A stretch of 64,000 nucleotides of DNA from Myxococcales bacterium (GTDB taxonomy: Bacteria; Desulfobacterota; Binatia; HRBIN30), in NCBI GenBank assembly GCA_037445065.1, contig JBBILD010000008.1:96001-160000 (forward strand), written 5' to 3'. This document shows, piece by piece, positions 1 through 64,000 of this stretch. The notes under the pieces are model-generated. The model searched no databases. It was given only the letters and a program-made list of their open reading frames with translations, and was not told the origin of the DNA. The translations under genes and the position numbers were made by a program. Each line of letters opens with the position of its first letter. Position 1 is the stretch's first letter.

Positions 1-14
1 CGTGGAGGGAGCCG

Positions 15-1466
15 ATGGGGAGGAACGGTTACTGGGCGTTAGGGCTGTTTGCGATTCTGGCGTCCCGAGGTGCTGCTCAGGATTTTTGCCTGCTTCTGCA
101 AGCAAAGGGCATTCTCACGAGCGAGGAAGTGACTTCGTGCCTGCAGGCGGTGCGCGGCGCCAATCCAGGAACAGGTGCGGACGATGAGCGGAGTGAAAGA
201 ACCGCTGGCGGGTCTGGGAAGAACTCGTTTCTTCCGGCGAATTACAAGGTGGGTGCCGGGTTTTTGTGGGAAAGTGCAGAGAACGACCGTGCTGGCTATG
301 GGGACTCTAGCCACAAGCCGAAGTTTTCCCTGGCAGTCGGGAACCGTTTGCAAGTGCGCTACACCTTCGCGGACCGAAACGAGCCCGGCGCTTCAGATAG
401 TTCTGCCTTTCGGGTTCGCCGCTTCAAATTCTTCCTAAACGGGAACGCCTTTTATCCTTGGCTGCGCTACAAGCTGCAAGTTGATTGGGTGGGGGACCAG
501 GAAACCGCCGGCAATCGGCCCGATTTGGACGATGCGTTGGTGGACGTGGTGTATTTCCCGTTCCTCTCAATTCAGGCTGGACAGTTCAAGGTTCCCTTCA
601 ACCGGCAGGAGCTGAACTCTTCAGGAGCGCTGCAATTCGTTGACCGTGCGATAACAAATGCACGCTTCACGCTGGGTCGAGACCAAGGAGTGATGGTGCA
701 TGGGACCCTTGGCGCACACGAGCGTCCTTGGCTGGAGTACGCCGCTGGCGTTTTTAACGGCAATGGCAAGAATCGCCTCGAAAAGGATAACGCAGACCAT
801 ATGGGTGCGGCGCGTTTGCATTGGACGCCGCTAGGCCCCATGAAGTACAGCGAGTCCGATTTAGAGGGTTCGCCTACGCCGCGGCTAGGTCTAGGGGGCG
901 CCTATGCTTTTAACGTGCTGCACGGAACCACAACTGCGCAGGCTCCCAAGACGGTACTTCTGCCTGATCCGTCAAACCCCACGCGCATGATCCCCGTTCA
1001 GGTGGGCACGGTGAGTACCGTCACGCGCCAAGATGCTGAGTACCACCGCGCAACTGCGGATGCCCACGTCCAGTGGCAGGGTGCTTCGGCTCTGGCCGAG
1101 TACTTTTTCGAGAGCCGCGACGACAAGACGCCGCAGGTGACCGAGACGGAGACGATCTTTGGCCAACTCCCGAGCACGATGACCTCGTCAGGAGCGAGAA
1201 GAGGAGTGGCCCACACCCACGGGATGAACTTCCAGGTGGGCTATTTCCTCTTGCCGCGCCGTGCGGAAGTCGCCGCGCGTTACGCTTGGGTGGATCCAGC
1301 CGGCCTGCGAAATCGTCAGGAGGAGTTGCGGGGAGCCGTCAGCTACTTTGCGCTCGGCCACGCTCTCAAGGTGCAAGCCGACGTCGGCCAAGTGGCGGTG
1401 CAACGGCCCGCGGCCGCAGATCGGCGAGACCTGGAATTCCGAACCCAGTTGCAGGTGATTTTCTGA
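15..1466 (+). CDS. Phosphate-selective porin (OprO/OprP family)
   Basis: Signal-peptide-like N-terminus, beta-strand pattern, 'FRVRRFKFFLNG', 'QAGQFKVPF', 'LQFVDRA' motifs, C-terminal Phe (RTQLQVIF); first gene of the pst operon. Confidence 0.85.
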   Translation: MGRNGYWALGLFAILASRGAAQDFCLLLQAKGILTSEEVTSCLQAVRGANPGTGADDERSERTAGGSGKNSFLPANYKVGAGFLWESAENDRAGYGDSSHKPKFSLAVGNRLQVRYTFADRNEPGASDSSAFRVRRFKFFLNGNAFYPWLRYKLQVDWVGDQETAGNRPDLDDALVDVVYFPFLSIQAGQFKVPFNRQELNSSGALQFVDRAITNARFTLGRDQGVMVHGTLGAHERPWLEYAAGVFNGNGKNRLEKDNADHMGAARLHWTPLGPMKYSESDLEGSPTPRLGLGGAYAFNVLHGTTTAQAPKTVLLPDPSNPTRMIPVQVGTVSTVTRQDAEYHRATADAHVQWQGASALAEYFFESRDDKTPQVTETETIFGQLPSTMTSSGARRGVAHTHGMNFQVGYFLLPRRAEVAARYAWVDPAGLRNRQEELRGAVSYFALGHALKVQADVGQVAVQRPAAADRRDLEFRTQLQVIF

Positions 1467-1499
1467 TCGCGCTGTAGGTTGAAGGAAAGGAGTGAGGCA

Positions 1500-2480
1500 A
1501 TGAAGAAGGAGAAGATGGTCGTTGTTGGCCTGCTGATGCAAGTTGTCCTGCTGCTCGGGAAGGGGTTCGCAGCGGAATTGGTGCAGCTCGATCCGGCACT
1601 GCCCGTGTATGAAAAAGTCGGCGGAATTTCCGGTACACTGAACAGCATCGGATCCGACACCATGAACAACCTGATGACGTTGTGGGCGGAGGGATTCAAC
1701 AAGCATTATCCCAACGTTAAAGTGCAGGTTGAAGGAAAAGGGTCCAGCACGGCACCAGCGGCGCTCATCGCACAAACGGCGCAGTTAGGGCCGATGTCTC
1801 GCCCGATGAAAGAAAGCGAAAAGGATCAGTTCGAAGCGCGTTTTGGCTACAAGCCGGCGGAAATCCGCGTCGCCATCGATGCGTTGTCTGTGTTCGTGCA
1901 TAAGGACAATCCGCTCAGCGCCCTCTCCTTGCCGCAGGTAGATGCGATTTTCTCGAAGACGCGCCGACTTGGTTATCCCAGGGACCTGCGATTTTGGGGG
2001 GACCTGGGGCTCGAGGGACCTTGGGTTAATCGCCGCATCAGTCTGTACGGGAGAAATTCCGCGTCCGGTACATACGGTTTCTTCAAGGAACACGTCCTCG
2101 GCAACGGGGACTTCAAGGACGAGGTTAAAGAGCAACCCGGTTCTGCTTCTGTGGTACAAGGGGTAAGCGCCGATCCGGCTGGAATCGGCTACAGCGGGAT
2201 TGGTTATCGTACCTCTGGTGTGAAGGCGCTGGCTCTAGCAGAACAAGAAGGCGGCAAGCCGGTAGAACCGAGTCCAGAGAACGTGTACGATGGTTCGTAC
2301 CCGTTAGCGCGCTTCCTGTTCGTGTATGTGAACAAACCGCCCACTCAGCCGCTTCCGCCACTGGTACGCGAGTTTTTGCGATTCATTCTCTCGAAGGAAG
2401 GACAAGCGATCGTAGTCAAGGACGGTTACCTCCCCTTGCCCGCGAAGGTGTTGTTGGAGGAAAGGGCCAAGCTGAATTGA
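1500..2480 (+). CDS. pstS: Phosphate ABC transporter substrate-binding protein
   Basis: 'GSDTM', 'EGKGSSTA', 'YGRNSASGTYGFF', 'YPLARFLFVY' motifs; AGGAG RBS before ATG 1500. Confidence 0.95.
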   Translation: MKKEKMVVVGLLMQVVLLLGKGFAAELVQLDPALPVYEKVGGISGTLNSIGSDTMNNLMTLWAEGFNKHYPNVKVQVEGKGSSTAPAALIAQTAQLGPMSRPMKESEKDQFEARFGYKPAEIRVAIDALSVFVHKDNPLSALSLPQVDAIFSKTRRLGYPRDLRFWGDLGLEGPWVNRRISLYGRNSASGTYGFFKEHVLGNGDFKDEVKEQPGSASVVQGVSADPAGIGYSGIGYRTSGVKALALAEQEGGKPVEPSPENVYDGSYPLARFLFVYVNKPPTQPLPPLVREFLRFILSKEGQAIVVKDGYLPLPAKVLLEERAKLN

Positions 2481-2523
2481 CTCGGCGCCAGGGCACAGGT
2501 CGGCACCACGCCGAAATTGTCGA

Positions 2524-4749
2524 ATGACTGAGTTCCGTGTTGCGATAGGCAAACGCCGCGCTTTTCGCCGACGCTTGGCTGACGCCCTTGCGCATGGGGT
2601 GGCCACAGCGGGCGGGCTCGCCACGGTGCTGGGCATCGGCACCATGCTGTTGTTTTTGACTGCAGAGGTGGCGCCTTTGTGGCAGGGTGCCCGTGTGCAG
2701 TTGGAAGGACGAGTGCCCCTGGGCGAGCAGCCGTCACTCTTGTGGGTCTCCACTGACGAATACCGCGAACTCGTTCAAGCGATTCGCGCGGATGGAAGCA
2801 TCGAGTGGAGGCGGGTGGCCGATGGTCGCGTGGTACACAACAGCCGGCTCCCCGGTACCGAGGGCTTGGGAGTGGAGGCCGTGCAAAGCCCGCGGTCCGG
2901 ACAAGTGGTGTACTGGCGTTCCGATGGTGTCCTGGTGGCCGCAAACGTCGTCACCCATACAGAATACACCGCGGCAGGACGCGCACTCAGGCCAGAGACG
3001 GCCGAACTCGGCCGCTGGAATCTACTGCCCCCTGGCCAGACTCCCCGTCTCTTTTCCACCGGCGCGTACACGGACAAGGGGATATCGGCTGCTTGGCTTC
3101 GTGCCGATGGTGCGGTCGAGTGGTGGAGTGTGCGCGAACAGCGCTCCCTGCTGGGCGGTGGGCGCCAAGTAGAAATGCGCGAAGTCATCCGAACTGCTGA
3201 TGGTGCCCGAGTGCAGTCGATGGTGCTCAACCATGCCGGCAACCAGTTGCTCATGGGCACCGATGAGGGAACTCTCGAAGTTTGGCAGAGAGGTCCATCC
3301 GCGAGCCAACTGATAGACCGGCGTAGGGCGGCGGATCGAGCGAGTATCTCCGTGTTGGCCTTTCTGCTGGGCGAGCGTGCAGTTGCGGTAGGCGACTCGG
3401 CCGGAGGCGTTTCGGTGTGGCAGTTGATCAGAGATCCGCAAACGACCACCGGTCATCGCCTGGTACGCATTCATTCCTTTCGTCCTCATCAGGCCCCGGT
3501 GGTGCAAATCGCTCGCTCGGAGCGAGACCGATCCTTTGTTTCCGCGGACAGCACCGGAACACTGCTTTTACGCCACTCCACTTCCGAGCAAACGCTGGCA
3601 GAAATTCCCGCCGGCTCGGTTCGATTTCTCGTTTTTGCTCCGAAGGGAGACGGGTTGTTGCAAATCACCTTGGGAAGCGAAGCGCGAGCGTGGCGCCTGG
3701 AGAACCCGCATCCCGAAGTTACGCTGAAAACCTTGTTCGGTAAGGTTTGGTACGAAGGTTACGATGAACCAGCGTACGTTTGGCAGTCGACTGGCGGAAC
3801 AGACGACTTTGAGCCCAAGCTCAGTCTCGTCCCGCTCGTATTTGGTACCGTCAAAGGAACGCTGTACGCGCTGCTCTTTTCGGTTCCCATCTCGTTGTTA
3901 GCGGCGCTTTACGTCTCGCAGTTCAGTCCGCCTCGGTTGCGCTCTGCGATCAAGCCGGTGGTGGAAATCATGGCGGCTTTGCCGAGCGTGGTGTTGGGCT
4001 TTGTCGCGGGGCTTGTGTTGGCCCCGGCAGTCGAGAAGCACATCGTTGGAGTACTGATGGCGTTGCCGCTGGCTCCCTTGAGCGTATTCTTGGCAGGGCT
4101 CCTTTGGCACGCTTGTCCTGCGGTCGTGCGGGCGAGAATGCCGCACGGGGGAGAGGTAGTTGTCGCCAGCGTGTTCTTAGCCATCACCGGGTACTTTTTC
4201 TGGGTGACGAGCGCCTACTGGGAGCAGCTCCTGTTTGCAGGCGATTTCCGCCACTGGATCTCAGAGGTCGGATTGGGGCGGTTCGATCAGCGCAATTGCT
4301 TGGTGGTAGGGTTGGCCATGGGGTTTGCGGTCATCCCCATCATTTTCACGATTGCTGAGGATGCACTGGCCAACGTTCCTCAGCGACTCGTGTCCGCATC
4401 TTTGGCCCTGGGTGCTACTCGCTGGCAGACGGCGGTACGTGTGGTGCTGCCTGCGGCGAGCCCGGGTATTTTCTCCGCAATCATGATCGGCTTTGGGCGC
4501 GCTGTGGGCGAGACCATGATCGTGCTCATGGCAACGGGCAACACCCCGGTTCTGGACTGGAGCGTGTTCACTGGCATGCGTACGCTTTCGGCAAATGTTG
4601 CGGTGGAGATTCCCGAAGCACCATTCGGTGGGACGCTCTATCGCGTGCTGTTTTTGGCCGCGCTCATGCTGTTCGTAATCACGTTTATCGCCAATACGCT
4701 CGCCGAGGTCGTGCGCCAGCGGCTGCGCGAGCGATACCAGCGACTCTGA
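2524..4749 (+). CDS. pstC: Phosphate ABC transporter permease PstC, long form with WD40/beta-propeller-like periplasmic domain
   Basis: C-terminal permease with 'ASLALGATRWQT' loop and 'GRAVGETMIVLMATGN'; WD-like repeats in the N-terminal half. Confidence 0.93.
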   Translation: MTEFRVAIGKRRAFRRRLADALAHGVATAGGLATVLGIGTMLLFLTAEVAPLWQGARVQLEGRVPLGEQPSLLWVSTDEYRELVQAIRADGSIEWRRVADGRVVHNSRLPGTEGLGVEAVQSPRSGQVVYWRSDGVLVAANVVTHTEYTAAGRALRPETAELGRWNLLPPGQTPRLFSTGAYTDKGISAAWLRADGAVEWWSVREQRSLLGGGRQVEMREVIRTADGARVQSMVLNHAGNQLLMGTDEGTLEVWQRGPSASQLIDRRRAADRASISVLAFLLGERAVAVGDSAGGVSVWQLIRDPQTTTGHRLVRIHSFRPHQAPVVQIARSERDRSFVSADSTGTLLLRHSTSEQTLAEIPAGSVRFLVFAPKGDGLLQITLGSEARAWRLENPHPEVTLKTLFGKVWYEGYDEPAYVWQSTGGTDDFEPKLSLVPLVFGTVKGTLYALLFSVPISLLAALYVSQFSPPRLRSAIKPVVEIMAALPSVVLGFVAGLVLAPAVEKHIVGVLMALPLAPLSVFLAGLLWHACPAVVRARMPHGGEVVVASVFLAITGYFFWVTSAYWEQLLFAGDFRHWISEVGLGRFDQRNCLVVGLAMGFAVIPIIFTIAEDALANVPQRLVSASLALGATRWQTAVRVVLPAASPGIFSAIMIGFGRAVGETMIVLMATGNTPVLDWSVFTGMRTLSANVAVEIPEAPFGGTLYRVLFLAALMLFVITFIANTLAEVVRQRLRERYQRL

Positions 4750-4767
4750 AGTGAGGCCAGAGCCACA

Positions 4768-6384
4768 ATGCAGAGTAGGGTGTGGAAGTCAGGCGACCCT
4801 TTCATTTGGCTTGCCGCAGGAGCGCTGGGGACCGCCCTGTTGATGATCGGCGGGCTGTTCTGGCTCATCATTACCCGAGCCCTAGGTGTCTTCTGGCCGG
4901 CGGAACTCGTACTGCTCGAGCTTCGCACGGGAGAGCGATTCCTCGGCCACATTGGCGCCGTCGAGGCGAGTCCGGATCCGGAAAACAGCAAGACTCTGGT
5001 CAGGAGAATCCAGGTGCAAGTGGCCAACCGGGATCTGTCTTCCGCAGACTTTGTGTGGATCGATGAGGACCAGATTGCGAGCCGCACCCGGCCCACCGAT
5101 GCCATCGTCGTGGAACGCCAGGAATGGGGCAACCTTTTCGGGTGGTTGGTGGCTGTGACCGAGGATGGCGAGCCCATCGCCCAGGGAAGCGAACAGAGTT
5201 GGCAAGTCTTACAACAAATGCTTCCGCAGGTGGCAGCACAGAGAGGCAGAATTCGCCGGCTCGAGCAGCGGCAGCTTGGGGATATCAACTACCGAATGGA
5301 ACAGACTCGCCTCGAGATGAAGCGTTACGAACTGCGCGGGGACGACGCTGGCGCGCTCCAGGGTGTTCGCGAGCGGCTGACCCGGCTGCAAGCAGAGTAC
5401 GAGCAAGTGTATGCCCGACTCGAAGCCATGAAGCGGGAGGCGCAGCGCACGGTGGCGGTGTTTCAAACGGCCAGTGGGCAGGAAAAAAGCGTCCCTCTGG
5501 TACAAGTCGTTCGCGCATACTGGCCCAACCAAATGTCTACCTGGCAGAAGGTGCGTTTGTATTGCGCCAAGTTTTGGGAGTTTGTGAGCGGCGAGCCGCG
5601 CGAATCGAATACCGAGGGCGGAGTGTTCCCGGCGATTTTTGGAACCGTGCTCATGGTGCTGATCATGAGCTGCGCGGTCGTTCCCTTTGGAGTGCTTGCT
5701 GCGCTGTATCTGCGTGAGTATGCGCGCCAGGGGCCGGCGGTGCGCCTCGTCCGGATCGCCGTGAACAACCTGGCAGGCGTGCCCTCGATCGTGTTCGGCG
5801 TGTTCGGCTTGGGTTTTTTCATTTACTCGGTGGGCGGCAGCATAGACAGTTGGCTTTTCGCGGAGCGGCTGCCAACCCCGACCTTTGGGACAGGTGGAAT
5901 CCTGTGGGCGTCCCTCACGCTTGCGCTGCTCACGGTTCCGGTCGTAATCGTTGCTACCGAAGAGGCGCTTGCGGCTGTGCCCCGTGAACATCGCGAGGGC
6001 TCGCTTGCGCTCGGGGCCACGAAGTATGAGACGATCCGCAACGTCGTCTTGCCGAGTGCGCTGCCTGGAGTGTTTACTGGGTTGATCTTGGCCATGGCTC
6101 GTGGTGCCGGTGAAGTGGCTCCCCTCATGATCACCGGTGTTGTCAAGCTCGCCCCGAGCCTGCCGCTCGATCATCATTGGCCGTATTTGCACCTGGATCG
6201 GAAGTTCATGCACCTCGGTTTCCACATCTACGATGTCGGGTTTCAATCGCCGAACGTTGAAGCCGCTAAACCGATGGTGTACGCAACCACACTGTTATTG
6301 GTGAGTATTGTGGTATTCTTGAATCTTACAGCGATCTTTCTGCGCGCGCGGATTCGTAAACGCTTGCACGCCGGCGCTTTCTGA
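4768..6384 (+). CDS. pstA: Phosphate ABC transporter permease PstA, long form
   Basis: '[15 protein letters not shown]', '[11 protein letters not shown]', '[10 protein letters not shown]'; coiled-coil periplasmic insert. Confidence 0.93.
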
Positions 6385-6395
6385 GCGGGCCATTC

Positions 6396-7268
6396 ATGAA
6401 AGTGGGAAACCCAGGGGCCACGTTAAGCTTTCCTGTTTCCGACCGGGTTGTGCGCGAGCGCGTCTCGGAAGAAGGGCTAACGCAGGCGTTGGCGTCGAGG
6501 GGCGAACTCCCCGACGCGATTTTAAGCGTGCGGAACCTTTCATTGAGTTACGACGGACAGCATTGGGCGTTGCAAGACATTTCCCTGGATATCCCGCGCC
6601 ACCGTGTCACCGCGTTTATTGGCCCCTCCGGATGTGGCAAATCCACCCTTCTCCGCTGCTTTAACCGTTTGAACGACTTGATCGACGGAGTGCAGATTCG
6701 GGGTATGATCAACCTGGATGGGATGAACATTTACGATCCCAGGTTGGCCGTTACTTCGTTGCGCAAGCGCGTGGGCATGGTTTTCCAAAGGTCCAATCCA
6801 TTTCCGAAATCCATCTACGACAACGTGGCATACGGGCCGCGTCTGAGCGGCAGCCGCAATCGCCGCGAGCTGGATGAGATCGTAGAGCGAGGCCTGCGAG
6901 CGGCGGCTTTGTGGGACGAGGTCAAAGATCGGCTCGACGATAATGCCTTGAGCTTGTCTGGAGGCCAACAGCAGCGATTGTGCATCGCTCGCGCGCTTGC
7001 CGTGGAACCCGAAGTCCTCTTGATGGACGAGCCTTGCTCCGCGCTGGATCCGATTGCGACCGCAAAAATCGAGGCCCTCATTCACGAACTCAAGGGGCGG
7101 TATACGATCGTTGTGGTCACGCACAATATGCAGCAGGCTGCGCGCGTCTCCGATTACACTGCGTTTTTGTACCTCGGGCGCTTGGTGGAGTACGGTGCCA
7201 CGGATAAAATCTTCACGAATCCAGATCAAAAGGAAACGGAAGATTACATTACTGGCCGCTTTGGCTGA
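6396..7268 (+). CDS. pstB: Phosphate ABC transporter ATPase
   Basis: Walker [17 protein letters not shown] signature, '[11 protein letters not shown]', C-terminal '[10 protein letters not shown]'. Confidence 0.97.
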
Positions 7269-7288
7269 GTAGGGACGAGGAGAACGGC

Positions 7289-7978
7289 TTGCCGCAGCGC
7301 GCGCACACCGACCCGCACTTCGACGAAGAGCTGAGAAAGTTGCACGAGAAGCTTCTCGAGATGGGGGGCTTAATCGAAAACCAGATCGCCACAGCATTGG
7401 ACGCACTCGTGCAGCGAGACGATAGCCTTGCGCGGCTGACCATCGAGCAAGACCATGCTGTCAATCGGCTCGATGTAGAGATTGATGATATGTGCTTGCG
7501 TTTGCTCGCGCGTTACCAGCCGGCTGCCCGCGATCTTCGCTTGATTACGACTGCGCTGAAAATCACCACGGATATGGAACGCATTGGCGACATGGCAGTG
7601 AACATGTGCGAGCGGGCGTTGGAACTCAATCAGGAGCCCCCGCTGAAACCGTTCATTGACATCCCTCGCATGGTGGACATCGCGTTGGGAATGTTGCGGG
7701 AGAGCTTGAACGCCTTTGTCAGGGAGGACGTGGAACTGGCGCTCAAGGTGTGCCGCGATGACGATCAAATCGATGCCCTGACTCATCAGGTCTTTCGCGA
7801 ACTGCTCTCCTACATGATGGAAGACCCGCACTCGATCACTCGAGGGATTCGCTTGATGTTCGTGGCGAAGTATATCGAGCGGATCGCGGATCACGCGACC
7901 AATATCGGTGAGATGGTTGTGTTCATGGTGAAGGGAAAAAGCATCCGCCACTTGGATCGGATTCCCCCCTCGGTTTGA
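7289..7978 (+). CDS. phoU: Phosphate signalling protein PhoU
   Basis: 'QPAARDLR', 'DMERIGD', 'IERIADHATNI' duplicated PhoU motifs; TTG start after GAGGAG. Confidence 0.95.
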   Translation: MPQRAHTDPHFDEELRKLHEKLLEMGGLIENQIATALDALVQRDDSLARLTIEQDHAVNRLDVEIDDMCLRLLARYQPAARDLRLITTALKITTDMERIGDMAVNMCERALELNQEPPLKPFIDIPRMVDIALGMLRESLNAFVREDVELALKVCRDDDQIDALTHQVFRELLSYMMEDPHSITRGIRLMFVAKYIERIADHATNIGEMVVFMVKGKSIRHLDRIPPSV

Positions 7979-7984
7979 GTTGTC

Positions 7985-8752
7985 ATGGGTGCGAGTGCGT
8001 CGAGTCGTAACTCAGTTGGCCCGGTCGCAAGACCCCGACCCCATATTTTAGTGGTCGAGGACGAACCGGACCTGGCGGAGTTGATTCGCTTCCATCTCGA
8101 GCAAGAAGGCTTCGCTGTCCGGGTTTGCGGAGCGGGAGACGTCGCCTTGGAAGAAGCGCGCCGCAGCCGCCCCGATGCCGTTTTGCTGGATTTGCTGTTG
8201 CCGGGAATCTCCGGCCTGGAGGTTTGCCGACGGATTCGAACCGACGCGCGGTTGGCAACGGTACCCGTGATCATGGTGACGGCGAAGGCGGACGAAGCGG
8301 ATCGGGTTATCGGCCTCGAGCTCGGTGCGGATGATTACATCACCAAACCGTTTAGCCCACGCGAACTTGTGGCTCGGGTACGCGCGGTTCTGCGGCGCGC
8401 ATACGCCGAGCAGCCAGCGCGCGCTCCTGACGTTTACGAGCGGGGTTGGTTGCGAGTGGACTTCGACCAGTACGAGGTCCAAGTTGCCGGGAAACCCGTA
8501 GAACTCTCGCGCAAGGAGTTCGAACTGCTCCGGTTTTTCCTTCGCCACCCGAATCGCGTGTTCGATCGCTTGCAGATCCTCGACTCCGTTTGGGGAGAGG
8601 ACACCCATGTCGAGGTGCGGACCGTGGACGTGCATATTCGCCGCCTGCGTCTACTGTTGGAAGAGGAACCGACCCCTCGCTTACTCGTGACTGTACGTGG
8701 TGTCGGTTATAAGCTCGATGAACGAGCTCTAGACCGGCCGCGGAATTCTTAA
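7985..8752 (+). CDS. phoB: OmpR-family response regulator PhoB
   Basis: Receiver domain (VVEDE, LLDLLLP, GADDYITKPF) plus winged HTH (RTVDVHIRRLR, TVRGVGY); operon context. Confidence 0.9.
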   Translation: MGASASSRNSVGPVARPRPHILVVEDEPDLAELIRFHLEQEGFAVRVCGAGDVALEEARRSRPDAVLLDLLLPGISGLEVCRRIRTDARLATVPVIMVTAKADEADRVIGLELGADDYITKPFSPRELVARVRAVLRRAYAEQPARAPDVYERGWLRVDFDQYEVQVAGKPVELSRKEFELLRFFLRHPNRVFDRLQILDSVWGEDTHVEVRTVDVHIRRLRLLLEEEPTPRLLVTVRGVGYKLDERALDRPRNS

Positions 8753-8798
8753 ATCGGTATTGCCTGCACTGGCTGCGAGGCAAAGCGGCGGACAAGAA

Positions 8799-10094
8799 GT
8801 GACTCCTCTCGAAATTGCATTGAGCGTACTTTGCGCGGGTTTGGTTGTGCTCGGATGGCGGACGTATCGTTTGGTTCGCTCGCTCGACCAAGGCCTCGCC
8901 AGTGTGCTCGACCGAGGCAGTCGCTTCGCAGTCTTGCCGCGGCGGCACTTGGTGCTGTCGCCGCTCGAGAGGAAGATACAGCTCGTCTTAGAGTCTTTTG
9001 AGCAACGCCTCGCCGAGGCGCAAAGGGAGCAAACCTGGTTTCGCGCAACTGTGCAGGCGATGCAGGAAGGGGTCCTGGTCCTCGACGAGCAAGGCGAGGT
9101 CCTCATGATGAACCCTGCCGCAGGCCGCTTGTTGCAAGTCGAGCAGGCGATCGAGGGGAAGACCTTGATCGAGGTGTGGCGAGAGCCTGCGGTGTGGGAG
9201 ATGGTCAAAGAATCGCTTCAGGCCGATCGCCGAAGCGAGGTTGAGATCGAAGCTGCGCCTGGTAGGCGGTACGTGCGAGTCAGCGCCAACTCGGTTCCTA
9301 CCGGTGAGCAAAGGCTCGTCTTATTGGTGTTGCGCGATGTGACCGCTGAGCGCCGTCTGGAGCAGATGCGGCGGGATTTTGTAGCCAATGTGTCCCATGA
9401 ACTCCGGACACCCTTGGCGGCGATTCAAGGATATGCCGAAACCTTATTGGAAGGTGCATTAGAGCGGCCGGATTCAGCGCGCCGATTCGTCGAGGTGATT
9501 GCTCGGCATGCCCGTCAACTGGCCCGCTTGGCTGAAGATCTGCTGACGTTATCGAACCTTGAGCTTGGGCGTACCCGGCTCGAGATCGGGCCGTGTGAAA
9601 GCGGAGCCGCGGTGGCAGACGCAGTGGAGGCTGTGAGCGCTTTGGCTCGCTCGCGAGAAGTGCACGTGGTGGTTGACTGCCCTTCGCCCTCTCCCACGAT
9701 GCTCGCAGACCCGGATCGGGTTCAGCAAATCTTGGTCAATCTGCTGGATAACGCCATTAAATATTCCCCGCAGGGGGCGACTGTCACCGTTCGAATCCGG
9801 GAGGTCAGCGAGGCTGCTGGTACTCATTTACTTGCCACAACCCCGGTTGGCCGCTGGGTGGAGATCCTGGTCGAAGATCGTGGGGAAGGAATTCCGAGCC
9901 GCGACTTGCCGAGAATCACCGAGCGCTTTTACCGAGTGGATCGAGCCCGCTCCCGCGCCAGCGGCGGGACCGGACTTGGCCTCGCCATTGTCAAGCACTT
10001 GCTACAGCTTCACGGGGGTGCCCTGCGCATCGAGAGCGAACTGGGCCACGGTACGCGCGTGAGCGCGTACCTGCCCGCAACTTTGGGGAATTGA
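8799..10094 (+). CDS. phoR: Sensor histidine kinase PhoR (TM-PAS-HisKA-HATPase)
   Basis: 'DFVANVSHELRTPL', 'NLLDNAIKY', 'ERFYRVDRARSR', 'GGTGLGLAIVKH'; start uncertain (GTG 8799 or TTG 8760). Confidence 0.92.
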   Translation: MTPLEIALSVLCAGLVVLGWRTYRLVRSLDQGLASVLDRGSRFAVLPRRHLVLSPLERKIQLVLESFEQRLAEAQREQTWFRATVQAMQEGVLVLDEQGEVLMMNPAAGRLLQVEQAIEGKTLIEVWREPAVWEMVKESLQADRRSEVEIEAAPGRRYVRVSANSVPTGEQRLVLLVLRDVTAERRLEQMRRDFVANVSHELRTPLAAIQGYAETLLEGALERPDSARRFVEVIARHARQLARLAEDLLTLSNLELGRTRLEIGPCESGAAVADAVEAVSALARSREVHVVVDCPSPSPTMLADPDRVQQILVNLLDNAIKYSPQGATVTVRIREVSEAAGTHLLATTPVGRWVEILVEDRGEGIPSRDLPRITERFYRVDRARSRASGGTGLGLAIVKHLLQLHGGALRIESELGHGTRVSAYLPATLGN

Positions 10095-10235
10095 CACGAG
10101 AACATCCCCTGCCCAGCAAAGACGGAGGCGGGGTTGCAGCCTAGCTTTTTGGAGCTGCACCGCGCAGACCGGGCCAAACCCCGATTCGTGCAGGTTGGAA
10201 CAGTCGCTCGGTGTAGTGCCGGTGCGACGGAGCGC

Positions 10236-10263
10236 TTGACGTGGAACGGAAGGTGCTTACTTC
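10236..10263 (+). promoter_or_regulatory. Possible sigma70-type promoter for the hsp20 genes
   Basis: TTGACG (10236-10241), 16 nt, TACTTC; the -10 match is weak. Confidence 0.3.
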
Positions 10264-10322
10264 CCTTGCGTCGTCGCGCCAAGAAACGCGAGGCAAAAAC
10301 GATGAGCAAAGGAGGGATTGAT

Positions 10323-10778
10323 ATGGCCCGATGGGATCCGTGGCAGGAGATGGAAGCGCTGCGGCGCGAAATCGATCGTGCCTTCGAAAGCGCGGGGTTT
10401 CGTTTCCCGTCTTTATTGCGCACGAGCCTATGGCCGGCACGGGGCGAGCGAGGATTTCCCCCGGTCAACGTTTATGAAGACAAGGACAATTTCTATGTAA
10501 GCTTGCTCGCGCCTGGCTTGGAACCGCATTCCATCAATTTAAGCGTACTACGCAATAGTCTCACTGTTTCGGGCGAGCGGGCGCCTCAGGGGACGGGGAA
10601 GTTCGAGGCAGTCCACCGTCAGGAGCGCCCGGCGGGCAAGTTTTCTCGCCGCATCGAGCTTCCGGCTGAAGTGGACGAGAGCAAAGCCAGGGCTGAGTAT
10701 CGAAACGGAATTTTGACCGTCACCTTGCCCAAGGCTGCTCAGGCCAAGCCCAAGGAAATCACCGTTCAGGTAGGCTGA
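10323..10778 (+). CDS. Small heat shock protein (Hsp20/alpha-crystallin)
   Basis: 'FPPVNVYE', 'GKFSRRIELP', 'AEYRNGILTVTLPK', C-terminal IxV; GGAGG RBS before ATG 10323. Confidence 0.95.
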   Translation: MARWDPWQEMEALRREIDRAFESAGFRFPSLLRTSLWPARGERGFPPVNVYEDKDNFYVSLLAPGLEPHSINLSVLRNSLTVSGERAPQGTGKFEAVHRQERPAGKFSRRIELPAEVDESKARAEYRNGILTVTLPKAAQAKPKEITVQVG

Positions 10779-10813
10779 GGAAGCAACCGACCCATCGAGA
10801 GGAGGAAATCACC

Positions 10814-11212
10814 ATGGCAGAGAAAGCGGTATCTGCAACTGCAGCACAAGCACCGGGAAGGACGCGAGAGGCTACGCGTGCGGAGGATCGTTATGTGGCT
10901 CCCGCAGTGGACATTTACGAGACGCCAGAGGAGTTGGTGCTCCTCGCGGACTTACCTGGCGTAGGCAAAGATGAACTCGATGTCCGAGTGGAGGAAGATG
11001 TGCTCACCATCCGGGCGCTGAGCAAATATCCGGCCCCCGGCGAAGTGTTGTGGGAAGAGTTTGAGCTCCCCAATTACTTCCGCCAGTTCGAGTTGAGCGA
11101 GGCGATCGATCAGGAAAAGATCAGCGCGGATTTTAAAAACGGCGTGCTGACCTTGCACTTGCCGAAATCCCAGAAAGCTCGGCCGCGACAGATCGAGGTT
11201 AAAGTTTCGTAA
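10814..11212 (+). CDS. Small heat shock protein (Hsp20)
   Basis: 'PAVDIYET', 'ADLPGV', 'YFRQFEL', 'FKNGVLTLHLPK', 'RQIEV'. Confidence 0.95.
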   Translation: MAEKAVSATAAQAPGRTREATRAEDRYVAPAVDIYETPEELVLLADLPGVGKDELDVRVEEDVLTIRALSKYPAPGEVLWEEFELPNYFRQFELSEAIDQEKISADFKNGVLTLHLPKSQKARPRQIEVKVS

Positions 11213-11216
11213 GATT

Positions 11217-11253
11217 CAGCATGCAGGGGGGCTCTCTGCCTTCCTGCATGCTG
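11217..11253 (+). terminator. Strong stem-loop after the second hsp20 (terminator or mRNA-stabilising hairpin)
   Basis: CAGCATGCAGG...CCTGCATGCTG perfect 11-bp stem extended by GGGGC/GCCTT, 5-nt loop; no U-tract. Confidence 0.5.
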
Positions 11254-11270
11254 GAAACAGGGGGTACGCG

Positions 11271-11738
11271 GTGAACGGATGGTTGCCCGCACAGTGGGTG
11301 CAAAAGCTCAAAGATCTGCGCACTGGAGTGGAGGGAGCGTTACGGCGGTGGTTTCAGCGCTACGTGGAACACTCTACCTCGCCCGGGCCAGTGCAGATCA
11401 CTAGGAAGGATGTCTGGGGCTGGCCTACGATTGACCTAGAGGACTACCCGGATCGCTTGGTGGTGAGAGCGGATATTCCAGGTCTCGAACCGGAGGACAT
11501 TCGGATCGAATTACTCGGCGATACGCTGGTCCTTCGGGGGGAGAAAAGGAGAGAACAGGAAAGCCGGGCCGATGGATACTTCTACTCTGAGCGCTGGTAC
11601 GGTGCTTTCGTGCGCCACCTCGCGTTGCCGGTGCCTGTGCGAGCGGATGAGGCGTCTGCGCGCTATCGAAGCGGACAACTGGTGATCGAGCTGCCCAAGC
11701 AGACCCCTGCTACGCGCGTCCCCATCCGCGCTGTCTGA
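11271..11738 (+). CDS. Small heat shock protein (Hsp20), third copy
   Basis: 'WPTIDLED', 'RADIPGL', 'SERWYGAFVRHLALP', 'YRSGQLVIELPK'. Confidence 0.9.
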   Translation: MNGWLPAQWVQKLKDLRTGVEGALRRWFQRYVEHSTSPGPVQITRKDVWGWPTIDLEDYPDRLVVRADIPGLEPEDIRIELLGDTLVLRGEKRREQESRADGYFYSERWYGAFVRHLALPVPVRADEASARYRSGQLVIELPKQTPATRVPIRAV

Positions 11739-11853
11739 AGTCGGAGCGCCTCCCTGCAGGTCGGGCGAGTTTACAGTTCGAGCTGCACGGAGAGAGACTT
11801 CCGCGCAGGCTTGCAGGGTGTCGACCCGTGCTGCAGGGGAGGATTGCGTCACC

Positions 11854-12699
11854 ATGAGCTTTAGCGATGTTTTTTGGGTCTTCTTTATCGTTTCTGCGCT
11901 CCAGCCTGTGTTGCGCCAGCGGCTGCTGGAAGCATCCCGCCAGCGCTTGCTGGCACGCATCGAGCGAGAACGCGGGTCCCGAGTCATCTTGCTGGTCCAT
12001 CGCCAGGAAACCATGAGCCTGCTCGGCTTTCCGGTGATGAGGTACATCGACATCGAAGACGCCGAGGCGGTTATGCGAGCTTGCGAACTGACCGACCCGG
12101 AAGTTCCCCTGGACATTGTGCTGCACACTCCCGGAGGGTTGGTGCTTGCGTCCTTGCAGATTGCCCGCGCGCTCCGGCACCACAAGGGCAAGGTCACCGT
12201 GTTTGTTCCCCATTACGCGATGTCGGGAGGTACACTCATCGCCTTGGGCGCGGATGAAATCGTGATGTCGCCACACGCGGTTCTGGGCCCTGTGGACCCG
12301 CAACTGGGGCAATACCCGGCTGCCTCGCTCCTCAAGGTGGTTCGAGAGAAGCCGGTTGCTGAGGTTGACGATCAGACGCTGATCCTCGCGGATGTGGCGG
12401 AGAAGGCGATTCGGCAGGTGCGCGACAGCGTCACGGAGTTGCTTACGCGTACTCAGACTGCTGAGCGCGCTTCGGAGCTGGGCGAGATCCTTTCGACCGG
12501 AACCTGGACCCATGACTTCCCGATTACCCTCGAAAAAGCTCGAGAACTCGGCCTGCCGGTGCGGCAGGATATGCCCGCTGTGATCCTGGAGCTGATGGAA
12601 TTGTATCCGCAGCCGGTGCGTAGAGCCCCCGCCGTGGAGTTTTCTCCCGAGCCGCGCCGCGCCGACCGCGCCGCGAGGTCGGATGTCTTACTTCGTTGA
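11854..12699 (+). CDS. SDH-family (ClpP-fold, Ser-Asp-His) serine protease, membrane anchored
   Basis: 'LHTPGGLV', 'HYAMSGGTLIALGADEIVM', 'LGPVDPQ', 'WTHDFPI'; GGAGG RBS before ATG 11854. Confidence 0.9.
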   Translation: MSFSDVFWVFFIVSALQPVLRQRLLEASRQRLLARIERERGSRVILLVHRQETMSLLGFPVMRYIDIEDAEAVMRACELTDPEVPLDIVLHTPGGLVLASLQIARALRHHKGKVTVFVPHYAMSGGTLIALGADEIVMSPHAVLGPVDPQLGQYPAASLLKVVREKPVAEVDDQTLILADVAEKAIRQVRDSVTELLTRTQTAERASELGEILSTGTWTHDFPITLEKARELGLPVRQDMPAVILELMELYPQPVRRAPAVEFSPEPRRADRAARSDVLLR

Positions 12700-12747
12700 G
12701 CCAAGCGCGCCAGCGCTCTCGGCGAGAAAACGAGGTCAAAAGCGAGA

Positions 12748-13401
12748 GTGGTGAACGGAGTCGTGGAATATGCGGTGCTCGCGCTGAGCACCTTGTTCGT
12801 GATTGTCGACCCCATCGCCGTGGTGCCGGCGTTTCTGGCAATGACGCCGGATGACCCGCCAGCGGTGCGCCGCCGCACCGCGCGGCTCGCCTGCACTGTA
12901 ACCGCAGGTGTCCTGCTGGCGTTTGCTCTCCTGGGAGACTGGATCCTCCGTTACTTGCGGATCACGCCCGCTGCGTTTCAGCTTGCTGGGAGCCTTCTGC
13001 TTTTGCGCATCGCGCTGGATATGCTGCACGGGCGCCGCTCCGAAGCACAGGAAACCAACGAAGAGGTCTTGGCTGGCGCAGCCAAGCAGGAGATTGCGAT
13101 TAGCCCGCTGGCGGTGCCGATGATGGCCGGGCCAGGCGCGATTTCCATGACTCTGATCCTGGCCAATCAAGCCAGTACGGTTTTCCACAAAGCCGTACTG
13201 CTGACTGCAATTGCTTCGGTGAGTGCTGCAAGTTACGCGATTTTCTTGCTCGCGATTCGGGGCACGCACCGTTTGAGTCCAGTGGCGTTAAAACTGACCA
13301 GCCGCTTGATGGGACTTTTGTTGGCGGCCGTAGCAGTCCAGTTTGCCCTGGATGGTTTCGCTCAGGCCGGTCTGTCCCTACAAGCGCAACAATCCGGCTG
13401 A
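12748..13401 (+). CDS. MarC/YchE family integral membrane protein
   Basis: 'LFVIVDPIAVVPAF', 'PLAVPMMAGPGAI', 'RLMGLLLAAVAVQ'. Confidence 0.92.
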   Translation: MVNGVVEYAVLALSTLFVIVDPIAVVPAFLAMTPDDPPAVRRRTARLACTVTAGVLLAFALLGDWILRYLRITPAAFQLAGSLLLLRIALDMLHGRRSEAQETNEEVLAGAAKQEIAISPLAVPMMAGPGAISMTLILANQASTVFHKAVLLTAIASVSAASYAIFLLAIRGTHRLSPVALKLTSRLMGLLLAAVAVQFALDGFAQAGLSLQAQQSG

Positions 13402-13419
13402 GGCAAAGGAGAGAAACTC

Positions 13420-14493
13420 ATGGCAGAGGAAGCCAAGGAGCTGACTCAGTTTTCCTGGAACCTGGTGACCCGAAACCTGATCGGTCACCCACTGTTACGC
13501 AAGCAACTTTCCCGGCGGGTACAAGCGCTCGGCAAGCTACTGCGTCATTACCCACCCGACGGAGTCCACTTGCACGTGCTGTTGGAAAAGAATCCGCACC
13601 GCGATTTGTTCACTGCTACCCTCACCCTACGTCTACCACGCCACATTTTGCATACGGAAAAAACTGCGCACGAGCCGATTCTTGCGCTCGACAAAGCGTT
13701 TAAAGCCTTGGCCCGTGAGATCGACAAACTCAAGGCGCACCAGCGACGTGAGGAGGAGTGGAAGCGCAAGGAGCGACGCGAGCGCCTGCATGTGCTCAAA
13801 GCCACCGGGTTTGCCAGCGAGCCGCTTCCTGAAAGCGAAGGGCCGCAAGATCGCTTGGCTGTGGTGGTTGACTTCCTGAAACGACACTACAGGCGCATGC
13901 TCGAGCATGTGCAGCGGCACATTCGGCACGATGAATGGAGTGGCGAAATTCCCCCGCATGCTGTGGACGCGCGCGGGGTAGTCGACGAGGTGGTCCGGAA
14001 GGTTCTGCGGGACTGGCGGCGGAAGCCCGCTGACACCGGGTGGCTGGTGTGGTTTTTTCGCCTCATCCACGAAGAGTGGGAGCGCAGGCGCCGAGAATTT
14101 CGCCGCGCCGCCCAGGAGCGGGTATCGGTAGATACTGACGTGAAGCGGCCCGACGAGGAAGACCTGACGGCGGGATTCGATGCGGAGCAACCGCTGGACA
14201 TCATTGTCCGCGAATATGAGCCAGTTCTCACCGAGCTGCGGGAACTCGTCCCTGATCCCAGTGCTCCCTCGCCAGAGGAAGAGTTGCAACGTCGAGAACT
14301 GCTGCAAAGCCTGCAAAAGGCCATTCAGGAGTGGCCGCGGTTGGAGAAAGACGTCTTCGAACTGTACTTCGCTCAGGGATTCGATGAGAGCGAGGTTGCC
14401 CAGATATTGCGGCTGGACGTGGCGAGAGTGCGCGAGGCGGTCGCCAAAATCCAGCAGCGTATCCGTATCCTTTTGTTTACCGGACAGGCGTAA
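13420..14493 (+). CDS. HPF/RaiA-like N-terminal domain fused to sigma70/ECF-like regions 2 and 4
   Basis: First ~110 aa fit the S30AE/HPF pattern ('ATLTLRLPRHILHTE...ALDKAFKALAREIDKLK'); C-terminal 'WPRLEKDVFELYFAQGFDESEVAQIL' is a region-4 HTH; AAGGAG RBS. Confidence 0.75.
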   Translation: MAEEAKELTQFSWNLVTRNLIGHPLLRKQLSRRVQALGKLLRHYPPDGVHLHVLLEKNPHRDLFTATLTLRLPRHILHTEKTAHEPILALDKAFKALAREIDKLKAHQRREEEWKRKERRERLHVLKATGFASEPLPESEGPQDRLAVVVDFLKRHYRRMLEHVQRHIRHDEWSGEIPPHAVDARGVVDEVVRKVLRDWRRKPADTGWLVWFFRLIHEEWERRRREFRRAAQERVSVDTDVKRPDEEDLTAGFDAEQPLDIIVREYEPVLTELRELVPDPSAPSPEEELQRRELLQSLQKAIQEWPRLEKDVFELYFAQGFDESEVAQILRLDVARVREAVAKIQQRIRILLFTGQA

Positions 14494-14534
14494 ACTACCG
14501 GTCGCAGGAAGCATCAGGGCGCATACCAGAGAGT

Positions 14535-16235
14535 TTGGCTGCCGAAGCGTTTATCCTGGTGGCCTCGAGCGCCCTGGGAGTGCTGGTGTGTGCTCGCTTC
14601 CGCGTTCCCGTGATCCTCGGGTACTTGCTGGCTGGCGCTGTTGTCGGCCCGCACGGTGCCGGGCTTGTGGGGGATACGCCGGGGGTAGCATTTCTGGCTT
14701 GGCTCGGTGTCTTGTTCTTGCTCTTCACGATTGGGCTCGAGTTTTCCTTGGCCAGTCTACGGAGCGCTCGGCGCACCGTGCTCCTCGCGGGCGGGCTGCA
14801 GGTAACACTGACCACTGCAGTGGCTGCAGCCGGCGCGTTCCTTGCCGGACTCGAGTTAGAAGCAGCGCTGGTGATCGGTGGCGCCCCCAGCATGTCCTCC
14901 ACTGCACTGGTTGCAAAACAGTTGGCCGACCAAGGCGAGTTGTTTACCCACCACGGGCGAGCTGCGGTCGGGATTCTTCTGTTCCAAGAGTTGGCCACCC
15001 TACCGTTTTTGACCCTCGTTGGTGCACGGGCTGCGACGGGCAGTCCGGAGGGAAACTCGTTAGTTGCTGCGCTGGGATGGACGACGGTGAGTTTTCTGGT
15101 CATCGGCTTGTTCGGTCGCCCGGTTTTGCACCGCCTTCTGGGATTTGTCGCGCGAACTCGATCGAATGAGCTGCTGCTTCTCACCACGATTTTATTGGCG
15201 CTGGGCAGCGGCTTTGGACTGCATGCCGTAGGCGTACCCCCTTTGTTGGGCGCTTTCCTGGTCGGAATGATCCTCGGGGAGAGCGACTTTCGCTTTCAGA
15301 TCCAGGACGATTTGCGGCCGTTCCGCGAGACTCTGCTCGGCCTGTTTTTTGTGACCGTGGGGATGACCATTGACTCCGCAGTCATCCTCGCGCATTGGCC
15401 GGTTTTATTGGTTACGTGTTCGTTCTTAGTGCTGGGGAAAGTGGCGTTGCTGGTGTTGCTCGGCCTTCTGCTCGGTTGGACGAGGGCGATGGCACTCCGC
15501 ACCGCAGTGATCCTCGCACATAGCGGCGAGTTTGGCTTGCTTTTGTTGACGTAGGCTACCCATGCTCGCATGATCGAGCTGCAAACCGCGCAGCCTCTGT
15601 TGGGTGCCATGGTATTGAGCATGGCACTAGCGCCATTGCTGATCGCAAGGAATGAATCACTCGTGCACGGCCTGTTTTCTGCTCGCCGCACTGGCACAGA
15701 AGCGGAGCAGGAAGCTTGGCTTACGCGCGAAAGCGAAGCGCTGCAAGGGCACGTGCTGCTGCTCGGGTGCGGGCGGGTCGGTAGGCAAGTCGCTGCGGTG
15801 CTGGAAGCCGCAGGTGTGCCGTACATCGCGTTTGAGAATGACCCAGCAAGCTTCCAGGTTGCCAAGCACCAGGGGTACCGTGTGGTCTTGGCCGATGCGG
15901 GACGCTTGCGTTTGCTCGATGCGGCGGGCCTCAGCCGCGCCCGCCTCCTGGTGGCCACCTTTAGTTACGGAAGGCTGATTGAACGTATCCTACACCACGC
16001 GCGGCAGGTAAATCCCGCGATTCAAACGCTGGTGAGCGCCGCCGATGAAGCGGATTTGGCGCAGCTTGCGAGGGCCGGAGCAACTGCGGTTTTTCCCGAA
16101 AATTTGGCAGCCGGGCTTGCTTTGGGGAACCAAGCCTTGCTCCTGCTCGGCCGCTCGCACGAGGAGGCAGCCCGGGTTGTCACCGAATTGCGCGCTTTGC
16201 TCAATCCTGAGCTGGAGGGACACCTCGGGCTTTGA
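14535..16235 (+). pseudogene. Kef-type (CPA2) cation:proton antiporter with C-terminal TrkA-N domain, interrupted by an in-frame TAG at 15552-15554
   Basis: ORFs 14535-15554 and 15570-16235 share a frame and read 'HSGEFGLLLLT*ATHARMIELQTAQPLL'; 'GVLFLLFTIGLEFS' and TrkA 'GCGRVG' motifs. Confidence 0.8.
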
Positions 16236-16376
16236 TCTGCCCTGCGCCCCGCACGTTGACTTATCGCCGGGAAAAAACGAAACGATGCTTCTTGTGGGTG
16301 ACAGGACCGGCTTTCGCGCGGAGGCCGAATGCTCCCATGTTGCACGTTACAGAACATTGCTCGTGAGGGAGTCTAC

Positions 16377-17048
16377 ATGGAAACACGCGACCGCCGAATC
16401 GTGCTCATCGCTCCGCCCGGGGCAGGAAAGAGCACGCAAGCAACGCGCCTAGCGCAAGAGTTTGGGATCCCATGGATCTCTACCGGGGAATTGCTTCGCG
16501 CCGCTGTCCGGGAAAACAGCTCACTCGGGCAGCAGGCCCGGTCATACATGGAGAAGGGAGAGATGGTGCCGGATGACGTGGTCATCGCCCTCGTTCGGGA
16601 TCGCTTACAGCAGGCAGATTGCCAGCAGGGGTTTATTTTGGACGGCTTCCCGCGCACCGCTGTGCAGGCTCAAGCCTTGCGGGCCGCTGGTGTAGGGCTC
16701 GACTACGTCATCGAGCTAGAACTGGACGAACAAGAAGCAGTGCTTCGCTTGAGCGGCAGGCGCGTGCACCCAGCTTCGGGCCGCGTCTACCATGTGGTGT
16801 TTCAACCTCCGAAAGTTGCGGGCAAGGACGATGAGACCGGTGAGGATTTGGTCCAGCGCGAGGACGATCGAGAAGAGGCGGTACGAACCCGGCTGCGCGT
16901 CTATCGCCAACAAACAGAGCCGGTCGTCGCATTTTACCGGGAGTGGTCCGCGACAAACGGTCCCGGAGCGCCCCTGTTTTGCAAGGTGAGCGCCGCAGGC
17001 AAACCGGAAGAGGTGGGTGAGAGACTCCTGGCAATCCTGCGCGGCTGA
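16377..17048 (+). CDS. adk: Adenylate kinase
   Basis: 'PPGAGKSTQA', 'ISTGELLR', 'GFILDGFPRT', LID 'RRVHPASGRVYH', 'QREDD'. Confidence 0.95.
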   Translation: METRDRRIVLIAPPGAGKSTQATRLAQEFGIPWISTGELLRAAVRENSSLGQQARSYMEKGEMVPDDVVIALVRDRLQQADCQQGFILDGFPRTAVQAQALRAAGVGLDYVIELELDEQEAVLRLSGRRVHPASGRVYHVVFQPPKVAGKDDETGEDLVQREDDREEAVRTRLRVYRQQTEPVVAFYREWSATNGPGAPLFCKVSAAGKPEEVGERLLAILRG

Positions 17049-17185
17049 GTGGGGCGCGCGCGGACCTGACTCTCCGCGAGCGCCGGCTGTACTTCTGCGG
17101 GCCAACCAGGGCGAGAGGTTTGCACGGTCTCTACGTGGGTGAACACCAGCAGACGCTACAAGCGGGCCGCCGAATCCCCGTTCCG

Positions 17186-18535
17186 ATGCTCGCTGCGGTG
17201 CTTCGGCTGGCTCAAGTCACCTGGGCTGGATTGTGCCTGGGCGCCTCCGTACCGCTGCAACTGTTGCGCGCACGCCGCGACCCGCCCCTCTTTTGGCGTG
17301 CTTTCGGGCGTGCAGTCGTCCGACATTGTACTCGCCTGGGCGCAACGTTCATTAAGATCGGCCAGATTGTCTCCGCGCGCCGCGACATCATCCCCGCAGA
17401 GTTTGCAGCCGAGTTGGCTGCACTGCAGGATCGCGTTCCTCCATTTCCCTTCCCCCAGGTGCGCCAGATCATTGAAGAAGACTTTGGGAAACCACTGCAC
17501 GAGCTTTTTAGCCAATTCCACGAAGAACCAGTGGCCGCAGCCTCGGTGGCTCAGGTGCATCGAGCGATCTGGCGGCAGACCGGCGCAGTCGTTGCTGTCA
17601 AAGTGCGCCGCCCGGATGTGCTGGAAAAGATCGAACTCGACCGCGCGGTTCTCTTGACTCTTGCGCGGGCGGCCGAACGCTTCGTTCCTTCGCTTCGCTT
17701 GGTCTCGTTGCACCGTGCCATGGAACGGTTCTGCGCGGCGGTCGAAGAGCAAGCCCACCTGCTGCGGGAAGCTGAAAACAACCGCAGGTTTCGGGAGAAT
17801 TTTGCCGGTGATCCTGACATCGTTTTCCCAGCCTTAATTCCGGAAGCTTGCTCGGACCGAGTACTAACGATGGAATTTGTCGAAGGTGCGCGGGAGGAGG
17901 CACTAGACGAAGTGCAGTTCGACCGGCGCCGCCTGGTTTCGGCTGGGGTCCGTTGCGTAGCCCGGATGGTTTTTGAACATGGGTTCATTCACGCCGACTT
18001 GCACCCTGGCAACCTCCGCTTCCTCCCTCCCCATCGCATTGCCCTTTTCGATCTGGGGTTGGTCGGCGAACTCAGTGACGCCGACCGCCTGATGACCGCG
18101 CGTACGCTTCTTGCCTTCGCCACTGGAGACGGAGCGACGGTTGCGAGGCTTTTTTACGAGAACGCACCGTATCAGGCAGTCCCCGACTATTCGGCATACG
18201 AGGCCGAGGTGATCGCCCTGGTGGAAGATTTGCGCCACAAGCAGTTAGGGGCCGCCGAGGTAAGCTTGGACATCGGCCGGATCTTCGACGTTCTCCGCCG
18301 CCACCGGATCCAAGCGCGCGCTCACATGACGATGGTCAATCTGGCGTTGGTAACTGCAGAAGGCTTGGGTAAGCGGCTCGATCCCGGGTTGAATCTCGCT
18401 CAGGCCGCTCTCCCGTACATTCGCGAGGCCCTCGACCGGGAGCGCGTCCAGCCTCTCGGCCCGCGGGGCCGGCTGTTCGAGGCTGAGAATCCGCAGAGGC
18501 CTTTGCCAAGGAACCTCGACAACAGTGAGCATTAG
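17186..18535 (+). CDS. AarF/UbiB/ABC1 family kinase-like protein
   Basis: 'LGATFIKIGQ', 'AAASVAQVH', 'VAVKVRRP', 'HADLHPGN', 'DLGLVG'; start uncertain (17120-17186). Confidence 0.9.
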   Translation: MLAAVLRLAQVTWAGLCLGASVPLQLLRARRDPPLFWRAFGRAVVRHCTRLGATFIKIGQIVSARRDIIPAEFAAELAALQDRVPPFPFPQVRQIIEEDFGKPLHELFSQFHEEPVAAASVAQVHRAIWRQTGAVVAVKVRRPDVLEKIELDRAVLLTLARAAERFVPSLRLVSLHRAMERFCAAVEEQAHLLREAENNRRFRENFAGDPDIVFPALIPEACSDRVLTMEFVEGAREEALDEVQFDRRRLVSAGVRCVARMVFEHGFIHADLHPGNLRFLPPHRIALFDLGLVGELSDADRLMTARTLLAFATGDGATVARLFYENAPYQAVPDYSAYEAEVIALVEDLRHKQLGAAEVSLDIGRIFDVLRRHRIQARAHMTMVNLALVTAEGLGKRLDPGLNLAQAALPYIREALDRERVQPLGPRGRLFEAENPQRPLPRNLDNSEH

Positions 18536-18954
18536 AAATCGCTGGGCGGCAAGCGGGCACGGAGCCTTGCCGCTAGGTCGGCGAGGTGCTCGGGCTTGCC
18601 CAGGATCCGTGAGTGCAGCCGAACGGGTTCGCCGGTGGCTCGTGGCATGAGATGCATGTGATAGTGGAAGACCGTTTGCCCGGCGGCTGCTCCGTTGAGC
18701 TGGAAGACCATCAAACCCTCGGGGCGCAATACCTCCCGTAGCGCGTGCGCGACACGTTTTGCCGCGCGAGCTACTGCCGCCAATTCTTCCTCCGAGGCTG
18801 AGAACAGGTTCTCATGATGATTGCGGGTCACCACTAAAGTGTGCCCTTCGCTGACCGGGTAAATGTCGAGAAAGGCAACGGTGTCGCGATCTTTATAGAC
18901 GAAGTGTGCTGGAGCCTCACCGCGGATGATTCGGCAAAAGATGCATTCGCTCAT
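18532..18954 (-). CDS. HIT family nucleotide hydrolase
   Basis: 'CIFCRII', 'GHTLVV', 'AAGQTVFHYHMHLMPR' histidine triad. Confidence 0.95.
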   Translation of the reverse strand: MSECIFCRIIRGEAPAHFVYKDRDTVAFLDIYPVSEGHTLVVTRNHHENLFSASEEELAAVARAAKRVAHALREVLRPEGLMVFQLNGAAAGQTVFHYHMHLMPRATGEPVRLHSRILGKPEHLADLAARLRARLPPSDF

Positions 18955-19167
18955 AACCTCAGGCTGCCTACTCGGGAGCGGGATTCGTGTCCAGTCGCAG
19001 GCACTGCCCAGCGAGGTGGTGGCGAAATCCGACCGTTGACGCGTGGTTTGTTACCAGTCCGCGAAGTTTTTTCACTTCCGGGAAGGTTCTCGATTGCGGC
19101 AAAAATGGCACGCAGGTATGAGCGTATCTGGTCCGATAGATAAAACGGCTCTTAGAGGTGGACACGT

Positions 19168-21177
19168 ATGGGAAAGGGATACCGGGGCTTGTTCTTGGTG
19201 CTTAGCTGTTGCGCGTTGGGGTTAGCGGGTCTCACCGCCAGAGCCTCGGCGGAATCTTGCGACAACGGCTCGTTTTCGAGCACGTTTGAGCTCATCCAAA
19301 AGGCGATTTTCGAAAACTCAGGGTGCACGAACCAAGTCTGCCACGGCGAAGCCCGTGCCGGTGGGCTCGACCTCCGTGAAGGTCAGTCGTACGCGCAACT
19401 GGTGGACGTGGACGCGACCACGGTGCCTGGTGCGAAACGGGTCGTGCCAGGGCGTCGTGATCTCAGCCTGTTGTTCACCAACGTGGCTGCCAAGACCTTG
19501 CCTGGCCAGTACCGAGCCCCGTTGCGGCCGATGCCACTCGATCCGTTGCCCGCACTGAGCTTGGATCAGCTCGAGGCTCTGCGCCGATGGATCGAGGCAG
19601 GTGCGCCAGCCACGGGCGTGGTCGCCGGCACCGCGGAATTGTTGGACGCTTGCTTGCCGCCGCCGGAGCCGATCGCGATCAAACCGCTCGATCCGCCACC
19701 GGCGGGGACCGGTATCCAGTTGCGCATGCCCCGGTACGTTTTGGCTCCTCACTCCGAGCGCGAGACTTGTTTCGCCAGCTACTACGACGTCAGTGATCAG
19801 GTACCGCCAGAATTCCGCGGGCCAGATGGCAACACTCTCCGCTACTGGCGCAACGAGATCCGCCAGGATCCGCTCAGCCATCACCTGATCGTCAGCCTTT
19901 ACGCTGGCAACGCCTCGCCAGACGACCCTGCGTGGGGCCAGTTCTTCTGCCGGGGAGGGGAGCGCGATGGCCAGCCTTGCCGGCCTACGGACCTGGCGTT
20001 CTGCGGCGAGGGCATTTGTTCGACCACCCCGGTGAACAGTGTTGCGTGCATCGGCTTTGGCCCTCAGGATGCCGATTTGGGACTCGCCACTGCGGGCTTT
20101 ACGGGAACTCAAGAAACGGCCTCCGAGTTCAATTTTCCTCCAGGTGTGTACCGCGAAATCCCCATTCGCGGCATGGTCATTTGGAATTCTCATGCGTTCA
20201 ATTTGACCGACCAGCCTGGGAAACTGGAGGCCTGGCTCAATTTTGAATTCGCCCCGCCCGAGCGGCAAATCACGCCAGCACTGCAAATTTTCGATACCCG
20301 CACGATCTTCAAGATGACGTCGGTACCCCCCTTCCAAACGAAAGAGGTGTGTAGCCACTACGAGCTCCCTCGCTTCTCGCGTTTGTTCGAGTTGAGTTCT
20401 CATGCGCATAAACGCATGAAGCGATGGCGAACCTTCGAGGGCAAATTCGAGTGCCAGGCCCCCGAAGGACACCCGGCGCGGGGCCAGGCGTGTGAGCCCC
20501 TGGGCTACGACTTCACCAGCCCGGATGTGTGTGCTGGCTACCCGTGCAAGGCCTTCAAGCGAGTGAGAAGCGGTGACTGTGACGAAGACAATACCGTCAC
20601 GGTTGATGAGCTCGTCCGGGCCGTGAATATCGCCCTCGAGAGCCGCGAGATCGGTCGCTGCGTGGATGCCGATGTTGACGACAACGGAAGCGTTACGGTT
20701 GAAGAGATCGTTCGCGGCGTGAAGGCCGCACTCAATGGAGTGCCCGCTCCCTTGGAACGGGATCCGAATGACAGCCTACTGTATGTGAGCCTCATTTATA
20801 ATGACCCGGTGGTGCTGCGCTTCGACCCGCCACGGAAATACGATGCAAGAACAGCCTCGGAGCGGACGTTTACGTATTGCGCGCTTTACGACAATGGTTT
20901 CACTGACCCAGCCGAGGTCAAGCGTAAGTCAACCTCACCTACACCCCCAGTTCCGATCCCTGGGATCGGTGGGCCGTGCCAGGCGCCCACCCACTGCGTG
21001 CGAGGGAAAGTGGGCTCCCCCTGTTCTGGCAACAACGACCGGCAGCGGAATGCTTCCTGTGATTCCGCCGAAGGCGCGGGTGATGGTCTGTGCGATGCCT
21101 GCCCACTCACAGGAGGGGTCACCACGGAAGACGAGATGTTCATCTTGATGGGCCAATACTTCGTCCAGGAGCCCTGA
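19168..21177 (+). CDS. Secreted multidomain protein: cytochrome c-like domain, PHM/DBH-type copper monooxygenase core, Cys-rich and dockerin-like inserts
   Basis: Signal peptide (ASA), CTNQVCH...GGLDL...RRWIEAGA, SHHL, NSHAF, SHAHK, TEDEM, paired DxDxDxxV loops. Confidence 0.65.
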   Translation: MGKGYRGLFLVLSCCALGLAGLTARASAESCDNGSFSSTFELIQKAIFENSGCTNQVCHGEARAGGLDLREGQSYAQLVDVDATTVPGAKRVVPGRRDLSLLFTNVAAKTLPGQYRAPLRPMPLDPLPALSLDQLEALRRWIEAGAPATGVVAGTAELLDACLPPPEPIAIKPLDPPPAGTGIQLRMPRYVLAPHSERETCFASYYDVSDQVPPEFRGPDGNTLRYWRNEIRQDPLSHHLIVSLYAGNASPDDPAWGQFFCRGGERDGQPCRPTDLAFCGEGICSTTPVNSVACIGFGPQDADLGLATAGFTGTQETASEFNFPPGVYREIPIRGMVIWNSHAFNLTDQPGKLEAWLNFEFAPPERQITPALQIFDTRTIFKMTSVPPFQTKEVCSHYELPRFSRLFELSSHAHKRMKRWRTFEGKFECQAPEGHPARGQACEPLGYDFTSPDVCAGYPCKAFKRVRSGDCDEDNTVTVDELVRAVNIALESREIGRCVDADVDDNGSVTVEEIVRGVKAALNGVPAPLERDPNDSLLYVSLIYNDPVVLRFDPPRKYDARTASERTFTYCALYDNGFTDPAEVKRKSTSPTPPVPIPGIGGPCQAPTHCVRGKVGSPCSGNNDRQRNASCDSAEGAGDGLCDACPLTGGVTTEDEMFILMGQYFVQEP

Positions 21178-21208
21178 GAACTCTCCTGTCAAGGAATGGG
21201 TAGGAACC

Positions 21209-21234
21209 GGGGGCTTCTTGCACGAGAAGCCCCC
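21209..21234 (+). terminator. Stem-loop downstream of the secreted monooxygenase-like gene
   Basis: GGGGGCTTCT-TGCACG-AGAAGCCCCC perfect 10-bp stem; only a weak U-rich tail. Confidence 0.5.
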
Positions 21235-21269
21235 AATGTTGGCATTTGTATCCTCGCATTGCAGAGGGC

Positions 21270-21299
21270 TTGCACCGCCCGCCGCCGCACAGGTAGTCT
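21270..21299 (+). promoter_or_regulatory. Putative sigma70 promoter giving a near-leaderless transcript for the small Zn-finger gene
   Basis: TTGCAC-18 nt-TAGTCT, 9 nt before ATG 21309; no SD sequence. Confidence 0.45.
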
Positions 21300-21308
21300 T
21301 CCTTCCCA

Positions 21309-21539
21309 ATGGGGCGAACAAGCCGCGGAAAAAAGCAAAGGAAGGACCGGAAGACGTGCCGCCTTTGCGGCGAGAGGCCGGCAAAGTACCGCTACAGGGA
21401 TCGCGTTCGGTACGACCCGCGACATGATTTGTGCTTTGCGTGCTGGCGGTCAACCCGCGATCGAGCGCGCGTGTTGCCGCCGCATACCCGGGTCGTCGAA
21501 GAGCCAGCGACCGAGGCAGTAGCCCGAATGACCGCGTAG
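21309..21539 (+). CDS. Small basic Zn-finger-like protein (CxxC-x21-CxxC)
   Basis: 76 aa, 'CRLC...HDLCFAC', Arg/Lys rich, upstream promoter-like element. Confidence 0.6.
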   Translation: MGRTSRGKKQRKDRKTCRLCGERPAKYRYRDRVRYDPRHDLCFACWRSTRDRARVLPPHTRVVEEPATEAVARMTA

Positions 21540-21973
21540 CCTCATGGCGCTACGCAGCATCGGGACTCGATCTCCGTGCCCTCGGTGTTCGCCCTGCCCC
21601 CGCGCGGAAGAACTGGCTGATGAGGGTACGGAACCGGCGGCCTGGGGACGAGCGTAGCCGTTTGTGTGCACCGCGGTTGACCGTATCTCCGGTAGCTCGG
21701 GAGCGCTCCCCTCTCAGGTCTCGCCCTACGACTTGGCCGCGGGAGGTGGCGAAGAATGGATTGCTCCCGTTGCCCCACTCGCATCACTGCCGTGGCCGCG
21801 AAGTACATCACCCCTCAACCCGGGAGCATCGAGCACAGCCCGAGCGGGCAGTGCTTCGCTCCGGGTGGAGATGCGCAAGGCTCGGCTCGAGCAGTCTTGC
21901 GGCTTTGAACGGGCAAGTACGGGCAAGCCCAGGATCGTTGCTGGTGCGGGCCCGCGAAGTCTCGGACTCGCGG

Positions 21974-23362
21974 TTACATGTGCCGGATCACCGCTTCACC
22001 GAATTCCGAGCACTTCACCTTGGTTGCCCCCTCCATCAGGCGGTGGAAGTCGTAGGTCACGGTCTTGGCCGCAATCGCTCCTTCCATGCCTCGGATGATA
22101 AGGTCGGCGGCTTCGTTCCAACCGAGATGGCGGAACATCATCTCCCCAGAAAGGATCACGGACCCGGGATTTACCATGTCGAGGTTCGCATATTTCGGTG
22201 CGGTACCGTGCGTCGCCTCGAAGATTGCGTGCCCCGTGACGTAATTGATGTTGCCCCCCGGGGCGATTCCAATCCCTCCGACTTGCGCGGCAAGGGCGTC
22301 CGACAAGTAGTCCCCGTTCAGATTCAGTGTGGCGATCACATCGAAATCCCGCGGGCGCGTGAGCACTTGCTGCAGGGTGATGTCGGCAATGCTGTCGCGA
22401 ATGAGGAGCTTTTCCTTCCACTTGCCATTGCCGTGGCTAGCCCATAGCGCGAGCGCTGCCTCGACTTCGGCGCGAACCTTCGCCTGCTGTTCTGCCGTCA
22501 TCATGTCGTAACCAGGATCAATGGCGCGCGCGTTTTCCTCGATGCTGAGATTAGGATTTTGTTCCTTGTTGGCGAGAATCCAGCTCTCCCGCTCGGTAAC
22601 GATGCGATCACGAAATTCTCTTTTCGCCAAAGCATACCCCCAATCACGAAAGGCCCCCTCCGTGAACTTCATAATGTTGCCTTTGTGCACGAAGGTCACG
22701 CTACGCCGCCGGTAACGCAGGGCGTATTCGATCGCGGCCCGAACCAGCCGTTCTGTCCCTTCGCGAGACACTGGCTTGACGCCGATCGCGCTGGTTTCCG
22801 GGAAGCGGATTTTCCGCACCCCCATCTCTTCCTGCAAAAACTGGATGACCTTTTTCACTTCGGCTGAGCCGGCTGGCCACTCAATCCCGGCGTAAATGTC
22901 TTCTGTGTTTTCCCGGAAGATCACCATGTCCACCAGCTCGGGGTGTTTGACTGGGCTGGGTACGCCGGGGAAATACCGGACCGGGCGCAAGCACACGTAC
23001 AGGTCTAGCAATTGCCGCAGCGTCACGTTGAGCGACCGAATCCCTCCACCCACAGGGGTGGTAAGCGGCCCTTTGATTCCAACCACGTAATCCTGGAACG
23101 CTTGTACGGTTTCGTCCGGCAGCCAGGTGCCGAGCTGATTGAACGATTTTTCTCCTGCCAGCACCTCCATCCAAGCGATTTTCCGCTTCCCTCCATACGC
23201 TTTCGCCACCGCCGCATCGAATACCTTTTGACTTGCCCGCCAAATGTCAGGGCCAGTGCCATCTCCTTCGATAAATGGAACGATCGGTTGGTCCGGCACC
23301 TCTAACTTGCCAGCGACGCAGCGAATCTTTTCTCCGGCAGGAACTTTGAGCCAGCTTGCCAT
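21974..23362 (-). CDS. icd: Isocitrate dehydrogenase, NADP-dependent type
   Basis: '[10 protein letters not shown]', '[17 protein letters not shown]', '[11 protein letters not shown]', 'NLNGDYLSD', '[11 protein letters not shown]'. Confidence 0.97.
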
Positions 23363-23400
23363 GCGGTTCACCTCGCGTTGTATTCACGGAATCCCTCGCG

Positions 23401-23429
23401 GCTATACCAAGCGACGCAAAAACTGTCGA
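23401..23429 (-). promoter_or_regulatory. Putative sigma70 promoter of icd
   Basis: TCGACA-17 nt-TATAGC with a TG extended -10 on the minus strand. Confidence 0.55.
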
Positions 23430-23600
23430 CGGCTGAGGTTGTGAGGGGCTGCTTGGTTTTCGCTTCGTCTTAAGCACTGCGGTTCTTTCCCCCTCCGAAC
23501 AAAGACTCGTGTGCGTCGCCCCGGTGGGGTGCGGAAGCCGGTGAACGGCTGGGAACTGGAACGCGATTCTCCGGCCGGTCTTGCGACCTGCTCGACGTGC

Positions 23601-25058
23601 TCACCGAAACCCGGCCGCCTGGTGCGGGTGAACAGCTTGCTCGTTCTGCCTGAGTTCGTTCCAGATCTTCTCCACCGCTTGCTGCCCGGAACGAACGCAA
23701 TCCGGGATGCCCACACCCTCGTATGAATTTCCGGCCAGCGCGAGCCCCGGGACGGCGGCTACAGCATCGCGAATGCGTTGCACTCTTTGCAGATGGCCCA
23801 CTCGGTACAGCGGCAAGCCAATCGGGTACCGGCGCACGATCGCGAGCTCTGGCGTTCCGCTCAGCGGGATCCATGTGCCAATCTCACTGATGGCAAGCTG
23901 GATCAGTTCGGCGTCCTCGCGCCCCAACAGCTCTTCTTGATCCGCGCCCCCATAAAAGGCCCGAAAAAGAACCTTACCGGACGGTGCGCGACCCGGGTAC
24001 TTCCGACTGGAAATGGTGCAGGCCCACAAGTGCTGCTTCTCGGTACGCGGCACGACGAAACCAAAGGTCTCCGGCATCTTCCCGACCTGTTCCGATGGGA
24101 ATGCCAAAGAGATGGTGAGGGAGGGAGTGGTCTCGATCCCAGCGAGCTCGGCGCGCAGCCGTGAGCAGGAGTCGTCCAACAACACCCCTGCTCTCCGGGC
24201 CGGCGTGGCCAAGATCACCGCGTCGGCGAGGAGGCAGCTCCCGTCATCCAAAACCACGCGCCAGCCTTTCCCGCGCTCGAGGCGACGGATCCCGATTCCG
24301 AGGGTAATCCGGGTGCGCCGCAGCGACTGCGCCAAGGCATCCACCAGTACCTGTAGGCCGCGGTCGAAACTCGCAAACAGATTCCAGCGCGCTCCGCTCT
24401 GGCGTGGGCCAGTGCGTTGGGCTTCTCGTCGCATGGCGAGAATCACACTGCGGTGCTCCTGCTCCATTTCTAAGAACCGAGGCATGGTTGCGGCGAGACT
24501 GAGCTCCTCAGCCTTGGCCAGATAGATGCCACCGATCAACGGTTGCGCCACGCGCTCGAGGGCTTCGCGGCCAAACCTGCGGGTTACGAAAGAGGCCAGA
24601 CTCTCGTCTGGTTGTCTCTGCGCGCGAGGTAAAAAGAGTTCGAGAGCCATGCGCGCCTTCCCGGCGAGGGTGAATAAACGACTGCCGAGCAGTGGGCCGA
24701 ACGCTGTCGGGGCCAGCAAGAGAAAGCCCGCGGGCAGCGGGTGCAATTTGCCATCTTGCGCCACGAACGTACGCCGGAACCTTTCCTGGGTGTGAACGAT
24801 GCGTGACTGGAGGCCCAGTTCGCTAGCGAGCTCGAGCGCCCATGGTTTGGCGGTGAGGAAAGAATCCGGCCCCGCCTCGACCAAAAATCCATCATGCTCC
24901 TCCGAGCGAATGGCGCCGCCCAGTCGCTGTTGCCTTTCGAAGAGTTGCACTTCGACGTCTCGCCCGTGTGCTTGGCACAACCTTTCCAGCCGGTAGGCGG
25001 CGGCAAGCCCAGCGATCCCTCCCCCGACGATGGCGACTCGCAAACGGGCCTCGGTCAT
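23601..25058 (-). CDS. hemY: HemY-type (proto/copro)porphyrinogen oxidase
   Basis: 'GGGIAGL' FAD motif, 'EAGPDSFL', 'QPLIGGIY', 'GNSYEGVGIPDCV'; TGATG coupling to hemH. Confidence 0.93.
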   Translation of the reverse strand: MTEARLRVAIVGGGIAGLAAAYRLERLCQAHGRDVEVQLFERQQRLGGAIRSEEHDGFLVEAGPDSFLTAKPWALELASELGLQSRIVHTQERFRRTFVAQDGKLHPLPAGFLLLAPTAFGPLLGSRLFTLAGKARMALELFLPRAQRQPDESLASFVTRRFGREALERVAQPLIGGIYLAKAEELSLAATMPRFLEMEQEHRSVILAMRREAQRTGPRQSGARWNLFASFDRGLQVLVDALAQSLRRTRITLGIGIRRLERGKGWRVVLDDGSCLLADAVILATPARRAGVLLDDSCSRLRAELAGIETTPSLTISLAFPSEQVGKMPETFGFVVPRTEKQHLWACTISSRKYPGRAPSGKVLFRAFYGGADQEELLGREDAELIQLAISEIGTWIPLSGTPELAIVRRYPIGLPLYRVGHLQRVQRIRDAVAAVPGLALAGNSYEGVGIPDCVRSGQQAVEKIWNELRQNEQAVHPHQAAGFR

Positions 25059-25996
25059 CACTCCCGCTCTGCAACGGCGTGGAACGCCTCGCAGACCAGA
25101 TCGGCGAGCATCCCGATAAACGCGGGATGGTCGTTCACGGTCTGCGCTCGAACGAAGTTCACTCCGACCTCCGCTGCGGTTCGGCGAGCGACAATGTCGA
25201 GGTCGTACAACACCTCGACGTTGTCACAAACGAATCCTACTGGCGCAACCACCACATCGGTGCTCCCTTGCTGGGCAAGGGCGGGCAAGAGCGCGTTGAT
25301 GTCCGGCTCGAGCCAGGGCTCTTGTGGATTTCCGCTCCGGCTTTGGTAGGCGAGGTGAAAGCGCGCGTGACCGAGGCGGGTCGCCACTGTTCGTGCCACG
25401 TCCAGCAACTCGCGTTCATAAGGAGCGTCTGCCGCCATTTCGAGTGGGAGAGAGTGTGCTGTAAAAACCAGTTCCGTGCGTTCCCACCGTTCGTGGGCAA
25501 TGGTCAGCAAGGCTTGCGCGACGCGGCAGGCGACCGCGTCGGTGAACCCTGGTTGGGTGGACCATGGAGGAACGTACTCGACCTCTGGGCAGCTCCCCTC
25601 CAACTGCTGGCCTGCCGCTTGCACGTCCGCCATGTAGCGATCCCAACTCGCAGTGCTGCGCAACGGCGAGAGAATCACTCCCACCGCGCGCCGCACGCCA
25701 TCCTGCCACATCTGCCGTAAGGTGTCGGAGATCCACGGGAACCAGTTGCGCATGCCAATATACACGGGGAGCGGCAAATCCCTCGAGGCGAGCTCCCAGC
25801 GTAATCGGTGAGCTTGCTTTTGCGTGAGCTCGAGCAGCGGAGAGCGTCCGCCGATCTGCGCGTAGTTTTGCTCTACTTGCGCCAGTCGTTCGGGCGGTAT
25901 GTTCCGGCCGCGCGCCACGCTCTCGAGGAACGGGCGAACTTCCTTGGGCGTTGTGGGGCCGCCGAAAGCGATCAACAAAACGGCGTCGTATGACAT
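25058..25996 (-). CDS. hemH: Ferrochelatase
   Basis: 'FGGP', 'IGGRSPL', 'GMRNWFP', 'FTAHSLP', 'YQSRSG...WLEPD', 'VEVLYDLD'. Confidence 0.95.
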   Translation of the reverse strand: MSYDAVLLIAFGGPTTPKEVRPFLESVARGRNIPPERLAQVEQNYAQIGGRSPLLELTQKQAHRLRWELASRDLPLPVYIGMRNWFPWISDTLRQMWQDGVRRAVGVILSPLRSTASWDRYMADVQAAGQQLEGSCPEVEYVPPWSTQPGFTDAVACRVAQALLTIAHERWERTELVFTAHSLPLEMAADAPYERELLDVARTVATRLGHARFHLAYQSRSGNPQEPWLEPDINALLPALAQQGSTDVVVAPVGFVCDNVEVLYDLDIVARRTAAEVGVNFVRAQTVNDHPAFIGMLADLVCEAFHAVAERE

Positions 25997-26014
25997 AGGA
26001 TGTCGCAGCTCTGT

Positions 26015-27055
26015 TTATCTTACTCGTCTGGCATTGGCAGCGCTCACGTTGTGCACAAGGTCGACGAGATAGCGGACGTGATCCACCGGTGTGACGGGCA
26101 AAATCCCGTGTCCCAGATTAAAAATGTGTCCGTGGCGGCCCGCAGCTTGGCGCAGAATCTCGTGAACGTGGTCGCGGATACTGTCTCGGTCCGCCAGAAG
26201 CACAACCGGATCCAAGTTGCCTTGGATAGCCCGGTCGTAGCCTATCCTCTGCCAAGCCACGGCTAAGTCGATGCGCCAGTCCACGCCAATCACACTTCCG
26301 CCTGCAGCGCGCATGGATTCGAGAAGGCCGCTGGTGCCAGTGCCGAAGTGAATGGCCGGCACTCCCTCCGGTAATGCCGCGAACAAATCCCGCATGTGCG
26401 GGAGCACGAAGCGCCGATAGTCCCACGGCGTGAGGCAGCCCACCCAGCTATCGAACACCTGCACGGCTTGTGCCCCTGCTGCAATTTGCTCGCGGAGGTA
26501 CGCGGCCACTGCGTTGACGAGTTTTTCCATTAAAGCATGCCAAGCTTCCGGGTATCGGTGCATGAGGTTTTTGGTGTGGATGTACGTGCGCGACCCACCG
26601 CCCTCGATTGCATAAGAGGCAAGGGTGAACGGAGCCCCGGCAAAGCCAATCAGCGGGATATGGAGGGCGCGGCGTGCGAGACGAACCGCGTCGTATACAA
26701 ACGAAAGCGCGGCGGGGTCGAAATCTGGCAAGCGGGAGACGTCGTCGGGTGTGCGCACCGGCCGGGTGAGTACAGGACCGTCCGCCGGAGTGAACTGAAG
26801 GCCCAGGCCGAGAGGCTCGAGCACCAAAAGGATGTCAGCAAACAGAATCGCTGCGTCTACCTCGAGGCGCTCGGCTGCTGTCACCGTCACTTCCGCTGCC
26901 GCTGCCGGGTCGTGGCAAAGTTCGAGAAACCCTAGCCGCGCGCGAATGGCTCGGTATTCGGGCATGTAACGGCCCGCTTGGCGCATGAGCCAGACCGGCG
27001 TGTAGGGCACCGGGTCGCGCCGGCAGGCTCGCAAGAATGTGTCGTTGTACGGCAA
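26015..27055 (-). CDS. hemE: Uroporphyrinogen decarboxylase
   Basis: '[15 protein letters not shown]', '[14 protein letters not shown]', 'QGNLDP', 'IFNLGHGI'. Confidence 0.97.
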
Positions 27056-27136
27056 GGTACCTCTACAGCTACTCGCCTTTTGCGAGCCGGTAAAGGGCTG
27101 CTGGGCTTCTCAAACCTTTTGGCGCTCTGCCTCTGC

Positions 27137-27988
27137 CTAAGCCTGATTTTTCGTGGCCCACAGTCGGCGGCCGTGCTCGGCAACGAGTTGCACCAATGGC
27201 CCCATTCTCGGTGGGTCGGCTTCTAAGTCCGGTTCGATCCCGTGCGCCCGTAAGGCGGAAGAGCAAACAGGCCCCACAGAAGCGACCACGGAGCTCCGTA
27301 GGGCTCGGTTCCACGCCTGAGCACGTTCTGGCAGTTCTTCTTGCACAAAGTCGAACACCGCGTGGACTTGGTTGGCGCTGGTGAAGATCACGATTTCGAC
27401 CCTTCCGCTCAGCGCGGCTTCGACCCCCGCACGTAGCGCTTCGACGTCGCTGGGACGATCCCACTGGTACAAGGGAACACGCACCACGCGAGCCCCTTTG
27501 CTTGCAAGGCCGCGCAACAGCTCGTGGTTTGGAATTCCATACTCTTGCACTGCCACCGTTTTTCCAGTCAGTAGGTGTTCGCGTTCCATGAGTTCGAGCA
27601 ACTCGCGCCAGGTGTGGGGACTCGGGACGATATAGTCCGGGCTGAGCCCGAGCCCACGGAGGGCAGCGACCGGCTTGGGGCCGCGTGCCACCAGAACGGC
27701 GTGCCGCAGCGCTGCGGCCACTTCGCGGGCGCTCAATTCGGGCTCGACCTGCGCGACTAAAAAGCGAACCCCGACGCCGGTGAGGAGCACCACTACGTCA
27801 ATGCCTCCTCTCTCCAGCGTGGCGAGGTAGGAACGTAGCTCCTCTTTGCTCGCGGTGGCCACTTCGCGCATACTCGGTGCAGAAAGCGCTCGCCCGCCGT
27901 AGTGCTGTATCAGCTTGGCAAGCTCTTGCGCGCGCCGGCTTTCAAAAGCGAGTACGGTCAGCCCCTCTAGCCCACCGCCCTTTGGCAT
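27137..27988 (-). CDS. hemD: Uroporphyrinogen-III synthase
   Basis: 'FESRRAQE', 'LTGVG', 'ARGPKP', 'FTSANQV', 'SVGPVCS'; position in the hem operon. Confidence 0.88.
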   Translation of the reverse strand: MPKGGGLEGLTVLAFESRRAQELAKLIQHYGGRALSAPSMREVATASKEELRSYLATLERGGIDVVVLLTGVGVRFLVAQVEPELSAREVAAALRHAVLVARGPKPVAALRGLGLSPDYIVPSPHTWRELLELMEREHLLTGKTVAVQEYGIPNHELLRGLASKGARVVRVPLYQWDRPSDVEALRAGVEAALSGRVEIVIFTSANQVHAVFDFVQEELPERAQAWNRALRSSVVASVGPVCSSALRAHGIEPDLEADPPRMGPLVQLVAEHGRRLWATKNQA

Positions 27989-27997
27989 CGGTCCACG

Positions 27998-29164
27998 TCA
28001 GCTCCCGCTCGGCGGATCGGCAAGCGTGTCCATCACCCGTCCGCTTTGGGCGTCCACCAGCTCGAAGCGGACAGTCTCGCTTACCTTGAACCGCGACTTT
28101 TGTTCCCGCAACCGGCCGATCATGCGTTCCCGGAACAGGGCGCGCATCGAGTCTCCCATTTGCTCCATGGGGAAGTCCTTCAGATACACGCGGGCGGCGA
28201 ACTCTCCCTGCCAGTCAATGCGCTGCACGCGACTCCCCATCACCGGATTTTGGCGGAACAAGCTTTCTGCCGCGGCTCGGAAGGTGCCGGCCTCGTTCTC
28301 TGAGCGACCCGTTCCGGCTTGTACCTGCTCGGGTTGTGGCGCGCCTTGTACGCGAGCCAGTACCTGATCCACTTGCTCGCGGATCCTTTGGTCCGGGGCG
28401 AGGTCCCGTGCCTTCCGGAAGGCGGCGAGAGCTTCCTCGACCTTGCCCATGCCGTGATACGCCACTCCGAGGTTGAAGTGGGCTTGGAAGAATTCAGGGT
28501 TTTTCTCGATCACACTTCGATACGTTTGAACCGCCTCGTCCTGCTTGCCACTTGCCAGCAGCATCGTGCCGTAGTCGGTACGAACCTCGGGGTCCTCTGG
28601 TTTGACTGCCAGGTAGCGCTGGTAAAAACTGATCGCGACTGCTGGTTGCTGCCGCTCGTACGCAATGTTTCCTAAAGCCCGGAGCGCATCCAGATCCTCT
28701 GGCGCCTTCGCCAAGATGTGTTGGTAGGCGGTTTCTGCTCCGTCGAGATATTCGGGCTCTAATAAACCCGCACGGTACTGCGCTTGCGCTACCTGTCGCC
28801 ACAAATCGAGGTTGTCGGGCTCTGCTTTGGCTTTGTCCCGCAATTCGGAGATTGCCTTCTTGACTTCCTCTGGAATCCGGATCGGCGGGTGGTCTTGGGG
28901 CAGCGGCGCTGCTTCAGTGGGTTTGTTGCTCAACGTCGTTTTGGGCGCTGGGAACAGGAGTCCGGAAACGACCGCGGCGCCGATCGACACGACCACGACA
29001 CCGGCCACGAACAAAGGGGCGAGTTGGGGGCTCATTCTGGGCAGGCGCCCTGCCTTGCCGCTACCACTCGGCGCCGCCTCCAGCGGCGCGCCGCACTGGA
29101 CGCAATAGCGAGCCTGCGGTCCCCGTTCGGCGCCACAGTACTGGCAGAAACGTGGTGCATGCAT
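27998..29164 (-). CDS. Zinc-ribbon / TM / TPR-repeat protein
   Basis: N-terminal CxxC...CxxC, one TM helix, 'LPQDHPP', several TPR repeats ('ALRALGNIAYE', 'AHFNLGVAY'). Confidence 0.8.
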   Translation of the reverse strand: MHAPRFCQYCGAERGPQARYCVQCGAPLEAAPSGSGKAGRLPRMSPQLAPLFVAGVVVVSIGAAVVSGLLFPAPKTTLSNKPTEAAPLPQDHPPIRIPEEVKKAISELRDKAKAEPDNLDLWRQVAQAQYRAGLLEPEYLDGAETAYQHILAKAPEDLDALRALGNIAYERQQPAVAISFYQRYLAVKPEDPEVRTDYGTMLLASGKQDEAVQTYRSVIEKNPEFFQAHFNLGVAYHGMGKVEEALAAFRKARDLAPDQRIREQVDQVLARVQGAPQPEQVQAGTGRSENEAGTFRAAAESLFRQNPVMGSRVQRIDWQGEFAARVYLKDFPMEQMGDSMRALFRERMIGRLREQKSRFKVSETVRFELVDAQSGRVMDTLADPPSGS

Positions 29165-29359
29165 TGCGTTGCACGCTAACGACCGCCCTTCGCGCGCGCA
29201 ATCATGGCTTCCTCACGGAGTCCTGGCGGTGTGTATGTGCCGCAAACGGGAGAAACTGGCCAGCTCCGTGGCGAGCTTCGACCGGGCGAGCCGAACGAGT
29301 TTTTTTCCTGAACGTGCGGGCTATACTGGCGGCATTTCCGCGAGGAGGAAACGCACTCG

Positions 29360-29917
29360 ATGGTACCCATGCGTGGACGGTGGATGGCAGTGTGGTTGTT
29401 GGCCATGAGCTTCTCTTCTTGCACCTGCGAACGTGCCTTGCCCCCTGTACCCAACGAAGAAACCACGGCTTTTCGCGAACGGGCTCGTAGCGTGACGACA
29501 GCGAGTCCATCTCCCGCCCAGGTTGCGGCAACCCCTACGCCGAAGAGCGAGGCGTTGGCAGCGGCATCGCCACCGCCAACGCCCGTGGAGCTGCCGCAGG
29601 ACTTTCCGGCCGACGTTCCTATTTACCAGGGAGCGCGCCTCGAGCAGGTGCATGAACTCCCCAACAATGCGCACAACGTGATCTTTCGCACTCCGGGCGA
29701 AGTAGACGAGATGAACCGTTTCTATCACGAGAAACTGCAGGCAGCGGGTTGGAATGTGGTACAGCAGTTCGCGCGCAAAAACCACGCGTTCATGACGTAC
29801 AAAAAGGGCAATTTGGTAGCCAACATCACCATTGCCGAGGACGCGCGTGATCCGAACAACAAGGTGATCGCAGTGATGTACGAAGAAGAGCAGCCGCTGC
29901 CATTCGAGGAGTTTTAA
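29360..29917 (+). CDS. Putative exported protein or lipoprotein of unknown function
   Basis: Signal-like N-terminus ending SSC, Pro/Ala/Thr linker, 'LPQDFPADVPIYQGA'; GAGGAGG RBS and upstream TATACT. Confidence 0.7.
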   Translation: MVPMRGRWMAVWLLAMSFSSCTCERALPPVPNEETTAFRERARSVTTASPSPAQVAATPTPKSEALAAASPPPTPVELPQDFPADVPIYQGARLEQVHELPNNAHNVIFRTPGEVDEMNRFYHEKLQAAGWNVVQQFARKNHAFMTYKKGNLVANITIAEDARDPNNKVIAVMYEEEQPLPFEEF

Positions 29918-29941
29918 AGCAGCTCGCTGTTTCTTTGCTGA

Positions 29942-30805
29942 TCAGAAGCGCAGCGTCTGCAGGAAGTCGCAAACTGCCTGTGTGAACAGGTCGTTGCGGT
30001 CGCCTGCGATCATATGGCCCGCCTCGGCCACGTCCGCGTAGCGCGCATGCGGTACTGCAGCGAGGAATTCGCGAACGCTTTCCTCCGAGATCACGTCGCT
30101 CATTCTCCCTCGCACCAGAAGGGTTGGGATTTGCAGACGGCGTGCCGCGGCTAGTAGACGCTCGGGTTGCTGCGAGGCGTCCGGGCGCCGCTCACCGAGC
30201 ACGAAGCGCGGGTCCCAGTGCCACCGATAGCGTCCATCCTCCCCCCGCCGCAGGTTTTTCTCCAGCCCAGAGAAATCCTTTGGTGGCCTTCGGTGGGGGA
30301 GGTAGGCAGCAACCGCCGCCGCGGCCTCCTCAATCGAGGAGAAACCATCCAGGTGTCCGCGCATGAAGGCGACGATACGCTGCACCCCATTCGGATCCAT
30401 GCGTGGTGCAATATCAACAAGCACGAGGGCGCGCAGGGCCCGCGGTGCCTCTTCGCCTGCAGTAAGCAGGCCGGTGATGCCACCGAGGGAAGCACCGACG
30501 AGGACGGGAGCTTGGCGCAATTGTGCGAGTACACCCAACAAGTCCGCGACAAAGGCTTGCAGCGTGTAATCTCCATCCGGGGCCCATGCACTCGCGCCGT
30601 GGCCGCGCAGGTCGAGTGAAACCGCATACCAGTTCTGCTCAGCTAAGCGCGCGGCCGTGTCGCCCCACGCGTGCCGCGTCTGTCCACCGCCAGGCAGCAA
30701 GAGTACGGGCGGGTCCTGGGGGTTTCCCCAAGCGTCGGCCTGGAGACGAAGCCCCTGGTAGCCGCGAAATTCAATCGTTTGCAGCGTGGGCACGGCCACG
30801 CTCAT
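29942..30805 (-). CDS. Alpha/beta-fold hydrolase
   Basis: 'GGGQTRHAW', 'DLRGHG', nucleophile elbow GASLG, 'AGHMIAGD'. Confidence 0.92.
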   Translation of the reverse strand: MSVAVPTLQTIEFRGYQGLRLQADAWGNPQDPPVLLLPGGGQTRHAWGDTAARLAEQNWYAVSLDLRGHGASAWAPDGDYTLQAFVADLLGVLAQLRQAPVLVGASLGGITGLLTAGEEAPRALRALVLVDIAPRMDPNGVQRIVAFMRGHLDGFSSIEEAAAAVAAYLPHRRPPKDFSGLEKNLRRGEDGRYRWHWDPRFVLGERRPDASQQPERLLAAARRLQIPTLLVRGRMSDVISEESVREFLAAVPHARYADVAEAGHMIAGDRNDLFTQAVCDFLQTLRF

Positions 30806-30926
30806 GCGCAAGTGCGGGCGCTACTGCAAGGGCGTTCGGCATGCGGTGCAGGGGGGCTGTGCCGTCTTGCGCAACGAGTTCTGTGATGGGTTTGGGCTTG
30901 GATGATGGGGGTGTGTTCTGGCTCGG

Positions 30927-32150
30927 TCAGGGAGGCCCGCCAGCGGGTAGCTCGCCGACCGCGATGCGAGCAATATGTTCGCCGATGGCAAGGGAAGCGC
31001 TCGCCGCAGGAGACGGAGCGTTGAGCACGTGGACCGCGTGCGGCCGCGCCAGCACTGCGAAATCGTCAACCAGGCTTCCGTCTGGCGCCACCGCTTGGGC
31101 GCGCACGCCGGATCCCCCCGGGATGAGATCCTCTAAGCCGATGTCTGGCACCAGTTTTTGCAGTGCGCGCCAGAACGCCCGCTTGCTGAGCGAGCGATGG
31201 AGCTCCGCTAGTCCGGTTCGCCAATGGCGGCGCACCATGCGCCGAAACCCCTTGTATGTCAGCATTTGGCCGAGCTCTCGCATGCAGACGTCACGCAGCC
31301 GGTAGCCTTCGCGTGCGAACGCCAACACCGCGTTCGGTCCGGCTTCGAAGTCCCCGGTAATCCGTTTCGTAAAGTGCACCCCAAGAAAAGGAAAGCGCGG
31401 GTCCGGAACAGGATAAATCAAGGCTCGCACCCACTGCTGGCCCGGGCGAAGCAGGTAATACTCCCCACGGAAAGGCAGGATGCGTACGGTGGGCGTCTCT
31501 CCGAGAAGCTGGGCGACACGATCAGCATACAACCCGGCACAGTTGATCACGCGGTGCGCTCGTACCTCCCGCCCAAACCTGTCCGTCAAGAGGACCGTGC
31601 CTTCCTCGATCCGCGCTGTTTCAACCTTCATTCCGAGATGGAAGCTGACTCCCTGGCGGCGCAGAACCTGCGCCAGGGTGCGAGCGACCTGGGCAAAATC
31701 GAGCACGGCGGTGAACGGAGAGTGAATAGCCCGCAACCCGCGCGCATATGGTTCGATCTCCCGTAGTTCCTCCGGACCGATCATGCGCAATCCCGGCACG
31801 CTGTTGGCCCGGCCTCGATCCATTAATTGCTCCAGGCGGGCTAGCTCGTCCTCATTGGTAGCAACAATCACCTTCCCGCAATCGTCAACGGGAATCCCCT
31901 GCTCTGCGCAAAACTCGCGCATCCGCGCCACGCCTTCGACGCACAGGCGAGCCTTCAAGGAACCCGGTTTGTAATAGATTCCGGCGTGCAGTACCCCGCT
32001 GTTGTGAGCGGTTTGATGCCTGCCCACGGCAGGCTCCTTGTCGATCACAGCGATCCGCTCCTGCGGGCGCAGTGCCCGTAGAGCGCGAGCGGTGGCCAAG
32101 CCAACGATCCCGGCACCGATGATCGCATAGTCGAATCGGTCGTCTCGCAT
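30927..32150 (-). CDS. lhgO: L-2-hydroxyglutarate oxidase
   Basis: 'GAGIVG', 'HQTAHNSGVLHAGIYY', 'PFRGEY', 'YPVPDPRFPFLGVH', 'NAPSPAAS'. Confidence 0.93.
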   Translation of the reverse strand: MRDDRFDYAIIGAGIVGLATARALRALRPQERIAVIDKEPAVGRHQTAHNSGVLHAGIYYKPGSLKARLCVEGVARMREFCAEQGIPVDDCGKVIVATNEDELARLEQLMDRGRANSVPGLRMIGPEELREIEPYARGLRAIHSPFTAVLDFAQVARTLAQVLRRQGVSFHLGMKVETARIEEGTVLLTDRFGREVRAHRVINCAGLYADRVAQLLGETPTVRILPFRGEYYLLRPGQQWVRALIYPVPDPRFPFLGVHFTKRITGDFEAGPNAVLAFAREGYRLRDVCMRELGQMLTYKGFRRMVRRHWRTGLAELHRSLSKRAFWRALQKLVPDIGLEDLIPGGSGVRAQAVAPDGSLVDDFAVLARPHAVHVLNAPSPAASASLAIGEHIARIAVGELPAGGPP

Positions 32151-32226
32151 CGGCTCGCTTCCTAGGGTTGCACCCGTTTACGCAGTGCCATGATTGCCTT
32201 GCAATGGGGCAGGAAGTGACGCCTGC

Positions 32227-33663
32227 TCACTCGTGGTAGCCCAGTGCTCGTAGCCGCTGTTGCGTGGCTTCATCCAGGGTCACAGTTGGACCAGGACGGG
32301 CCGCGCTGACCAGCGCTTCGATGGCGAGCACATGCTGATGTAAGCGCTGCATCGCCTCGGGATTTCGAGCATGTTCTTCAGCCAAGGCTTGTGCACGCAC
32401 CTGGAACAACTCCCTGCTTCGGTCGGAGTACTCCATGAGTTTCCAGCCTCCCTCGATCGCCGCCAGGCGCTGCGACGGAGCTTCTGCGTTGAGCGAGGCG
32501 CCGCTGAGCGTCGTCAGTCGGCCGCTGTAAACCGGTCTCGAGGTGGTTTGCCACAAGTGACGGCGAAGCCAGGCCCACCATCCCGCGGGCGCTCGCAAGG
32601 AGCTTCCGGCCATCGAGTCGGGCACTTTGCATCCGGCCACGTCCAGAACCGTCGGAGCTAAGTCGATCAGGGAGACTGTTTGGTGAACATCCGTCCGCGT
32701 ACGCTGGCCGGGGAAGGAGACAAACAGGGGCACGCGGATCAGTTCCTCGCGCAGTGCGTGGCCATGTCCGAGCTTGCCGTGTTCGTGGAGTTCTTCTCCA
32801 TGATCCGCGGTGACAACAACGAGTGCGCGGTTTAGCAATTGGTAGTGCGATAAGAGCGCAAAAATCCGTGCTAGGGACTCGTCAGCAGCTTTGACCTCTG
32901 CGTCGTACAGTGTAACGATTGCTTGGCGTTCCAACTCACTGGGCTCTTGCCAGCGATTTCTCGGGTCGAAGAATAAGTTGGTGATGGCAACGCGTAGCTC
33001 GTCTTGGTTGCCAGCTTGGCGGAGTACTGCGTCGAGGCTTTCCTGGGGCGGGACATAGAGGAAGTGGGTGTCCATGAGGTGCAGATACAGAAACAGTGGT
33101 TTCCCGGACGCGGCGCTCGCCCGTTTCAGCGTCTCTTCGAGTACGTGCTGCACTCGATCGGCTCGGATCTTCTGCAGTGGCTTGCCGCCGCTAATTTCGT
33201 CAGTGACCACGCGCCACTCATCGAAGCCTCGGGCAAAGCCGCTCTCCTCCCGGAGCAAGGGGTTGGCCGTGATTCCAAGCGTAAAGTAGCCTGCGGCTTG
33301 CAGGACCTCGCTGAGCGTTGCGCTGTCACTGGTCAAAACGGAGCGGAAGGAATTGACCCCATGTGCCCACGGGTACTGTGAGGTGAACATGGAGGCCACC
33401 GAGGGCAGAGTCCACGGTGAAGTTGCGTACGCTCGCCAGTACACATGAGAGCGTTGCGCAAGCTGGTCGAGAAAGGGCGTAAGGCCGGTTCCTGGGCGGT
33501 AAACACCCACTCGATCCCAGCGCAGGCTATCCGCCACGACCCACACCACATTCGGGGCCTGCTCTGCGGCGCGAGCGCATCCGCCCCCCAGGGGCATCAA
33601 CAATAACGCTGTTGCAACGCGAAGCCACCCTCCGAGCCAGCTCATCCCTTTTGCCGCTAACAT
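32227..33663 (-). CDS. Sulfatase-like (alkaline phosphatase superfamily) exported hydrolase/transferase
   Basis: 'PNVVWVVADSLRWD', 'SPWTLPSVASMFT', 'TADHGEE', C-terminal 'RLRALGY'; start uncertain. Confidence 0.85.
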   Translation of the reverse strand: MLAAKGMSWLGGWLRVATALLLMPLGGGCARAAEQAPNVVWVVADSLRWDRVGVYRPGTGLTPFLDQLAQRSHVYWRAYATSPWTLPSVASMFTSQYPWAHGVNSFRSVLTSDSATLSEVLQAAGYFTLGITANPLLREESGFARGFDEWRVVTDEISGGKPLQKIRADRVQHVLEETLKRASAASGKPLFLYLHLMDTHFLYVPPQESLDAVLRQAGNQDELRVAITNLFFDPRNRWQEPSELERQAIVTLYDAEVKAADESLARIFALLSHYQLLNRALVVVTADHGEELHEHGKLGHGHALREELIRVPLFVSFPGQRTRTDVHQTVSLIDLAPTVLDVAGCKVPDSMAGSSLRAPAGWWAWLRRHLWQTTSRPVYSGRLTTLSGASLNAEAPSQRLAAIEGGWKLMEYSDRSRELFQVRAQALAEEHARNPEAMQRLHQHVLAIEALVSAARPGPTVTLDEATQQRLRALGYHE

Positions 33664-33804
33664 CCTCGCTGGTCCCTGTGAAGCCGAAAGCGAAGCAACA
33701 GGGCAACGCGCTTGAAGTTGCAACCAGAGCGGCGCTGGGCGGAGACCACTGTTGTCCAGGGGGCAACCAGCCGTTGTTCATGAAAAACGGGGCACCAGAG
33801 GAAC

Positions 33805-33829
33805 GTGAGTTCCGCGAGGGTGAGTTCCG
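33805..33829. repeat. 10-bp direct repeat GTGAGTTCCG x2 (15-bp period) in a divergent intergenic region
   Basis: Copies at 33805-33814 and 33820-33829. Confidence 0.5.
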
Positions 33830-33931
33830 AGGCAACGCGACTCTGCAGGCTAACTCGAGCGGGTGCCTCTTTCGGTTGTGCCGCATAGGGGGTAGGTTAC
33901 AAGGAGTATCGTTGAAGGAAAGGAGAGCGCA

Positions 33932-35017
33932 ATGCTGTCAACTCTCGAGCTGCGTGCCAAGGGGCAGAGCGTTTGGCTGGATCAAATTTCCCGTTCGCTT
34001 TTGCGAACGGGCACGTTGCGCCGTTACATCGAGGAGTTCGGGGTCTCCGGCTTGACCTCGAATCCGACGATTTTCGACAACGCGATCAAAACATCGCGCG
34101 ACTACGATCCGTACATTCGGCGAGGACTGGCCGCAGGCTTGAGTGGGGAGGAGTTGTTTCTGCACTTGGCGCTGGAAGATCTGCGAGAGGCAGCAGATTT
34201 GTTGCGGCCCGAGTTCGAACGTACCAACGGAGACGACGGATGGGTGTCGCTCGAGGTGTCTCCTCTCCTGGCGTACGATGCGGAGGCGACCGTAAGCGCC
34301 GCGCAGTCGCTGTGGGAACGAGCGGAGCGGCCCAACCTCTTCATCAAAATCCCGGGTACGGAACCTGGATTACGTGCGATCGAAGAAAGCATCTTTCGAG
34401 GCGTTCCTGTCAATGTGACCCTGCTCTTTTCCGCAGAGCATTACCGGGCCGCGGCCGAGGCCTATATGCGGGGTATTGAGCGTCGGTTGGCTGCTGGCCT
34501 GGAACCGAGGGTACGCTCGGTCGCTTCGTTGTTCGTGAGTCGGTGGGACAAGGCTGTGATGGGAGCAGTGCCGGAGTCCCTGCGCAACCGCCTGGGTTAC
34601 GCCATCGCTTTGCAAACCTATCGTTCGTATCGGCAACTTTTGGCCAGTGAGCGCTGGCAGAAGCTAGCCCAGGCCGGAGCGCGGCCGCAAAAGCTTCTGT
34701 GGGCCAGCACCGGGACAAAAGACCCGCAAGCATCCGATGTTTTGTACGTGGAGATGCTCTTCGCTCCCGATACCGTCAACACCATGCCGGAGGAAACGCT
34801 GCTGGCTTTCGTAGACCATGGCCGCGTTGGAGAGCCACTGCCCGCCGATGGGAAGCCTGCGGACGACATCTTGCAGGAGTTTGCCCGGGCGGGAATCGAC
34901 GTACCGGGGCTTGCGGCGAAGCTGCAGCGCGACGGGGCGGAAGCCTTTGCCCAATCTTGGCGGAGCCTGCTGGAGCGGCTGGGAACGCGCGCAGAAGAAC
35001 TGCGGGTTGCGGTGTAA
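33932..35017 (+). CDS. tal: Transaldolase
   Basis: 'GQSVWLD', 'GLTSNPTIF', 'IKIPGT', 'VNVTLLFS', 'LLWASTGTK'. Confidence 0.96.
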   Translation: MLSTLELRAKGQSVWLDQISRSLLRTGTLRRYIEEFGVSGLTSNPTIFDNAIKTSRDYDPYIRRGLAAGLSGEELFLHLALEDLREAADLLRPEFERTNGDDGWVSLEVSPLLAYDAEATVSAAQSLWERAERPNLFIKIPGTEPGLRAIEESIFRGVPVNVTLLFSAEHYRAAAEAYMRGIERRLAAGLEPRVRSVASLFVSRWDKAVMGAVPESLRNRLGYAIALQTYRSYRQLLASERWQKLAQAGARPQKLLWASTGTKDPQASDVLYVEMLFAPDTVNTMPEETLLAFVDHGRVGEPLPADGKPADDILQEFARAGIDVPGLAAKLQRDGAEAFAQSWRSLLERLGTRAEELRVAV

Positions 35018-35053
35018 CGGTTGTTCCCTGCGGATCTCGGTCTCATGCCTGCG

Positions 35054-36694
35054 ATGCGCCTGCGAGAGCTGCCGGCGTGGCGTGCCCTGGAAGACCACCG
35101 CGAAGCCGTCGCGGATCGCCACCTTCGCGAGTGGTTTCGCTGCGATCCGGACCGTGGCCGCCGTCTGACCTTTGAGGCCGCGGGTTGGCGGGTGGATTTT
35201 TCCAAGAACCGCCTAGGGCCGGAAACTTTGGACTTGCTGGTCCGGCTTGCTGAGCAGTGCGGAGTGCCACAGCGCCGGGATGCAATGCTACGCGGGGAAC
35301 GAGTGAACTCCACAGAAAATCGCCCGGCGCTGCACGTGGCCCTGCGCATGCCGCGGTCACGCTCCCTGGTGGTGGGAAGCGAAGACGTCATTCCTCAAGT
35401 GCACGCCGTTCTCGATCAAATGTCGGATTTTGCGACCCGGGTCCGGTGCGGGGCGTGGAAGGGGGCCACGGGTAGGCGCATCCGCCGTGTTGTGCACCTC
35501 GGCATCGGCGGTTCCGATCTGGGGCCAGCAATGGTGTACGAGGCACTCCGCTTTTACGCGACTCGCGACATCGAGTTTTTCTTTGTCGCCAACATCGATA
35601 GCGCGGATTTGCACTTGGCGCTGGCAGGTGCCGACCCGGCGGAGACCCTCTTCATTGTTTCCTCCAAGACGTTCACCACCTTGGAGACGATGACCAACGC
35701 GCACAGTGCGCGGGCCTGGCTGGTGCGTGCCCTGGGTGATGAGGCGGCGATCAAGCGACACTTCGTCGCTGTTTCTACTAACACAGAGGCGGTCCGCGCC
35801 TTCGGAATCGCCCCAGAGAACATGTTCGCGTTTTGGGACTGGGTGGGTGGCCGCTTTTCGGTGGATTCTGCCATCGGTCTAGCGGTGATGATCGCGATCG
35901 GTCCGGATGCCTTTCGCGATTTTCTCGCAGGCTTTCATGCCATGGATGAGCACTTTGCCAGCGCACCGCTAGCCCGCAACCTGCCCGTGCTGCATGCACT
36001 GGTGGCGGTTTGGAACACCAATTTCCTGGGCGCGGAAAGCCTTGCGGTGATCCCGTACTCGCACTGCTTGCGGCGCTTCCCCGCTTATTTGCAGCAGCTC
36101 TTTATGGAGAGCAATGGGAAGCGGGTCACCGTACACGGGGAACCGGTTGATTACCACACCTGCCCAGTGCTTTGGGGTGAGCCCGGGACGAATGGACAGC
36201 ATTCGTTTTTTCAACTCCTACACCAAGGCACGCGCTTCGTCCCTTGTGACCTGATCGGTTTTTGCGAGCCCCAGGACGGGCGATGGGATCATCACGACGT
36301 GCTGATGGCGAACCTCATCGCCCAGGCGCAAGCTTTGGCCTTTGGGCGCACAGCCGAAGAGACTGCGGAAAGTGGGATGCCTTCGCGACTCGTGCCGCAC
36401 CGTACCTTTCCTGGAAACCGCCCAACCACCGCCCTCCTTTCCGTACGCTTGTCCCCACGAACCCTGGGCGCCTTGATCGCATTGTACGAGCACAGCGTGT
36501 TTACCCAGGGGGTGATCTGGAACATCAATTCCTTCGATCAATGGGGTGTCGAGCTAGGCAAGGAGTTGGCGCAAAAAATCGTTCCCCACCTGACCGGGGA
36601 AAGTGAGGCCTTGCTCGGTTGCGATTCGTCGACGGAGGAACTCGTCCGCTACTATCGCAGCAAGCGGCATCAGAGTGGTGGAGAAGCGGGTTGA
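35054..36694 (+). CDS. pgi: Glucose-6-phosphate isomerase
   Basis: '[12 protein letters not shown]', 'GIGGSDLG', 'SSKTFTT', 'WDWVGGRFS', '[10 protein letters not shown]'; start uncertain (35021-35054). Confidence 0.96.
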
Positions 36695-36754
36695 GAAGCC
36701 CACCAAGAAAAGCGGTTTTGCAGTTCGGCAAAGGCGGCCGGAACGGAGGATGAA

Positions 36755-37774
36755 ATGCAAGTGGGCATGATTGGGTTAGGAAGGATGGGGGCAAATATGG
36801 TGCGACGGCTCCTGCGCTCCGGACACGAGTGCGTGGTGTACAATCGGAGTGCGCCGCCAGTCGAGGAACTCGTCCGCGAGGGTGCCCGCGGTGCAAAATC
36901 GCTGGCTGATTTTGCCGACCAATTGCGACCACCGCGTACCGTGTGGCTGATGTTGCCAGTCGCAGTGGTGGACGAGGTGATGGATCAACTGGTTCCTTTG
37001 CTGACCCCGGGGGACGTGATCGTGGATGGCGGGAACACGTATTTCCGCCTCGACATTGAGCGCGCCAGCCGGCTTGCTCCGTTGGGAATCCATTACGTGG
37101 ATTGTGGAGTGAGCGGTGGCGTGTGGGGACTGGAGCGGGGATACTGCCTAATGATCGGGGGAGAGCGGGAAATCGTGCAGCGTCTCGACCCCGTGTTCCG
37201 CAGCCTCGCTCCCGGATCCGCCAGCGTTCCTCCCACGCCAGGGCGCCGCGCGCCGAGTACCGCAGAGGTGGGTTACCTGCATTGTGGCCCACACGGTGCT
37301 GGGCATTTCGTGAAAATGGTTCACAACGGGATCGAGTACGGGCTGATGGCCGCGTACGCGGAGGGTTTCAATATTCTGCGCCATGCTGCCGTGGGCGCTG
37401 AGCCGCGTGCCAAAGACGCGGAAACGGCTCCGGTCACCGATCCGCGCGCCTACCGCTACGAGTTGCCGTTGGCCGACATCGCCGAACTTTGGCGTCGCGG
37501 CAGTGTGATCAGCTCGTGGCTTTTGGACTTGAGCGCCCGCGCTCTCGCTCGCGACCCGAAGCTCGCCGCTTTTCGCGGCGCGGTGGCTGACTCTGGAGAG
37601 GGCCGCTGGACGGTGCAAACGGCGGTGGAACAGGGTGTACCGGCACACGTCCTCAGCGCTGCGCTATTTGCTCGCTTCTCCTCACGAGGCCACGCGGATT
37701 TTGCCCAGCGACTGCTCTCCGCTCTGCGTTTCGAATTTGGCGGGCACCGCGAGGCAAGCGGAGAGGGGCAGTGA
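36755..37774 (+). CDS. gnd: 6-phosphogluconate dehydrogenase (decarboxylating, short form)
   Basis: 'GLGRMG', 'VDGGN', 'GHFVKMVHNGIEYG', 'DSGEGRWT'. Confidence 0.95.
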   Translation: MQVGMIGLGRMGANMVRRLLRSGHECVVYNRSAPPVEELVREGARGAKSLADFADQLRPPRTVWLMLPVAVVDEVMDQLVPLLTPGDVIVDGGNTYFRLDIERASRLAPLGIHYVDCGVSGGVWGLERGYCLMIGGEREIVQRLDPVFRSLAPGSASVPPTPGRRAPSTAEVGYLHCGPHGAGHFVKMVHNGIEYGLMAAYAEGFNILRHAAVGAEPRAKDAETAPVTDPRAYRYELPLADIAELWRRGSVISSWLLDLSARALARDPKLAAFRGAVADSGEGRWTVQTAVEQGVPAHVLSAALFARFSSRGHADFAQRLLSALRFEFGGHREASGEGQ

Positions 37775-39327
37775 GCGCCGACGTTGTCGTTCAGGCTGTT
37801 GCTAAGCCGTGTTCCGATTACCGGCTCCCTCCAGCGGAACCTTGCACGGTCGTGATCTTTGGTGCCATGGGCGACCTCAGCCGCAGAAAGCTCCTACCAG
37901 CCTTGTTTACGCTGGCCCGTGAAGGGTGCCTGAGCCAAGGCTTTGATGTTGTCGGAGTCGCGCGCCGGCCGATTTCCCAGGAGGAATTTCGGGCACAAAT
38001 GCAAGCGAGTGTCGGAGCCTCGGGTGCGGACTGGCACGGCTTTGGGCCGCGTTTGCATTACCTCGAAGGACACCTGGAAGAACCTCGCACGTTTGCCAGG
38101 CTAAGCCAACTTCTCGACCAATTGGAAACGGCAGCGCAACGCCCGCCGAACCGGCTTTTCTATTGCGCAATCCCTCCTTCGCTGGCTCTGCCTATCGTCG
38201 AGCGCTTGGGGGCAGCCGGTTTGGCTCGCTCCCGAGGCTGGGTACGGATCGTGCTCGAAAAACCGTATGGGCGCAATTTGGCTGAGGCGCAGATGCTCAA
38301 CCAGCGCGTGGCGGCAGTGTTCGACGAGCAACAGGTGTTTCGCATCGATCACTACCTGGGCAAGGACACGGTACAGAATCTCTTAGTGTTCCGCTTTGGG
38401 AACACCCTTTTCGAGCCTGTTTGGAACCGGAACTACGTGGATTACGTCGAAATCACAGCGGCGGAAACCTCGGGAGTGGGAACCCGTGCCGGATACTACG
38501 AAGAGGCCGGCGCGTTGCGCGACATGGTCGCGAATCACTTGCTGCAGCTCTTGACCTTGGCAGCGATGGAGCCGCCGGTGGCCTTCGAAGCCGATGCCGT
38601 GCGCACGCAGAAAGTGCAGGTATTGTGCGCCATTGCACCGATGACACCGGAGCAAATTCATACCCAGACGGTGCGCGCCCAATACACCACGGGACGTGTC
38701 GCTGGAAGCGACGTGCCGGCGTACCGCGCCGAACCGAACGTTGGACCGGACTCTCCAACGGAAACGTTTTGCGCCCTGCGCCTGCAAATTGACAATTGGC
38801 GCTGGGCAGGTGTGCCGTTTTACTTGCGCACAGGAAAACGGCTGGCCAGCACTCTCACCGAGATTTGTGTCCATTTTCGCCGCCCCCCGCAGGCGCTGTT
38901 TTCTCGCGCGCAAGAGGGTTCGTTGGAACGGAACGTGATCGCTCTGCGAATCCAGCCGAATGAAGGGATCTCCCTCGCGTTCGCCGCGAAACGACCCGGG
39001 CTCGAGATGCGCACGGCGTCGGTCGAAATGGACTTTTGCTACCACGCGTCGTTCGGGGTCCGCTCGCACGACGCGTACGTTGTGCTCGTTCTGGACGCGA
39101 TGCGCGGTGACGCCACTCTGTTCACGCGCAGCGATGAGGTGGAAGCGCAGTGGCAGGTCATCGATCCGATCCGCCAGGCGTGGGACCAAGATCTCCCTCC
39201 ACTGACGTTTTATCCTGCTGGCAGCGAAGGCCCGCGTGATGCCGATGCACTCCTTGAGCGTTCGGGCCATTCCTGGCGTCGCCTGGTGCGCTCGCCCGGT
39301 GCGTGTGATTCGGGCGTGGCTCCATGA
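37771..39327 (+). CDS. zwf: Glucose-6-phosphate 1-dehydrogenase
   Basis: 'FGAMGDL', 'EKPYG', 'RIDHYLGK', 'RWAGVPFYLRTGK'; GTGA overlap with gnd. Confidence 0.97.
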   Translation: MSADVVVQAVAKPCSDYRLPPAEPCTVVIFGAMGDLSRRKLLPALFTLAREGCLSQGFDVVGVARRPISQEEFRAQMQASVGASGADWHGFGPRLHYLEGHLEEPRTFARLSQLLDQLETAAQRPPNRLFYCAIPPSLALPIVERLGAAGLARSRGWVRIVLEKPYGRNLAEAQMLNQRVAAVFDEQQVFRIDHYLGKDTVQNLLVFRFGNTLFEPVWNRNYVDYVEITAAETSGVGTRAGYYEEAGALRDMVANHLLQLLTLAAMEPPVAFEADAVRTQKVQVLCAIAPMTPEQIHTQTVRAQYTTGRVAGSDVPAYRAEPNVGPDSPTETFCALRLQIDNWRWAGVPFYLRTGKRLASTLTEICVHFRRPPQALFSRAQEGSLERNVIALRIQPNEGISLAFAAKRPGLEMRTASVEMDFCYHASFGVRSHDAYVVLVLDAMRGDATLFTRSDEVEAQWQVIDPIRQAWDQDLPPLTFYPAGSEGPRDADALLERSGHSWRRLVRSPGACDSGVAP

Positions 39328-40094
39328 ACGCCGAGCTGTACGTGGGCTCGAACCAGGAGGAGGTAAGCCGCAAGGCGGCGGAGTGCTTCGTGGCCGCCGC
39401 TCGCCATCTGAGTTCCTCGCAACAGAAGTTCGCTGTGGTGCTTGCCGGAGGGAGTACACCTAGGCGAACGTACCAACTCCTTGCCCAAGAGCCGTTGCGC
39501 AGCGCGGTTCAATGGGAGGGAGTTCATTTTTTCTGGGGCGACGAGCGAGTGGTTCCGCCGGACCACCCGAATTCCAACTACGGCATGGCCCGCGCAACTC
39601 TTTTGCAACCCCTGGGCGTGGCTCCGGCGCAGGTGCACCGCATTTGCGGAGAACATCCGGACCCGCACGCCGCAGCTCAGGCGTACGAGCAGGAAATCGC
39701 TCGCTTTTTCTCCCAGCCGCCGTTGAACCCGCCGCCCTCCTTTGACTTCGTGTTTTTGGGTGTGGGGCCCGATGGCCATGTTGCGTCTCTCTTCCCTGGG
39801 ATGGCTGCTCTGCAAGAGAGGAAGCGATGGGTAGTGGCGAATTGGGTTCCTCAACTCCGTAGTTGGCGCATCACGCTTACTCTGCCAGTGCTGAACGCAG
39901 CCTCGTGCCTTTGCGTTTTGGTTATGGGCGCGGAAAAGGCGCCTGTGGTGCGTCGCGCCCTTGTAAACAGAGGAGAGGCGCAGAGCTTGCCCGTAGCGCA
40001 ACTGAGGCCGAAATACCGGGTCCTCTGGTTCCTCGACCACGCTGCCGCCAGTGAGCTTCCGAAATCGCTTTGGTACAGCGGCTCTGCCGGCTGA
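39324..40094 (+). CDS. pgl: 6-phosphogluconolactonase
   Basis: 'LAGGSTP', 'WGDERVVP', 'GPDGHVASLFP', 'RITLT'. Confidence 0.95.
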   Translation: MNAELYVGSNQEEVSRKAAECFVAAARHLSSSQQKFAVVLAGGSTPRRTYQLLAQEPLRSAVQWEGVHFFWGDERVVPPDHPNSNYGMARATLLQPLGVAPAQVHRICGEHPDPHAAAQAYEQEIARFFSQPPLNPPPSFDFVFLGVGPDGHVASLFPGMAALQERKRWVVANWVPQLRSWRITLTLPVLNAASCLCVLVMGAEKAPVVRRALVNRGEAQSLPVAQLRPKYRVLWFLDHAAASELPKSLWYSGSAG

Positions 40095-40148
40095 GCGGTG
40101 ATTCGCCCGCCTTGACAGAATGCTGGGACCGAACAATCGCCAGGCTGT

Positions 40149-40208
40149 CCTGCCTAGTTACGACTGTGGCAGGCTCGAGGCGCCGAACACTGGCGCGTCG
40201 AGTGTTCG
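40149..40208. promoter_or_regulatory. Two inverted repeats in the glpD leader (possible operator or RNA structure)
   Basis: CCTGCC-TAGT-TACG-ACTG-TGGCAGG hairpin (40149-40173); CGAACACT-N9-AGTGTTCG (40184-40208). Confidence 0.35.
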
Positions 40209-40317
40209 CGATTGGGCGGCAAGCGGTCCGGCGAAGGGCAAAGAGCGAGAGTTCCGGTTGCCGCTGGGGCCGGCTTTGCGTTAGGAACTCTGTGCACGCA
40301 AAACCGAACCTAGCGCG

Positions 40318-41892
40318 ATGTACCGCTTGCCGAACCGAAACGAAGCCCTCGACCAAGTCCGCTCGCGCCGCAAGCCGTGGGACCTCGCTATCGTCGGCGG
40401 CGGTGCCACGGGTGTTGGTGTGGCTCTGGATGCCGCTGCACGCGGATACGAGGTCGTGTTGTTCGAGCAAAGCGACTTTGGCAAGGGCACCTCGAGCCGC
40501 AGTACGAAGCTGGTGCACGGCGGGGTCCGCTACCTCGAGCGAGGAGACGTGCCCCTCGTTCTGGAGGCTTTGCGCGAGCGCGGGATCATGCGGCAAAACG
40601 CTCCGCATTTGGTCAGCGACCTAGCCTTCGTGGTGCCCACTTACGCATGGTGGGAAGGGCCGTTTTATGGCGCGGGACTGCGCGTCTACAACTTGCTCGC
40701 CGGCCGCTACGGGTTCGGCAAATCGCGCAACCTGTCTAAGGAAGAAACTCTCGAGTACTTGCCGACGTTGCGCCGCGACGGCTTGCGCGGAGGAGTGCTG
40801 TATTACGACGGGCAGTTCGATGATGCGCGATTTTTGATCAGCTTGGTACAGACGGCGTTCGAACAGGGGGCATTCTTGCTGAACTACTGCCCGGTGGAGA
40901 GGCTCGAGCGCAACGGGGAAGGCGTGGTGACTGCCCTGCACGTCAGGGATGCGGAGACCGGAGAAGAGCTGCGAGTGGAGGCGCGGGTGGTGGTCAACGC
41001 GGCTGGTCCTTTCGTTGACTCCGTGCGCCGCTTGGCCGACCCCTCGGCGCCCGCCTTGGTGACCCCGAGCCAAGGGGTGCACCTGGTTTTTGACCGGTCT
41101 TTCTTGCCGGCGGATATGGCGATCATGGTCCCGCACACGAGCGACGGGCGAGTGTTGTTTGCGATCCCTTGGCAGGAGCACACGTTGATTGGCACCACCG
41201 ACACGCCGGTGGCCGAAACCTCCCTGGATCCACGGCCGCTCGAGGTAGAGATTGATTTCATTTTGCGCACTGCTGGACTCTACTTACACAAAGTTCCTCG
41301 GCGGGAGGACGTGCTCAGCATGTTCGCCGGGATCCGACCCCTCGTGCGGGGTGGCAATGGGAAGAGCACTGCCGCCTTGTCGCGCGGGCACACGATTCAC
41401 GTGGACCAAAACGGTTTGCTGACGATCACCGGTGGGAAGTGGACGACCTACCGGCAGATGGCGGAGGATTGTGTGGATCACGCCATGATGCTCGCGGGTT
41501 TGGAGGAACGGCCGTGCGTGACTCGGACGCTCAACTTGCACGGCTATCTGCGAAACGCAGAGCGATTCGGACCGCTCGCGGCATACGGTTCGGATGCACC
41601 GGCGCTCGATCGGATGGCCCGGGAGGAGCCTGCACTGGCGGTACAGTTACACCCCGACCTGCCATACCGCGCCGTGCAAGTTGTTTGGGCTGCACGCTAC
41701 GAGTATGCGCGCACGATTGAAGATGTGCTATCTCGCCGCTTGCGAGCCACCTTTTTGAACGCACGGGCCGCGCTCGAAATGGCGCCCCAGGTGGCTGCCT
41801 TGTTGGCCGCGGAACTCGGGCGAGACGAGCGCTGGCAGGAACAGCAGGTCAAGGAGTTTGCCTCGCTTGCAGCTTCGTATTTGCCTGGTTGA
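40318..41892 (+). CDS. glpD: FAD-dependent glycerol-3-phosphate dehydrogenase/oxidase
   Basis: 'GGGATG', 'GTSSRSTKLVHGGVRYL', 'DGQFDDAR', 'GTTDT', 'GGKWTTYR'. Confidence 0.93.
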   Translation: MYRLPNRNEALDQVRSRRKPWDLAIVGGGATGVGVALDAAARGYEVVLFEQSDFGKGTSSRSTKLVHGGVRYLERGDVPLVLEALRERGIMRQNAPHLVSDLAFVVPTYAWWEGPFYGAGLRVYNLLAGRYGFGKSRNLSKEETLEYLPTLRRDGLRGGVLYYDGQFDDARFLISLVQTAFEQGAFLLNYCPVERLERNGEGVVTALHVRDAETGEELRVEARVVVNAAGPFVDSVRRLADPSAPALVTPSQGVHLVFDRSFLPADMAIMVPHTSDGRVLFAIPWQEHTLIGTTDTPVAETSLDPRPLEVEIDFILRTAGLYLHKVPRREDVLSMFAGIRPLVRGGNGKSTAALSRGHTIHVDQNGLLTITGGKWTTYRQMAEDCVDHAMMLAGLEERPCVTRTLNLHGYLRNAERFGPLAAYGSDAPALDRMAREEPALAVQLHPDLPYRAVQVVWAARYEYARTIEDVLSRRLRATFLNARAALEMAPQVAALLAAELGRDERWQEQQVKEFASLAASYLPG

Positions 41893-41981
41893 CGCGCATG
41901 GCCGCCGCCGCACAGGCGCCCGTCATCCGGGTGGGTTGCGCCGGCCACCTCTGCGGCGAGCAACGAGAGGAGAGGGAAAGG

Positions 41982-43541
41982 ATGCGCCTGCCACGTGGAA
42001 GCGGGGTGCTGCTGCACCCGACAAGCTTGCCGGGTCCGTTTGGAATCGGTGATCTCGGGCCGGAGGCCCGCGCGTTTGTGGACGGGCTGGCGAGGGCCGG
42101 CCAGCAGTGGTGGCAAGTCCTTCCGCTCGGCCCCACTGGCTACGGCGACTCGCCCTATCAGTGCTTCTCGGCTTTTGCTGGCAATCCGCTGCTCATTGCC
42201 CCAGAAGAACTCATCGAGGAAGGCTGGCTCGAGCGTTCTGATCTGGAGCCGCTTCCTCCGTTCGTGGGGGGGCGTGTGGACTTCGAACGGTTGACGCCTT
42301 GGAAGCTTGCCTACTTACGGCGCGCCGCCCGCGGCTTCCTGCAGCGCGGTGGCGGAAACGCAGCTTCGGAGTTCGAGCGCTTTCGCCAGGAGCACGCGTT
42401 TTGGCTCGAGGACTTTGCCTTGTTCATGGCGCTGAAAGAAGCTCATGGAGGCGCAGTGTGGAGCGAATGGGAGCGGGATGTGGTGTGCCGGAAGGAACGG
42501 GCATTGGCGCGATGGCGGGGCGAGCTGGCCGCAGTGGTGGAGGAGTACAAGACCTTGCAGTTCTTCTTTTTCCGCCAGTGGCAGCGTTTGCGTGACTACG
42601 CTGCACATCGGGGTGTGCAACTGATTGGGGATGTGCCGATTTTCGTGGCGTACGACAGCGCGGATGTGTGGTGCGCTCCCGAACTGTTCTTCCTGGATAA
42701 ACAGAGGCATCCAACGGCAGTGGCTGGCGTTCCCCCGGATTATTTCAGTGCCACGGGGCAACTGTGGGGCAACCCGCTGTACCGATGGGAGCGGATGGCC
42801 GAAGATGGGTACCGGTGGTGGATCGCTCGGGTCCGCCACACCTTGGCGCTGGTTGATGTGGTGCGCATTGACCACTTTATCGGCTTTGTTCGTTACTGGG
42901 AAATCCCCGCCGGTGCTCCCACGGCTCAAACGGGGCGTTACGTTCCGGGGCCAGGGGCGGATTTCTTACAGGCATTGCAACGGGCGTTGGGTGGTTTGCC
43001 GCTGATTGCCGAGGATCTTGGCGCGGTCACACCGGAGGTGGAAGCGCTGCGCGATGCGTTCGCTCTGCCGGGAATGAAGGTGCTGCAGTTCGCCTTTGCG
43101 AGCGACGCCCACGATCGTTTCCTCCCTCATAACTTCACGCAGAATTTCGTGGTGTACACGGGCACTCACGACAACGACACCACGGTTGGCTGGTTCCAGA
43201 GCGCAAGCCCGCGAGAAAAACAGTTTGCCCTCCGATACTTGGGCCGAAGCGGCAAAGAGATCGCCTGGGAGCTGATTCGCTTGGGGATGTCATCGGTAGC
43301 GGACACCTTTGTGGTGCCAGCGCAAGACTTGCTCTCTTTGGCAAGTGAGGCGCGCATGAACTTTCCCGGTCGGCCCGAGGGCAACTGGGGGTGGCGTCTG
43401 CTCCCGGGGCAACTGGGCACGGCAGTTTGGGACCGGCTGGCCGATCTCACAGATGTGTATGGCCGAGCTCAGCCGGGCCCGAAGGCCCGGAAGGCAGGCT
43501 TGCCAGAGAACGGTTGCCCTCCTCCTGTGCTGCAAGCATAG
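41982..43541 (+). CDS. malQ: 4-alpha-glucanotransferase (GH77)
   Basis: 'GVLLHPTSLP', 'WQVLPLGP', 'GVPPDYFSATGQLWGNP', 'RIDHF', 'IAEDLG', 'YTGTHDNDT'. Confidence 0.96.
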   Translation: MRLPRGSGVLLHPTSLPGPFGIGDLGPEARAFVDGLARAGQQWWQVLPLGPTGYGDSPYQCFSAFAGNPLLIAPEELIEEGWLERSDLEPLPPFVGGRVDFERLTPWKLAYLRRAARGFLQRGGGNAASEFERFRQEHAFWLEDFALFMALKEAHGGAVWSEWERDVVCRKERALARWRGELAAVVEEYKTLQFFFFRQWQRLRDYAAHRGVQLIGDVPIFVAYDSADVWCAPELFFLDKQRHPTAVAGVPPDYFSATGQLWGNPLYRWERMAEDGYRWWIARVRHTLALVDVVRIDHFIGFVRYWEIPAGAPTAQTGRYVPGPGADFLQALQRALGGLPLIAEDLGAVTPEVEALRDAFALPGMKVLQFAFASDAHDRFLPHNFTQNFVVYTGTHDNDTTVGWFQSASPREKQFALRYLGRSGKEIAWELIRLGMSSVADTFVVPAQDLLSLASEARMNFPGRPEGNWGWRLLPGQLGTAVWDRLADLTDVYGRAQPGPKARKAGLPENGCPPPVLQA

Positions 43542-43548
43542 TCTGGCC

Positions 43549-44355
43549 ATGACCGAAGCTGGCGCAGCGGAAAAGGACACCGCCTCGCTTCTGGCTGCGG
43601 CGCAGGCGGGCGACCGTTCGGCCCTCGAACGGTTGCTGGCACGCTACCAAGGACACATTTTGCGCTTCGGGCTCAAAATGTGCCGCCACCCGGAAGATGC
43701 CCGCGACGTGGTGCAAGAAACGCTGGTGGCGGCGGCCCGCTCCATTGAGCAGTTCCGCGGCGAAGCCTCGCTCTCCACGTGGCTCTATCGAATTGCGCGC
43801 AGCTTCTGTGCCAAAAAGCGTCGCCGGCGCGAGCTGGGATCGCCAACGGATCGCAGCGAAGAACTCGAGCAGGCCACCGACGCCGTGGCCGAGAGTCCTG
43901 AGGAGCAGGTCGGCACGCGCCAACTCGTGGAAGCCCTCTACGCTGCCCTCGACCAGCTCGACCCAAAATACCGAGAGGTGTTTTTGCTGCGCGATGTCGA
44001 GGGACTGAGCGCCGCCCAGACGGCGAGCGTGCTCGGCTTGCAAGTCGCGACCGTGAAAACCCGCCTGCACCGTGCGCGACTGCAAGTTCGGGCTGCCCTT
44101 GCCCCTGTGCTGGGCCGATCCGAACGCCAGCACGGCTGCCCGGAGATCGCGCGCGTGTTTTCGCGCCACCTTGAGGGTGACTTGTCTCCTCAACTGTGCG
44201 CGAAAATGGAGCGGCACCTTCGCCAGTGCAAGAGCTGCCGCAACGAATGTGAATCTCTCCGTTTCCTCCTTGCGGCTTGCCGCGAACTGCCCGGCACCGA
44301 GGTTCCAGAAGACCTGGACCGCGCGGTGCGCACCGCGATTCGAGAGGTGGCCTGA
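43549..44355 (+). CDS. ECF sigma factor with fused C-terminal zf-HC2 (ZAS-like) domain
   Basis: Region 2 'DARDVVQET...FRGEASLSTWLYRIA', region 4 'REVFLLRDVEGLS...TVKTRLHRAR', then C...HLRQCKSC. Confidence 0.9.
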   Translation: MTEAGAAEKDTASLLAAAQAGDRSALERLLARYQGHILRFGLKMCRHPEDARDVVQETLVAAARSIEQFRGEASLSTWLYRIARSFCAKKRRRRELGSPTDRSEELEQATDAVAESPEEQVGTRQLVEALYAALDQLDPKYREVFLLRDVEGLSAAQTASVLGLQVATVKTRLHRARLQVRAALAPVLGRSERQHGCPEIARVFSRHLEGDLSPQLCAKMERHLRQCKSCRNECESLRFLLAACRELPGTEVPEDLDRAVRTAIREVA

Positions 44356-44443
44356 GGGGCCGGGCGGGTGGTGCGGCGCGCATCCTTGGCTGGCGCTGGG
44401 GCTTGGCGCGATAGGCGCGTGCGGGAAGCACGCCGCGGCTCGA

Positions 44444-44472
44444 TGGACCGAGCCGGGCAAACTCGCTAGCGT
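44444..44472 (+). promoter_or_regulatory. Putative sigma70 promoter for the lipid head-group operon, probably leaderless
   Basis: TGGACC-17 nt-TAGCGT, 7 nt before in-frame GTG 44480; no SD. Confidence 0.4.
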
Positions 44473-44479
44473 GGCCCCT

Positions 44480-45220
44480 GTGCGTTTGGGCGGTATCACC
44501 TTCGACTTTGGCGGCACGCTAGATGCCGACGGGGAGCACTGGTGCGACCGCTTTGCTCGCCTGTACGGGGAAGTCGGCTGTAGGGTTGATCCCGCCCAGC
44601 TTCGCGCCGCGTTCGATGAAGCAACCCGCGCTGGCTACGCCGCCTCGGGGTTGCGGCATGCAAGCCTCTCCGAGCTAGTAGACTTCCACTTGCGCGCGCA
44701 GTGGAAGGCCTTGGGCTGGAAGTGGGGTGATTCCGCCCAAGCCATTGTTGTCCTCTTCCTGCAAGAGGCCCAGGCGTATCTTCAGCGTAACCGTGCCCTG
44801 TTGGAGCGCTTGCGGGGTCGCGTGCGGCTCGGGGTGATTTCGAATTTCTATGGAAACTTGCCACGCGTGCTCGAGGAGGCAGGAATGGCGTGCCTGTTCG
44901 ATAGCGTGCTCGACTCGACGATCGAGGGTTTTCGCAAGCCGGCTCCAGAAATCTTTGCTTTGGCTGCTGCTCGCTTGCAGGTAGCGCCCCGAGAACTCCT
45001 GCACATTGGCGACTCTCTCGAGCAGGATGTTTTCGCCGCCAAGCGCGCCGGGTTTCAAGCCGCCTGGCTGTGCGGCAACCAAGACAACACGGGTTGCCAG
45101 CGGCGCGAAGCAGACTGCGTGTTGCGCTCGCTCGAAGAGCTGATCCCCCTGGTGGAGCGTGCCGCCGTGCTTGACTCCCCGCACGGCAGCGCGGCCGTCC
45201 CCGTGCTTGGCCGGAGATGA
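44480..45220 (+). CDS. HAD-family hydrolase
   Basis: 'FDFGGTLD', 'ISNFYGN', 'KPAPEIF', 'HIGDSLEQD'; start GTG 44480 or 44471. Confidence 0.9.
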   Translation: MRLGGITFDFGGTLDADGEHWCDRFARLYGEVGCRVDPAQLRAAFDEATRAGYAASGLRHASLSELVDFHLRAQWKALGWKWGDSAQAIVVLFLQEAQAYLQRNRALLERLRGRVRLGVISNFYGNLPRVLEEAGMACLFDSVLDSTIEGFRKPAPEIFALAAARLQVAPRELLHIGDSLEQDVFAAKRAGFQAAWLCGNQDNTGCQRREADCVLRSLEELIPLVERAAVLDSPHGSAAVPVLGRR

Positions 45221-45924
45221 TTCAGCAGGCCGGGATCCTTGCTGCTGGGTTAGGAACGCGCTTGGTCCAGGACCGGGCGGCCGGGAAGCCAATGGTAGAG
45301 GTGCGGGGAAAGCCTTTGATCCATTACGTTGTTGCCGGGCTCGTCCAGGCTGGGGTGCGGCGCGTAGCCATGGTGCTCAATTCTCGCGGGCGAGCCGTCG
45401 AGGCGTACTGCCGGACAGCTTTTCCGCGTGTGGACTGGCGCATCGCCTATCATGACACTGCTCATTCCCTCGAAACGTTTCGTGCCCTACAGCCGCTCTT
45501 AGAGCGCCAGCGGTTCGTCTTGAGCATGGCGGACACTGTGCTGGCTCCGCGGGCACTGATCGCCTTCGTGAGCGAGGCGAGCGTGCGTTCTGAAACGATC
45601 ACGCTGGCGGTGACGGACTGGGTTGACGACGAAAAACCCTTGTGGGTTCGTTTCGATGCAAAAGGACGCGTAACAGCGCTTGGGCCTGAGGCGGCTGGCA
45701 GCGGTTGGGTGACGGCCGGGGTCTACGCCGTGGCCTCGGAGGTGTACTCCTGGCTCGACCGTTCTCAGGTAAGAAGCATGCATGGACTGAGTGAATTCTT
45801 TGCGTACTCGGTCAGAGTAGGGGCTGCTGTTCGCGCCATTCCGGTCGGCCAGGCGGTGGATGTGGACCGACCGGGAGACCTGGTGCAAGCAGAGCGCCTG
45901 CTTGAGCGACTGAAGCTGCCATGA
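45217..45924 (+). CDS. NTP transferase (nucleotidyltransferase)
   Basis: 'ILAAGLGTRL...KPMVEVRGKPLI', 'DDEKPLWV', 'VDVDRPGDL'; ATGA coupling at both ends. Confidence 0.9.
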   Translation: MIQQAGILAAGLGTRLVQDRAAGKPMVEVRGKPLIHYVVAGLVQAGVRRVAMVLNSRGRAVEAYCRTAFPRVDWRIAYHDTAHSLETFRALQPLLERQRFVLSMADTVLAPRALIAFVSEASVRSETITLAVTDWVDDEKPLWVRFDAKGRVTALGPEAAGSGWVTAGVYAVASEVYSWLDRSQVRSMHGLSEFFAYSVRVGAAVRAIPVGQAVDVDRPGDLVQAERLLERLKLP

Positions 45925-46733
45925 TTCCTGACTTTGTGTGCGTCTTGCGCGAGCCAGAGTTTTCTCCCGGACGCGTCGAAGATGATGCAGGGATCCTGCT
46001 TGCCGTTGCTAGTGTCCTGCGCAACCGGGGTTACACGGTGGAGCTCGTACAGGCACACGCACAGCGCTGGCCAAGGATCGGTACGGAAACGCTAGTGCTG
46101 TCTATGGCACAGGGCACGCCGGCTCTGGAGCGCCTCCGTGTTTGGGAAGTTGAGGGGGTACGGGTCATCAACTCGGTGAGCGCCGTGCAGAATTGCAGGC
46201 GAGCAGTTACCGACCGACTGCTGCGCCAGGGAGGCATTCCTCACCCTCCCACCCGCCTCCTTCCCTTGGACGCGCAAGTGTTGCCGACGGAGTGGTTTGC
46301 CTCGGGCGTATGGATCAAACGGGGCGACTTCCACGCCATGGCCGAGGGTGACGTGTCGTTGGTGCACTCCCCTGTGGAAGCAGACGCTGCGCTCGGGCGG
46401 CTGCGGGGGCGTGGCGTGGAGTACGCTGTGGTGCAGCAAAACGTGACCGGCCGAGTCGTGAAGTTCTATGTTGTGGCGGAGCAGTTCCTTTGCGTCACAG
46501 ATGGGGGGGTGCCGGTAGCGGTACAACGCAAGATTGGAACGCTCGCGCGCCGTGCGGCAGCGTTGCTCGGGCTAGAGGTGTTCGGCGGTGACTGCGTTGT
46601 GACGCAGGCCGGCGAGTGTCTCTTGATTGACTTGAACGACTGGCCTAGCTACGCCCGTTGCCGTCTTTCCGCAGCCGCGGCGATTGCCGCTTACGCGCAA
46701 GCAGAAAAGGGGAAGGGCTCGTCCCAAGAATAG
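45921..46733 (+). CDS. ATP-grasp fold protein
   Basis: 'RVINS', 'WIKRGD', 'VVQQNVTG..VKFY', 'LGLEVFGGD', 'LIDLNDWPSY'. Confidence 0.75.
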   Translation: MIPDFVCVLREPEFSPGRVEDDAGILLAVASVLRNRGYTVELVQAHAQRWPRIGTETLVLSMAQGTPALERLRVWEVEGVRVINSVSAVQNCRRAVTDRLLRQGGIPHPPTRLLPLDAQVLPTEWFASGVWIKRGDFHAMAEGDVSLVHSPVEADAALGRLRGRGVEYAVVQQNVTGRVVKFYVVAEQFLCVTDGGVPVAVQRKIGTLARRAAALLGLEVFGGDCVVTQAGECLLIDLNDWPSYARCRLSAAAAIAAYAQAEKGKGSSQE

Positions 46734-46744
46734 AGCCGAAGATC

Positions 46745-48079
46745 ATGACGCCTTTCGATTTCGTTCCAGGGCCGGGCTCGCGGCGAGTGGTTGAAGAGGA
46801 GCGGCTCTATCTCGCTCCGGGTGTGCAGCGCATTGCCTCGCTCTCTGGCTTGGTGTTCCATCGCGGCCGAGGGTGTACGCTCGAGGACGTGGATGGCAAC
46901 CGGTACCTGGACTTTTTTGCCGGTGTCGGGGTGGCAAGCTTGGGCCACAGTCACCCGCGCTTCGTTAGCGCCGTTCAGCGGCAGGTGGAGCGGTTGGTTG
47001 TCGGCAGCTTCACTTCGCAAGCCCGCGCTCGCCTCTTGCGCCTGTTGGCGGAACTAGGCCCGGGCAGGCTGCAGCGGTCCCAACTGTACAGTGGTGGTGC
47101 CGAGGCCGTAGAAGCAGCCATTCGGCTGGCGAAGTCGTACACGAAGAAATTCGAAGTGATTGGATTCTGGGGTGGTTTTCACGGGAAGACCGGTGGAGTC
47201 ATCGGCCTGATTGGCGATCCCTGGAAACAGCATTGGGGACCGTTGCCTCCCGGAACGCACTTGCTGCCGTACGCGGATTGTTACCGCTGCCCGTTCGACC
47301 TGCAGTACCCGAGCTGCGGTATGTTTTGCTTGGAGTTCGCACGCCGGGCCATCAAACGGAGCACTGCCGGAGCCGTTGCGGCCATTGTCGTCGAGCCGAT
47401 GCAAGGGACGGCGGGGAACGTGATTCCTCCGCCTGAGTTTCTGCCTGGCGTGGCGGAAATCGCGCGTGAGCACGATGCGGTGCTGATTTGCGACGAGATC
47501 ATTACCGGCTTTGGGCGTACGGGAACAATGTTCGCGTGCGAGCACACCGGGGTCGAGCCAGACGTAATGACGATCGGGAAGGGCTTCGGGAACGGCTTCC
47601 CGATCAGCGGCCTCATTGCCCGCGAGGAGGTTACGCAAGCAGAACCGTTCTCCAGACCGAGCGCCTCTTCTTCCAGCTACGGAGGGAATCCCCTGGCAGC
47701 CACCGCGGCCCTCGCGACGGTGGAAACCATCGTCGAAGAAAACTTGGTCACGCACGCCGCCCGGGTCGGCGAGCGGTTACTGAATGAGCTGCGAGCCCTG
47801 CAGGAAAAGTACCCCTTTGTCGGCGACGTGCGTGGCGCTGGGCTTCTTATCGGTCTGGACCTGGTGCGCGATCGGCGCAGTAAGGAGCCTTTGCCCGCCG
47901 AAGTAACCGAGTGGGTCTTCCTGCAGGCGCTGCAGCGGGGTTTGCTGTTTATGGGGTACTTCTCCCGCGTTCGCATCAATCCTCCGTTGGTTCTAACCGA
48001 GAGTGAGGCGCGCGACGGGGCGGCAATCTTGGACGAGGTGTTTGCTGAGTTGGAGCGGAGTGGGCGGCATCGCGCATGA
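46745..48079 (+). CDS. Class III PLP-dependent aminotransferase
   Basis: 'DVDGNRYLDF', 'GAEAVEAA', 'FHGKT', 'EPMQG', 'DEIITGFGRTG', 'GKGFGNG', 'YGGNPL'. Confidence 0.95.
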   Translation: MTPFDFVPGPGSRRVVEEERLYLAPGVQRIASLSGLVFHRGRGCTLEDVDGNRYLDFFAGVGVASLGHSHPRFVSAVQRQVERLVVGSFTSQARARLLRLLAELGPGRLQRSQLYSGGAEAVEAAIRLAKSYTKKFEVIGFWGGFHGKTGGVIGLIGDPWKQHWGPLPPGTHLLPYADCYRCPFDLQYPSCGMFCLEFARRAIKRSTAGAVAAIVVEPMQGTAGNVIPPPEFLPGVAEIAREHDAVLICDEIITGFGRTGTMFACEHTGVEPDVMTIGKGFGNGFPISGLIAREEVTQAEPFSRPSASSSSYGGNPLAATAALATVETIVEENLVTHAARVGERLLNELRALQEKYPFVGDVRGAGLLIGLDLVRDRRSKEPLPAEVTEWVFLQALQRGLLFMGYFSRVRINPPLVLTESEARDGAAILDEVFAELERSGRHRA

Positions 48080-49092
48080 CACGACGGCGGCGTGGGGCAC
48101 TGCTTGGCTTCGGAGAAATGGCGCGCCTGGGGCACTTGCCTGCCTGGAGGGAGCGGCCGGAGTTCGAACTGGTCGCGGTGGTTGACCCCAACCCGGAGCG
48201 ACTGGCATTGGCCCGGCAGGCCCTACCACACGCTCGGCCCTGCTCGACCTTGGAGGAATTGTGGGAGCACGGCCCCCTCGACTTCGTAGACATTGCTACG
48301 CCACCCACTTTCCACACCGCTATGGCCCGAGCTGCCCTCGATCGCGGGATCGCTGTTTTGTGCGAAAAGCCCTTGACGACGAATTTGACCGAATTCCTCG
48401 TGCTCGCGGCCATCAGCCGGAGCGGCGGTATTGCCCTCCACACGGTTCACAATTGGCGCCATTCGCCTGCGCAGCGGGCCGTTTCCGCGTTGTTGCAAAG
48501 CGGGCGTATCGGACGAGTGCGTCGCGCCGAAATCCGCGTCGAACGAGAAGGGTGTGCGGTGGGAAGCGCAGGTGACTGGCGCCTGCTGGGCGAGGTCGCG
48601 GGAGGGGGAATCCTCACCGATCACGGCTGGCATGCGTTCTATTTGGTCGCGGGGTGGTTGGGCGGCACCCCGCGATTCGTTCGCGCCTCGGCGGAGCAGC
48701 GGCGCTACCTCCATGCCGAGGTGGAAGATACGTCGCACTGCGTGATCGAGTTCCCGAGCGGAACGGCGGAGCTGCACCTCACTTGGGCTGCGTCACGACG
48801 CCACACAGCGTGGCGAATCGAAGGGGAGCGCGGGGAAATTCGAGTCGAGCAAGGGGTTTTGGTGCTCGAGGATGAGCGGGGGCGGATGCGGCGGCCAGTT
48901 GCGGGGCTGTCTGCTGGTTCCCATCACCCGGATTGGTTCGGCGCCGTCATCGAGGAGTTTCGTTCTGTCCTGGAGGACCCTACGCAGTCCAATTTAGAGC
49001 AGGCCGGCTGGTGCGTGGCTCTCCTGAGCCAGGCGTACCGCTCGATTCGTCAAGGGGGAGCCAGGGTGCCTGTGTCCCTGTCGCTCCCGTGA
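48076..49092 (+). CDS. Gfo/Idh/MocA family NAD(P)-dependent oxidoreductase
   Basis: 'GFGEMA', 'IATPP', 'LCEKPL', 'GGGILTDHGWH'. Confidence 0.92.
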   Translation: MTRRRRGALLGFGEMARLGHLPAWRERPEFELVAVVDPNPERLALARQALPHARPCSTLEELWEHGPLDFVDIATPPTFHTAMARAALDRGIAVLCEKPLTTNLTEFLVLAAISRSGGIALHTVHNWRHSPAQRAVSALLQSGRIGRVRRAEIRVEREGCAVGSAGDWRLLGEVAGGGILTDHGWHAFYLVAGWLGGTPRFVRASAEQRRYLHAEVEDTSHCVIEFPSGTAELHLTWAASRRHTAWRIEGERGEIRVEQGVLVLEDERGRMRRPVAGLSAGSHHPDWFGAVIEEFRSVLEDPTQSNLEQAGWCVALLSQAYRSIRQGGARVPVSLSLP

Positions 49093-49111
49093 GCGGGAAC
49101 GAGGAGTGGAC

Positions 49112-50299
49112 ATGGATCGCGCGGTGATTCTACCGCCCACGGAAGCTAGCTTTTGGCGCGTTGCGGGGCTCACGGTATTGGAACGGGTAATACGGACTGC
49201 CCAGCGCGCTGGTTTCCAGACGGTGGCGGTGTGGTTGCCGGAGGAGCGAGATCCCGCCCCGTGCGGGAGTGCCGAGCGCAATGCTCGACCTCTCTTGTCC
49301 GACGTCCGTCTCCAGCCAAAACCCCGATTGGATGACCATGTGTGGGTGCTTTTGCCGAGCGATGCAGTGTGGCCGGCTGCTACCTTACACGCTTTGCGTG
49401 GGTTGCCCCTGAACGGCGCCGTACAGGAGATCGAGCTTGCGCCGGGCGTGAGCGTGTGGGTCGGGCCCGGAAAGCAATTGACTCGCATCCTCGAGGGTTG
49501 CGAGCCTGCTCGCGCCGCAAAGCTTTTAAGTACGCTAGCCAGCGCAAAACTCTCTCTGCCCGACGGGGTAGGCGTGCGAGTCGCACAGCGCCGAGCCGTG
49601 GATCACGCCGAGCGCGTGCTGTGCGAACACATTCGCGGCCAGACGGCGGGGTCGGATGGTTTGCTGGCACGCTGGTTCGACCGCCGACTGTCGCTTTGGC
49701 TGAGCCGACAAATCGTTCGCTACACCTCGCTCCGCCCGAATCATATCACGCTGCTGGGCACCGCCGTGGGCTTGTTTGGGGCTGCTTTGCTGCTGCGTGG
49801 CGAGTACGCGAGCAATGTGCTGGGAACAGCGTTGTTCTGGCTGGCGACGGTGCTCGATGGATGCGACGGAGAGGTGGCTCGGCTCAAACTGAGCGAGTCG
49901 AAATTTGGGCAGGTGCTGGACGTGGCTACCGACAACCTCGTCCACGCGGCTGTGTTTCTCGGCCTGGGGTTGGGTTACGCCCGCGCGCAGCCGGAGGCCC
50001 CGTACGGGTGGCTCACGGTTTTGTTGCTCGGCGGCTTCGTCTGCGCTGGAGGTGCGAGCTACTTTGCGCTGGTGCGGCACCCCGAACTTTTTGTGGGGGA
50101 CCAGCGCCGTGCCTCGCGAACAGCCCGGATGCGAGCGGCTTTGCTGCAGGGACTCAAGGCGCTCATGACCCGGGATTTTGCGTATCTGCTTTTGCTTCTC
50201 GCTTTCCTCGACCGCTTGCATTGGTTCTTGTGGGGTGCAGCTTTCGGCACGTACGGTTTTTGTCTCCTGCTTTTGCTCCTCTACCGCTGGCGCCCTTGA
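49112..50299 (+). CDS. CDP-alcohol phosphotransferase with degenerate N-terminal NTP-transferase-like domain
   Basis: 'PNHITL' and signature 'DGCDGEVARLKLSESKFGQVLDVATD'; N-terminal 'VAGLTVLERVIR'. Confidence 0.9.
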   Translation: MDRAVILPPTEASFWRVAGLTVLERVIRTAQRAGFQTVAVWLPEERDPAPCGSAERNARPLLSDVRLQPKPRLDDHVWVLLPSDAVWPAATLHALRGLPLNGAVQEIELAPGVSVWVGPGKQLTRILEGCEPARAAKLLSTLASAKLSLPDGVGVRVAQRRAVDHAERVLCEHIRGQTAGSDGLLARWFDRRLSLWLSRQIVRYTSLRPNHITLLGTAVGLFGAALLLRGEYASNVLGTALFWLATVLDGCDGEVARLKLSESKFGQVLDVATDNLVHAAVFLGLGLGYARAQPEAPYGWLTVLLLGGFVCAGGASYFALVRHPELFVGDQRRASRTARMRAALLQGLKALMTRDFAYLLLLLAFLDRLHWFLWGAAFGTYGFCLLLLLLYRWRP

Positions 50300-50313
50300 G
50301 AGGTGGGCGAGCC

Positions 50314-51318
50314 ATGGGAGTACTGCGCTCGCGGAAATTCGAGGCGGCCTTTTTTCTCCTGGGCATCGCGTTGTTTGCCTGGCTGGCGCAGCGCTTTGGC
50401 TGGTCAACGCTCGTGGATGCGGTGCAACTCGCCGGCTGGGGTTTGCTGGCCGTTGTCGCGCAGGAGATCCTCGCGCATCTCTTGAACACGCTCGGCTGGT
50501 ATTTTGCGTTTGCCCGCACCAGCCGCCGCCCTCCGTTCTCCTCGATGCTCCTCGCCCGCATCGCGGGGGATGCCGCCAATTACCTTACCCCGACTGCGAC
50601 CCTGGGTGGTGAGTTTGTCCGCTTGCAACTGCTGCGGGATGCTACCCATGGCCGGGAGCTGGTGGCTTCGCTGGCGGTAGCGAAGTTGGCGCAAAGCGCG
50701 GGACAAGTGGTGTTTATTTCTGCCGGTGCCCTCGTGCTCCTGCCGGCCCTTGCACTCGATGCGAAGTGGTGGTGGACGATAGCTGCAACCATCGCGCTCA
50801 TGGCCGTAGCGTTGGCCGTGCTTTTGTGGTGGCAGCGGCGAGGTATGTTCACTTCGCTGGGAGGTTGGCTGGGACGCGCCAACCCTTTAGCGCGCGAGCG
50901 ATGGGACCGCCGCTTGGCTGTGCTCGACGCCGAAGTTAGCCGCGTGTACCAGGAGGCCGGGCTGCGCATGCCGCTTTCGGTGCTCGCCTTTGCTCTCGGT
51001 TGGGCGGCGGGCGTGATCGAGATGTACCTGATCCTCTGGTGTTTAGGATTGCCGGCAAGCTGGAGCCTCGCGCTGGCGATCGAGGTGCTCTCGGTGACCG
51101 TTGACGGTTTGCTCTTTTTTATTCCGGCCAAAATGGGTGCGCAGGAGGGGGGTAAGGCGTTGATCTTTGCCCTCTTGGGGCTGGACCCGAGCCGCGGCTT
51201 CTCTGCTGGCGTGCTGCGCCGAATTCGTGAACTGGTTTGGTCGGGCGTTGGCCTTGGCCTGTGGTGGCTCGTCCGCTGGCGGAACGGAGTGCAGGTCTCC
51301 GCGGCCAGTTTGGGGTAA
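50314..51318 (+). CDS. Lysylphosphatidylglycerol synthase TM / flippase-like protein (HpnL-like)
   Basis: Multi-TM; 'RIAGDAANYLTPTATLGGE', 'IPAKMGAQEGG', 'RRIREL'. Confidence 0.82.
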   Translation: MGVLRSRKFEAAFFLLGIALFAWLAQRFGWSTLVDAVQLAGWGLLAVVAQEILAHLLNTLGWYFAFARTSRRPPFSSMLLARIAGDAANYLTPTATLGGEFVRLQLLRDATHGRELVASLAVAKLAQSAGQVVFISAGALVLLPALALDAKWWWTIAATIALMAVALAVLLWWQRRGMFTSLGGWLGRANPLARERWDRRLAVLDAEVSRVYQEAGLRMPLSVLAFALGWAAGVIEMYLILWCLGLPASWSLALAIEVLSVTVDGLLFFIPAKMGAQEGGKALIFALLGLDPSRGFSAGVLRRIRELVWSGVGLGLWWLVRWRNGVQVSAASLG

Positions 51319-51327
51319 GGAGGGGGC

Positions 51328-52296
51328 TTGCTGCCAGCGAGTGTTGCAGCAGGGCGGGAACCCGCAGCGCGTCTCGGGCCGCAGCAGGCTCTTATCGTCT
51401 CTGCAGATGATTTTGGCCTCTCCCACGGCGTCAACGAGGCAGTCCGGCAGGCGCACTGCCACGGTGTGCTCACCAATGCGAGCCTGATGGTCAATGGCTC
51501 AGCGTTCGAGGAAGCGGTAGACATCGCGCACTCGCTGCCGAGCATGGGCGTGGGCTTGCACTTGGTGCTCTTGCAGGGGCGCGCAACCCTTACCGAACTC
51601 GACCTCCCAGGACTGATTTCTCGCGAGGGTTTCTTCCGGCAAGACCCGGTCCGTACCGGCTTGCTCTATTTTTTCGCAAAGCGCTTGCGCGACCAACTCG
51701 AAAGAGAAATCCGCGCTCAGCTCGAAAAGTTCCTGGCCAGCGGGCTCGCGTTGTCGCACGTTGACGGGCATTTGAACATCCACGTGCACCCAACGGTGCT
51801 GAGCATCCTTGTCAGCGTTGCGGCGGAGTACGGCATTCGCGCCCTGCGCCTGCCTAGGGAGCCTTTGCGGTTATCGCTGCGCGCTAACCACTCGCAACTG
51901 CTGCGCAAAGTGGTCGAGTCACTCACCTTTCGCGCGTTGTGCCGCCATGCGGCCAGGCGGCTCGACGAGCATCGGATCGCTTATCCCGATCAGCTTTTTG
52001 GGTTGCATCACTCGGGGCACATGACCGAATCGTACCTGCGGGTGATGACCGAGAGCCTGCCGCCAGGAGTGACCGAAATCTACACGCATGCTTCGCGGGT
52101 GGACGACGAGGCAGCCCGTTGGCGTCCGCGGGACTACGAGTGTGAAGGCGAGCTGCAAGCTTTGCTCAGTGCGCAACTAAAACAGCAGATCCAAGACCGT
52201 GGCATCGCGCTGATCACGTACCGGGATCTGCCGCGACTTCGGGGGGCGGAGCAGAACGAGACTCGGTCGCCGTCGCAAGCAACGCTGCTCCGCTAA
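51328..52296 (+). CDS. hpnK: Hopanoid-associated deacetylase HpnK (YdjC/ChbG family)
   Basis: 'SADDFGL', 'GVLTNASLMV', 'GLHLVL', 'EIRAQ', 'HVDGHLNIHVHP'; near hpnJ. Confidence 0.85.
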   Translation: MLPASVAAGREPAARLGPQQALIVSADDFGLSHGVNEAVRQAHCHGVLTNASLMVNGSAFEEAVDIAHSLPSMGVGLHLVLLQGRATLTELDLPGLISREGFFRQDPVRTGLLYFFAKRLRDQLEREIRAQLEKFLASGLALSHVDGHLNIHVHPTVLSILVSVAAEYGIRALRLPREPLRLSLRANHSQLLRKVVESLTFRALCRHAARRLDEHRIAYPDQLFGLHHSGHMTESYLRVMTESLPPGVTEIYTHASRVDDEAARWRPRDYECEGELQALLSAQLKQQIQDRGIALITYRDLPRLRGAEQNETRSPSQATLLR

Positions 52297-53086
52297 TGGC
52301 CAAAACGAAGGCCAGCAGGCGATAACTTGCCTCTGGCTGCTGTGGGGGAAGACGCTCGCCGAGCACGACCAAACCAGCGACGATGGGCAACATGTCGGAA
52401 AGAACTGTGAGGATCGGCACCACCACCACACCGCGCCCGTGCTGCAGTGCTGACTGCATCAGGGAAAAGCCGGCGACATTGGTAACGATAGTCAGCCAAA
52501 GAGCTGAGCTACGCAGCACCTCGGCCAAGGACGGCGCCACCGCCAGGAGTTTCGCAAAAAGCCCTGAGAGACCGAGGATCAGACCCGCCGCGATCGAGTA
52601 CCCTACGGGCCGCCCCGGCCGCGAATCGAGCCCGAATGCCAGCGTGGCAAGCAACACTTGAGTCGCGACGAACCACCACAAACCTCGCGGTGCGGTCGGG
52701 AGCACCGGCTCGTCGTCCAAGGAAAGCCCGAACAAGACCAAGGCCACGGTGATCGAGAGGGCTCCGAGCCACTCCCGTTTCCCCGCCGACTCGCCGAGCA
52801 GCGAAACTGCCAAGAGCAGGAACAGGACCAGCCCCCCGCTCAAAGCAGTGTGGACGAGGGACAGAGGAGCGAAGCGGAGCACGGCAAGATAGAGTCCGTA
52901 CCCAAGCGCTTGCAGGGCGACTCCCCAGAGCCAGGCAGGGTTGCGCAAGAAAGCCGCCCACGATCGGAACCGTAGGCCACCCGCCAGTTCCGGCATCTTT
53001 GGTGCCTCGCGCTTCATCAGGTAGAGGCCGCAACTCAGAAAAGCGCTGGCTACGGCGGCAAGAAACAGGGCGAGTTGCGGGCTCAT
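52214..53086 (-). CDS. DMT/EamA-like membrane transporter
   Basis: About 9 TM helices, 'APLSLVH', 'LLGES', 'VLGERLP'; downstream of hpnJ; 3' end overlaps hpnK by 83 nt. Confidence 0.75.
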   Translation of the reverse strand: MSPQLALFLAAVASAFLSCGLYLMKREAPKMPELAGGLRFRSWAAFLRNPAWLWGVALQALGYGLYLAVLRFAPLSLVHTALSGGLVLFLLLAVSLLGESAGKREWLGALSITVALVLFGLSLDDEPVLPTAPRGLWWFVATQVLLATLAFGLDSRPGRPVGYSIAAGLILGLSGLFAKLLAVAPSLAEVLRSSALWLTIVTNVAGFSLMQSALQHGRGVVVVPILTVLSDMLPIVAGLVVLGERLPPQQPEASYRLLAFVLAISGAALLATATESRSAPPPEVAADPGT

Positions 53087-53188
53087 GCGTGCAGTCGGGC
53101 CGAGCTGTTGCAAAACTCCTGCAGAGCTGCCCCCGGGGCCAATGTTCCGTTCGGGGAGGGGTGAGCAACCAGGTGAGGAGTCAAGCGG

Positions 53189-54622
53189 TCAGGCAGATGC
53201 TGCCGGCTCCCGCCTCTGGGCAAAGAAGGAGAAAAACTCGCGCGCCTCGCGCAAGCGGCGAACCATCACTTTGCGGTCTTTGAGCATGTCCTTCATAATC
53301 CGCAGAATCGGCCGCGGGCGCAGGTAAAACGCCTTGTAAAAATGCTCGAGCGCCTCGTGCATTTCCTGCGACGAGAGTTCTGGGTAGTTCAGAACCGCTT
53401 GCTGGATACCGTGGTCTTCTACGAGTCCGTCTTCTCGATCCGGCGGTAGCCAGCCTTTTTCCTTCGCCTGACGGTACAACTCCGTTCCCGGATACGGGGC
53501 AGCCAGGGACACCTGCAAGCTGTACGGGTCGAGTTCCTTGGCGAACTCGAGGGTGCGCGCGATGGTTTCTGGCGTCTCGCCCGGCAGGCCAATGATAAAC
53601 GTGCCGTGCACCAAGATGCCGAGCTTATGGCAATCGCGCATGAATTCGCGCGCGCGGTCCACCCGCGTGCCTTTGCGGATATTGTTCAAGATGTGTTGGT
53701 TCCCGGTTTCGAAGCCAACCAAGAGCAGCCGCAGCCCATTGTCCTTGAGCACCTTGAGCGTTTCGTACGGGACGTTTGCTTTCGCGTTGCAGGACCATGT
53801 GATCCCTAGTTTCCCGAGGCCGCGCGCGATTGCCTCGGCGCGCGGGCGATCATCGGTAAAGGTGTCGTCGTCGAAAAAGAACTCCCGCACCTGAGGAAAA
53901 ATCTCTTTGGCGTGCGCCATCTCAGCGATCACGTGCTCGGCGCTGCGGGTGCGGTAGACGTGCCCGGCGATCGTTTGTGGCCACAAGCAAAAGCTGCATT
54001 TGCTCCGGCAGCCGCGCCCGGTGTACAAGGACACGTACGGGTGCTGCAAATAACCAATGTAGTAGTTCTCGATGACGAGGTGCTTTTTGTACACGTCCAC
54101 CACGAACGGGAACGCATCTAGGTCGTGGATGGGCGGCCGAGTCGGGGTGCGCCGGATCTCCGTTCCCTCGCGGTACGCCAATCCGGCCACGTTCTGGTAG
54201 GGCTGGCCTTCGGCGATGTCGCGGATCACGTAGTCGAATTCGCCGAGCGTGACAAAGTCCACCGCAGGAGCCACCTGCAGTGTCTGCTCAGGAAGCACCA
54301 TGGTGTGGGCGCCGACAAAGCCGATCACGGCGTGCGGGTACGCCTCTTTGAGGGCGGCCGCGACTTTGGCGTCGGACCGCAACGATGGCGTAGAGGTGTG
54401 GATGACGATCAAATCGTGGCCAGCCGCGCGCTGAATGACTTCTTCCAAGCCGAGTTCGTGCGGCGGTGCATCAATCAACGTACTGTCGGGAAGCAGCGAT
54501 GCAGCCTGGGCAAGCCAAGTCGGGTACCAGAAGGAACGGACTTCGCGCCGCGCCTGGTAGCGCGACCCAGCCCCGCCGTCGAAATGGTCGAACGACGGTG
54601 GGTTCAAGAACAACGTTTTCAT
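53189..54622 (-). CDS. hpnJ: Hopanoid biosynthesis radical SAM protein HpnJ
   Basis: N-terminus 'MKTLFLNPPSFDHFDGGAGSRYQARREVRSFWYPTWLAQ', CxxxCxxC 'CRSKCSFCLWPQT', 'FFDDDTF'. Confidence 0.93.
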   Translation of the reverse strand: MKTLFLNPPSFDHFDGGAGSRYQARREVRSFWYPTWLAQAASLLPDSTLIDAPPHELGLEEVIQRAAGHDLIVIHTSTPSLRSDAKVAAALKEAYPHAVIGFVGAHTMVLPEQTLQVAPAVDFVTLGEFDYVIRDIAEGQPYQNVAGLAYREGTEIRRTPTRPPIHDLDAFPFVVDVYKKHLVIENYYIGYLQHPYVSLYTGRGCRSKCSFCLWPQTIAGHVYRTRSAEHVIAEMAHAKEIFPQVREFFFDDDTFTDDRPRAEAIARGLGKLGITWSCNAKANVPYETLKVLKDNGLRLLLVGFETGNQHILNNIRKGTRVDRAREFMRDCHKLGILVHGTFIIGLPGETPETIARTLEFAKELDPYSLQVSLAAPYPGTELYRQAKEKGWLPPDREDGLVEDHGIQQAVLNYPELSSQEMHEALEHFYKAFYLRPRPILRIMKDMLKDRKVMVRRLREAREFFSFFAQRREPAASA

Positions 54623-54655
54623 CGCCACAGCATCACCCCGTTTCCAGGCCGCTGC

Positions 54656-54684
54656 ACAGTAACCGAGCCCACCTGCACGATCAA
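54656..54684 (-). promoter_or_regulatory. Putative sigma70 promoter of hpnJ
   Basis: TTGATC-17 nt-TACTGT on the minus strand, about 33 nt upstream of the ATG. Confidence 0.55.
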
Positions 54685-54930
54685 GGCAAAGTGCGCGCAG
54701 CTTTGGGGAAGGGTTTCCTTGTCTTTGGCCCGATGGTGCTTCTCGACAGCCTGGGTGTGCCGCCTGGGAGGAATGGGCGGAAGGGAAAGTCGCAGTGAGC
54801 AACGAAGCGATCCGCCCGCTCTGACGGTAGCCGGATGGAGGCACGAGCGAAAAGAACGGCTGGGGTGGAGGCAACGTTGGCGGAAATCGAGTTCTGGCTA
54901 GCCGCGGCGGTGAGGTGCTAACTAGCCGCC

Positions 54931-55740
54931 ATGGCAAAAGCGACGGTTTTGGCGCTTACCGCCGGAGCGGTGATGTGGCTGACGTTCCTTGGCCACTCTG
55001 CGCGCGCGCAAAGCAAGTTTGCGGGGCTAGTTGAAACGCGGCGCGTGGAGGTGGATGCAAACACGTTGGTTCGCGTTCTGGGTGGAGTTGCCGGGGATCC
55101 GGTGCAAGTGTTCAGCTTGCCGAGTGAGCGGATCGTGCGCCTGAAAGAGCAGGGAGATCCCGGGGTGCAAGTCAAGGAAGAAGTCTTCCGTGTGCGAGAC
55201 GGTGTTGTTCGCGCAGATGTACCCTGGCGGAACGGGCCTTCGTTTGTCCTGATCCGCGTTGGTCAGGACGTTATGGAATGGGTCCATCCCGGGGAACGCA
55301 CTGTGATCCAGTGGCGCAAACCGCCCATTTTGCGCCAGCTCACGCCGAGCCCGACTCCCGCGTTACAACCCTTGCAGCGAACGGTTTCGCTGGGGGGCCT
55401 CGAGGCCGAAGGCTACCAGCTCAAGCGAGGAAGCGAGATCGCCTGGGTGTGGATTGCTCGCTCGCCTGCAGGCCTGGCGGAAATCGCGAAAGCCGTGGCC
55501 GCCTTATCGCAGGCAATCAAACCGGAAGCGGAGCGCGTGGACGATTTTGCAATACGGGCCGCTTCTGCGATCGGATTTCCGGCCCGTGTGCAGGCGTGGA
55601 CTGCGCGTGGCTACACCTTGTACGAAGTGGTGCGCGTGGAGCCGAAGGAACAACCCGCGGAGGATTTTGCGGCGCCGCGGGACTTTCGCCGCGTGTCTAC
55701 GGGCGATCTCCAAGGCGAGAAAGAGAGCCGACAGCCGTGA
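54931..55740 (+). CDS. Secreted protein, DUF4412-like
   Basis: Signal peptide ending ARA, beta-rich body, C-terminal 'EQPAEDFAAPRDFRRV'. Confidence 0.6.
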   Translation: MAKATVLALTAGAVMWLTFLGHSARAQSKFAGLVETRRVEVDANTLVRVLGGVAGDPVQVFSLPSERIVRLKEQGDPGVQVKEEVFRVRDGVVRADVPWRNGPSFVLIRVGQDVMEWVHPGERTVIQWRKPPILRQLTPSPTPALQPLQRTVSLGGLEAEGYQLKRGSEIAWVWIARSPAGLAEIAKAVAALSQAIKPEAERVDDFAIRAASAIGFPARVQAWTARGYTLYEVVRVEPKEQPAEDFAAPRDFRRVSTGDLQGEKESRQP

Positions 55741-56573
55741 GCGAGGGGCGTGCAGCCTGGGAGATTTTCGCGCCGGATTTATTCCGTGGCCACACCGCAC
55801 TGGTAACGGGTGGTGGCCGCGGCATTGGTCGGGCAATCGCCCATGGTTTTGCCAAGTACGGCGCAAACGTCGTGATTGCTGCCCGCAACCCTGAAAACCT
55901 CGAGCGGACACGAGCGGAACTGGAAGCGATGGGAGTCGGTTGCCTGGCGGTGCCAGCCAACATCCGCGAAGTGCAGCAAGTGGAAGAGTTGGTGCAACGA
56001 ACGCTCGAGCGCTTCGGTGCGATCGATTACTTGGTCAATAACGCTGGAGGGCAGTTCCCGGCGCGGCCACAGGAAATCAGCGACCGTGGTTGGCGGGCGG
56101 TTGTAGACCTCAACCTCAACGGTACGTGGAACATGTGCAGCCGAGTCGGGCCCCACATGCTGGCGCGGGGGAAGGGCGCGGTGGTGAACATCGTGCACAT
56201 TTATTCGTTCGAGCGCGGCGCCCCGGCTTTCGCCCACTCGGGGGCAGCCAGAGCCGGGGTGGTCAACCTCACCCGCTCTTTGGCTTATTACTGGGCCCGG
56301 CGCGGAGTGACGATCAACGCCTTGGCCCCAGGCACAGTTTCGACCCGGGGTCTCCGCGAAGAGGAATTCAGCCGCGCGGAAGTGAGCGATTACGAGGCAT
56401 TGGCGGTCCGCGACATCCCAGCGCACCGCTTGGCGGAGCCCGAGGAAATCGCCGCGGCGGTGTTGTTTCTCTGCTCGCCCGCAGCCCGTTACATTAACGG
56501 TTCGGTGCTGGTCGTGGACGGGGCCTTGTCCTTGAGCAATTGGACTCCGCTCTTCGACCCAGAAACGTTTTGA
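55737..56573 (+). CDS. SDR oxidoreductase (2,4-dienoyl/trans-2-enoyl-CoA reductase or AtuB-like)
   Basis: 'TGGGRGIG', 'NNAGGQF', 'HSGAARAG' replacing YxxxK; GTGA overlap with upstream gene. Confidence 0.88.
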   Translation: MSEGRAAWEIFAPDLFRGHTALVTGGGRGIGRAIAHGFAKYGANVVIAARNPENLERTRAELEAMGVGCLAVPANIREVQQVEELVQRTLERFGAIDYLVNNAGGQFPARPQEISDRGWRAVVDLNLNGTWNMCSRVGPHMLARGKGAVVNIVHIYSFERGAPAFAHSGAARAGVVNLTRSLAYYWARRGVTINALAPGTVSTRGLREEEFSRAEVSDYEALAVRDIPAHRLAEPEEIAAAVLFLCSPAARYINGSVLVVDGALSLSNWTPLFDPETF

Positions 56574-56799
56574 AGGAACCCTGCCGGCCGCCGTCTTGGT
56601 TGGGGTGCTTCGTCGCCAGAGCGCTGCGGGCCCGAGAAGGTTCTGCGCACAGAGCCTGGCACGCTCACGATCGGCGGCGAGCAGGCTAGCGCCGTCATGC
56701 CACGGACCCCCGCGCTAAGCTTTGGTTGTTTTCGGGGCCCCTGACTCTGGCGAAGAGGTAACGCAGCGCCTAACCCCAGGCGAACTCCCGGAGGTGCCC

Positions 56800-57438
56800 A
56801 TGAGTGAGATTGATCAATTGTTCACCAACAACCGCCGCTGGGCGCGGCAACTGACCGATCGAGATCCTGACTTTTTCTTGAGGCTTTCTCGCCAGCAAGC
56901 GCCGCCGTATTTGTGGATCGGTTGCGCCGATTCGCGCGTTCCGGCCAATGAGATTGTCGGCCTCTTGCCCGGCGAGCTGTTCGTGCACCGCAACGTAGCC
57001 AATATCGTCCTGCACGCGGATGTGAACTGCCTTTCTGTTCTGCAGTACGCGGTCGAGGTGTTGCGCGTCCGGCACATTATCGTCTGCGGCCATTATGGCT
57101 GCGGCGGCGTTGCGCACGCCATGGGCCATGGAGAGCTGGGCCTGATCGACAACTGGCTGCGCTGTATCAAGGACTTGTACGAGAGGAACCTGCAGGAACT
57201 CGAAAAGCTCGAACCACAGGCGCGCTTGCGGCGGCTGTGCGAACTCAACGTCGCGCAGCAGGTGCGCAACGTAGCGCACACCACGATTGTTCAAAGAGCC
57301 TGGCTCGATGGCCGCTCGCTGGCCGTGCACGGCTGGATTTACGACATCGCCGATGGCCTGCTCCATGACCTTGGTGTGAGTATTGCGGGCCTGGATCAGC
57401 TTTCCTCTATCTACCGACTCCAACCGCCGAATGCGTGA
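56800..57438 (+). CDS. can: Beta-class carbonic anhydrase
   Basis: 'WIGCADSRVP', 'FVHRNVAN', 'CGHYGCGGV', 'HGWIY'. Confidence 0.95.
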   Translation: MSEIDQLFTNNRRWARQLTDRDPDFFLRLSRQQAPPYLWIGCADSRVPANEIVGLLPGELFVHRNVANIVLHADVNCLSVLQYAVEVLRVRHIIVCGHYGCGGVAHAMGHGELGLIDNWLRCIKDLYERNLQELEKLEPQARLRRLCELNVAQQVRNVAHTTIVQRAWLDGRSLAVHGWIYDIADGLLHDLGVSIAGLDQLSSIYRLQPPNA

Positions 57439-57455
57439 AACAGCAACCGCCCGGC

Positions 57456-57483
57456 TTGCCCGAAGGCGCCGGCTGGGTATGAT
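57456..57483 (+). promoter_or_regulatory. Putative sigma70 promoter for the HMGS-like/thiolase/P450 genes
   Basis: TTGCCC-16 nt-TATGAT followed by an AGGAGG RBS. Confidence 0.55.
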
Positions 57484-57517
57484 GCGAAGCATCAACGAGG
57501 CAGGAGGGAACTGACGC

Positions 57518-58903
57518 TTGGCAGGAATCGTTCGGTACGGGAGCTATGTGCCTTATTTCCGGTTACAACGCGCGGCCTTCGGTGCTGGAAAGGGCGAACG
57601 AGCGGTAGCGAGTTATGACGAAGACGCCGCGTCGCTCGCGGTCGAGGCAGCGCGTGATGCCGTGCGGGGCTCGCCACCGGTAGACGCGCTGTTATTCGCC
57701 ACCACCAGTCCCCCGTACGCGGAAAAGTTGAACGCTGCCACCGTGCAGGCAGCACTCGATCTGCCCGAGTCGATTGCCGCCTTCGAGCTGTCTGCCTCCA
57801 CGCGCATGGGTGCGGCAGCGCTGTCGCTTGGGTGCGATTTGGCGGACGGGGGGCGCCGCGTCTTGGTGTGCGCTGGCGACGTGACGGTTGGCGCGCCCGG
57901 GGGCTTGCGTGAGGCACAAGGAGCAGATGCGGGAGTCGCGTTCTTGCTCGGTCCGGATCAGGAGTCTATCGCGCGCCTGATCGGCAAGTCCCAGCGAACC
58001 GTGGAGATTCTCGATGTTTGGCGAGTTCCGGAGGAGCGCTTCCCGCGGCAATGGGAAGAGCGGTTTGCCGCGGAGACGCTCTCGCCGATTGTAGTAGAGG
58101 TGGCACGCCAAGCACTGCTCGCGGCAGGCGTGAGCCCAGAACAGTTGGCGGCGGTGATCCTCGACGGTGTCAATCCTCGCACGCTGGCGGCGTTGCCCCG
58201 GGCACTGGGGATCGATCCGACGCGCTGTGCGGACCCGGTGGCCATGGCCATCGGCCGTGCTGGCTGCGCGGCAGCGGGCTTGGCTCTCGCTCACGTTCTG
58301 GACCAGGCACAGCCAGGGGAGCGCGTGCTTGTGGTCAGCGAGGCAGACGGGGTCGATGCGCTGGTGTTCGAAATCACGAGCCACATCCGCAGCGCGCCTA
58401 GGCCGCGGCCTGTGCAACGGTGGATCGAGTCGAAACGCAACGATCTGCCCTACACAACGTACCTGAAGTGGCGTGGGATCTTGCCGTTCGAGCCACCGCG
58501 GCGGCCCGACCCAGAGCGACCGGCCGCGCCGGTGATGCGGCGCCACGAGCGCTGGAAGATGGCGTTTGTCGGCTCTCGCTGCCGTCGGTGCCGGACAGGG
58601 CACCTGCCTCCCCAGCGCGTGTGCGTGCAATGCGGTGCCGTAGACGAGATGGACGACGAACGGTACGCCGACACCGCGTGTCGCGTTGCCACCTACACCC
58701 TGGACTACCTGGCCTATTCCCTGCAGCCGCCGGTGGTGGTGGCAGTGGCTGATTACGAGGGCGGTGGCCGGTTTAGCTGCGAGCTGACCGATGTCGATCC
58801 AAAGCAAGTCAAGATTGGCGATCAGTTGGAAATGACGTTCCGCCGGCTCTACACCGCTCAGGGGGTTCACAACTACTTTTGGAAAGCGCGGCCAATGCGC
58901 TAA
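57518..58903 (+). CDS. HMG-CoA synthase/KAS III-like domain fused to DUF35 (Zn ribbon + OB fold)
   Basis: 'YGSYVPYFRL', 'DEDAASLAVEAA', then 'CRRC...PPQRVCVQC' and 'EMTFRRL...NYFWKARP'; TTG start. Confidence 0.85.
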   Translation: MAGIVRYGSYVPYFRLQRAAFGAGKGERAVASYDEDAASLAVEAARDAVRGSPPVDALLFATTSPPYAEKLNAATVQAALDLPESIAAFELSASTRMGAAALSLGCDLADGGRRVLVCAGDVTVGAPGGLREAQGADAGVAFLLGPDQESIARLIGKSQRTVEILDVWRVPEERFPRQWEERFAAETLSPIVVEVARQALLAAGVSPEQLAAVILDGVNPRTLAALPRALGIDPTRCADPVAMAIGRAGCAAAGLALAHVLDQAQPGERVLVVSEADGVDALVFEITSHIRSAPRPRPVQRWIESKRNDLPYTTYLKWRGILPFEPPRRPDPERPAAPVMRRHERWKMAFVGSRCRRCRTGHLPPQRVCVQCGAVDEMDDERYADTACRVATYTLDYLAYSLQPPVVVAVADYEGGGRFSCELTDVDPKQVKIGDQLEMTFRRLYTAQGVHNYFWKARPMR

Positions 58904-58939
58904 GCGAAGCCGCTGGCAAGCAGAAAGAGGAGGCAGCCA

Positions 58940-60115
58940 ATGGCAAGCAACGGAATCAAAGATCGGGTGGCCATCGTCGGCATGGGTTGCACCCCATTCG
59001 GCGAGCACTGGGATAAGGGACCAGAGGACCTGTTGATCGAAGCAGCCAAGGAAGCGTACGCCTCGGCTCACATCGCTCCCGAACAAGTGGACGCTTACTG
59101 GCTGGGTACCATGGCGAGTGGGTTCTCGGGTTTGATGCTGTCGGAAGCCCTCAAAATTCCGTACAAGCCGGTCACTCGTTTGGAAAACATGTGCGCAACA
59201 GGGAGCGAGGCGTTGCGTAACGCTGCTTACGCGGTGGCGAGCGGGGCGTACGACTTGGTGATGGCGATCGGGGTGGAGAAGCTCAAAGACTCAGGATTTT
59301 CGGGTCTAGCCATGCAGAATCCTCCACACGATGGCACGATTTCCAACATGACCGCACCGGCCACGTTTTCGTTGCTGGCGCCGGCGTATGCAAAGAAGTA
59401 CGGCGTTCCGGAAGACACTCTCAAGCAAGTGCTGGCCCGCATTGCCTGGAAGAACCATAAGAACGGTGCCCGCAATCCGAAAGCGCAGTTTCGGAAGGAA
59501 GTCTCGATGGAAACCATCTGTAAGTCGCCTCCGGTGGCGGGCATGCTCGGGATTTTCGATTGCTCGGGGGTGAGCGACGGAGCTGCGGCTGCGATTCTTT
59601 GCCGTGCTGAGGATGCACACAAGTACACGGACAAACCCATCTTTATCAAAGCGCTTGCCTTCGCGGCCGGACCAGCAGAGGGATACTTTAGCCAGAACTA
59701 CGATTTCACCACCTTCCCAGAGGTGGTGCGTAGCGCCGAGGACGCCTACCGGCAGGCAGGGGTGACGAATCCGCGCGAGGAAATCAGCATGGCAGAAGTG
59801 CACGACTGTTTTACCCCAACCGAACTCGTGCTGATGGAGGACATGGGCTTTTCTCCGCGCGGGCAGGCGTGGCGAGACGTGCTCGACGGCCGCTTCGATG
59901 GAGACGGGCCTCAGCCGGTGAACCCGGACGGAGGACTGAAGAGCTTCGGGCACCCGATCGGAGCCAGCGGCCTGCGCATGATGTACGAGATGTGGTTGCA
60001 ACTGCGCGGGGAAGCCGGCCCGCGCCAAATCCCCAACCCAAAGCTTGGGCTCACCCACAATTTAGGCGGAGCACCCGGACGGTGCGTGAGCTTCGTCTCG
60101 ATCGTCGGCTTGTGA
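58940..60115 (+). CDS. Thiolase, SCP-x/PhlC-like type
   Basis: 'VAIVGMGCTPFG', 'ENMCATG', 'SDGAAA', 'EVHDCF', 'GHPIGASG', 'HNLGG'. Confidence 0.92.
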   Translation: MASNGIKDRVAIVGMGCTPFGEHWDKGPEDLLIEAAKEAYASAHIAPEQVDAYWLGTMASGFSGLMLSEALKIPYKPVTRLENMCATGSEALRNAAYAVASGAYDLVMAIGVEKLKDSGFSGLAMQNPPHDGTISNMTAPATFSLLAPAYAKKYGVPEDTLKQVLARIAWKNHKNGARNPKAQFRKEVSMETICKSPPVAGMLGIFDCSGVSDGAAAAILCRAEDAHKYTDKPIFIKALAFAAGPAEGYFSQNYDFTTFPEVVRSAEDAYRQAGVTNPREEISMAEVHDCFTPTELVLMEDMGFSPRGQAWRDVLDGRFDGDGPQPVNPDGGLKSFGHPIGASGLRMMYEMWLQLRGEAGPRQIPNPKLGLTHNLGGAPGRCVSFVSIVGL

Positions 60116-60136
60116 GGCTTTGCGAGGGAGCCTGCA

Positions 60137-61333
60137 ATGCGCGAGGCCCGTCATCCGGTGGACGAGGGAATTCGGCTGGTGCACGGAGATTTTTACGCTC
60201 ACGACCCACACCCGTTCTTCACCTGGATGCGCAAAAACGCGCCCGTGTATTGGGACGAAGGTGGCCAGGTTTGGGGCATCACCCGCTACGAAGACGTCAT
60301 GCGGATTTCCCGCGACGGGCAGACGTTTTCCAACCGCTATGGTATGCGGCCCGACTCGCCTCCCATGCCCTCGATGATCAACCTGGATGACCCCGAGCAC
60401 AAGCGGCGGCGCAGCTTGGTGAACAAGGGGTTCACCGCCGGCCGCGTGCGCGCACAAGAGGACAAAATCCGCCGCTGGTGCCGGCAACTGTTGGACCGGG
60501 CACAGGAGAAGAGGCAGTTCGACTTCGTGCGCGAAGTAGCGATGCCTTTGCCCATGCTGGTGATTGGCGACATGCTGGGCGTTGCGGAGGAAGACCACGA
60601 AACGCTGCTGCGCTGGTCCGACGAGCTGATCTTGGGCTCCACTATGACCGCTCCCCAAGAATGTATCGAGGCGGCGCAGCGCGCCTTCGAAGAGTACGCT
60701 GAGTACCACCGCCGGGTTGCCGAGGACCGGCGCCGCAACCCGCGCGAGGATTTGATCAGCGTCCTCGTGCACGCCGAGATTGACGGCGACCGCCTAAGCG
60801 AGGACGAATTGCTGCACGAAACCTTGCTCATCCTGGTAGGTGGGGATGAAACGACGCGCCACGTGATCAGCGGGGGACTATACGAGTTGTTGCGCCATCC
60901 GGATCAATGGTCGTTGTTGCAAGAAGAACCTGCGCGAATCCCGGTGGCCGTCGAGGAAATGTTGCGGTGGGTAAGCCCGATCCAGAACATGGCGCGCACG
61001 GCGACCCGAGACGTGGAAATTCGCGGTCAGCGCATTGCCGCCGGTGACAAACTCCTCTTGTTGTACCCATCTGCCAATCGCGACGAGGATGTATTTCCAG
61101 AACCGTTTCGCTTCGATGTGACCCGTCATCCGAACGAGCACGTCGCGTTTGGTGGATACGGTACGCACTTTTGCCTGGGTGCGAACTTAGCCCGTTTGGA
61201 ATTGCGCGTTCTGTTCGAGGAGCTTGCCTCGCGCAAACCCCAGTTGGAACTCCTGGGCGAAGGGCCCCCTCCGCGGAGGCCGTCGAACTTCATCGTCGGC
61301 TTCGAGTCCCTCCCCGTGCGCTGGCAGTCGTAA
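60137..61333 (+). CDS. Cytochrome P450, CYP142-like
   Basis: 'SMINLDDPEHKRRR', I-helix 'LILVGGDETT', 'EEMLRW', heme motif 'FGGYGTHFCLG'. Confidence 0.93.
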   Translation: MREARHPVDEGIRLVHGDFYAHDPHPFFTWMRKNAPVYWDEGGQVWGITRYEDVMRISRDGQTFSNRYGMRPDSPPMPSMINLDDPEHKRRRSLVNKGFTAGRVRAQEDKIRRWCRQLLDRAQEKRQFDFVREVAMPLPMLVIGDMLGVAEEDHETLLRWSDELILGSTMTAPQECIEAAQRAFEEYAEYHRRVAEDRRRNPREDLISVLVHAEIDGDRLSEDELLHETLLILVGGDETTRHVISGGLYELLRHPDQWSLLQEEPARIPVAVEEMLRWVSPIQNMARTATRDVEIRGQRIAAGDKLLLLYPSANRDEDVFPEPFRFDVTRHPNEHVAFGGYGTHFCLGANLARLELRVLFEELASRKPQLELLGEGPPPRRPSNFIVGFESLPVRWQS

Positions 61334-61536
61334 GATTGGCTGCGCGCTCAGTGGGAATGGGGGCTCAAAGCGTGGCCCCGCTTGGGCTTAGGCGCGGCGG
61401 CGAGTGCGGGACCGTTCGCGACACCGCTTTCGACGGTAGCCCCGTGCCCAGTGAGAGCGCTCCACCGATGATCTTCGAGCTTCCGAGACCAGCGCGCTAG
61501 GTTCTTCGAGGAGCGCACCGGATACACGCAGAGAAT

Positions 61537-62157
61537 TTAGGGCCTGCTTACCCCCGCGCGCATGCACACCTCTTCGAAGGCCCGTTGAAGATCCGCGTAC
61601 GTGTGCGCAACGCGAAACTGCGGAAATTGAGCAGCGATTTGTTGCGGTGGGCGAAACAGGATCCCATAGTCCGCCTCGGCCAGCATGGTGACATCGTTGT
61701 AAGAATCCCCGGCTGCAACCACGTCGAAGTTCAACAGCTTGAGTGCCATGACCGCTTTGCGCTTGCCGTCACGAATTCGAATTCGATAGTCCCGAACGCG
61801 CCCCTCCTCGTCAACCACAAGAGAATTGCAGAAGAGGGTCGGATACCCCAGTTGCTCCATGAGTGGGTGCGCAAACTGCTCGAAGGTGTCGGACAAGATG
61901 ATCACCTGAAAGCGGCGGCGCAGCCAATCGAGAAACGCATGTGCACCCTCCAACGGGCGCATTTGGCGAATGACCGCTTGAATATCGGCGAGTCTGAGTC
62001 CGTGCGCATCGAGGATTTCCAGCCGGCGGCGCATGAGCTTGTCATAGTCGGGTTCGTCTCGGGTGGTGCGGCGCAGCTCTGCGATGCCGGTACGTTCTGC
62101 CACATTGATCCAGATCTCGGGGACCAGAACCCCTTCCAAATCGAGGCAAGCGATCAT
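61537..62157 (-). CDS. thrH: Phosphoserine phosphatase / homoserine phosphotransferase ThrH
   Basis: 'CLDLEGVLVPEIW', 'TTRDEPDYD', 'AAGDSYND'. Confidence 0.95.
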   Translation of the reverse strand: MIACLDLEGVLVPEIWINVAERTGIAELRRTTRDEPDYDKLMRRRLEILDAHGLRLADIQAVIRQMRPLEGAHAFLDWLRRRFQVIILSDTFEQFAHPLMEQLGYPTLFCNSLVVDEEGRVRDYRIRIRDGKRKAVMALKLLNFDVVAAGDSYNDVTMLAEADYGILFRPPQQIAAQFPQFRVAHTYADLQRAFEEVCMRAGVSRP

Positions 62158-62210
62158 GACCGGCGGTTAAGATCAGTGCCGCGCGACGTGCAAGCCTGCT
62201 GCAGGCGCAA

Positions 62211-62609
62211 TCACTGGAGTACACCGGGTACTGCCAAGGTAAAAGGAGCGATTTCGATGTCGAAGTACGAGCCGTCGTTGCGCCGCATGCGGTAGCTGCC
62301 ATGCATCGAGCCGATCGGCGTCGGGAGCGGGCAAAAAGAGGAGTACTCGAAGACGTCGCCCGGCCGCAGGAAGGGCTGCTCCCCGACCACCCCTGCGCCC
62401 TGAACTTCTTTGACGCGTCCCTCGGCGTCGGTGATGATCCAGTGGCGGCTTACCAAGCGGGCACTTTCGCTCCCTTCGTTGGCGATCGTCACGTGGTACA
62501 CGAACAACCAGCGATTGTCCTCGGGGGCAGAATGGTCTGGGGCATAATGGGCGGCCACGCGCACGCGAAATCCGCGCGTGAGGGCTTCTGACGTGAATCG
62601 CTCGATCAT
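62211..62609 (-). CDS. apaG: ApaG domain protein
   Basis: 'LVSRHWIITD', 'GAGVVGEQP', 'GSMHGSY'. Confidence 0.95.
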   Translation of the reverse strand: MIERFTSEALTRGFRVRVAAHYAPDHSAPEDNRWLFVYHVTIANEGSESARLVSRHWIITDAEGRVKEVQGAGVVGEQPFLRPGDVFEYSSFCPLPTPIGSMHGSYRMRRNDGSYFDIEIAPFTLAVPGVLQ

Positions 62610-62731
62610 GGGGAAAACTTCTGTAATGAGCACTGACCAGCCGTGCAACGCTCGGGTTCCGAGAGATCCGTGGCGAGTTGACACTTTTTGCTGCTGTGCA
62701 AAGCACGATGCCGGGAGTCGGGAGCACGAAG

Positions 62732-63211
62732 ATGATGGCGGAAGAACGACCCTTTCGGGTACTCGGGATACAACAGATTGCGATTGGTGCCCGCGACAAG
62801 AATGCCTTGCGGAGGCTGTGGGTGGAATTGTTCGGCTTGCCAGTGACCGGCAATTTCCGCAGCGAAAGCGAGAACGTGGATGAGGACATCTGCGTGCTGG
62901 GCTCCGGCGCTGTGCGGGTAGAGGTGGACCTCATGCAACCGATCGATCCGGAGAAGCGGCCGAAGGTCCATGAGCCTCCCCTCAACCACATTGGGCTTTG
63001 GGTGGACGATCTCAAGACTGCTGTCGAATGGTTGCAAAATCGAGGCGTTCGCTTCGCGCCCGGGGGGATCCGCAAAGGCGCCGCGGGTTACGACGTTTGC
63101 TTTATCCATCCCAAGGGGAACGAGGAATTTCCGTTCAGCGGGGAGGGGGTGTTGATCGAACTCGTGCAAGCCCCACCCGAAGTGATCGAAGCGCTTACCC
63201 AAAACGAATAG
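62732..63211 (+). CDS. VOC family protein (methylmalonyl-CoA epimerase / glyoxalase-like)
   Basis: 'QQIAIG', '[11 protein letters not shown]', 'CFIHPK', 'GVLIELVQ'. Confidence 0.85.
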
Positions 63212-63275
63212 TTGCGCAGAGGTTCCTTTGCGCCGCTGGTGGGGACCGCAGCGCAAAGGATCTGCTGCGGACTCG

Positions 63276-63992
63276 TCAAGACCGGCGTTGCCTGCGCATC
63301 TGCCGTTCTAGGAAAAGCGCGGCACGGGTCACGCGCGCTTGCAAGATATCGAGCCCTCGCCGCCGGAACGAACGGATCCAGGTGCGAACGTGGTTGAGCG
63401 CGACGCCGAGAGCTGCCGCGATTTCCTCGTCGCTGCGCCCTTCATGGGCTGCCAAAAGCACCTGTGCGAGTAGCCTTCTGCCCGGTTGGGGGTTGCGGCG
63501 CCAAACCTGGAGCACTCGTTCCACTGCGGGCGTCAAACGCAACCGCAAGTGCCTTGCCCTGCGCCAGTACTGGGGCGGGAGCTCACTGCCACGAAGCAAC
63601 TGCCGCAGTCCCTCGACGCTGATTTCGTAGATCAGCCCCTGTTCGAGCAAGTAGGAACGGAGCAAGCGCAGAGACCAGCGTCCCCGCGCAAGCCCGAGGC
63701 TGCGTGGAGAACTCTGCGCGATGCGGATGATTTGGGATTTCGTATCCTCGTCGAACAACAGCGGGCGCGCCGTGCCCGTGGCTGCGTGCATGAGGCCTGG
63801 GATTCCGCGTTCGCAAAAATTCAAGACGCAGTTCCGCACTGTGTTCGGATGGATGCGGAAGCGGCGGGCAATCTCTTTGAACGGATAGCCGGAGCCACGG
63901 GCGAGGATGATTCGCGCCCTGCGTGCGACTCGCGCTGAGGCGTGTTTAGCGAGCCATTCCAGTTCTCTTTGCTCGGCTTCGCTCAATTGCAA
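63276..63992 (-). CDS. IS630-like HTH protein with duplicated N-terminal HTH and no DDE domain; frame open to the window edge
   Basis: 'RRARIILA..G....EIA......TVR....F...GI.GL', winged helix 'RWSLRLLRSYL...ISVEGLRQLL', second HTH copy at the C-terminus. Confidence 0.7.
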   Translation of the reverse strand: MQLSEAEQRELEWLAKHASARVARRARIILARGSGYPFKEIARRFRIHPNTVRNCVLNFCERGIPGLMHAATGTARPLLFDEDTKSQIIRIAQSSPRSLGLARGRWSLRLLRSYLLEQGLIYEISVEGLRQLLRGSELPPQYWRRARHLRLRLTPAVERVLQVWRRNPQPGRRLLAQVLLAAHEGRSDEEIAAALGVALNHVRTWIRSFRRRGLDILQARVTRAALFLERQMRRQRRS

Positions 63993-64000
63993 CGGGTCCC

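Follow-up and report, generated by a model that had tools for sequence, protein, structure and literature searches.

A seven-gene operon in the window, the 64,000-nucleotide stretch of Binatia DNA that we analyzed, probably builds an inosamine phosphate head group for a membrane lipid, onto which it would be transferred in a Kennedy-style pathway. In the proposed route, Ino1, encoded 15 kb downstream, would give inositol phosphate, from which the HAD phosphatase would free inositol in the cytoplasm. A Gfo/Idh/MocA enzyme would oxidize one ring hydroxyl to an inosose, which a class III aminotransferase would convert to inosamine (amino-deoxy-inositol). An ITPK1-like ATP-grasp protein in its Gln64 form would phosphorylate the inosamine, a nucleotidyltransferase would turn inosamine-phosphate into CDP-inosamine, and an AF2299-like transferase would join CDP-inosamine to a lipid alcohol through a phosphodiester; an HpnL-like protein would flip or pass on the finished lipid. 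The route was assembled from the genes, their folds, intact catalytic motifs, co-occurrence and residue covariation; these are the basis for predicting every enzyme activity, the sequence of steps, the acceptor and the position on the ring. The head group would be zwitterionic and take the place of the aminoethylphosphonate one of relatives. Our literature search found no description of a nitrogen-bearing inositol phospholipid head group of this type.

Operon structure and inositol supply

Eight genes lie on the plus strand: a HAD-family phosphatase (44471..45220; PF00702), a nucleotidyltransferase (NTP transferase, 45217..45924; PF12804/PF00483), the ATP-grasp protein (45921..46733; predicted fold), a class III PLP aminotransferase (46745..48079; PF00202, Aminotran_3), a Gfo/Idh/MocA NAD-dependent dehydrogenase (48076..49092; PF01408), an AF2299-like CDP-alcohol phosphotransferase (49106..50299; PF01066, CDP-OH_P_transf), an HpnL-like or LPG-synthase-type membrane protein and putative flippase (50314..51318; PF03706, LPG_synthase_TM), and the deacetylase HpnK (51328..52296; TIGR03473), which takes BHT-GlcNAc to BHT-glucosamine. 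Facing them on the minus strand are a DMT-family membrane protein (52214..53086; NF038012 44 bits, below the cut-off of 50) and the radical SAM enzyme HpnJ of BHT cyclitol ether synthesis (53189..54622; TIGR03471). The first-pass annotation had named these families correctly, as judged by Pfam, NCBIfam and, for the ATP-grasp protein, the predicted fold, and its tight coupling was borne out, with ATGA overlaps at the HAD/NTP, NTP/ATP-grasp and aminotransferase/dehydrogenase junctions and gaps of 11, 13, 14 and 9 nt elsewhere; the 13-nt gap runs to GTG 49106 and becomes 19 nt with the alternative start ATG 49112. Its start at 44444 is no start codon, the in-frame GTG lying at 44471 or 44480. The hpnJ gene starts at ATG 54622 and is accompanied by the DMT gene in 6 of 20 loci; the latter converges on hpnK, their 3' ends overlapping by 83 nt. 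Fourteen of the 20 fetched loci of relatives show all eight genes in this order (one of the 14 frameshifted), which puts the gene set beyond chance. Contigs from four other public DNA runs cover parts of the stretch, and none alone spans all of it.

Five operon genes (NTP, ATP-grasp, CDP-transferase, flippase and HAD) correspond to a putative cluster of unconfirmed function, the "alternative" one for inositol lipids in Phocaeicola (Bacteroides) vulgatus and Prevotella, where NTP transferase, CDP-alcohol phosphotransferase, HAD and LPG-synthase-type genes likewise lie near MIPS (PMC9246714). P. vulgatus and P. veroralis, assigned this cluster by Heaver et al. 2022, make inositol-phosphoceramide (PMC9246714). 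The available text of that paper proposes the HAD protein as a ceramide transferase and makes no mention of an ATP-grasp gene; Phocaeicola loci such as L109 contain NTP, ATP-grasp, CDP, flippase and HAD genes, which appears to fit the gaps in the published locus tags. The kinship, suspected in the first-pass annotation, was supported by profiles built from the window, which matched the Bacteroidota NTP transferase at ~200 bits, HAD at ~175 bits and, at family level only, CDP-transferase at ~45 bits. The window operon differs in its added aminotransferase and dehydrogenase, in a transferase from a separate AF2299-like clade of about 400 amino acids, and in Gln rather than Arg at residue 64 of the ATP-grasp protein. 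This genome also shows no SPT-level match, only a BioF-level one, which makes ceramide, one of the acceptors first proposed, unlikely here.

In about ten phyla, this five-gene inositol-lipid core is extended by the aminotransferase and dehydrogenase. Of 42 relatives that have the ATP-grasp gene, 41 also have the aminotransferase, as against 0 of 18 without that gene; in the GTDB survey the aminotransferase occurs in 46 of 80 loci, in 45 directly after the ATP-grasp gene. The two genes are thus conserved with the rest of the operon, the point on which the earlier reading had been staked. Aminotransferase identity is 47-76% across phyla, with K279, D250, E217 and R410 invariant in 54 rows; Lys98 of the EKP motif, Asp182 and His186 of the dehydrogenase are invariant in 49. 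The dehydrogenase scores 58.6 bits against the iolG model (cut-off 355), and our search found no close solved relative. As neither enzyme has a close characterized relative, the substrate rests on gene context, and we predict an inosose aminotransferase and an inositol dehydrogenase. By enzyme families the steps resemble the hygromycin A route (Hyg18/Hyg25/Hyg17/Hyg8), where MIPS, a phosphatase, a Gfo/Idh/MocA inositol dehydrogenase and an aminotransferase give neo-inosamine, although there the product is an antibiotic building block and, in the text available, neither CDP activation nor lipid transfer follows (PMC10949010).

No inositol-phosphate synthase lies within the window, as stated earlier, but a search of the same contig located Ino1/MIPS 5.4 kb beyond the end of the stretch, which puts it some 15 kb from hpnJ. 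The synthase sits inside the operon at 11 of the 46 aminotransferase-bearing loci, which supports an inositol substrate, and occurs in 33 of 38 aminotransferase-bearing genomes; counting against the link, it is found in 54 of 60 relatives irrespective of the operon. In another genome, MIPS lies directly behind the upstream genes of hpnJ (G008). A PIP-synthase-like gene in this genome is another likely customer of Ino1. We did not find Ino1 in G004 (100% complete), although six of the seven operon genes are kept there.

The ATP-grasp protein and its residue 64

The first-pass annotation had assigned the ATP-grasp protein no role. It has no Pfam match at 1e-3, and its model (pLDDT 95) has an ATP-grasp fold that aligns with the ITPK1 structure 2qb5 over 248 residues (Z 18.0, rmsd 3.6); LysX/RimK ligases are nearer in the whole-fold comparison (Z 21.8). 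The best match of the full-length profile is the ligase PsnB (9e-7). For the catalytic C-terminal half, the top six PDB matches are all ITPK kinases (E 8e-6 to 1.6e-3), and the first ligase appears only at E 0.01. Against PF05770 (Ins134_P3_kin) the protein scores 12.7 bits, below the gathering score of 23, and 9 of 86 family members match at E ≤ 0.1, the best at 4e-4. With the ITPK1 kinases of human, plant, Entamoeba and Asgard archaea (PMC6900528) it shares the ATP-grasp fold, the KFY lysine, the GxD and DxN.xP(S/G)(Y/F) motifs (KFY and DxN.xPS/G being shared with the six PDB matches) and genomic linkage to inositol-phosphate synthase, at about 15-18% identity and a shorter length. When the inositol-phosphate contacts of human ITPK1 (H167, K199 and R212) were compared, the invariant K181 aligned with the KFY lysine of AtITPK4, and the alignments stopped short of the His/Arg region. 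ITPK1 phosphorylates inositol monophosphates (PMC6900528); unlike it, the window protein has free or aminated inositol, destined for a lipid, as its predicted substrate.

Residue 64 follows the aminotransferase. Where that gene is present, the 63 ATP-grasp rows have 60 Gln and 3 Glu, and where it is missing the 32 rows have 30 Arg and 2 Glu, Glu thus occurring in both states. Held-out rows with the aminotransferase, a set containing near-copies of training loci, gave 69 Gln and 10 Glu of 79. The tree forces at least four changes at this residue, which is the sole one among the top-ranked of 1,088 columns to track all four nested exceptions; unlike it, columns of the NTP transferase, HAD and flippase show no change with the aminotransferase. 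Four held-out loci carry tandem ATP-grasp copies, the Arg copy upstream and the Gln copy adjoining the aminotransferase, with a single NTP transferase and a single CDP-transferase shared by the pair. On the other hand, three held-out loci have Gln64 though their genomes are without any aminotransferase orthologue. Because residue 64 follows the aminotransferase and the tandem copies divide into Arg and Gln forms, the alignments suggest that amination comes before a kinase step, and we predict an ITPK1-like cyclitol kinase whose Gln64 form serves the aminated ring.

A ligase acylating the new or another amine, to give an N-acyl or aminoacyl inosamine head group, would suit the top structural matches (ArgX/LysX, RimK and Ddl), the PsnB profile match and the gene position directly before the aminotransferase. 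We regard this as quite improbable, as 32 loci without the aminotransferase retain the ATP-grasp gene with the same invariant residues, and its metal motif is the ITPK-like DxN, as opposed to ExN in PsnB. It is also unlikely that the amination concerns another substrate or comes later, on a sugar phosphate, CDP-inositol or finished inositol lipid, with the ATP-grasp protein acting on plain inositol phosphate. Such a scheme would accommodate the scatter of Gfo/Idh/MocA matches over sugar and cyclitol dehydrogenases, the failure to find Ino1 in G004, and the fact that streptomycin-type inosose aminotransferases belong to another class. The shift of residue 64 while NTP, HAD and flippase columns stay, the one NTP transferase and one CDP-transferase used by tandem Arg/Gln pairs, and Ino1 within 11 aminotransferase-bearing operons argue instead for early amination of inositol.

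The transferases, the acceptor and the hopanoid genes

At least 90% of 88 rows share D12, G14, G15, T16, S124, K156, D181 and D186 of the HAD protein; motif I is DxGGT, the second Asp being absent, and release of free inositol from inositol phosphate is predicted. The NTP transferase, with a conserved GxGxRL...K motif and 41.4 bits against the IPCT/DIPPS model NF041135 (cut-off 580), is predicted to be a CTP:(amino)inositol-phosphate cytidylyltransferase. The CDP-transferase has AF2299 (2.4e-19) and IPCT/DIPPS (3.8e-11) as best PDB matches, scores 72.4 bits against NF041135 (same cut-off), and contains a degenerate N-terminal nucleotidyltransferase-like domain. Its residues 249-274 hold the full DxxDGxxAR...GxxxDxxxD signature, as quoted in PMC9246714 and present in 31 of 31 AF-type rows. 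In the tree, a long branch (SH-aLRT 100) separates the Bacteroides-type rows from the window enzyme. The proposed CDP-activated head group found support. Two known systems, IPCT/DIPPS (di-myo-inositol phosphate) and the CDP-inositol-dependent synthesis of ether lipids (Jorge et al. 2015, via PMC9246714), likewise activate a cyclitol phosphate with CTP and then form a phosphodiester through a CDP-alcohol phosphotransferase bearing the complete signature; to these steps the window operon adds a phosphatase, a kinase-like protein, redox and aminotransferase enzymes and a flippase. The closest solved relatives of the transferase include a maker of a soluble solute, which counts against the lipid model.

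The acceptor here would be a diradylglycerol or a hopanepolyol, with about even odds. HpnK (331 bits, cut-off 232.6) and HpnJ (745 bits, cut-off 577.6; the genome's only copy) are accompanied elsewhere in this genome by hpnI (427.8 bits, cut-off 310), hpnH, also above cut-off, and shc (806 bits, cut-off 431), the last beside hpnCD-, hpnE- and hpnG-like genes. The BHT cyclitol ether route HpnI/HpnK/HpnJ, as described in the available text, requires none of the seven operon genes (PMC12583986, PMC13459092). The earlier view that HpnK and HpnJ act in the head-group pathway was not supported: a true hpnI lies elsewhere in the genome, hpnK passes its cut-off in 11 of 18 relatives without the operon, the hpnI-K-J set is complete without it, and one relative keeps the operon without hpnI or hpnK (G055). 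HpnK is probably a co-oriented neighbor. The flippase candidate scores 157.5 bits against TIGR03476, below the cut-off of 195.65 (one relative 177), and was therefore named HpnL-like; its Bacteroidota-cluster counterpart reaches 99.6 bits. The function of HpnL is stated to be unknown (10.1101/2025.07.29.667474).

Tentatively, the AF2299-like transferase may cap bacteriohopanepolyols through a phosphodiester with exchangeable amine-bearing head groups, the HpnL-like protein moving the phospho-hopanoids. The head group would be inosamine phosphate here, whereas relatives would use aminoethylphosphonate or plain inositol phosphate. Behind the supply would stand a family of ITPK1-like kinases in bacteria in which one residue switches between inositol and inosamine. 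Of 19 AF-type transferase loci, 9 have hpn genes within 10 kb, versus 0 of 48 Bacteroides-type loci, a contrast confounded because lineages without shc account for most of the 48. In two genomes the cassette sits between hpnJ and hpnN-like/hpnI genes (G067, G193), and shc occurs in 17 of 17 further Syntrophobacterales carrying it. In the single case of G004, no shc, hpnH, hpnI or hpnK was found and the operon's transferase is also absent. In favor of the main model, 9 of 18 operon-less relatives have a PepM-like gene, compared with 3 of 43 that carry the operon; PepM cassettes include a sister CDP-transferase in 8 loci and the flippase in 7. Half of the operon-less relatives have an aminoethylphosphonate cassette with the sister transferase, some beside hpnK/hpnJ.

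A soluble product, an aminated di-myo-inositol phosphate analogue made as a compatible solute by joining the head group to a polyol phosphate, would agree with AF2299 and IPCT/DIPPS being the closest solved transferases, with the IPCT/DIPPS model as best NCBIfam match (far below cut-off), and with near-identical DNA in subsurface and hot-spring metagenomes. It is nevertheless improbable, given that most loci include a flippase-type gene, that mesophilic gut Bacteroidota with the core set make inositol lipid, and that the same ATP-grasp/NTP/HAD core recurs with lipid-handling neighbors (MlaE/MlaD, HpnN-like, sphingolipid desaturase). It is very unlikely, finally, that the aminotransferase and dehydrogenase serve the hopanoid side chain, one in place of HpnO and the other as the missing ribosylhopane reductase, and are merely located in the operon. 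The adjoining hpnK/hpnJ would fit, as would the statements that the BHT-forming enzyme is unknown and that HpnO is an aminotransferase (PMC12583986). However, amination is independent of hopanoids, because both genes also occur in genomes that yielded no shc (16 of 38, and G004); the aminotransferase is absent from all 18 relatives without the operon, hpnK persists in 11 of these, and no HpnO model is among the best 25 of 69 NCBIfam matches.

Implications

Under the lipid model, many phyla of soil, sediment and hot springs would have an inositol phospholipid whose head group bears nitrogen. The ATP-grasp kinase would fill the missing enzyme in the gut Bacteroidota inositol-lipid route, itself a putative one, and the analysis suggests that ITPK1-like inositol kinases are widespread in bacteria; residue 64 offers a single-residue test of specificity. 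If a hopanepolyol is the acceptor, HpnL would gain a role, and the products would form a new, phosphodiester-capped class of hopanoids, spread over Binatia, Syntrophobacterales and some Myxococcota and Acidobacteriota and relevant to biomarker work.

Gene set and genomic setting

As the first-pass annotation had described, eight genes on the + strand (HAD phosphatase, NTP transferase, ATP-grasp, class III aminotransferase, Gfo/Idh/MocA dehydrogenase, CDP-alcohol phosphotransferase, flippase and hpnK) face hpnJ-DMT, with three ATGA overlaps and gaps of 9–14 nt. The window spans positions 96001–160000 of contig C8, in a genome that the names of homologues, together with Atlas taxa, assign to Candidatus Binatia. 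Both hpnK and hpnJ exceeded curated cut-offs, and the flippase is only HpnL-like. Catalytic residues are intact across all operon enzymes. Motif I of the HAD protein (44471–45220) reads DxGGT, without the usual second Asp, in at least 90% of 88 rows. PDB sequence searches with the aminotransferase and the dehydrogenase indicated no substrate for either, promoter and terminator scans gave no excess over shuffle expectation, and none of the RNA data sets among the matches listed contained the stretch. The flanks hold ordinary metabolism: pgi-gnd-zwf-pgl, glpD, malQ and an ECF sigma factor fused to a zinc anti-sigma finger on the left (35021–44355), and an SDR, carbonic anhydrase, a thiolase/OB-fold pair, a P450 and thrH on the right (55278–62157).

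The window lacks an inositol-phosphate synthase (Ino1), as noted earlier, and one is encoded 5.4 kb past its end. The genome search suggested at the time recovered ino1, shc, hpnH, a hpnG-like gene and hpnI: shc, hpnH and hpnCD-, hpnE- and hpnG-like genes lie on contig C1 of the host genome and the true hpnI on contig C2. On C1, genes of the mevalonate pathway (a decarboxylase, kinases, a type-2 isomerase-like gene and HMG-CoA reductase) directly abut the shc stretch, where shc, a fused hpnC-hpnD-like gene, hpnE, hpnG and hpnH follow in order (L004, 6302–18706). The genome encodes eight CDP-alcohol transferases, one of them PIP-synthase-like; this gene lies on C2, some 4 kb from hpnI, and is paired with a flippase of its own of the LPG-synthase type (L187, 5503–7479). 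We found no clear serine palmitoyltransferase gene in this genome.

In a comparison with L038, L039, L040 and L045, the window's hpnJ (53189–54622) is 80–91% identical to the gene at the same position in some family members and only about 50% identical in others; as both clades exceed the HpnJ cut-off, the split suggests in-place replacement. A dedicated second HpnJ clade was rejected on the same cut-off result and because the host genome has a single copy.

Conservation, spread and known relatives

Poor conservation of the aminotransferase and dehydrogenase with the remaining genes, named in the first-pass annotation as an argument against its pathway, was not what we found. The ATP-grasp gene is present in 42 of 60 relatives, and the aminotransferase in 41 of those 42 (the remaining one being frameshifted) and in none of the 18 others; the eight-gene order is kept in 14 of 20 fetched loci. 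A GTDB scan gave at least 597 relatives, and among the 80 loci kept for comparison the aminotransferase was present in 46, absent in 32 and undecided in 2. Loci of the aminated version come from Binatia, Syntrophobacteraceae, Myxococcota, Verrucomicrobiota, Ignavibacteria, Thermoanaerobaculia, Gemmatimonadota, Methylomirabilota, Bdellovibrionales and one betaproteobacterial bin; one genome in the counts (G072) is unpublished. The genes of L140, a locus from a record titled Bifidobacterium, group with Verrucomicrobiota and betaproteobacterial rows, and the locus is probably mis-binned. Ino1 lies within the operon in 11 of the 46 aminotransferase-bearing loci and somewhere in the genome in 33 of 38 aminotransferase-bearing genomes searched; within Binatia, its presence is uninformative because it was found in 54 of 60.

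The aminotransferase-less version of the operon is known from gut Bacteroidota, where Heaver et al. put it forward as an alternative CDP-inositol route; species assigned to this alternative cluster make inositol phosphoceramide, for which its genes are candidates (PMC9246714). The kinship claimed earlier with Bacteroidota inositol-lipid clusters holds for the related gene set but not for membership, as the transferase belongs to a different clade. The operon's mode of working can be likened to Kennedy-type CDP-head-group pathways, and its proposed chemical logic is, as far as inosamine, that of the hygromycin A route (PMC10949010).

In environmental Bacteroidales (L092, L103, L138), the core cluster is preceded upstream by a true SPT, a HisC-like aminotransferase, and a second CDP-transferase and NTP transferase. 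Outside Bacteroidota, the SPT survey gave ambiguous, intermediate scores (470–595 bits), which were not assigned. In Verrucomicrobiota (L114, 13041–19072; L088), the aminated cassette contains both transferase clades and adjoins a fatty acid hydroxylase, a sphingolipid desaturase and an SPT/BioF-like gene with similar BioF and SPT scores.

The ATP-grasp enzyme and residue 64

The predicted structure of the ATP-grasp protein is confident and has the ATP-grasp fold, but the fold does not separate kinases from ligases, with ligases scoring slightly above ITPK kinases. An Atlas search returned unnamed clusters only, plus one with 16% RimK. A full-length sequence profile placed PsnB first and six ITPK sequences next, and with the catalytic half the first six matches were ITPK sequences (E 8e-6 to 1.6e-3), sharing the motifs KFY, GxD and DxN.xPS/G. 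ITPK1 phosphorylates inositol monophosphates, and in Asgard archaea its homologues are encoded beside inositol-phosphate synthase genes (PMC6900528).

We compared loci with and without the aminotransferase across 1,088 columns of four proteins (ATP-grasp, NTP transferase, HAD and flippase). One column stood out, ATP-grasp residue 64, and no top-ranked column of the other three proteins tracked the aminotransferase. Of the 63 loci with the aminotransferase, 60 have Gln and 3 have Glu at this position; of the 32 without, 30 have Arg and 2 have Glu. Four aminotransferase-less exceptions nested among aminotransferase-bearing kin all have a residue other than Gln; no orthologue was found elsewhere in their genomes, G099 having a 380-bit intermediate match. 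Arg at this position requires at least four changes on the tree.

As a held-out set, we read 120 further loci, some of them near-copies of training loci. Left out of the counts were 10 loci belonging to training genomes, 16 truncated at contig ends, 2 that lacked the N-terminal part and 2 duplicate views. Of the remainder, 79 have the aminotransferase; in these, the only ATP-grasp copy, or the one next to the aminotransferase, carries Gln in 69, Glu in 10 and Arg in none. The other 11 lack the aminotransferase and show Arg in 5, Gln in 3, Glu in 2 and Lys in 1. No aminotransferase orthologue was found in the three Gln genomes, which therefore count against a strict rule. Four of the 79 loci carry two ATP-grasp paralogues in tandem, an Arg-type copy followed by a Gln-type copy (L312, 7671–9330; L313, 9854–11505; L272; L278), with a single NTP transferase and a single CDP-transferase common to both copies. 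Such pairs occur in G327 and G255, for example, and G255 has in addition a distinct Arg-type cluster lacking the aminotransferase (L314). The residue is Arg in L306_651 and Glu in L231.

In the predicted structure, residue 64 sits in a loop after an N-domain strand, aligned with the ERCVS loop of LysX, and we infer that this loop is equivalent to the K59 selectivity loop of ITPK1. The simplest reading of these sequence patterns is that the ATP-grasp enzyme binds the ring and that amination would precede its step.

Acceptor, hopanoid genes and the phosphonate cassette

On balance, we regard an inosamine-phosphate lipid as the likeliest product, with moderate confidence; its predicted head group, on DAG, an ether lipid or BHT, would be about 0.984 Da lighter than phosphoinositol. 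A literature search, with subscription journals mostly outside its coverage, found no description of an inosamine lipid or of a phosphonate- or inositol-capped hopanoid. Bacteriohopanepolyols can be resistant to extraction from cells (PMC5462960).

A hopanoid acceptor is, overall, less likely than not. HpnK and HpnJ have an established role together with HpnI (PMC12583986, PMC13459092), and hpnK is kept in 11 of 18 relatives without the operon; G055 has the operon without hpnI or hpnK. Amination does not require hopanoids: searches for shc came up empty in 16 of 38 aminotransferase-bearing genomes, among them all eight of the Ignavibacteria type and three Gemmatimonadota, and in 11 further Ignavibacteria-class genomes with the ATP-grasp gene. 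The CDP-transferase forms two clades on the tree. None of the 48 loci with a Bacteroides-type transferase, which include five from shc-bearing genomes, had an hpn gene within 10 kb; such neighbors occur in 9 of 19 loci of the AF2299-like clade, to which the window's enzyme belongs. The arrangements there differ: Binatia have hpnK/hpnJ, Syntrophobacterales have hpnJ on the upstream side and hpnN-like/hpnI on the downstream side, one myxococcal bin has hpnJ-K-I-like genes and another has hpnC/D-like genes. All 17 further Syntrophobacterales with the cassette have shc, as do 27 of 38 operon-bearing Binatia, the 11 misses being loss or assembly gap; five of these were checked, and hpnI was present in all five and hpnH in three. 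The aminated cassette and shc also coexist in a named strain, Desulfoferrobacter suflitae DRH4 (L067). G004, a 100% complete genome of the same family, lacks shc, hpnH, hpnI, hpnK and Ino1 and has kept all of the operon except exactly the transferase, with a paralogue elsewhere; this single case cuts both ways. Several Myxococcota-like bins and G055 (L074, L078, L089, L104, L111, L051) have, together with the cassette, a second, long-branch AF2299-like transferase paralogue.

A PepM-like gene is found in 9 of 18 relatives without the operon versus 3 of 43 with it, counts in which kin are not independent and only 3 of the 12 genes exceed the cut-off. In eight loci, PepM is accompanied by a decarboxylase, an NTP transferase, a sister AF2299-like transferase and, in most cases, a class V aminotransferase; seven of the eight also have the flippase. 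In four genomes (G027, G030, G057, G059), the genes for the phosphonate lie next to hpnK, hpnJ, hpnI or a hpnN-like gene. In Binatia without the inositol operon, L143, L145, L149 and L170 have an aminoethylphosphonate cassette next to hpnK/hpnJ/hpnI/hpnN-like genes. The phosphonate and inositol cassettes seem to stand in for one another as sources of a CDP-activated, amine-bearing head group.
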